Positions 1 through 64,000 of a stretch of DNA of 64,000 nucleotides are shown here, one piece after another. The stretch is from Macrostomum lignano. Lineage: Eukaryota. A program made the translations under genes and the position numbers. The stretch spans positions 1 through 64,000 of the forward strand of contig NIVC01002133.1 in the NCBI GenBank assembly GCA_002269645.1, written 5' to 3'. Under the pieces are notes generated by a model, which saw nothing but the letters and a program-made list of their open reading frames with translations, ran no database searches and had not been told where the DNA came from. Within the stretch, counting starts at the first letter, position 1, and every line of letters starts with the position of its first letter.

Positions 1-175
1 ACCTCATAATTTGGGACTGTCTAGGAAGGAAATAATGGGATTTGTCACAAACCATGTCATCGCTCGTACTTGAAGCTCATATTTCACAAGTGTCATATAA
101 AGCCAATGAAGCAAGGCCTGAGCTAAGTCGTAGAAGTGGCGTGCATTTTATTTAACCCTGCTTGAGCTCATAGAT

Positions 176-520
176 ATGGCTAAATTAGCAATCCATTACC
201 TCTTACTTCCTTTGTCCATGGCAGCAACCCTTTCGTTAACACAATCTTTTTGTTTAGGACCAGTCAAACTAAGGAACCCCAGAGATATTCAGCGTGATGG
301 ACTACACAAGGAACGCTTTGACAGCAGCCTGCTGGAGACGCCCACCTGGGTGCTGATTGTGTTCAGCGCAAGCTTAGTCACCCTCACCTTGCACTATTTC
401 TACACCTTCGAGTCAGTGCGGCCCGGCCTGTTGGAGTTCAACTACACTGGCATCGCCAGACGCTCAGCTTTGAGAAGCAGAGATGCCAGCTTGCTGCGCC
501 AGTCAGCCGACTGCTCCTGA
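176..520 (+). CDS. Possible terminal coding exon of an upstream gene (one hydrophobic helix); product unknown
   Basis: The 3' part of the ORF (about 290-520) has GC-rich coding-like codons and a hydrophobic stretch (WVLIVFSASLVTLTLHYFY) ending in TGA. A candidate acceptor ATATTCAG lies near 293. No family recognised. Confidence 0.3.
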   Translation: MAKLAIHYLLLPLSMAATLSLTQSFCLGPVKLRNPRDIQRDGLHKERFDSSLLETPTWVLIVFSASLVTLTLHYFYTFESVRPGLLEFNYTGIARRSALRSRDASLLRQSADCS

Positions 521-3500
521 GGACTGTGAGCACATTCTGATCGCACCTACATGTAATAGGACTAGTGCTGAACTAACTTTTTTAACTTTGAATCGGTAAA
601 ATACATAGAGTTTTGATGGGAAAACCAGTCTGACAGCTGACGTGTAAAAACAATTTCCTAAGTACGTATATTTATCCATAGTTTTTTATTCAGTTTATTC
701 AACCACAACAGGGACGTACTGCAGTACAAGGATGCTACTCTCGATTTTCTTAGAAAATCGCTAAAAAAATTGAGCTCAGCGTCCTACTTGAATTGTTAAT
801 GCCGTCAAAAGTTGCAAAGTCAGCCAAGAGCTTCCTTGAAATTCCCTGTGGCTCCCCTTAGAGCTTCGACCCGACATGTACATGTAGATTACATGTGCAC
901 CGATCTTGATTCTGTGACTCATCTATTTGCTTCTTGTACCCTATGGAATTGCTTTCTTGTGGGTGCATGTTAACTCGCATATAATCTTGTTAATGTGTTA
1001 AAACTATACTGTATAGTTACCGTTGAATGATCTAATAAAAAATACAAATTCACCAATTAGCCAATAAAACAATTTGCATACTCAGTAGTTTGTTTTGTAA
1101 TAATGATAACTAGCTATATTTTCCATAGTTTTTTTCCGAAATCAGTTCAATCTGCGTGCTGAACTAGCAATATTGTTTTGCAAATCTTTAAACCAATTAT
1201 CTTGAACGTTAAATAAGCCTAGCTATGTGTTCACTTATTGAAGTAGCCCCGGAGACTAATGCGGAAGAGCTTAAACGTACTTCTACGGATACGTGAAAGC
1301 AGTCAGTGAACGCATCAACATGCACGATGCAGCATTAGCGACTTATTAAATTAAATTTCGTTACGGAAATTGTTTTGTGAATAATATTCGAGTCGTACAC
1401 TCGGCAACGCACTAAAGTTTCCATCCTGAAACTCGACGTGTGGTCAGAAACAAGTGGCAACTTATACAACTCTAGCCTTAACTCCCCCCTCTCTCAGCCT
1501 AAGCTAGGGCCTTGTGATGCAAATTGCATCACCCAAAGTTGAGACGAGAACCGTAGGCTTAGTGTGAATTGCGTCGTCACTTGTGACTGAGCCGCTGAGG
1601 ATCTGAAAAAACTACTTGTATTGGGATTTTTGGATATTTTTTGCCTGAAGCGAGGTATCGCAAGTGTGTGAAATTTAAACCTTTGAAAGAAAAAAACATC
1701 TAAAGGTAGTGAATATCTCTAGAAAATACACATAAGGTTTATTTATTCTGTTTATTTAATTTAGTTTTTGCTTTAGATAAAAACATTGAATTGATACGAC
1801 GTTCTCGGTGGAAATTTGAATTTCTATTAATATTATCGTGGAATTTAAAATGTCATCAATCGTCGACCGCCGGTCGAGATCAGAATTTTGAACTTTGCAT
1901 TTTGTATAATTAGTTCATTCGTTCATTTTCGATTATTTATTATGTCATTAAAGATGATTTGGCATCTTTAGGCAGTGCAATTCTTTCGCCCAAGAACCCA
2001 AATTCATTTTTTAATTATGCAGCTAGTCCAGACGCCGTCCAGACTCCTGTCGTTATTCTAATTTTCTTTCAATCAGAATTAGGTCTTAGAGTCAAAGCCA
2101 AAAAAAATTGAGTAGCTACACAGCTAGCTTGAGTTGAATATTATTTTCCCTAGGATTTCATTAAAGGTATTCCAGTAGAAGCTTTATTTTCTATCAAAAT
2201 AATATTGTTTAATGTCAGGCTTCAATCCAGACTTGTTTTTGTGTTTTGTTTAGTGTTGACTGTTTGTGTTAGGCTAAGTAATAAAGTCATGTCACTTGTC
2301 ACAATCCTTATAGTATATGATTTCTTACAATAAAGCATTGTATATTTTACAAAAACAAGTTTCTAAGTGCTTTTTATTCATATTAGGCTAAACAAATACC
2401 AACTTAACATTTAAAGTTGAGTATCCATCTGACTTTTTCTTCTACCTATAATATAAAAATTATTCTAAAAAATGGAAATTATCATACAATGAAGGTAATG
2501 AAGCCATATTAAAGTATAAATACTTTATAATTTTTATCCATTTTAATTTAGTCTAGCAAATGAAAAATTATATCATTTCAATGCTAATAGGCCTATATAT
2601 ATATATAGTAAAATAATAATTGGTTTATAATAAAGCCTTTTATATAAATATAGCCTTTTATTGCCTCTATTATAGCCAATAGCCATTATTATAGATAGTG
2701 TCTAATGCAGATGGACCTTAGTAGAGCAGATGCAATCTGGCATAGTCTAATATAGAAAAAGGGATGTCTAACATGGTTCAGGTTCAGACCTTGGCTACCA
2801 TATGGTATATTTCCAAGTACAAATACTATAAACATGTTATAAATACAAAATTAATATGTCTATTGTTCTTTGAATAAAATTATAATATCCTTTACTTAGC
2901 AATATATTATAATTTCTGTCTTAGACTTAAAATCAATTGTCAATAAGTAGTAATAGCTTTAAGCTGATTCTAGCTAAAACTCTCCACTCTTGCTAGCCTA
3001 AGCTAGGGCTTTCTGATAGAAATTGCATCATATATAGTTGAGTTAAGAACTGTAAGTATAATCTAAGTTTAAGTTTAAGGTATATAGGTCCTAGGTAGGC
3101 TAAGATCTAAAAAAGTTGACCATTGGTTTCAGGATAAAAATTCAAGTGCTACTAACTATAAATACTAAAAGATTTACAAGTACTTTATTACATACATATA
3201 TTATATATAAAAATTGATAAATTGCATGTTTAAATTAACTTAAAGGCATTTTCTAGGAAATCTAATATTTTAAATCATTATATAATGACTATTTTAATAT
3301 GAAATGACTAAATATCATAAGTAAATAGTGTAAATAGCATTCTTTATCTCACTTCTTTTTTATTGTACTTCATGAAATTTGATCAAATTCATAAATTTGT
3401 TTCAATTGCTAGTCTATTAAAACTTGATCCACCTTATGCAACCATCAGAGGCATCAACAAATAATGGTAATTTTTGTCCTTTTTTGAATTTTACTTGTTG

Positions 3501-3589
3501 CTAAATATCTTTGCTAAAGACTAGCTGGCAATGTTTTATCTGACTATTAACCCAACAAATGCAAAAAAACAATGCACTACTTCTTGTCA

Positions 3590-3995
3590 AGGAGGGCAGC
3601 AGCTCTTACTAAGAGAGATCTTGTCACCTTGAAGAGGAGGGCAGCGGCTCCTACTGAGACCTTGTCACCTTGAAGGGGAGGGCAGCGGCTCAATACTGAG
3701 ACCTTGTCACCTTGTAGGGGAGGGCAGCGGCTCCTACTGAGACCTTGTCATCTTGTAGGGGAGGGCAGCGGCTCATACTGAGACCTTGTCACCTTGTAGG
3801 GGAGGGCAGTGGCTCATACTGAGATCTTGTCACCTTGAAGAGGAGGGCAGTGGCTCATACTGAGACCTTGTCATCTTGTAGGGGAGGGCAGCGGCTCATA
3901 CTGAGACCTTGTCATCTTGTAGGGAGGGCAGCGACTCCTACTGAGACCTTGTCATCTTGTAAAGGAGGGCAGCGACTCCTACTGAGAGACCATAT
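3590..3995. repeat. Minisatellite, unit about 41 bp (GAGACCTTGTCACCTTGTAGGGGAGGGCAGCGGCTCATACT)
   Basis: About 10 tandem copies seen directly. Confidence 0.9.
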
Positions 3996-4617
3996 AGTGG
4001 AGGGCAGCGGCTCCCACTGCAGCATCTGGAGGTTCAGCTCTAATATACAAGCCTCAAATCGCATTAACTTGCTTATAAGCCTCATGAAGTTGCTTCTCAC
4101 CCCGCCGCTTGTCCTCGCAATTTCCTCTCAAGCCGTCTGGACTCGCGCCCAGTCTCCAGTTTGCACTTTCTGTGGCGCCTAAGTGGCATTGCCGCCGGGC
4201 GGGCTCTCTTTAAATTCATTTTCTATCCCGCTCTACTTGAGTCCTCAAGCTGCCACCGCCGGGACGGGCTCTTGATTGCCTAGTAAAACTCGATTGCTGC
4301 CAGCTCTGCGAGTTATATCCCAGACTTTTCTCGGATAAGAAGTACATATTGGGAATAAACTCCCCTGTAGGATATCTTGTGTTGCTTTTATCTATGTTGT
4401 TGCCCTACTAAACTAAAGATAGCAGAGAATCTTCGCTGTCTTCATCAATCTTGAGCAAGGCCGAGAAAGATGACTAATGTTAGAGACTTTTTACGAAATC
4501 TCTGAGGGAGTAGCTGTTATTTCTGTGCAATGGGAGTCGAAGAGGGCAGGCGAATGTTGGTCGGATAGGAAGAGCTCAGAAGGCTAAATTGAGTAATTAT
4601 AACGAGGGGGATAGGTA

Positions 4618-5050
4618 TAGCTCAGAGAAGATTGGGGCTCAGAGAGGGTAGAGGACAGCTCAGAGAGGGTACAAGACAGCTCAGAGAGGGTACAAGACGG
4701 CTCAGAGAGGGTACAAGACAGCTCAGAGATGGTAGAGGATAGCTCAATAGGGTAAGAGAGCTCAGAGAGGATAAGGTACAGCTCAGAGAGGGTACAAGAG
4801 AGCTCAGAGATGGTAAGGGACAGCTCAGAAAGGGTAGAGGACAGCTCAGAGAGGATAAGAGAGGTCATAGAGGATAAGGGGCAGCTCAGAGAGGATACAG
4901 GACAGCTCAGAGAGGGTACAAGAGAGCTCAGAGATGGTAAGGGACAGCTCAGAGAAAATAAGGGAGATCATAGAGGATAAGGGGCAGCTCAGAGAGGGTA
5001 AGGGACAGTTCAGAGAGTGGATAGGAGCATATTATAGGGGCGGCTCAGAG
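4618..5050. repeat. Minisatellite, 21-bp unit (CAGCTCAGAGAGGGTACAAGA)
   Basis: Tandem degenerate copies; explains the LSELSCT ORF. Confidence 0.9.
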
Positions 5051-5571
5051 CTCAATAAAACTCTGCATCCAGTATAATGTTGGCTAGTTGATTTACCAAT
5101 TTATATTCCGTTTTTCTTCTCTCGGTTAAGCCTCCAATCCATCATCATAATTTCATACAGATATATTTTCTAATTTGGCAGCAGGACTAAAGGGCTCAGC
5201 ATTGAGAATGAATTTTCTTCATCTAGAGGCCGATCCTTTGGTCTGGCTTAATTCTCTTCGGGCATGACTAATTGGGATTCCGTTCACTTTCTATCTTCCC
5301 CATTCGTGGCCTGGGAGGCAGGACCTTAATCCTTCAAGCATTCAGTCAACCCGCTTCTTCCCGAGCCTTCTTTTATGTTTCTTGCATGCAATTTGCTTCA
5401 AAGAATTTAATGCCGAAATTTAACCTTGGAAAACCCGAGCTTGGCTTTTCCGATGCGCAGAAAATGTCTTCTCGGATACAATCCGTTCTTCTGGGGATTC
5501 TCTGTGAGGTCTGGTGTAGCTTTTCGTGACCTTCCTATTAGCCATAGCAATTTCCTGGCTTTCTGCCGCAG

Positions 5572-8500
5572 GCCGGGCCGAGCTGCCTGCCGGCTGGGAG
5601 GCACACGAGGACGAGGCCGGGCCCTACTATTGGCACGTGCCGTCGGGCACGATTCGGCGGGAGCCGCCGGGACCCGCGGATCAGCCGGCCAGGCCGAAAA
5701 GTTTTCTTGGCTGCTGTGAGTTTATTCGGCTTTGTTTAAATGCCCCTGACGCATTGGATGGTCAGGTCACGTGCCTCGCTTGTCTGATTCGCGCCCATGA
5801 GGGCCAACCCCCAAGGCACAGAGTGTGCATCCCTAAATATTAGAAAGTCAGTACACCCTGTGTGAACGAGTGTATGAGTGCGTACTTGTGTACAGCAGGG
5901 GTCGGTAAACTTTTTTACCTTTTTTAGAACCTAGAGCATGACTGCGAACCGGAGGAAGGAAGAGAGGAGATGGAATAAAGACGAAAGAAGGGAGAGAGGA
6001 GAAAGGAGAGCTGCGAGGGAAGAGAAGAGAAGAGAGGAAAGAAGGGAGTAAAGGAGAGGAGAGGAGAGAGTAGAGGAAAGTAGAGAGTGGAGAAGAGAAG
6101 AGAGATGAGAGAGAAGAGCGCTGAGAAGAAAAAAACATTGAGCGGGCCGGAGTTTGGCGACCGCTGGTGCAGTATTGGTGCGCTTGTACAAGCGTAGTTA
6201 CTATTCGTGTTGCTATATGACTGTAAGTCATACTCCCATGGATAAATTGCGTTTTCTGTAGTTACTATAACCGCTACAAACCAGTTCTGTTTATGCAAAA
6301 CTTCGTCATCGAATTTTAACAGCCGTCGACGATTTCAAAATCTGCGGCGTCGGCGGCATTAACGGCGGCAGCGGCGGCGAATCGTCATCGACTGTCTCCT
6401 CACCGTCCACAGCTTCGGCTGGCGCGGCCGCCTCTCCAACCTCAACGGCGGCAGCCGCTGCCTCCGGTGCCGCTGACGATCCGAACGGAGGCCCGGAGCT
6501 GCTATGCGAAAGCCTGGAATTCCGGGTCCGCTACCTGGGCTGGCGTTACCTGGACCCGGACGATGTGGCCCGGGCGGAGAGATCCAGCGGCGCGGTGAAC
6601 CGCTGCATCATGGCGCTGGCGGCTGCTGAAGCTGCCGGAGACCTGGTGAGTAGCTTTTTAATAGTCAGTAGCTTAATATTGTGTCTTGCAAAGCCCTCGA
6701 AAGGGAAGACCCGATGGTATATTTTGTTGTTGTTGCGCTCTTAAGGCTTGGTGGAAGATTGTGGCGCTTCCAACCCTGCATAGCTGGCGCCCCTAACTCT
6801 GCATAGCTGGCGCCCTCCAACCCTGCATAGCTGGCGCCCCTAACCCTGCATAGCTGGCGCCCCCCAACCCTGCATAGCTGGCGCCCCCCAACCTTGCATA
6901 GCTGGCGCCCCCAACCTTGCATAGCTGGCGCCCCCAACCCTGCATAGCTGGCGCCCCCCAACCTTGCATAGCTGGCGCCCCCAACCTTGCATAGCTGGCG
7001 CCCCTAACCCTGCATAGCTGGCGCCCCCCAACCCTGCATAGCTGGCGCCCCCCAACCTTGCATAGCTGGCGCCCCCAACCTTGCATAGCTGGCGCCCCCA
7101 ACCTTGCATAGCTGGCGCCCCCAACCTTGCATAGCTGGCGCCCCCAACCTTGCATAGCTGGCGCCCCCAACCCTGCAAAGCTGGCGCGCCCAACCTTGCA
7201 TAGTTGGCGCCCCCAACCCTGCATAGCTGGCGCCCCCAACCCTGCATAGCTGGCGCCCACCAACCCTGCATAGCTGGCGCCCCCAACCCTGCATAGCTGG
7301 CGCCCCTAACCCTGCATAGCTGGCGCCCCTAACCCTGCATAGCTGGCGCCCCCAACCCTGGATAGCTGGCGCCCCTAACCTTGCATAGCTGGCGCTCCCA
7401 ACCCCTGCATAGCTGGCGCCCCCAACCCTGCATAGCTGGCGCCCCTAATCTTACATAGCTGGCGCCCCCAACCTTACATAAGCTGGCGCTCCCAACCTTG
7501 CATAGCTGGCGCCCCCAACCCCTGCATAGCTGGCGCCCCCAACCTTGCATAGCTGGCGCCCCCAACCCCTGCATAGCTGGCGCCCCCAACCTTGCATAAC
7601 TGGCGCCCCCAACCCCTGCATAGCTGGCGCCCCCAACCCCTGCATAGCTGGCGCCCCCAACCCCTGCATAGCTGGCGCCCCCAACCCCTGCATAGCTGGC
7701 GCCCCCAACCTTGCATAACTGGCGCCCCCACCCCCAACCTTGCATAGCTGGCGCCCCCAACCCTATAGAGACCAATGTTTCCAGGCTCCGCAGATCAATT
7801 TTCGTGCATGAATTCATAACCTGAGCAGAGCGAGTGCACCGCCAAGTTCTCCGATTGCTTATAGAGATCTGCAACACTGCCCCCCCCTCCACTCTGCTCC
7901 CAGCAACCCCAGCCGGCTAGGCTGCTACTCAGCCGGCACAACCTCCGCCTGCTGGCTGTTGACTCCGTTGCCATTGACAACGAGACTGAATCCGAGCAGC
8001 AGCGGGATCAGCTGATTCCCGCCCAGCCTCTGCTCGCCATTCGACTCTGGGGCGTCGGCCGGCGGAGCGGTGGCGGCGGCAGTGGCGCCGACTCGTTGGA
8101 CTCTTCATCAACCGGCTCAGCCTCCGCCGCGGCCGCCGGTCGCCACTTTGCCTATGTGGCCCGCGACGACGTCAACAAATACGTGTGCCACGTGCTGGAC
8201 TGCCTGGACCCCGACGATGTCGGCGACCCCGCCAGCGGCACGGCGGCTGTGCGCATCGCCAATGCCGTTTGCCAGCGCTGTCGGCGGCTCATGTCGCTGC
8301 GGAGGCGTCGGCAGCAGCAGCAGCAGCGTCGTCAAGATCTGCGCCTGCCGGTGGACACCGACGCGCTGCTGTCGGCGTCTCCGTTTCCCTCCCCGCAGGA
8401 GGAGCCCAGCAAGTGCATCCCCTGCCTGTACCTGGGATGCCTGCCCGTGGACGGCCCTGGCGGACTCGACCGCCTTAACGACGCCATCAACACCGCCGTT

Positions 8501-8893
8501 GCTGAAGTGGCCGACGGTAGCCGCCAGGCGACGCCAGTCAACGCTCGGGTGTCGCCGTCCAGTCTGCGATTCGAACCCGCGACTAACGCTGGCTCGTCGA
8601 CGGCCTGCGGCGCTGTGGAACTGCGCGTCCGCTATCTGTCATTCATGGGGGTGAGCCGCGCTTCCGTCCGCCATGCGGGTTTCATCGCGCAGACCGCGCT
8701 CGGCGCTTTCGAGTGCCACGTCTGCCGCTGCGAGCCCAGCTGCGGCCCGCTCTGCCGCACTGTGGAGGCCGCCTGCAACCTGCGCTACCAGAAATGCCTG
8801 GACTCGCTGGCTGCCACGCCTGGCCGAGGCAACCGCCAGCTGCTGCAGCAGTCGGGCGACGAGTCTACGGCTGCGGGAGGCGGCGTCAAGGTA

Positions 8894-8980
<87 letters not shown>

Positions 8981-8999
8981 GTGTCTGTCTGTCTGTCTA

Positions 9000-9080
<81 letters not shown>

Positions 9081-9107
9081 GTGTGTGTCTGTCTGTCTGT
9101 CTGTCTA

Positions 9108-9138
<31 letters not shown>

Positions 9139-9171
9139 GCTGTCTGTCTGTCTGTCTGTCTGTCTGTCTGC

Positions 9172-9236
<65 letters not shown>

Positions 9237-9336
9237 GCTAACTCATATCCGCACCCACCCGTTCATCCCGCAGTCCGACATTGTCCAGGCTGTCACCTCC
9301 CTATTCAGCGGCCTCAGGCGGCTGAGCATCAAGTGA
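5572..9336 (+). CDS. APBB: APBB/Fe65-family amyloid precursor protein-binding adaptor (WW-PTB1-PTB2), 5' exon not identified
   Basis: Exons 5572-5715, 6323-6645, 7904-8890 (alternative acceptor 7913) and 9274-9336, all AG/GT with matching phases. WW: [32 protein letters not shown]1: [47 protein letters not shown]2: [48 protein letters not shown]. All match Fe65 motifs. Confidence 0.9.
5795..5900 (+). mobile_element. Partial SINE copy in APBB intron
   Basis: AGGGCCAACCCCCAAGGCACAGAG...GTACACCCTGTGTGA matches the SINE body. Confidence 0.6.
6770..7762. repeat. Intronic minisatellite, about 21-bp unit (TGCATAGCTGGCGCCCCCAACC)
   Basis: Fills an APBB intron; produces many spurious GAPAMQG ORFs. 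Confidence 0.95.
8893..9237. repeat. (TGTC)n microsatellite filling the last APBB intron
   Basis: Starts immediately at the GTATGTCTGTC donor. Confidence 0.95.
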
Positions 9337-10249
9337 AACCCTGAGGCAACTCGGACGCAAATTTATCCAACTTATCGAATTTAGCATCAATTTATTGGTA
9401 TTTGCTTTGGTTTCTAACCGGACAGACCTCAGCCGCGGCTTCTTCATTCGACAAGCGCAGCCGCAGCTGCTCACTGATATTCCTCCTTCCATGGTATTTC
9501 GAATTCTGTATTTTTTCTGTGCACATTTTCAAGCTTTTGTGATTTTTTTTAATTTCCAAATTTGTTTAAATGCGTCCTAAATTCGTGGCACCGTTTAAAA
9601 TATGATGGGCTGAAAGCTTTTCCATGCATGTGCCGTCTCTTAACGGGGCAGAGTGCGGCAGCTCGGCGGCAAATGCTCTCGCTTGATTCATGCCCGCGAG
9701 GGTCGACCGAGAAGGCACCGAGAATGTACATGTCTGACAATCAGACATTCAGGCCACTGTACACTCTGCCATAATTAGCATTATGATTTTGTCTTTGCAC
9801 TGATGCAGCATTCTAGTTTTGTTGACCATTGCAGATTGTTTAAAATGCTTCTTTTTCACATGAATTTCGCTATCTTTCACTGTCAAACCATGCTACTCGT
9901 TCTTGGCACACAAGTAGTACAGCTAATCAAGAATAAACCTTTTTCTGCAGCTGCTTCTCTACTTATCTGCTTTTTTCTTTAATAATATACTCACCTTATG
10001 TAGCCTGATTGCTCCTTGTGATATTTTTTGATTCAATGTATAGAATTTATTATTATACTCATTCGATAATGTACTAATGCTCTTGTCTGGTATTTTTATT
10101 AAATGCCGTTTTATCTTAATCTCGTCTGTCAGACGTTTGGAGCGCCGACAGCCTTGATCATTCCTATAAAATTGCACTTTATCGGCTGCATAAATTGATA
10201 AATGAGACTGATTTTCCTGGCTTTTTTCTCTTTCTCTCAATCCCCATGA

Positions 10250-12125
10250 GAATCGCCCCATAAACTGCTTCAGATCCCAGTTGAATCAGCATGAGAATCG
10301 CCTCATAAACTGCTTCAGATCCCAGTTGAATCAGCATGAGAATCGCCTCATAAACTGCTACAGATCCCAGTTGAATCAGCATGAGAATCGCCTCATAAAC
10401 TGCTACAGATCCCAGTTGAATCAGCATGAGAATCATCCCATAAACTGCTACAGATCCCAGTTGAGTCAGCATGAGAATAATCTCATAAACTGCTTCAGAT
10501 CCCAGTTGAATCAGCATGAGAATCGCCCCATAAACTGCTACAGATTCCAGTTGAATCAGCATGAGAATCATCTCATAAACTGCTACAGATCCCAGTTGAA
10601 TCAGCATGAGAATCATCTCATAAACTGCTACAGATCCCAGTTGAATCAGCATGAGAATCATTTCATAAACTGCTACAGATTCCAGTTGAATCAGCATGAG
10701 AATCATCTCATAAACTGCTACAGATCCCAGTTGAATCAGCATGAGAATAATCTCATAAACTGCTACAGATCCCAGTTGAATCAGCATGAGAATCATCTCA
10801 TAAACTGCTACAGATCCCAGTTGAATCAGCATGAGAATCATCTCATAAACTGCTACAGATCCCAGTTGAATCAGCATGAGAATAATCTCATAAACTGCTA
10901 CAGATCCCAGTTGAATCAGCATGAGAATCATCTCATAAACTGCTACAGATCCCAGTTGAATCAGCATGAGAATCATCTCATAAACTGCTACAGATCCCAG
11001 TTGAATCAGCATGAGAATCATCTCATAAACTGCTACAGATCCCAGTTGAATCAGCATGAGAATCATCTCATAAACTGCTACAGATCCCAGTTGAATCAGC
11101 ATGAGAATCATCTCATAAACTGCTACAGATCCCAGTTGAATCAGCATGAGAATCATCTCATAAACTGCTACAGATCCCAGTTGAATCAGCATGAGAATCA
11201 TCTCATAAACTGCTACAGATCCCAGTTGAATCAGCATGAGAATCATCTCATAAACTGCTACAGATCCCAGTTGAATCAGCATGAGAATCATCTCATAAAC
11301 TGCTACAGATCCCAGTTGAATCAGCATGAGAATCGTCTCATAAACTGCTACAGATCCCAGTTGAATCAGCATGAGAATCATCTCATAAACTGCTACAGAT
11401 CCCAGTTGAATCAGCATGAGAATCATCTCATAAACTGCTACAGATCCCAGTTGAATCAGCATGAGAATCATCTCATAAACTGCTACAGATCCCAGTTGAA
11501 TCAGCATGAGAATCATCTCATAAACTGCTACAGATCCCAGTTGAATCAGCATGAGAATCATCTCATAAACTGCTACAGATCCCAGTTGAATCAGCATGAG
11601 AATCGCCTCATAAACTGCTACAGATCCCAGTTGAATCAGCATGAGAATCATCTCATAAACTGCTACAGATCCCAGTTGAATCAGCATGAGAATCATCTCA
11701 TAAACTGCTACAGATCCCAGTTGAATCAGCATGAGAATCGCCTCATAAACTGCTACAGATCCCAGTTGAGTCAGCATGAGAATCATCTCATAAACTGCTA
11801 CAGATCCCAGTTGAATCAGCATGAGAATCATCTCATAAACTGCTACAGATCCCAGTTGAATCAGCATGAGAATCATCTCATAAACTGCTACAGATCCCAG
11901 TTGAATCAGCATGAGAATCATCTCATAAACTGCTACAGATCCCAGTTGAATCAGCATGAGAATCGCCTCATAAACTGCTACAGATCCCAGTTGAGTCAGC
12001 ATGAGAATCATCTCATAAACTGCTACAGATCCCAGTTGAATCAGCATGAGAATCATCTCATAAACTGCTACAGATCCCAGTTGAATCAGCATGAGAATCG
12101 CCTCATAAACTGCTACAGATCCTAT
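10250..12125. repeat. Homogeneous 45-bp minisatellite (CATGAGAATCATCTCATAAACTGCTACAGATCCCAGTTGAATCAG), about 41 copies
   Basis: Seen directly; gives long repetitive ORFs on both strands. Confidence 0.97.
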
Positions 12126-12745
12126 GAGTAGTTTAATCGCTCCGTATATTTCGCTAATAATAGTTAATCGCATCTAATGCGGATTAGGATCTGATGGAAT
12201 GTACGTGCCATATATTTGTCACCGACCCTCATTTCTGAGCACGTCTTTCCTCTTTTGAGTTTTAGTTTCTTCAGTTCTGGTCCAATTAGTCTGTTTTTCT
12301 ACTCTGATAATTTAACCGGCTTGAGCTGGACAATGGTGGAATGGGAGAGGGAGAGGGAGGAAGAGCACACAGGAGAGCACAAGCTATAAGAGCTGCTTCA
12401 ACAAGCCTGTCTTTACTCGTATTTGCTTCAAAACTGGCCTGTCTTAAGGAGAGACGAGATGAGAAGGAGAATAGCTGTTCTCTCTCTCTTACTCATTAAT
12501 TGTGCTACACAATGGCAGGAATCATGCTGTGGCTCTGTGAGCACACTCTCATCGCATGCAAACAGTGTACATTGGGTGCGTGCACGGTGGGGTGAACTCT
12601 ATTGTGCTCGGCTTGAGCAGTGGCTGGCAGCTGAGAATAAGAAGGGCCTTGCATTCTTTCTGACTCAGAGCCAGCCCTAGAAAGCATCTCGTCTCCGCCA
12701 GTGGCTCTGCTTTTTTCCAAACTCCAAGCGAAAGCAAAACTAGCA

Positions 12746-13012
12746 ATGCTTATCTCTGCCGGCTGCCTGCTCCTGACTGTGCTGCTGGGCCTCGGCCAGG
12801 TCGCCTCCTCCCTGACTCTGCAGGAGGCGCTGCAGGACGAGGCGAGGCTGATCCACTTCGACCAGTCAAAATTCCTCATCTGGGTGCATGCGCTGGTGGC
12901 TCTGGCCATCCTGTACGGCATCCTGCTGTTCATCTGGAGCTTCGTCACCATCTTCATGAAGGTCACCGGCCGGACCAGGCAGCGCCGCAGCTACGAAAAG
13001 GAGGACAGTTGA
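12746..13012 (+). CDS. 88-aa single-pass membrane microprotein (signal peptide, short ectodomain, TM, basic tail); unknown family
   Basis: ATG at 12746 to TGA at 13012. GC-rich codons contrast with AT-rich flanks. MLISAGCLLLTVLLGLGQVASS is signal-like, FLIWVHALVALAILYGILLFIWSFVTIFM is a TM segment, and KVTGRTRQRRSYEKEDS is a positive-inside tail. Confidence 0.65.
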   Translation: MLISAGCLLLTVLLGLGQVASSLTLQEALQDEARLIHFDQSKFLIWVHALVALAILYGILLFIWSFVTIFMKVTGRTRQRRSYEKEDS

Positions 13013-13669
13013 ACCCGCACCAGCTGCGGCCTGTCGGGGATTAACTTATTAATTATCGGTTCATAAATTTCCCGTGTTGACCTAAACCATGCCCAGGTAT
13101 GTAGTTGTATTCTATAACTGCTTTTCACATGCCAACTATTGAGAAATTTTAACCCCATGTGTCTTCCTTTTCTTTGTGCACTTCCCAAAACATAAACTTT
13201 ATAAAGTGCATATTATAGTGACAGCTCTGAACCATTCTCAAACATCTTTGATATCGGTAAAAATAAATTAGTGAGCCATCTTAGTTTACTTGAGCCTGCT
13301 TCTTGATTGATGGATGACATTTATGAATTTTGTTCTCTGACGTTTTGCTTCTTATTTTCATGAAGCAGATCTCTTGCTGTAGTTTTTTTGTCCACCATAA
13401 GCAGATTGCCTTCAGCTCCACCGCACTACTTGTAGTAAAAAGTCGAGAGAATGATTTATTATCATCTCTTTGATACCATCAAATTTAGTGCAGGTAAAGC
13501 CGCTTCTCTGAACTTTTTCATCCAATAATATGTAGGCTCACTTTTCAAACTCCATAATAAATTGCGACAATATGTAATATCAATAGTTATTTGACAACAT
13601 ATCTTTAGAACTCAGCTTGAGTTTGCACTTTTACTTCTTTGAAAATGCCAAAATACATGTACACGTATT

Positions 13670-13965
13670 GCGATCCTGCTTTGCCAGAGGCCCAGGTTCG
13701 ATTCCAAGTGCACTCACATTAATTTGGGGCAAAATTGTAATTTCGGCTTGGCTCTGCTCGTGCAATTAACGGCCTTTTAAGGGCCAACCCCCAAGGCACA
13801 GTGAAGTTTACATTCTTAAATAAAGTTAGCGCCGCTGTACACTCCTGTGTGAGTGTGTGCTGTGCGTATGACTGCGTACGTATCCGCACGCTCGTGTGCC
13901 TGCTCAGAGGAGTCGGCGGAATGGGCAGTAATGCCTCTCGCCGGTTGTGTGACAATGTCGCTTAA
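13670..13965 (+). mobile_element. tRNA-derived SINE copy
   Basis: B-box GGTTCGATTCC at about 13696. The body (GGGCCAACCCCCAAGGCACAG...GCCGCTGTACACTCCTGTGTG...GAGTCGGCGGAATG) is shared with copies at 5795, 51372 and 60800. Confidence 0.75.
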
Positions 13966-14199
13966 AAATGGGGAATACAAGCATATAGCAAATTAGCATA
14001 TTGATTAACAGAAATCTAATAGTCATTTTTTATTCCACGCTCGTAGAGGCAGTGGGCTGTGTGCACCCTTGCACACTTAAGGGTCCATATATAATATTAA
14101 GGCATATTATAATATATTTATATTATAATATTAAGGCAGTGGGCTGTGTGCACCCTTGCACACTATAAGTAATCCATACTTATAGCGGCTGTTCATTCC

Positions 14200-14995
14200 C
14201 TACCCCACTGTACACAGTGACGGTCAATTCCCTACCCCACTGTACACAGCTACTGCCCATTCCCTACCACACTGTACACAGCTCCATTCCCTACCGCAGT
14301 GTACACTGTACACAGCTACTGCCCATTCCCTACCACACTGTACACAGCTCCATTCCCTACCGCAGTGTACACTGTACACAGCTACTGCCCATTCCCTACC
14401 CCAGTGAACACAGCTACTGCCCATTCACCTACCCAGCTGTGTACACAGCTACTGCCCATTCCCTACCACACTGTACACAGCTACTGCCCATTCCCTACCA
14501 CACTGTACACAGCTACTGCCCATTCCCTACCCACACTGTACACAGCTTACACAGCTACTGTCCATTCCCTAGGGCCCACTGTACACAGCTACTGCCCATT
14601 CCCTACCACACTGTACACAGCTACTGTCCATTCCCTACCACACTGTACACAGCTACTGTCCATTCCCTACCACACTGTACACAGCTACTGTCCATTCCCT
14701 AGGGCCCACTGTACACAGTGACGGTCCATTCCCTGCCCCAATGTACACAGTGACGGCCCATTCCCTAGCCCACTGTACACAGTGACGGTCCATTCCCTGC
14801 CCCAATGTACACAGTGACGGCCCATTCCCTAGGGCCCACTGTACACAGTGACGGTCCATTCCCTGCCCCAATGTACACAGTGACGGCCCATTCCCTAGCC
14901 CACTGTACACAGTGACGGTCCATTCCCTGCCCCAATGTACACAGTGACGGCCCATTCCCTAGCCCACTGTACACAGTGACGGTCTATTCCCTACC
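14200..14995. repeat. Minisatellite, about 32-bp unit (CCCATTCCCTACCACACTGTACACAGCTACTG) with a variant second half
   Basis: Tandem copies; the unit shifts to GTGACGGTCCATTCCCT after about 14700. Confidence 0.92.
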
Positions 14996-15159
14996 CATTC
15001 TCTCCCTATCCATTCCATAGAAAGTCAGAGCCGTTTGTAACCCCGAGCGAGCGTGCGCCTGCTTAGACTGTACGCGCTCAGCGGTCAGCGGTATGGCTGC
15101 CCAACTCCCTGCCTCCTCTCTGGCTTCTGGCCGCCTTGATTGTCGGCAGTTGCCCAAAG

Positions 15160-15200
15160 TAACCCTAACCCTAACCCTAACCTAACCCTAACCCTAACCC
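15160..15200. repeat. Short interstitial telomeric (CCCTAA)n tract
   Basis: TAACCCTAACCCTAACCCTAACCTAACCCTAACCCTAACCC. Confidence 0.8.
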
Positions 15201-15749
15201 CCTGCAAACTTAACCAACTGCCAATTAAAGCACTAAAAGCAATGACAGAGAAGATTGACAAATCGAGAAGAAAAAGAATACTTCGGAAACAGAACGAATA
15301 CTTTGGTATATTTTGGGAAATTGTATTATTAAAATGAAAAACATGATTTCGTATTGCAGTTCCGCCTCGTCCTGTGTCAGCTAGGAACACAAAAAAATTA
15401 AAATTATTTGTCCAAAGGCAGAGCAACGAGAGCATATAAACAATAGCAACATGTACTTTGAGGAAAGAGATCAGCATGTTACATGCATGTCAAATAAGTA
15501 CAACTGGCTAAAACAGACAATAATTCCGCATTTTCAAGGCGGGAACCGAATTAGTCGAGTCATATTTCGCACTAAAACAAGCGTAGAGATACAAAAAGAT
15601 ACAATAATGGCGATACCTAGGCATCAAACATAATGCGATTCAGCTGTGACTGATGATTACCTCACATATTTCAATTCTATTATTTACTTTATTCAGACAC
15701 CCAGTCTTGGGACACTGAGCTCTCTTTGCTAGTCACTACCGAATCTTGC

Positions 15750-16575
15750 AGTCAGTCACTCCTGCATGAAGCCTGTCACTCCTGCATCACTCCAGTCACT
15801 CCTGCATCACTCCAGTCACTCCTGCATCACTTTAGTCACTCCTGCATGAAGCCTGTCACTCCTGCATCACTCCAGTCACTCCTGCATCACTTTAGTCACT
15901 CCTGCATCACTCCAGTCACTCCTGCATCACTCCAGTCACTCCTGCATCACTCCAGTCACTCCTGTATCAAGCCTGTCACTCCTGCATCACTCCAGTCACT
16001 CCTGCATCACTCCAGTCACTCCTGCATCACTCCAGTCACTCCAGCATCAAGCCAGTCACTCCAGCATCACTCCAGTCACTCCTGCATCACTCCAGTTACT
16101 CCTGCATCACTCCAGTCACTCCTGCATCACTTTAGTCACTCCTGCATCACTCCAGTTACTCCTGCATCAAGCCAGTGACTCCAGCATCAAGCCAGTCACT
16201 CCAGCGTCAAGTCAGTCACTCCTGTATCAAGCCTGTCACTCCTGCATCACTCCAGTCACTCCTGCATCACTCCAGTCACTCCTGCATCACTCCAGTCACT
16301 CCAGTATCAAGCCAGTCACTCCTGCATCACTCCAGTCACTCCAGTATCAAGCCAGTCACTCCTGCATCACTCCAGTCACTCCAGTATCAAGCCAGTCACT
16401 CCAGTATCAAGCCAGTCACTCCAGTATCAAGCCAGTCACTCCAGTATCAAGCCAGTCACTCCAGTATCAAGCCAGTCACTCCAGTATCAAGCCAGTCACT
16501 CCAGTATCAAGCCAGTCACTCCAGTATCAAGCCAGTCACTCCAGTATCAAGCCAGTCACTCCTGCATCACTTCAC
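15750..16575. repeat. 20-bp minisatellite (CCAGTCACTCCTGCATCACT / CCAGTATCAAGCCAGTCACT) overlapping the GPCR stop
   Basis: Tandem copies extend into the GPCR's final codons. Confidence 0.93.
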
Positions 16576-18942
16576 TTGGCTCATTCAGAGGCTGCATCTC
16601 GACAGTCTTTCTATCGTCGCCTCCCGCGCTGCCGCCGTTGCCGCCGACATGCGAGCCGGATCTTCGCTTCTGCATCAGCGAGCTGGCGTAGGCGCCAGGC
16701 CGCCGGCGCCTCTGACTTCTAGTCAGCAGCTCCTCGGCTCGCCGAACTGGCGCCCTGTTCACCGACTCGCTGCTGATGCAGCCGCTAGAGAGGCAAACCA
16801 CGGCGCCGGCGAAGGCCACCCGCTGGCGGAAGGAGGCGACGCAGGCCAAGTAGACCCAGAAGCCGGCCGCAAAGCTGGCGTCCTGCACCGAGTCCAGCAG
16901 CTTGGTCAGCTGGGCCAGGTAGCGGCACCAGCAGCTGTCGCGCGGGTTGCAGACTCCGCAGTTGGCGCGCATCACTATGGCAACGCATAGCGGAGCGGCC
17001 AGCAGGCAGCTGGCCAGAGACAGGGCCAGGTTGGCATAGTAACGGGACAGCTCGATGCGATGCGAGTCCTGCAGGCCGGAGCCCGGTGACGACGTCGGCG
17101 AGAGGAGCTCGCGGCGGCGACGGCGGGCGCGGAGCAGCAGATAGAGCAAGGCAGCGCTGAGGGCCACCTGCGTGGCGACATGGGGAGCAGAAATTGATTT
17201 CACAGGTGATGTAGCAGACAGATACGATTGATCGATAAAGACACCTGGGATTTCCCAGGTGATGGAGCAGACAGATACGACCGATGAATAAAGACACCTG
17301 TGCACCTGGGATTTCCTGGTGAGGAAGCAGACAGATACGATCGATCGATAAAGACACCTGTGCACCTGGATTTTCCAGGTGATGTAGCAGACAGATACGA
17401 TTGATCGATAAATACACCTGTGCACCTGGATTTTCCAGGTGATGTAGCAGACAGATACGATTGATCGATAAAGACACCTGTGATAAAGACACCTGGGATT
17501 TCCCATGTGAGGAGCAGACAGATACGATTGATCGATAAAGACACCTGTGCACCTGGATTTTCCAGGTGATGAAGCAGACAGATACGATTGATCCATAAAG
17601 ACACCTGTGCACCTGGATTTTCCAGGTGATGAAGCAGACAGATACGATTGATCCATAAAGACACCTGTGATAAAGACACCTGGGATTTCCCAGGTGAGGA
17701 AGCAGACAGATACGATTGATCGATAAAGACACCTGTGCACCTGGATTTTCCAGGTGATGAAGCAGACAGATACGATTGATCGATAAAGACACCTGTGCAC
17801 CTGGATTTTCCAGGTGATGAAGCAGACAGATACTATTGATCGATAAAGACACCTGTGCACCTGGATTTTCCAGGTGATGAAGCAGACAGATACGATTGAT
17901 CCATAAAGACACCTGTGATAAAGACACCTGGGATTTCCCAGGTGGTGAAGCAGACAGATACGATCGATCGATAAAGACACCTGTGCACCTGGATTTTCCA
18001 GGTGATGAAGCAGACAGATACTATTGATCGATAAAGACACCTGTGCACCTGGATTTTCCAGGTGATGAAGCAGACAGATACGATTGATCCATAAAGACAC
18101 CTGTGATAAAGACACCTGGGATTTTCCAGGTGATGAAGCAGACAGATACGATCGATCGATAAAGACACCTGTGCACCTGGGATTTTCCAGGTGGGGAAGC
18201 CCACGGACAATTTTCGGCATCTAAATTAATATCTAGCAAGTAGGAGCCCTCTGACCTGCAGACCGAACGGGACCACAAAGATCCCAAAGCCTTTGTAGTA
18301 GATGGCAAAGTTGGCCAGCCTGTTCTCCGTTGTTGCATTGCAGGTCACGTGACAGGTGCGCCACAGGTGCGGCCCTGCCGACTGTCCCGCCGTTGATGCG
18401 CTGTCATTTTGTCGCGAGTGCCACTCCTCGGCGACATCGTAGACGACGGCAGCCGGCGCGTTGAGCGCCAGTCCGGCCACGCAGACGGCCAGCACGGCGC
18501 CGACAGTTTCGCGGACGCAGCCGCGGGCGGCGAAGCGCAGCGGCCTCCAGACGCCCAGAAGCCTGTCGACAGTGAAGGCTAGAAGCAGATGGGCAGACAC
18601 GAATAGAAAGTAGTTCTGCAGGAACTCCAGCAGCTTGCAGCTGGCCACGCTGACCGTGTCGAGCTTCAGCACCGCCCGGCCGGTCGCGTGCATCAGTCCG
18701 CGACCGAGGAAGTCGTCCAGCAGGCCGCTGACCAGCAGAACTCCGGCGTCTGACACGGCCAGTGCCGAGCAATAGATTCCGAATCTGTTCCAGCGGCTGA
18801 GCCGGGCTTCCAGCGTGAATATGATTAGCGTGGCTATGTTGCCAAGGATGCCAGTTACCACTATGATTGGCGTGAAGTAGGCGCGAGTGGCGCCCACAGC
18901 GAAGCGCAGGTCCGCCTCCAGTGGACAGGAACTATTAGACAT
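16556..18942 (-). CDS. Orphan class A (rhodopsin-like) GPCR, peptide-receptor-like, 2 exons
   Basis: Exon 1 is 18942-18256 (CAG|GTCAGA donor) and exon 2 is 17167-16556 (ACGCAG|GTG acceptor, phase 0). TM1 GILGN, TM2 LAVSD, TM3 C..FTVDRLLGVWRPL, TM4-7 present, TGA at 16556-16558. Confidence 0.88.
17200..18195. repeat. About 60-bp composite minisatellite filling the GPCR intron
   Basis: GATGAAGCAGACAGATACGATTGATCGATAAAGACACCTGTGCACCTGGATTTTCCAGGT units. Confidence 0.93.
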
Positions 18943-19663
18943 GTTCTCTGTGCTTTGATTCCACAGTCAGTCTACAGTAGATTGCGCTCGTCAGGCATGT
19001 TCGAGTGCAAAGATTTTGGTTAAATTTGTATTATCGATACAACCTGAATTAAAATAGGTTTCTAGAGTCGAGTAGTGTAGGTAATGTTAAGGTAAGAACG
19101 CTGCTGTTTAAGTTCAATTCAGGACTGCAGATCTCGTACTCAGTAAATTCTACCGTTAGTTTTTGAACTATTATTACTCGCATTAAAAGCCACGCGCACC
19201 TCCTGCTCGGCGTTTATAAATTGGAGCAAACGGGCTTGGGTGGAGTGGAGTGGAAACAAAGAAGGGCCGCCTCGCACCCTTTCTCTTCACTTCTCTCTCT
19301 CTGCACAGCGCGCGCGCGTTCCAAATAGATAGCGCGGCCCACCTTGCCTTTAAAGTCTGGTAAAGCCCAAGCCCAACCCCCGCAGCTCTAACTTAGTCAA
19401 CAAACTGAATGTGCATAACCAGCCCGCCCGTGGTGTACGTTGAAATGTACAGTCACTCTAATGACGTTTAGATCCCCTTATTGGATGAGAGGGGAACTCT
19501 CATCCCCTCCTTATGAAAGTCGTTCTATTATATTTTGGTCTTTATCCGACGCGTTACCTATTCCTTTAATTTCGCATTCTCAAAGTTTGGAATTACCTGA
19601 TTCAGATCAGATCCTCTTATTGAGTACTTTCAATTTCCAATTACATGTACATGTACAACGATT

Positions 19664-21144
19664 CATAGGCGTAGGAACGTTTCAAAATGTGGGGGGGCAG
19701 GCGCACGCCCCCCCCCCGTCGAGTTAGATTTTTTATTTTTTATATGAGAAATGCACATCATCATGTACCGATTCTAAAAATAATCGGTGTTGTCAGCTCA
19801 GCACTCATTTTGGCGCCGCAGGCACTTGTTTTGGCGCCGCAGGCACTCGTTTTGGCGCCGCAGGCACTCGTTTTGGTGCCGCAGGTACTCATTTTGGCGC
19901 CGCAGGCACTCATTTTGGCGCCGCAGGCACTCATTTTAGCGCCGCAGGCACTCATTTTGGCGCCGCAGGCACTCATTTTGGCGCCGCAGGCACTCAGTTT
20001 GGCACCGCAGGCACTCATTTTGGCGCTGCAGGCACTCATTTTGGCGCCGCAGGCACTCATTTTGGCGCCGCAGGCACTCATTTTGGCACCGCAGGCACTC
20101 GTTTTGGCGCCGCAGGCACTCGTTTTGGCGCCGCAGGCACTCATTTTGGCGCCGCAGGCACTCATTTTGGCGCCGCAGGCACTCATTTTGGCGCCGCAGG
20201 CACTCAGTTTGGCACCGCAGGCACTCATTTTGGCGCCGCAGGCACTCATTTTGGCGCCGCAGGCACTCATTTTGGCGCCGCAGGCACTCATTTTGGCGCC
20301 GCAGGCACTCAGTTTGGCACCGCAGGCACTCATTTTGGCGCCGCAGGCACTCATTTTAACGCCGCAAGCACTCATTTTGGCGCCGCAGGCACTCATTTTG
20401 GCGCCGCAGCCACTCGTTTTGGCGCCGCAGGCACTCATTTTGGCGCCGCAGGCACTCATTTTAACGCCGCAGGCACTCATTTTGGCGCCGCAGGCACTCA
20501 TTTTAGCGCCGCAGGCACTCATTTTGGCGCCGCAGGCACTCATTTTGGCGCCGCAGGCACTCATTTTAACGCCGCAGGCACTCATTTTGGCGCCGCAGGC
20601 ACTCATTTTGGCGCCGCAGACACTCATTTTGGCGCCGCAGGCACTCATTTTGGCGCCGCAGGCACTCATTTTGGCGCCGCAGGCACTCATTTTGGCGCTG
20701 CAGGCACTCATTTTGGCGCCGCAGGCACTCATTTTGGCGCCGCAGGCACTCATTTTGGCGCCGCAGGCACTCATTTTAACGCCGCAGGCACTCATTTTAG
20801 CGCCGCAGGCACTCATTTTGGCGCCGCAGCCACTCATTTTGGCGCCGCAGGCACTCATTTTGGCGCCGCAGGCACTCATTTTAACGCCGCAGGCACTCAT
20901 TTTGGCGCCGCAGGCACTCATTTTGGCGCCGCAGGCACTCATTTTGGCGCCGCAGGCACTCATTTTGGCGCCGCAGGCACTCATTTTAACGCCGCAGGCG
21001 CTATGTTTTGTCATCCTGCAGCAAAATGCATTCATGCAAAGCAGAAAAAACCAGAAATAAGAGTAAAAAATAAGCAAAAGTCTACATTTTGCATTTAAAA
21101 AGCGGGGGGCCATGCATGGCATCTCCCCCGTTTCTGCGCCTGTG
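19664..21144. mobile_element. hAT-like non-autonomous DNA transposon carrying an internal 21-bp tandem array
   Basis: Termini CATAGGCGTAG ... CTGCGCCTGTG (imperfect TIR), G-rich and C-rich subterminal tracts, and flanks sharing CAACGAT (imperfect TSD). Confidence 0.6.
19795..21000. repeat. 21-bp minisatellite (CATTTTGGCGCCGCAGGCACT) inside a hAT-like element
   Basis: Dozens of near-identical copies; source of the ALILAPQ and KMSACGA ORFs. Confidence 0.95.
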
Positions 21145-21994
21145 TCAACGATGTAACATGTACGCAACACTTTAAGCGGTAACTTTTGCTGCTGTAAATT
21201 CTAATGTTTATTTACGGTTATTTACGGTTTCAAAATGTTTGGAAACACAAGCCCATGAATGTGTGAATCTGTGCATTTGATGTTAGCAATAGCATCGAAT
21301 TTATTTAGTTTCAAAATGTACATTTCAGGGGTAGTTTTCAGTTTTCCACATGCACAACTGGAAGCTCAAAGGTTGTCAATAAGCGTCATTGACATGACTA
21401 AATATGCACTGTCGTCTGCATTTATTTAAATAAAAGCGAGTGGGTGACAAAATCGCTTTCGTTCGTTCGGTACAGCTACATGTGAATACGGCCAAAGAAA
21501 TAAATACTTATGTGCTAATCACGCAAGAACAGCGGTATTTCGCTACTGTTAGTAGCAAACGCAGCTATTTATGAATATATTTATTTAGATAAATAAAATT
21601 TTCGCAAATAAGGTAACCAATAGCAATATGGAATAAAAAACTTTTGGAGAGCAGGCAATCGGATCACATTTATAGCATTTTATTTTAATAAACATTCAAC
21701 TAATTATCTATTCTCAAATTGGAATTTCTGAAATTTCCAGGCTTACTGGGGGAATTGCTGAGATCTCAAGACTTACGGACGGATGGGAGGTGGTCATCCC
21801 CCCTCCAGAGGGGGGTAGGAGGGTGGTCAGTGGTCACCCGTGGGCAACAGCCCCCTCTGCCCCCGCCTGCGCCGCCACTGATGTCAAGGCTTACGGGGGG
21901 CATTGCCAAGATGTCAAGGCTTACTGGGGCAATTGCTGGGTTGTCAAGGCCAAAGGGGGCACTAGATTGCTAGTTGGATTCTATAAAAGCTCCA

Positions 21995-24900
21995 TTACTC
22001 GCCCACTGTGATATTGCCGCCATAGATGGCCAGCAGGAGGATGGCGCCGAAGCCCGTGAACAGGCCCAGATTCTGCAACAGGAAGATCTTCGCCCGGCCA
22101 ATTTGCTTTGCCTGAGGCTCCTCCATCGCGCTGTTCACTTCCGGCATCTGTGTTAGAAAAAATGTATAATTTAAGCACGAAAATAAAAAATCATTTTTTT
22201 TTACCAGAATCGCCAGAAAAGAAACGACCCATTCTGCTACTCGCAAAAAGGAAAACCGCAACCAGCAAAGAATTTCCTATTAGAGATTTATGATTCTATC
22301 AGATACCGTAAAGACGCGGCATTTCTCGGGTTGTGCCGCAATCCAATTGGCCTGGCACTCGCTAGCCCAATCCAATTATAGAGTCCTCACCGGAGGTGAT
22401 GTACTCATCTAAAAATAACCCTTCCTTTTCGTACTTTCCAATTCGCTTTTTGGCCCTCGGCCTTGGTTTAGGGGGGTGTACCTGGAGTGAGTGTGATCTC
22501 TGGACTGCAGTGTGACTAAAACGGGACTTGAGCCCCCCGGTCGCACCCGCCCTGCAGGAAAGAATGACCATTCACAAAGGTGTACGGTAGAGCCCAGTAG
22601 CATGCCAGCCCTGAGGCTGAGCCCCGGGTTTAGGGTTCAGGTGCTCCTCCTAATGCTTTTATCCCTTTGTGCTTTTATTAATGTAAGGCCTAATGCCGCT
22701 CCAAAAATCCGGAGTTATGAGCTCTGCCCTCCCCGCCAGGTCCATCTTGCTCTCCTCGGTCCATCTGCTGGCTCCTCTGGAAGTTCCCTGCCCTTGTGTC
22801 TCGGCTCTCATCCTGACAGTGGATTGGAGTCCTGGGGTTGATGTTCGTCCCGAATCGGGGATACCGGCTGAGTCCGGGTCCTCTTGCGCCTTGTGCCCCT
22901 TCCCGACCCCTTGGCCTGGCCTCCAATATTGAGCTGGGAAGGTGACACCCTTGGGCTCGCAGCCCTATAGGTAGACGGTCTTCCTGCCTGATAGGAGGCT
23001 CGCCCTCGGATACAAGCCTCCCAGACTCACTCCAAAATTAAGCCATTTCGTAGACTTTAAGGTTTCCACGCTCTCGGACCGCTTTCAGTAGTATTTCAAA
23101 CATTTTCCAATTCTTTTTTCGCGCACTACCGGGACTTGTCTGCTGGATGGTGGCTTGGGTGGACTCGGTCTTAGCACCGTCCCTGATTCCACTTTTGGGT
23201 TGGCGGTTTCTTAGTTCATAGGTTTGGGTTAGTAGCTTCCCCTGGCCTCGTCGTCAGGGTCCAACCCGGTCTTGCTCGGGCTATATGCCCCTGGTAGATG
23301 TGCCCCCCCCCCACAGCGGCAGAGCCCCTCTCAAGGCTGATCCGCGGCTTGCCCCCGGCTTCCCACCCCGTTTAACAACAACAATTTCCTATAAGAGATT
23401 TTCAAACAATCCCAACCTGTCAAAGAATCCTCACATGCCAAATAATCCAAACTTGTCAGAGATCCCAACCTGTTAGAGATCCCAACCTGTCAGAAATCCC
23501 AACCTGTCAGAGATCCCAACCTGCCTGACATCCCAACCTGTCAGAGATCCCAACCTGTCAGAGATCCCAACCTGTTAGAGATCCCAACCTGTCAGAGATC
23601 CCAACCTGTCAGAGATCCCAACCTGTCAGAAATCCCAACCTGTCAGAGATCCCAACCTGTTAGAGATCCCAACCTGTCAGAAATCCCAACCTGTCAGAGA
23701 TCCCAACCTGCCTGACATCCCAACCTGTCAGAGATCCCAACCTGTCAGAGATCCCAACCTGTTAGAGATCCCAACCTGTCAGAGATCCCAACCTGTTTGA
23801 GATCCCAACCTGTCAGAAACCCCAACCTGTCAGAGATCCCAACCTGTCAGAGATCCCAACCTGTCAGAGATCCCAACCTGTTAGAGATCCCAACCTGTCA
23901 GAAACCCCAACCTGTCAGAGATCCCAACCTGTCGGAGATCCCAACCTGTCAGAGATCCCAACCTGTCAGAGATCCCAACCTGTTTGAGATCCCAACCTGT
24001 CAGAAACCCCAACCTGTCAGAGATCCCAACCTGCCTGACATCCCAACCTGTCAGAGATCCCAACCTGTCAGAAACCCCAACCTGTCAGAGATCCCAACCT
24101 GCCTGACATCCCAACCTGTCAGAAACCCCAACCTGTCAGAGATCCCAACCTGTCAGAGATCCCAACCTGTCAGAGATCCCAACCTGTCAGAGATCCCAAC
24201 CTGTTAGAGATCCCAACCTGTCAGAGATCCCAACCTGTAAGAGATCCAAACCTGTCAGAGATCCCAACCTGCCTGACCCAACCTGCCTGACAGAGATCCA
24301 AATCTATCCAATGATCCCTACCTGTCGGACACCAGAACCCGTCAGAGATCCCAACGCAGCTCACCATGTCCACCAGGCTGATGTACAAGAACATGCCGCT
24401 GGCGACGGCGAAGATCCACACGCTGGCGCCGGTCTCTCCCAGCCAGACGCCCAGCGCAAAGCCCAGGTAGCAGGTGCAGGCGGACAAGAAGTTGCACAGC
24501 AGCGCCATCGGCATGGACATCCCGGCTGACAGCAGGATGGCGAAGTCGCCGAGCTCGTGCGGCAGCTCCTCGCACAGCACCGCCAGGCAGATGCTGACGC
24601 CGCTCAGAGTCGACCGGGTGAAGGCCGCCCCGATGCTCAGGCCGTCGATGAAGTTGTGCAGCGCGTCGCCGAGCAGAATCATCCAGGCCACCGGCTGCAC
24701 CTTTGCCAGCCGGGTGGACACGTCCCTGTTGCTATTAACCATGTCGGTCTGGCTGTAGCAGGCGTCGCTGTTTTCGATTGCTTCTATCGGCAGCACGATG
24801 GCAGCTCCGTTCGCCGCGAGCTCCCCAGTCGGCGAGGAAGGCGCTTTGCTTCTATCCTGATCGGCCGACTCTTGTGGAGTGAAGCAAATCTCGGCCGTTT

Positions 24901-27432
24901 TGAAGTTGGCCAGGCTGGACGAGTCACCGGTGGGTGCCGCCGCTGGCAGTGAGTGCGAGCGCCCATGCCCGATGCCGCCGCCCTGCTCGGGTGTTTTGAA
25001 CGTTGAGGAACTCCATGGTATCTATGATTTCTGTGGTGCACGAACTATGCTATTTGGTGCATGTGAACATGATTTGTAAGGAGCTGGTTCAACGCTTTGG
25101 ACAACACCGTCCCACGCCTGGTGAGGCAATCCTGGTACCCACTCCACCGCCTCGCTCCGCCGCCAGCCCAGAACCGCTGCAACGCGTACTTAGGCACGTA
25201 CGAGCTGCTTCTTTAAACTCATCAACTGTGCTTTCGGGGTAGCCTTTGTGGACGTTATCGAAATTCAAAAATTTCCTGCATGGACTTCAAAAACAATACG
25301 TACCTTCTTTCTGATGAGCTCCTTAAGCATTCTTTCAATGATGAAGAACATGTAGATACCACCAAACACCGCGCAACAGCGCCACAAGTACCACGGATGC
25401 TGCGAGAGGAAGTCCTTCCATGCTGTGTGCCCAGAATTCTCAGCGTGAAACAGATGGTGCTGACGGTCGTCATTGATTAGGCTGGAGTTTGCTTTGTTTA
25501 CTTCCTCGTGCATGAAAGCCAGCTGCAGGCACTGCGGATGTTGAAATTAGCGTGAGAGAATCGTCTTGAGACGTATCAAAAAATGCGAGGGAAGAGGATG
25601 CAATACACAGGACAACAGCAGGGAAAATACTAAAGTCTAATAAGGAATCAGCATCTCTCTGTGCGTTGGTCTCTGAATTGAAAAGCTGACCCGACACAGG
25701 CATTCATCTGATCGCCATTCCCATCCAAGGTTCACTGCCACAGAATTGCGTCGTCATGTCCAACAAGAGAAGCCGCTTCAAAAAAGTAAAAACGCACACG
25801 GAATTTTCTTCATTCAAAGTGCCTTAATTAACTTGACAAACATTTCATTATTTTTTATTTGAACAGTCTCCCCCGACACTGAAACAATGTGAAGCTACAG
25901 TCAGGCTCAAGCAAGCTAACCTCTTACCGAAAAGTAAGTTTTTTTAGAGACAAAATCTCTCCAAGTATTGTGACAGGAAAATTCGCCGCTATCATAATGA
26001 AAGCTGTGTTTACTCTGTGCATTCAATTTGGAGACAATGCTAAATTCCTTATTCATAGTGGGAGCCTTGAGTCTATTGACTCTTCTTACCTGGGTCAATA
26101 TTGTATAGTCTGAGAGCTGCAAGTTTATAAAAATGGATTCAGAAATATTAAACGTACTTGGCCCTTTCAATGCAACAGAACGGTTCGAACGGCAGATGGA
26201 AACTGGAAAACAGAAAAACTTTGTGACGCGATAGAGATGATGCAACACAACAGTATCTTTCTTGCGAAACAGTTGGTGCGCTAAATTCAGCATAGATTGG
26301 AACTAACCACTTTTCATTGAATATTTTTTGAACCCCTGCCACCTTTAACTGTTTCCCGCCGGTGCATATAGCATGCAGAATCTGTTGCCTATTACTTTTA
26401 TCCCTGTCTTGAAGTTGCTCAGTCACAAAAGCTGAATAAACGAGTCAAAGATACCTTGGCGTTGTGACAATTAAGGGTGTCAAAGTTAAGGTGAATACTG
26501 CGCACAACCGATACTTCAGTTGCGACCTCCGCAGTTTATGGAGCTTCAAAAATCAGAAATTAACATTTTTTTCTCATACTAACGCCACTGTAATCCATTT
26601 TTGCACTTTTTACAACAAGCGGCAAAATCCACTACAGATTTTTAATTTTTAACAGCCAGCGCTGCATAAATGGATGCTGGATAGTCTCGATCTTCACCAG
26701 AATCTTCATCAAATAAATCTCTCCTACCAGCATTCTATACACATCCGGCCTCCATCCCCGATTTCCATTTGCAACTCACATCCGGCAGCAGGATGAGCAG
26801 GGAGGTGGCCACGAGAGATCCCACAGCCAGAGACACCATGAACGTCATGAGCAATTTGAAGAACCGCCGGCCCATGAAGGGCAGGAAGATGATGCCCAGC
26901 ACTGCGCAGAGGTTGATGAACGTCACAAACAGCAGGCCGTAGCCCCACACTGCGGGGGTTTGATGAATTTGCTTGTTGATTGGCTTGTGGTTGACTGAGA
27001 AATGCACTATCCACCATCAATTACCGTGTAATCGATTCTGAGCAGTGTGGCCGCCCCCGTGCTCACTATCGTCAGCTGCCACCAGCTGTTGAATATAGCA
27101 GTCCGGAGTTTGAACTCCGCCTAGCAGAGTTGACACCAGGTGAGTGGCGTTGTCCCGCGTCCAGGTGAGGGACTCAATGCTCTGAGACTGGCTGGGACAC
27201 TGCACTCGTCATGGGAAAGGTTTGCACGAATGATCTTAAGTCTCACCTCACTCATTTTTTTCTAATCACTTACTTCCATGACCGACGTTACTCTACTGAG
27301 CAAATTGGAGTTCATGCTGATTGACGCCAGAAATTCAGTCACATTATGGCCATGTACAATGCCATTGCGGCCGTAGAGGCTGATAAACTGTCCTGCCAGG
27401 GTCGAGATAGACTCGCCGGAATCGACCGCTGC
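21995..27432 (-). CDS. SLC39A14: ZIP8/ZIP14-like (LIV-1 subfamily, SLC39) metal transporter, paralog A; signal-peptide exon not found
   Basis: Exons 27432-27274, 27199-27025, 26949-26780, 25531-25304, 25021-24365 and 22147-21995, with consistent phases. [50 protein letters not shown] (EEXPHE signature of ZIP8/14), [11 protein letters not shown]. The symbol denotes the ZIP8/14 clade, not strict orthology. Confidence 0.9.
23455..24300. repeat. 17-bp minisatellite (GAGATCCCAACCTGTCA) in the last intron of ZIP-A
   Basis: Reverse complement of the array at 38480-39300. Confidence 0.95.
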
Positions 27433-27753
27433 CTGAGAGTTTTGTACAGTGGATACTTATAGTATCAAGGCCAGTTTAAAGCAGTGTATTATTTTTCTAG
27501 TGTATTCACAATTAAAGTTCGAAACCACGTCCAAAAATTAAATACATGTAAGCATGTAAGTATTCTGTTGCATGCTATTATCGATCCCGTACAGCAATCC
27601 GACGTCGGTGACGTCGCTAGACGCTCTCGACGTCTACAAAAAATGTGTACCTTTAAATTACATCGACGGTGTAGCGTGTGACGTCGTTATCCGCCGATGT
27701 AATCTAAAAGTTACTTTTTTGACGTTGGATTGCTGCACGGGTATGCTATACTA

Positions 27754-28478
27754 CAGGGTGGTCCAGAAAGGTCTCCCGGACTACAAACAGAGTTTTCTCT
27801 GCACTGGATTGATTGTTTGGGCTGAAACTTGACCTGCTTAAACTTTATTCTTAATAAATTTTTTGTCTAGAAATCTTAGCAATTGCTAAAAAAATCATGA
27901 AGTCACAGCAGTTTTTCTAAAAAAACACCGTTTTCACTTACTGATGTGCACATTTCATTCCAGCTTTATGACTTACACGCCAGTTGAAAGATTTATAATG
28001 GCATCCTGGCTGGATGAATTGAAGAGTCTGCACGCAGTCCTGATCTCAACCCTATGGACTTCTTTGTCTAGGGATGGGTGAAAGACAACGTCTACCGACA
28101 GCCAGTGGACAGCCTGGATGAGCTTAAGGCACGGATAACGCAGGTAATGCAGGATATGCCAGTGGACTTTGCTGTCAACAGCCTTAATAGCTTTAAGAAG
28201 CGCCTGCAGACTTGTATCGACAACCAAGGTCATCATGCATGTGGAGCACTGACTAACAGCTGCATAGCAGATTGTGCTAAAACCCGACTGATTTAACAAA
28301 AAACGATTTTTTAAAGAAAAACTGCTGTAACTTCATGATTTTTTAGCAATCGCTAAGATTTTTAGACAAAAAATATATTCAGAATAAAGTTTAAGCAGGT
28401 CAAGTTTCAGCCCAATCCATCAATCCAGTGCAGAGAAAACTCTGTTTGTAGTCCGGGAGACCTTTCTGGACCACCCTG
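27754..28478 (+). mobile_element. Internally deleted Tc1/mariner-superfamily element with transposase C-terminal remnant
   Basis: TA|CAGGGTGGTCCAGAAAGG ... CCTTTCTGGACCACCCTG|TA, TIRs of about 180 bp. From 28033 the frame reads RSPDLNPMDFFV*GWVKDNVYR (SPDLNP catalytic motif, with TAG at 28069 in place of Trp). Confidence 0.9.
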
Positions 28479-29053
28479 TAGATTAAGTGATTATACGTAG
28501 TTGCTTTCTTCGTGACAAGTCTTTCAATAACTTATTGCATTTTATTCTAAAATTTCACAGCATTCATACATTAAATTGAGATTTTTTTACTTATTAAGGG
28601 ACTTGATTTAGTTTACAAACAAATTAAAACACGTTTTAGAAAGTTTATCCATAGACGCCATACTTGGAAAACATTAATGTACGTGTGTGTACACATCTTT
28701 AAGCCAAGACCATTGCAGGAGTATACTTCGCCTAGGTTGAATTAGAAGCATGTTATTTAATGATCTTACCATCTGAAGTTAGATACACTGAACGTATAAT
28801 TCGAAAGGTAAATTAGAGTATATTCCAATAAGGGAACAATAAATTTGAATTTTGGGTTTGTTTTATATCGAAGCACTAAACTTTAATAAAACAAAGGAAT
28901 TTAATCTTAAAGACATCGAACGAAGTTAGTGATAGTAAAGTATATTTTTAGACGCTCTATTTCAAATTCTTGCAGTATATGCATTCAAGAAAAAAACTAT
29001 TATTGTTTGCTTAAAAACGTACACGTAGCTACATGACGCAACTAGTGTATGTA

Positions 29054-29771
29054 CAGTATTAAAACAAGGACGACTTAAGTAGAAGGACGGGAAACCTCGT
29101 TTCTTAGAAAATTTTTGAAGGCACTTTTTCCCGAAAAAATACACTGCGGAGATAGGAAATTTTCATTTTTCAGCACAAAAATTGCTATAACTTTTGATAG
29201 GAGGCAGATCCAGTGTTGATCTTTTGATATGTTGTGCCTTTTTTATTGCTCTATCGATATTTATAAAGCTTTCCGTTCAGAAAATTAGGATTCTATGTTA
29301 ATTTTTTATTCTACGTATATTTCCTGTATCTAAAAATCACAAAAATGCATGACACAGCTCTAATATTTGATTTTATGAATCTATTTTATCCTCTATGTTA
29401 CGACTATTTGCTATACAGTCAGGTAAGAAGGATAAAATAGACTCATAAAATCAAAGAGCCAAGCCGTGGCATTCTAATGTATTTCAAGCACAAGACACAT
29501 GAAAATATACGTAGAATAAAAAATTAACATAGAATCCTAATTTTCTGAACGGAAAGCTTTATAAATATCGATAGAGCAATAAAAAAGGCACAACATATCA
29601 AAAGATCAACACTGGATCTGCCTCCTATCAAAAGTTATAGCAATTTTTGTGCTGAAAAATGAAAATTTCCTATCTCCGCAGTGTATTTTTTCGGGAAAAA
29701 GTGCCTTCAAAAATTTTCTAAGAAACGAGGTTTCCCGTCCTTCTACTTAAGTCGTCCTTGTATTAAAACTG
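29054..29771. mobile_element. Foldback MITE (Tc1/mariner-type ends), almost entirely palindromic
   Basis: TA|CAGT ... ACTG|TA. Near-perfect inverted arms of about 270 bp (29054-29323 vs 29501-29771) plus an inner inverted pair (29368-29393 vs 29429-29454). Confidence 0.9.
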
Positions 29772-30402
29772 TAACTTTGCACTGTCGGCTATTATTTATT
29801 GCTAGTAATTTAGAGACCATAATTTATTTCGAGTAGGAAGGAAATTAGAAGGTAATGCTACTGGTTATGAAGTTTTATGATAGACTATACAAAAAATGCA
29901 TGCTGTATATTTTCACCTTCGTCCTTCAAGGTCAAAGTAAACTTGTGGTTTAATCTTTTACAGAATACATTTTAACACATGTAATCAATACTGTAACGCG
30001 AAAGCTAGAGAAATATAAAAAAAAACAAAAAATCGGTTGACAAGTGACGTCTGTATTTTGTTTTAATATTTCATATGCGTCCACCACATTCACCGGCGAA
30101 TTTAATTTGTAAGTAAGTAAACATTAATTATTAAGTAAACATATATTATTCGTGTTTTTCGTATTTATTCAGATTACAATATTTGTTGGTAATAATATTA
30201 CTGACTGAAATCATACGGTTGCTTCCTACATTAGTTGAATTGAATGTTTTCAGTATAGAAGAGTAGCTCCAGCAGTAATAGTTTAAAGAGGCACTTCACT
30301 GATTCACTCAGCACATCACGCTACGAGTCTACGACCACGTGGTGTAGGCCTAGGCGTGGGTGTGTCACTGCGTGTGGAGTATCATAGTTGTATAAGTACA
30401 AG

Positions 30403-30594
30403 CAGTGGCGTAGGGAGGGGGGGGATCAGGGGGGATGTATCCCCCCCCCCGAAGAGCCTGACCAAAACTTTTTTGTTGCACTTTTTCGCTATACATGCTA
30501 CCATGTGAGCACTTTTACCTTGGTGTATCCCCCCCCCGTAGGAAATTCACCTTGGTGTATCCCCCCCCGTAGGAAATTCCTGGCTACGCCCCTG
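30403..30594. mobile_element. 192-bp hAT-type MITE
   Basis: CAGTGGCGTAG ... CTACGCCCCTG termini with a perfect 8-bp TSD AGTACAAG (30395-30402, 30595-30602) and an internal direct repeat CCTTGGTGTATCCCCCCCCGTAGGAAATTC. Confidence 0.88.
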
Positions 30595-30984
30595 AGTACA
30601 AGACAATCAGATAAATGGTATGCGCTTAACTAGGATAAAATTATCATTCTATGCATACTTTGTCGAAGTAAAAGTAAAAAAAATTGTGCATTCAACACAG
30701 GACCATATAAATTGAATCATATATTATATATTAAGTCAATATCAAGTCAACAATTAGTTTATTATAAATTGCATTTTAATTAAATTGATGGAAGCATGAG
30801 ACAATAATCTATACAATTGTGGCCTCAGATTTTTTTACTGTGACTGGCTAGTATAGCATTATACTATAGTAAATTTTTAAAAGGCCAGAAAGACAGTCAT
30901 ATCAATTGATAAATTCTGACTCAATTGCCTGTATTTAATAATCAGTTGGAATAAAAGTCGGAATGATATTTAGACTCTTGCAAT

Positions 30985-31351
30985 GGGTCTCCCTAAAACA
31001 TGCCCCACTACACATTATAACATTTTTTGTTAATGCAGTATTTGATTGCAGAGAAAAGTATTTGTTGTAAGAGTAATGGAATAAATAAATTCAATTATCA
31101 TTCTAAATAATAGCATTATTTTCATTTTCTTGTTTCTATTATAAAATTATAGTATTATTATTTTACTAATATTACTATTTATATTGCTTATTATTCACTG
31201 AATTGTATATTTAATAGTAAAAAAACTAAATTCGATACAAACTTAAAGCTTAACAGAGAACTAACTAACTTTGAAATGTCTTCAGTTATAGCCAAATTTG
31301 TTATATTGTATAGTGGTCCAGGGCAGCATGGGACATGTTTTAGGGAGACCC
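30985..31351. mobile_element. 367-bp MITE with GG termini and 8-bp TSD (possibly Merlin- or hAT-like)
   Basis: TIR GGGTCTCCCTAAAACATG ... CATGTTTTAGGGAGACCC with TSD CTTGCAAT at 30977-30984 and 31352-31359. Confidence 0.8.
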
Positions 31352-31670
31352 CTTGCAATGTATTAAATTATCAGTTGGAATAAGAGACAGAGTTGGAATG
31401 ATATTTAGACTCAAATTGCAATGTATTAAAAAATCAGTCAAAATAAGAGTTGGAATGATATTTAGACTCTTGCAATTGTATTTAATAATCATTTGGAATA
31501 AGAATCAGAATATTCTAACTATTATTCTGCCTTGTAATTTAACTGCATTATGAGTCAGAATAGGCCTAATGGTTTTTAATATTCCAAGTTGGACAAAGTT
31601 TAAAAGGTGTTATTTAGGTAAATCTAGTTTATAGCTCAAAGTTTTCTAGGCTTAATGTTGGTATCTTTCA

Positions 31671-31673
<3 letters not shown>

Positions 31674-31722
<49 letters not shown>

Positions 31723-31757
31723 TTCTCTTTCTCTCTCTCTTTTTTTTCTCTCTCTCT
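31674..31757. repeat. (CT)n microsatellite
   Basis: Seen directly. Confidence 0.9.
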
Positions 31758-32540
31758 ACCAATATTGTTCTATGTGAAAGCCTAGTAATTTAATTCATTT
31801 TTGTCTATTAATTTATTAATTATTGACCAGACTGAACCTATTCATTACAATTTTCGATTTGTTTTATTTAAATATATAGAATTGTGGACCATGTGTACTT
31901 TGTACAAGCCTTGAAGATTTTAATATTTGTGTCAAAATGCATTGGCTATAAATTTACTTGTATATTGGTGTTAACATTATTTTTTAGTACTTATTAAATG
32001 AGCATTGTTACCAGATGTCTAGTTATCTTTCCTTAGATAATATTGATGGTAATGGTCATCTGAAAGCTATGGCTATTATAACACTCGATAAAAGCTTATA
32101 GCATTATATAATTTAAGTTTTGTATTGATAGGGTTTAATAGTTTTTATCTTAAAAAAGATTAGACCTTGTCTATATTTTGGTGTCTTTCCTTAAATTTTA
32201 TAATAGGTCATAGCCTCATAGGATATAGCAAATATTATAAAGCAATAAAATATTAGACAATATTATTGCTTGATATTATATTTATTAACTTCTATTTACT
32301 TTTAATTGATAGATAAGATGGTTTTTGTCATTTGATTAAATAGAATTTATTTAGCATTATTATTATAACACATTTATGATTTATATAATTTATTAGATAT
32401 AGTTTTCATTTTTTATGAATTAGTTATAATCTATTTAGGCCTATTATATAGTGATGAATCATAAAAGATAAAAATATGTATATTTATTAAATTTATATTT
32501 CCTTTAAATGAAACTAATGCACCTATATTAAATTGAAATA

Positions 32541-35500
32541 ATGCATGATTCAACAATTATGAATTTTGAAAATTCAACTATAGCTCTAGCTAATAAATTC
32601 ATAGAAATCTATGGCTACAATGGAACTGTCTATGGAAAGAATATTACTGACTTTCTGTCTGGAATCACAATGAGCACTACTATGCTTAGTCGGCTATCAA
32701 TACAAGAACAGGTAAGAACTGAAATAATGAGTATATATGCCAATAAATTTAATTTTTCATTAGTGCAAAAGGTATAGAAAATTTTAGTGATGAAATTTGC
32801 TATAAATGTAATTCTTCCAAAATATGATTTAATTTAAAGTTTTAAATAGTTAGTTACACTTGTATAGCCAGACTATCGCCATCTACTCTACCCTCTCTAC
32901 CCTCCCACAGTGTCCTGTCCAAGTGGACAGTCTTCGGCTGCTGCAATGGACTGAGGCCAATGCCAGCAGTCTGATCTCTACTGTGCTGGGTGGCGTTCAA
33001 ACTCCTGCCTGCTATTCCAGGGCTTCATCAGCTGCTGCCGAGTTTGCAGCCGCCTCTGCCACAGCTGCAGCGCATGACAGGGAAACAAATCCCCTTCATG
33101 GTAATCTCTGACGCCAAAAATCTCTCTTTATAGTCAATATATTTTTGGATCTCAAGTCCACAATTTACGATCCCAAAACCTCTACTCGCTGATCGAAATC
33201 CGAAAATTCGAATTGCCATTGTGATGAAGCTTAAATAATCATTGATCCTAAAAATCCTTGATCTTTATGAAGCTTCTAGAGTCCCTGATCCATCAAAAAT
33301 CCGCCAACTTGATGAAGCTTTAACAATTCCCAAATCGTCGAAAATCCCCCATATTGATGAAGCTTCTAGAATCCTTTATTCCCAAAAAATCCCCCATATT
33401 GATGAAGCTTCCAGATTCCTCTATTCCCAAAAATCCCCCATATTGATGAAGCTTTTGAAGAGTTCGCTTTTTCACACTAGAGAGAGGGAAAGAGAGAGAA
33501 AGAGAAGAGAGAGAGAGAATTATGTATAGTGTCTAAACGCTCGAACTCCCACTTCCAGACCCTAAGCCTGGGAACAAAATTTAGTTATCACTTACTGTTG
33601 CGGGCTCCTCTTCTTTTTTGGGCAGGTTCTCCGAGCTCGTTTCTTCGATTTCTCTTCTTTGTCGCGCGCGTCTGTAGAGCTTGTCTTCGCAGATCTGTTC
33701 CTCCCGGGGTGGTCTTCTTGAAGTCTAGAATCGGCCGAAAGTGAGAGTGTAACAATTAAATCGACGTCGCAGTATTTTCTCTAGTGCAGAATCAATATAT
33801 TCCTCGAGTGCCGAAATCAATATATTCCTCGAGTGCAGAAATCAATATATTCCTCGAGTGCAGAAATCAATATATTCCTCGAGTGCAGAAATCAATATAT
33901 TCCTCGAGTGCCGAAATCAATATATTCCTCGAGTGCCGAAATCAATATATTCCTCGAGTGCCGAAATCAATATATTCCTTGAGTGCCGAAATCAATATAT
34001 TCCTTGAGTGCCGAAATCAATATATTCCTCGAGTGCAGAATTCAATATATTCCTCGAGTGCCGAAATCAATATCAACGATGCGCCCTAATAACAAAATCA
34101 ACTTCTATAACAATACAAGGTCCTCCAGAAAGGGCGTCTTCTTCTAGAACTAACGGAATCGGAGTCGTGTGCTCCTATCGGTTAATCTAGGATAATCCAA
34201 AATCAATCACTTGATAATCCTCTAAGGGTATCGGAATCGGTCCGCAGATCCTATCCAAGCCCTTAGGAAAATGGGAGGCCTCAAATTCAATGAACTCAGC
34301 CAAATCAGCTGATCAGTAACGGCCGGCAATAAAATCGCTCTCAATAATCCAAATAACAAAGGCTCGAACACGGCTTACCGAACGGTATTGATTCCCTCAG
34401 AGATGTAGCCTCGCTTAGCTGCTCCAGCAAGCTTTGAGATCTTTGGTGGCTGCTCCGAGTCTGGGATTTCAGCTCGGATTTTGATTTGTATTTATAGGCA
34501 AGTTTTCATTATATCAATAGTAACGTGATTCATTTTTCATCATAAGTTTTACGATAAATCATCTTTCATCATAAGTCGCAACATGATTCATATTTCATAA
34601 GTCGTAAAATGATTAATCTTTTATCAAAGTTTTGCTACCCATGTTTACGTTAGTCTACTTACAGTAGTTTTTTATGAATAATGGTGCTCTACACTTCCAG
34701 AATCCTCTATTCTCAAAATTTCCCCATACTGATGAAGGTTCAAGGATCCTTTATTCCGAAAAAATCCCCCATATTCACGAAGCTTCCAGAATCCTCTATT
34801 CTCAAAAATCTCCCATATTGATGAAGCTTCCAGAATCCTTTATTCCCATCTTGGTGACGCTTCAGGAATCACCGATCCCCAAAATATTTCCATCCTGCTA
34901 AAATTCTGTATTACTCAACAACCAAGTGCCGTAGAATCATCCACCATATTTATGAAGCCTTAAATCCCTGTGGCCTTTTATTATCATACCGATCTTAATA
35001 TTCATGAAATCGTTTGCTACGCGATGCCACACCCGCAGTGTGGGGCTACGGCCTGCTGTTTGTGACGCTCATCAACCTCTGCGCAGTGCTGGGCATCATC
35101 TTCCTGCCCTTCATGGGCCGGCAGTTCTACAAACTACTCATGACGTTTATGGTGTCTCTGGCTGTGGGATCTCTCGTGGCCACCTCCCTGCTCATCCTGC
35201 TGCCGGATGTGAGTTAGGGATATTGGGCTGGGCTGAGGGGGAGATGGGAAAGAGGAGACTGGGCTGAGAGGGAGATGGGGAAGAGGAGACTGGGCTGAAG
35301 GGGAGATGGGGAAGAGGAGACTGGGCTGAGAGGGAGATGGGGAAGAGGAGACTGGGCTGAAGGGGAGATGGGGAAGAGGAGACTGGGCTGAGGGGGAGAT
35401 GGGGAAGAGGAGACTGGGCTGAGGGGGAGATGGGGAAGAGGAGACTGGGCTGAAGGGGAGATGGGGAAGAGGAGACTGGGCAGAAGGGGAGATGGGGAAG

Positions 35501-38500
35501 AGGAGACTGGGCTGAAGGGGAGATGGGGAAGAGGAGACTGGGCTGAAGGGGAGATGGGGAAGAGGAGACTGGGCTGAAGGGGAGATGGGGAAGAGGAGAC
35601 TGGGCTGAGGGAAGATGGTTATTAAATGGGGTCAGGACTAAAAAGTCTCATAAGTCTAAGGAGACAGCGAGAGGATGATAAATATGACAATGAAAATCCA
35701 GCTGCAACTTTAATCAGCCATGCTCACCCACCTGATGCACTGCAGTCTCTTCAGTTGGCCTTCATCCACGAGGAAGTGAACTTTGCCAACTTCAGCCTGG
35801 TGGAAGAGCACCACCACCACCTGTTCCGGGCAGAGCGGCCCAGCCACGCCACCTGGGAGGATTTTCACTCTCAGCATCCCTGGTACCTGTGGCGCTGTTG
35901 CGTGGTGTTCTTGGGTATCTACCTGTTCTTCTTGATTGAACGGCTGCTCAAAGAGCTCATCAGGTGGAAGGTGAGGGCTAAGGGTTGTCTTGGGAGGGAA
36001 TTTATTCCCCTTGCAGGTACCCACTGACCCTCACTGTGGATATCAGATCCCTGAGTATATTAGATCCCTAAGTGTATCAGATCCCTGAATATATCAAATC
36101 CCTGAGGATGTATCAGATCCCTGAATATATCAGATCCCTGAGGATGTATCAGATCCCTGAATATATCAGATCCCTGAGGATGTATCAGATCCCTGAATAT
36201 ATCAGATCCCTGAGGATGTATCAGATCCCTGAGGATGTATCAGATCCCTGAGTATATTAGATCCCTAAGTGTATTAGATCCCTGAGTGTATCAGATCCCT
36301 GAGTTTATAAAATCCCTGAGTATATCAGATCCCTGAATATATCAGATCCCTGAGGATTTATCAGATCCCTGAGGATGTATCAGATCCCTGAGGATGTATC
36401 AGATCCCTGAGTGTATCAGATCCCTGAGTGTATCAGATCCCTGAGGATGTATCAGATCCCTGAGGATTTATCAGATCCCTAAGGATGTATCAGGTCCCTG
36501 AGGATTTATCAGATCCCTGAGTATGTATAAGGTCCCTGAGGATGTATCAGGTCCCTGAGGATGTATCACATCCCTGAGTGTATCAGATACCTGATTATAT
36601 CAGATCTCTGAGGATATTGGATCCTTCAGTATGTATTTTTAAAAACCAATTAATTTGTTGCTATACTTCTCAAAGTATGCAATTTTTCAATAATAATTCA
36701 GCCGGCAATATGCAACTGTTCCATTAAGCGATTATCAACCACTTGTATCAAGCCTCTATAATTATTTGTTGATATTCAATCGAACCTTAGCAACCGGTTG
36801 CCACGGACGCCACTGGCGCAGCTGCCGCCGCCTCCGCAAAGCATCAGCACAGTCACCAGCAGTCCAGGGAGCGACTCCCGTCCTGCAGCATGAACATCGA
36901 GCGGAAGCCGACTCGCTCTGACAAGCAGATACGATACGCCAGGCCCGACGGCAGCCGCGGCTGCGCGCGCTGCGGCAACGACGACTTCGACAACGCCTTC
37001 GCCGAGGAGTCGACGCCGAAGCTGGTTCTGGAAGTCGAGGCGGCGATGCTGCCTAAGACGGTTTGTGTCTCCGGGTTGTTTGAATGAGCGGCTGTTTTGG
37101 TTTCTGAGGCTGCGGGGATCCTGATCTCCCCTGGCTGTGGGATCTTGGGAGTCATAGGCTGGGATTTTGAGATTCATAGGCTAGGATCTTGGGAGTCATA
37201 GGCTGGGATTTTGAGATTCATAGGCTGGGATCTTGGGAGTCATAGGCTGGGATTTTGAGATTCATAGGCTGGGATCTTGGGAGTCATAGGCTGGGATTTT
37301 GAGATTCATAGGCTGGGATCTTGGGAGTCATAGGCTGGGATTTTGAGATTCATAGGCTGGGATCTTGGGAGTCATAGGCTGGGATTTTGAGATTCATAGG
37401 CTGGGATCTTGGGAGTCATAGGCTGGGATTGTGAGATTCATAGGCTGGGATCTTGGGAGTCATAGGCTGGGATTTTGAGATTCATAGGCTGGGATCTTGG
37501 GAGTCAGAGGTTTTAATTTTGGGAGTCATAGACTGGGATCTTGGGAGTCATAAGCTGGGATCTCGGGAGTCATAGGCTGGTATTGCGGGAATCATAGGCT
37601 GGGATTTCGGGAATCATAAGCTGGGATTTTTAGAGTCGTAGGTTCGGATTTTGTTACACGTAGTCATAGGCTGGGATCTTGGGACTTGATATCACCACTA
37701 TCTTTTCCCATTTGTACACTTTGCAACTGGAACCATTTTTGCTCAATAAAAACTGATTAATAAATTACAGATTCATAAATACAGCAAAGCAAAATGCAGG
37801 TAACAATATGCTCATACTATATTTATAACGGACAGTTTAGTAATTTTCTGCTTTCGCGTCCTACTTCCCGCTCTGCTTATTCTAACGGACCATTTTCTAA
37901 GAAACCCTACCTACGCCCGCCGTCCAGGGCGGCCAGGTCGGCAGTTCGCAGCCGGACACGGTGGCTCCCTCGAGCGCCGCGGCGTCAGGTGACCACAGCG
38001 TCAGCCTGGCGACAAACTGCAGCGCCAAGGCTCGCCCGGCCGACGCCGCCACCGCCGCAGTTGCCGATGAAAAGAAGCTGACAAGGAACGGCGGCCTCTG
38101 CGACGACCGCGACGGCGTGTCAACCCGGCTGGCGAAGGTGCAGCCGGTGGCCTGGATGATTCTGCTCGGCGACGCGCTGCACAACTTCATCGACGGCCTG
38201 AGCATCGGGGCGGCCTTCACCCGGTCGACTCTGAGCGGCGTCAGCATCTGCCTGGCGGTGCTGTGCGAGGAGCTGCCGCACGAGCTCGGCGACTTCGCCA
38301 TCCTGCTGTCAGCCGGGATGTCCATGCCGATGGCGCTGCTGTGCAACTTCTTGTCCGCCTGCACCTGCTACCTGGGCTTTGCGCTGGGCGTCTGGCTGGG
38401 AGAGACCGGCGCCAGCGTGTGGATCTTCGCCGTCGCCAGCGGCATGTTCTTGTACATCAGCCTGGTGGACATGGTGAGCTGCGTTGGGATCTCTGACGGG

Positions 38501-39566
38501 TTCTGGTGTCCGACAGGTAGGGATCATTGGATAGATTGGGATCTCTGTCAGGCAGGTTGGGTCAGGCAGGTTGGGATCTCTGACAGGTTTGGATCTCTTA
38601 CAGGTTGGGATCTCTAACGGTTTGGGATCTCTGACAGGTTGGGATCTCTAACGGTTTGGGATCTCTAACGGTTTGGGATCTCTGACAGGTTGGGATCTCT
38701 GACGGTTTGGGATCTCTGACGGTTTGGGATCTCTAAAAGGTTGGGATCTCTAACAGGTTGGGATCTCTGACGGTTGGGATCTTTAACAGGTTGGGATCTC
38801 CGACAGGTTGGGATCTCTAACAGGTTGGGATCTCCGACAGGTTAGGATCTCTAAAAGGTTGGGATCTCTAACAGGTTGGGATCTCTAACAGGTTGGGATC
38901 TCTGACGGTTTGGGATCTCTGACAGGTTGGGATCTCTAACGGTTTGGGATCTCTGACAGGTTGGGATCTCTAACGGTTTGGGATCTCTAACGGTTTGGGA
39001 TCTCTGACAGGTTGGGATCTCTGACGGTTTGGGATCTCTGACGGTTTGGGATCTCTGACGGTTTGGGATCTCTAAAAGGTTGGGATCTCTAACAGGTTGG
39101 GATCTCTGACGGTTGGGATCTTTAACAGGTTGGGATCTCCGACAGGTTAGGATCTCTAACAGGTTGGGATCTCTAACGGTTTGGGATCTCTAACGGTTTG
39201 GGATCTCTGACAGGTTGGGATCTCCGACAGGTTGGGATCTCTGACAGGTTGGGATCTCCGACTCTTGGGTATTATGGGGAAGGTTTGGATTCTCTGACAG
39301 GTTCAGGTTGGGATTATTTTACAGGGTAGGATGTTGGGTCAGATCGCAGCCATAACTTGGCATGGACTCTGAGAGTGAATCGCGAATTCCCTCGCCCCAT
39401 TTCCCTCCAGATGCCGGAGGTCAGCTACTCGATGGAGGAGCCTGGGGCCAAGCAGCTGGGCAAGGCGAAGATCTTCCTGCTGCAGAATGTCGGCCTGTTC
39501 GCCGGCTTCGGCGCAGTGCTGACGCTGGCCATCTACGGCGGCAACATTCAGCTTGGCGGAGAGTGA
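32541..39566 (+). CDS. SLC39A14: ZIP8/ZIP14-like (LIV-1 subfamily, SLC39) metal transporter, paralog B; start uncertain
   Basis: Exons 32541-32710, 32911-33100, 35039-35208, 35746-35970, 36791-37060, 37928-38473 and 39411-39566. Same motifs as paralog A, with an extra exon in the His-containing cytoplasmic loop (KHQHSHQQ). Confidence 0.88.
33780..34075. repeat. 25-bp minisatellite (AATCAATATATTCCTCGAGTGCAGA)
   Basis: About 11 copies in ZIP-B intron 2. Confidence 0.92.
35225..35612. repeat. 31-bp purine-rich minisatellite (GGGCTGAAGGGGAGATGGGGAAGAGGAGACT)
   Basis: Fills ZIP-B intron 3. Confidence 0.92.
36040..36610. repeat. 17/19-bp minisatellite (ATCAGATCCCTGAGGATGT)
   Basis: ZIP-B intron 4. 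Confidence 0.92.
37120..37680. repeat. 22-bp dimeric minisatellite (GGCTGGGATCTTGGGAGTCATA / GGCTGGGATTTTGAGATTCATA)
   Basis: Alternating A/B units in ZIP-B intron 5. Confidence 0.92.
38480..39300. repeat. 17-bp minisatellite (GTTGGGATCTCTGACAG) in the last intron of ZIP-B
   Basis: Same family as 23455-24300, opposite orientation. Confidence 0.95.
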
Positions 39567-39699
39567 CGGAGGGCCGCCCTGTTCAGTCCTGACTGTGTGG
39601 GCAGCTGAAGCTGGAGGCGTTGTTCTTGAGCATCGGGCCAGTTTTGCTCCAAGTTAAATACATAGGCGCGAATTTCGCTTCCTTTGAGCTGTATTGAAT

Positions 39700-40045
39700 G
39701 GAGTTTGGCCATAGAAAGATTCTGTCGAGACAGATTTGGCCATAGACAGATTTGGCCATAGACAGATTTGGCCATAGACAGTTTCGGTCGAGACAGATTT
39801 GGCCATAGAAAGATTCGGTTGAGACAGATTTGGCCATAGACAGATTTGGCCATAGACAGATTCGGTTGAGACAGATTAGGCCATAGACAGATTCGGCCAT
39901 AGACAGATTTGGCCATAGACAGATTTGGTCGAGACAGATTTGGCCATAGACAGATTCGGTTGAGACACATTTGGCCATTGACATTTGGCCATAGACAGAT
40001 TTGGCCAGAGACAGATTCGGTGAGACAGATTTCGCCATAGACAGA
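39700..40045. repeat. 16-bp-based minisatellite (AGACAGATTTGGCCAT)
   Basis: Tandem copies downstream of ZIP-B. Confidence 0.9.
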
Positions 40046-40653
40046 TCGGCGCGCTAGAAAAAGTACATTAAAGGGACAGGAACAACAAAAAATTTCACCA
40101 ATGAATTTTGCAGCGAAATTGTAGCAGCCTTCCGCTTCAACTGCCCGCCTGAAGGTGTCGGTTGGCATCTGTGTTTTAGCAGTGGAAGCTATTTTTAACT
40201 AGAATGGAATTCTTTTTTAAGGGTTTTATTGTCATACTGTTTTGCATCATTTTTGCATGAAAATATCCGCGTGTTGTCAGCAGTAACTTTGCTAATTGCA
40301 AATTTTTTTATTGAAGTCTTCAGCCGGCATTCGAAGTCATTGCTGATAGTCGATAAACACCTGGATTTATGATTTATTCCAAACTTTGCGCTAATGCGGC
40401 TGGTTTGCTTGATGAAACAATTTTTTTCTTTTTTTCCTATTGATAAGCTTGTATGTGGCCTGCAATTCTGTTGAAGTTCTGTCATTTTATGTTTTTTCTC
40501 TTGTCGCCTTTTAAATTTTTGTGTAGCTAGCAGCTGCTTCTGGAGGTTTTTTTATTGATCCTCTTGAATTGATTTGATTTTGCAATATTTCTCTGGTTTA
40601 TGAATTGTACTTATGGCTTCATTGTCTCCAGCTTTTATGGGATGCTTGAATTT

Positions 40654-41012
40654 TAACCATAACCCTAGCCCTAGCCATAGCCCTAGCCTTAACCCTAGCC
40701 CTAGCCATAGCCTTAGCCCTAACCCTAGCCATAGCCCTAGCCCTAACCCTAGCCCTAGCCATAGCCCTATCCCTAGCCCTAGCCCTAGCCATAACCCTAG
40801 CCGTAGCCATAGCCATAGCCATAACCCTAGACATAGCCCTAGTCATAACCCTAGACATAACCCTAGTCATAGCCCTAGACATAACCCTAGCCCTAGACAT
40901 AACCCTAGCCCTAGCTATAACCCTAGCCATAGCCATAACCTTAGCCATAGCCATAACCCTAGCCATAGCCCTAGCCCTAGCCCTAGCCAAAACTTTAGCC
41001 CTAGCCATAGCC
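40654..41012. repeat. Degenerate telomere-like hexamer array (CCCTAG/CCATAG/CCCTAA)
   Basis: 6-bp periodicity; variants of CCCTAA. Confidence 0.85.
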
Positions 41013-42599
41013 CAACCAGCCTATTATTGCATACAATGAGATCAAGTCTAGCCCCAATAAAAAATTCAAGCATCCAATCATGACGAAGCATTAGGGAGGA
41101 CTATTCACAAGCTATAAATCACCTTATCACCGCGTGTCTCCCTGCTCTCCACTGCATTGTGGAGAGCATTTTTCAGACAGTTGGACCAATGGAATCTTGA
41201 AACTTTCTGATGCTTTTTGTCCATTCTGCGCTCTGCTTTAGATTAGATTTTGGTTAGAGGGTTTAGCACTCTAGCGATCTTTTTTTAATTAGCTTTTTCA
41301 GCTACTGTTAGTAGAACAGCTGCACATTTTTCCGTTTTTGTGTAGTATTATTTCGGTACATATAAATGTTAATTTGCTGTGATTTTCAATGCCAATAAAG
41401 AAAATTTCAGCAACTTTGAATTGGTTGTGCTCAATTTCTAAACTTAATTAGTCCTTGATTACGGTAATAAATCACTAGTAGTAAATCACTATTAATAAAT
41501 CATTAACCATGTCGTAATTTCGTTTTGAGGAATGTTATATCCTCTCTACGCTACTCTTGAATTTTGCTGGCTAAGTAGCCAGTTGCAGCTATTAGTTTTA
41601 TTTTTTAATTGGTGGGTTCTGCAAAAGCAGCAATTCATAAAGAGAATTGGTGCGAGGTGCCTCAGCTCAGATTGAATGCGCCCTCAAGTGCTTCGGCTGC
41701 CCTCTGGGACCTGACCTCCTCATTCACCAGATTGCTTGTGCGCAGCTCAGTTATGGAAGCGCTGAAGTCCATGGAGAGCAGCTCTTCCATTGCTGGCAAC
41801 GGTATTAAAGATGGGAGAGATTTTCTGAGTGCATGGCAATGTTTATGCAAATTGAACTGGATATCCACTGAGTCTGTCTGCCAGTTAGTACTTCTGGGTT
41901 GGGCTCTTTAGTATATCTATCTGGCAGACAGACAATAAACAAACGGACACAGACATGGACAGACGGGCAGACAGTCAAACAGGCAGATGCAGACAGACGG
42001 ACAGGCAGACAAACAGACACACAAAGACAGACAGACATACAAAGACAGACAGACGCAGGTTGAATGAAGGCAATACACCAGTTTTGAAAACTTTATAGAT
42101 AGTGTCAATATATACGAGTACTATGTTTATTAATTTCAGGACAATAAATCTTCGAAATCAGTCGCAAGTCGCGGCTATTCAGTTGGAGTTTTACGAGTAA
42201 CAGAAACAACCGGCTGAAGAAATAATTGATTTTACGGGAAGCGACTCTATTAGTAAAGTTTTTCGCAGTTGGGAGTTCAAACAGAGGCATAATGGGAAAT
42301 GTTAAACCCGCTTCGGTCGTACTTTTAAGTTTATTGCATCGGCGGAATTTCAGTCCAGATTGATAGGACTTAAAATCTGTTGCTCATAAAGTAGAAAAAA
42401 GCAGCTAGTATCGAAGGAGCAGGGTTTAACTCTAAAGCAAACATGGGGAAACTCGTGCATGAGCTCGGCTATCTGTACAGGCATGGCCCAGATTTTAACA
42501 CCGAGGGCATTTGGCTTATTGTCTCATTTGTCCTTTGGGTCAGCCTTGCTTGCTTAAACACTGCTAAGCGTTCATTTACGAGATTTTTTCTGTTTCTGC

Positions 42600-43100
42600 T
42601 CATTGAGTCACCCAGACACTCGTTGAGTCACCCAATCAGACACTCGTGTTGAGTCACCCAATCAGACACTCGTGTTGAGTCACCCAATCAGACACTCGTT
42701 GAGTCACACAATTAGACAACCGTTGAGTCACCCAATCAGACACTCATTGAGTCACCCAATTAGACAACCGTTGAGTCACCCAATCAGACACTCATTGAGT
42801 CACCCAATTAGACAACCGTTGATGAGTCACCCAATCAGACACTCATTGAGTCACCCAATCAGACACTCGTGTTGAGTCACCCAATCAGACACTCGTGTTG
42901 AGTCACCCAATCAGACACTCGTTGAGTCACCCAATCAGACACTCGTTGAGTCACCCAATCAGACACTCGTTGAGTCACCCAATCAGACACTCGTTGAGTC
43001 ACCCAATCAGACACTCGTTGAGTCACCCAATCAGACACTCGTTGAGTCACCCAGTCAGACACTCGTTGAGTCACCCAATTAGACACCCGTTGAGTCACTC
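42600..43100. repeat. 24-bp minisatellite (TTGAGTCACCCAATCAGACACTCG) just downstream of the Nav2 stop
   Basis: About 20 copies. Confidence 0.93.
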
Positions 43101-43191
43101 GGCACTCATTTAATCCCAACATGCGCTCATGAGCACACGGCTTCACTCCTCAAGCAAGCGGAATTGAGTACAGGAGGGCCAGGCTGCTTAG

Positions 43192-63387
<20,196 letters not shown>

Positions 63388-63534
63388 CTGCGAGGTTGGG
63401 CAAATTAAACAGGGCCTTTGTGATTTTGAGTTATCATTGTCTGAAGGGTCGTGTGGGAACCCGGATTCCTCTAATGGAGACTATTTTTGACTATTAAATC
63501 GCGTGACTAGGTTTAGACAAAATGAAAAATATCA

Positions 63535-63960
63535 CGCGACTCGGTCTTACAACAGATCACGTGACTAGGTCTAGGCAAACAGATCACGTGACTAGGTTTA
63601 TAAAACAGATCACGTGACTCGGTTACACAACAGATCACGTAATTAGGTTTACACAACAGATCACGTGACTAGGTTTACACAACCGATCACGTGACTAGGT
63701 TTATAAAAAAGATCACGTGACTAGGTTTATAAAACAGATCACGTGACTAGATTTAGACAAACAGATCACGTGACTAGGTTTATAAAAAAGATCACGTGAC
63801 TAGGTTTACACAACCGATCACGTGACTAGGTTTACACAACCGATCACGTGACTAGGTTTATAAAACAGATCACGTGACTAGGTTTACACAACAGATCACG
63901 TGACTAGGTTTACACAACCGATCACGTGACTAGGTTTATGCAAACAGATCTCGTGACTCG
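63535..63960. repeat. About 26-bp minisatellite (AACAGATCACGTGACTAGGTTTACAC) with an E-box in each unit
   Basis: About 16 copies containing TCACGTGA. Confidence 0.92.
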
Positions 63961-64000
63961 CAACAATCGATATTGATAGCAGGAGAGTCGGCGGGGTGAA

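Follow-up and report, generated by a model that had tools for sequence, protein, structure and literature searches.

The two inverted arms of the Macrostomum lignano locus considered here are intact predicted ZIP8/ZIP14-like genes, arranged head to head and divergently transcribed. We consider it very probable that they descend from an ancient inverted duplication of a ZIP8/ZIP14-like gene, and that the copies were later partly re-homogenised by interlocus gene conversion between the arms. The evidence is a mosaic of divergence along the gene pair: nucleotide divergence is 0.2% in a 481-nt tract and 3.5% in the exon encoding TM1-2, against 19-48% in the other exons, while the introns are unalignable. 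The analysis covered 64 000 nt of contig NIVC01002133.1 (assembly GCA_002269645.1); this whole stretch is referred to as the window.

The gene pair

The two genes and the sequence between them are located as follows.

21995-27432, minus strand: ZIP copy A (ZIP8/14-like), modelled from tblastn of homologues, frame translations, GT-AG junctions and the Pfam Zip match
27432-27274, 27199-27025 and 26949-26780, minus strand: copy A exons E1, E2 and E3 (TM1-2)
25522-25304 and about 25021-24365, minus strand: copy A exons E4 (TM3) and E5 (loop and TM4-7; acceptor uncertain)
22147-21995, minus strand: copy A exon E6 (TM8 and stop)
27433-32540, no strand: intergenic spacer of ~5 kb, AT-rich (32-35% GC in the composition profile)
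32541-39566, plus strand: ZIP copy B, modelled from the match to A0A1I8IZ58, GT-AG junctions and the Pfam Zip match
32577 (or ATG at 32541)-32711, 32911-33100 and 35039-35208, plus strand: copy B exons E1, E2 and E3 (TM1-2)
35755-35970 and 36791-37060, plus strand: copy B exons E4 (TM3) and E5 (loop)
37928-38473 and 39411-39566, plus strand: copy B exons E6 (loop and TM4-7) and E7 (TM8 and stop)

Copy A has canonical GT-AG dinucleotides at all junctions and an open frame of 510 aa (a 5' start/signal exon is not in the model); copy B has GT-AG junctions and an open frame of 560 aa. The UniProt entry A0A1I8IZ58 (M. lignano S39AE) matches copy B with ~100% identity at 36797-37018, 37929-38494 and 39411-39563; it is a partial model of this copy and the only M. 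lignano protein among the best 120 matches listed in the protein search. When the 5-kb spacer was scanned for hydrophobic ORFs, no convincing start or signal-peptide exon emerged for either copy; the promoters of the two genes, and whatever first exons are missing, presumably lie between 27433 and 32540. A mariner-like transposase remnant was suspected at 28078-28296 in the same spacer; it had no Pfam match and is not claimed.

Both copies match the Pfam Zip profile (PF02535) over positions 2-323 of 323, with E-values of 2.8e-61 for copy A and 3.7e-62 for copy B, and the translations of both contain HNFIDG in TM4 and EELPHELGD in TM5. The signature of the ZIP8/ZIP14 branch consists of HNxxDG in TM4 and, in TM5, the metalloprotease-like motif EEXPHEXGD, where Glu stands instead of the first LIV-1 His. 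The best matches listed, which are database matches rather than positions in a tree, are annotated as ZIP14-like or ZIP8 and come from molluscs, echinoderms, arthropods and vertebrates; the ectodomain exons carry conserved Cys residues and N-glycosylation sequons. Judged by sequence, both copies are members of the ZIP8/ZIP14 branch of the LIV-1 subfamily of ZIP (SLC39) proteins and predicted metal transporters.

In the unconverted exons, copies A and B share 69-76% of amino acids, while either of them shares 60% or less with the protein of any other species; being closer to each other than to proteins from other species, they point to a lineage-specific duplication. That the inverted duplication is old, as had been proposed in the initial annotation, is borne out by dS values above 1 in three exons and by introns that cannot be aligned except in the tract and the common array. 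Neither a comparison of the window with itself by blastn nor a tblastn search of ORFs against the arms detected a larger palindrome: inverted homology was limited to the ZIP exons and the array. Either the duplication did not exceed the gene in size, or flanking sequence of greater age has since decayed. The sole exception in this search was an unrelated element of ~300 bp, present at 13.6 kb and at 51.5 kb.

Divergence mosaic

The two segments of low divergence occupy the following positions; the inverted copies of the 481-nt tract lie 13.4 kb apart.

24223-24703, minus strand: putative recent conversion tract in arm A, 339 nt of the TM4-TM7 core exon and 142 nt of intron, identical to arm B at 480 of 481 positions
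38135-38615, plus strand: the same tract in arm B, exon part 38135-38473 and intron part 38474-38615
26780-26949, minus strand: putative older conversion tract in arm A, TM1-2 exon, 6 mismatches in 170 nt, dS 0.068
35039-35208, plus strand: the same tract in arm B, TM1-2 exon, 6 mismatches in 170 nt against arm A

The initial annotation had described a near-identical tract consisting of 339 nt of exon (KVQPVAWM...LVDM) and 142 nt of intron, with identity extending to silent sites and intron, and covering the metal-binding core. Our measurements agree with this description: the reverse complement of 24223-24703 matches 38135-38615 with one difference, the exon part contains none, and the intron is identical at 141 of 142 bases. 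The difference is at tract offset 403, where B has G (38538) and A has T (24300, sense strand). The encoded core aligns to the metal-site helices of BbZIP (residues 163-289), which in TM4 and TM5 carry HNxxEG and (Q/E)DxPEG-type motifs.

At the left edge, inside the exon, unalignable loop sequence changes abruptly to identity. Looser homology continues leftward to 38116/24722 with two more mismatches, at 38122 and 38134, both synonymous; these are the only differences at the ~90 synonymous sites of the core exon, whereas the neighbouring exons have pS of 0.45-0.74. Rightward, looser homology reaches about 38778/24060, and the whole block of 663 nt is 95% identical.

The rest of the gene pair was also much as had been outlined. 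The six mismatches of the TM1-2 exon (35039-35208 versus 26949-26780) were found again, and homology there stops at ~10 nt or less from both splice sites. In the last exon, for which ~75% had been given, nucleotide identity was 77-81%; the ectodomain, for which ~38% protein identity had been given, has 47% amino acid identity over aligned columns and less if gaps are counted; and the loop-coding parts, said to defy alignment, gave no significant alignment. In blastn of one arm against the other, exons and array were aligned and no other intron sequence was.

Among the checks suggested for the idea of patchy conversion were per-exon dS and a test of the GENECONV type. The former gave a mosaic and not uniform identity across exons: dS was 1.73 and 3.2 in the ectodomain exons, 0.068 in the TM1-2 exon, 1.26 in the TM3 exon, 0.022 in the core exon and 0.68 in the last exon, so that silent sites are saturated with changes over most of the gene pair. 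In the latter, the longest identical run over all coding sites (1194 aligned sites, 242 mismatches) was 347, the maximum in 20 000 permutations being 77; at third codon positions the run of 115 compares with a maximum of 43. Runs of this length rule out chance. The idea is thus upheld in the form of two separate low-divergence tracts of different age, the younger of which includes synonymous sites and intron.

GC3 is highest in the converted exons (0.95 in the core, and 0.82-0.85) in comparison with 0.30-0.88 elsewhere. This pattern is compatible with GC-biased conversion, though it is only suggestive, since the unconverted last exon is also GC3-rich.

The 17-bp minisatellite

The intron behind the core exon contains a tandem array in both copies.

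23409-24355, minus strand: 17-bp minisatellite of copy A, ~55 units, from TRF, pattern search and unit maps
38483-39262, plus strand: homologous 17-bp minisatellite of copy B in the matching intron, ~46 units, from the same three sources

The array of copy A, with the sense-strand unit ATCTCTGACAGGTTGGG, occupies the proximal part of the intron and has the private variants GTTTCTGACAGGTTGGG, ATGTCAGGCAGGTTGGG and ATTTCTGACAGGTTGGG; that of copy B has the private variants ATCTCTAACGGTTTGGG and ATCTCTGACGGTTTGGG and an internal higher-order duplication. The sense strand is G-rich, with a GC skew of +0.17 and -0.18 in the two arms.

The initial annotation viewed the non-coding part of the tract as intron running into a minisatellite common to both arms, and this view has to be amended in two respects. 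The tract does contain 142 intronic nt; however, as TRF places the array start at 38483/24355, ~10 nt after the exon, these are not unique intron but the degenerate first eight units of the array. Those eight units are indeed common to the arms and in register, but the distal units are private and the arrays as such are not homogenised: unit order in the distal arrays gave an alignment score of -28 against a shuffle mean of -27.7, with 1332 of 2000 shuffles scoring at least as high. For want of a common unit order past the eight proximal units, we no longer count the array in its entirety as part of the tract. Perfect identity stops at intron offset ~136-142, and the right edge falls at unit 9, where private variants start and where the regular 17-bp units begin. 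Given the private variants and the unrelated order of the distal units, the array marks the end of the exchange tract without being homogenised itself; it may have acted as an anchor or an initiator of the exchange.

Probable conversion and its likely course

If the copies were converted, non-reciprocal homologous repair between the two arms would have re-homogenised parts of the gene pair in at least two independent events, the second of them very recent. The tract bounds would then be the points where usable homology stops: the splice sites for the TM1-2 tract, the junction of fast-evolving loop-coding sequence with TM4 on the left of the recent tract, and the loss of register between the two minisatellite arrays on its right. 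Strongly constrained exons would retain enough identity to be converted again, and the process could therefore be self-reinforcing without selection for identity. The most economical trigger of the recent event would be a lesion of the unstable 17-bp array in one copy, either a break or a stalled fork, for which the other copy served as template in synthesis-dependent strand annealing with no crossover; had there been one, the 13.4-kb spacer would have been inverted.

One could speculate further that recurrent conversion, begun by minisatellite breaks, has been selectively retained and yields a putative 'shared pore, separate regulatory modules' arrangement. Were this true, repeat-driven homogenisation would keep the metal-translocation core identical while the ectodomains and cytoplasmic loops of divergently regulated transporters specialise. 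We regard this extension, whose idea of one pore with two modules goes back to the initial annotation, as doubtful. More simply, conversion would act only on the segments in which enough homology remains; as these are the most conserved exons, no adaptive explanation is needed.

Alternative explanations

The chromosomes of M. lignano were duplicated recently, and its genome poses difficulties. As this genome is extremely repeat-rich (tandem repeats make up 38.6% of the window), an assembly or polishing error is a realistic concern. Both genes would then be real, but the consensus of the core exon in one copy could have been overwritten by reads of the other copy or of a homeologue, so that moderate similarity would pass for identity; the tract has roughly the length of a short-read fragment, and the exact-protein look-up with A0A1I8IZ58 returned no independent contig for the locus, hence for either copy. 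Such an artefact suits the divergence mosaic poorly, however. Copy-specific sequence flanks the tract on both sides and one mismatch survives inside it; polishing cannot make the sharp step at the left edge out of sequence diverged like the other exons; the second tract, with 96.5% identity in TM1-2, has a level of divergence that would not result from polishing; and the proximal array units are common and in register while the distal ones are private. We consider the artefact unlikely.

Still less likely, in our estimate, is that the inverted arms exchanged sequence through a template switch during replication, with fork stalling at the minisatellite and restart mediated by microhomology or homology, and not in the repair of a meiotic or mitotic double-strand break. 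The inverted orientation of the arms and the short distance between them would favour it, as would a tract end located in an array whose G-rich sense strand is likely to stall forks. Yet nothing in the sequence tells this process apart from break repair, and the locus has no junction microhomologies, insertions or rearranged spacer.

The explanation that no exchange took place, and that purifying selection on the metal-binding core, codon usage or an embedded non-coding element preserved the identity, can cite the conservation of what the tract encodes, which exceeds that of the rest of the protein and reaches 73% identity with other phyla, and a GC3 of 0.95 suggestive of strong codon or composition bias, but it is effectively refuted by the silent and intronic identity: protein constraint cannot account for identity at synonymous sites and in non-coding sequence, the two synonymous differences of the core exon are outside the tract, the near-identical intron bases are minisatellite units, none of the 20 000 third-position permutations reached the observed run, and in a search of 21-41 kb for intronic non-coding RNA no Rfam family passed its gathering threshold.

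Comparison with known systems

Interlocus gene conversion, our preferred explanation, is well known between neighbouring paralogs; what is new here is the gene family and the organism. No paper on gene conversion in ZIP genes or in M. lignano came up in our literature search. In Caenorhabditis, conversion has been described in adjacent inverted paralogs (the hsp16 modules and hsp70-7/hsp70-8) as well as in the tandem pairs col-12/col-13 and act-1/act-3 (PMC3966223). Those cases resemble ours in that the paralogs are neighbours, some of them head to head, with near-identical segments amid diverged flanks and tracts of hundreds of bp reaching into introns; they differ in that ours involves a flatworm ZIP gene, two internal segments rather than a whole ORF, and one end in a minisatellite.

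The conversion between the human G-gamma and A-gamma globin genes studied by Slightom, Blechl and Smithies in 1980 was reportedly bounded by a (TG)n stretch in IVS2, which was proposed as a recombination hot spot. There too a conversion tract in duplicated genes stops at an intronic simple or tandem repeat; the globin genes, however, are direct repeats, the sequence at the tract end is a dinucleotide repeat and allelic comparisons were part of the evidence, whereas we have inverted arms, a 17-bp array and one haplotype. RHD/RHCE and Drosophila hsp70Aa/Ab are paralog pairs in opposite orientation with exon-scale conversion, in which, as we propose here, inverted neighbours swap short segments without crossover and become mosaic genes; the evidence for them comes from population data, and that for the M. 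lignano pair from a single haplotype sequence.

In protein sequence the closest likeness is to SLC39A8 (ZIP8) and SLC39A14 (ZIP14), with the Pfam Zip domain, HNFIDG in TM4 and EELPHELGD in TM5. In vertebrates, ZIP8 and ZIP14 are unlinked genes between which, to our knowledge, no conversion has been described; the flatworm pair arose separately, by a duplication specific to its lineage.

Implications

Existing knowledge of gene conversion and of ZIP transporters is left unchanged by this finding; what it adds is a clean, well-delimited case of concerted evolution, partial in extent, in a flatworm used as a model organism. Trees and dS dating of these ZIP paralogs would be misled unless the converted tracts are masked, and the same probably holds for other duplicates of M. 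lignano. Short reads, RNAi triggers, in situ probes and CRISPR guides directed at the core or TM1-2 exon would address both genes; copy-specific reagents should be designed on the TM3 exon, the loop or the last exon. Finally, a tract that ends in a minisatellite offers a natural substrate for asking whether tandem arrays seed ectopic repair in the M. lignano genome.

Structure of the ZIP gene pair

Two inverted ZIP8/ZIP14-like paralogs, A and B, were modelled from tblastn matches of homologues, frame translations and inspection of splice sites; all junctions were GT-AG and the frame was open in both models.

Exons of the two copies
Copy A, minus strand: 27432-27274, 27199-27025, 26949-26780 (TM1-2), 25522-25304 (TM3), ~25021-24365 (start approximate, acceptor uncertain), 22147-21995
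Copy B, plus strand: 32577-32711, 32911-33100, 35039-35208 (TM1-2), 35755-35970 (TM3), 36791-37060, 37928-38473, 39411-39566

The copies lie head-to-head across an AT-rich spacer of ~5 kb, in which a hydrophobic-ORF scan found no convincing start or signal-peptide exon for either. Both proteins matched the full Pfam Zip profile (E ~1e-61) and carry HNFIDG and EELPHELGD, in which Glu replaces the first His, the hallmark of ZIP8/ZIP14. Residues 163-289 of the bacterial ZIP structure 5TSA (metal-site helices) align with the core exon (TM4-TM7). No Rfam family was found between 21 and 41 kb at gathering thresholds.

In a protein search the conserved exons matched ZIP14/ZIP8-like transporters across many phyla of animals, the best among the matches listed being UniProt A0A1I8IZ58 (‘S39AE’, Macrostomum lignano), to which copy B is ~100% identical in plus-strand tblastn matches at 36797-37018, 37929-38494 and 39411-39563; this assigns the window to M. 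lignano. This public model is without the N-terminal half of copy B and shifts frame twice against the simplest GT-AG model in the cytoplasmic-loop region (37020-37109 and 37929-38036); it looks like an automated mis-prediction.

Divergence between the copies

Arm-to-arm blastn returned only four exon matches and the minisatellite that follows the core exon; the loop-coding sequences gave no alignment.

Divergence of A and B by exon (blastn identity; dS from Nei-Gojobori estimates; GC3 of A / B)
Ectodomain exon 1: dS 1.73; GC3 0.60 / 0.30
Ectodomain exon 2: dS ~3.2 (saturated); GC3 0.60 / 0.47
TM1-2 exon: 96.3%; dS 0.068 (3 synonymous and 3 non-synonymous differences); GC3 0.85 / 0.82
TM3 exon: 73.5%; dS 1.26; GC3 0.66 / 0.82
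Core exon: one blastn match together with the array; dS 0.022 (2 synonymous differences, lying to the left of the perfect tract); GC3 0.95 / 0.95
Last exon (TM8 and stop): 80.7%; dS 0.68; GC3 0.82 / 0.88

Over 1194 aligned coding sites, 242 of which differ, the longest identical run was 347, a length reached in none of 20000 shuffles (maximum 77); at third positions alone it was 115 versus a shuffle maximum of 43. A and B share 69-76% protein identity in the TM3 and last exons, which are unconverted, while homologues from other species reach at most 53% and 60%, respectively. As the copies are thus closer to each other than to any other species' homologue, their duplication is lineage-specific, yet old at silent sites.

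The near-identical tract and the 17-bp minisatellite

The initial annotation described a 481-nt tract with a single mismatch, and direct comparison of 24223-24703 (reverse complement) with 38135-38615 reproduced it exactly; the mismatch, at offset 403, is G at 38538 and T at 24300 (sense strand). The wider block (24060-24722 and 38116-38778, 663 nt) showed 95% identity in the repeat search. To the left, 19 more bases can be aligned with two mismatches (38122 and 38134), beyond which matching is at chance level.

Each copy has a 17-bp array after the core exon (TRF), with a unit that occurs nowhere else in the whole window.

17-bp arrays
Copy A: 23409-24355, ~55 units
Copy B: 38483-39262, ~46 units

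The 142 bp previously read as intron are indeed identical at 141 positions; set out as 17-nt rows counted from the splice donor, however, they are degenerate units at the proximal end of the array. Rows 1-8 consist of degenerate, position-specific units, the same in both copies but for one mismatch, and from row 9 onward the arrays differ by unit type. Common to both are ATCTCTGACAGGTTGGG, ATCTCTAACAGGTTGGG and ATCTCCGACAGGTTGGG; private to A are GTTTCTGACAGGTTGGG, ATGTCAGGCAGGTTGGG and ATTTCTGACAGGTTGGG, and to B ATCTCTAACGGTTTGGG, ATCTCTGACGGTTTGGG and others. Alignment of the distal unit maps scored −28, no better than shuffled maps (mean −27.7). The arrays themselves are thus not undergoing homogenisation between A and B, and the array marks where the recent tract ends on the right. 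This lack of homogenisation contradicts in part the proposal that the minisatellite anchors the exchange, in any case a speculation.

The copy B array contains an internal higher-order duplication (38629-39262, unit string PEPPEQQRFST twice in the unit map) and the periodicity of the copy A array is different; the two thus turn over independently.

Other features of the window

The window holds 32 distinct tandem arrays of length ≥150 nt and period ≥8, and the introns of copy B are almost wholly minisatellites. Of the 32 array consensus units, five contain the 7-mer GGGATCT/AGATCCC (~0.2 expected by chance): 10245-12122, 23409-24355, 36041-36615, 37138-37684 and 38483-39262. Two of these are a homologous pair, leaving four independent arrays; the 7-mer could represent a core motif common to them or reflect a shared minisatellite origin in the M. 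lignano genome.

Further features
35228-35618: copy B intron minisatellite, 31-bp
36041-36615: copy B intron minisatellite, 17/36-bp
37138-37684: copy B intron minisatellite, 44-bp
43195-44466, 52435-52893, 60269-60799, minus: exons belonging to a large gene for a voltage-gated cation channel (three Pfam Ion_trans matches, GPHH, SCN5A-like IQ motif), directly downstream of copy B and running toward it
18229-18966, minus: open frame encoding a 7TM receptor domain of the rhodopsin family (Pfam 7tm_1, E=1.7e-10)
13620-13932 and 51366-51678: inverted repeat pair, ~300 bp, ~79% identity, with no relation to the ZIP genes, probably a dispersed repeat
55797-59108: purine-rich tandem array, 3.3 kb, 30/60-bp unit with 11-bp sub-period, extreme strand asymmetry (GC skew +0.84)
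19801-20999: 21-bp minisatellite, 57 units, giving rise to a spurious open frame on each strand (457 and 469 aa)

Probable gene conversion and alternative explanations

Two non-contiguous low-divergence tracts (3.5% and 0.2%) of clearly different age stand amid saturated divergence, which implies at least two events. This pattern is the one that textbooks give for interlocus gene conversion between neighbouring paralogs, and the earlier proposal of conversion is well supported by it.

The same product would result from replication template switching between the inverted arms, which sequence cannot separate from break repair. The only serious alternative is an assembly or polishing artefact, which we consider improbable: tandem repeats do make up 38.6% of the 64 kb (TRF), but real biology accounts better for the abrupt passage from unalignable to identical sequence within an exon, the one mismatch that survives, the copy-specific sequence on either side and the older, independent tract (TM1-2). 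Purifying selection alone is excluded, as identity at ~90 synonymous sites and 141/142 intron bases is beyond the reach of protein-level constraint.

Under gene conversion, the extent of each tract would have been set by the available homology. The TM1-2 tract ends no more than ~10 nt from either splice site, since intron sequence cannot be aligned; the recent tract would have stopped on the left at the start of the loop-coding sequence and on the right at the point from which the arrays are out of register. Heteroduplex would still be possible in conserved exons only, so that conversion may keep these exons similar and similarity may permit the next conversion; such self-reinforcement would homogenise the ‘transport site’ without invoking selection for identity. 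A plausible trigger would be an array lesion for which the other arm served as repair template, with no crossover. The high GC3 of the converted exons is in keeping with GC-biased conversion, though not decisive, since the unconverted last exon is GC3-rich too. The functional reading of ‘one pore, two regulatory modules’ is speculation.

Partial conversion between adjacent paralogs, including head-to-head pairs and extension into introns, is well documented, e.g. hsp16 modules, hsp70-7/-8, col-12/col-13 and act-1/act-3 in C. elegans (PMC3966223). Our literature search found nothing connecting conversion to M. lignano or to ZIP genes. Partial conversion is likewise known for Drosophila hsp70, human RHD/RHCE and the gamma-globin genes; in the classical gamma-globin case the tract ends at an intronic simple repeat, which the array-lesion trigger proposed here resembles. 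The value of the finding is mostly practical, for dating of paralogs and design of copy-specific reagents, and the pair could serve as a locus at which to test repeat-associated ectopic repair, the genome being rich in repeats.
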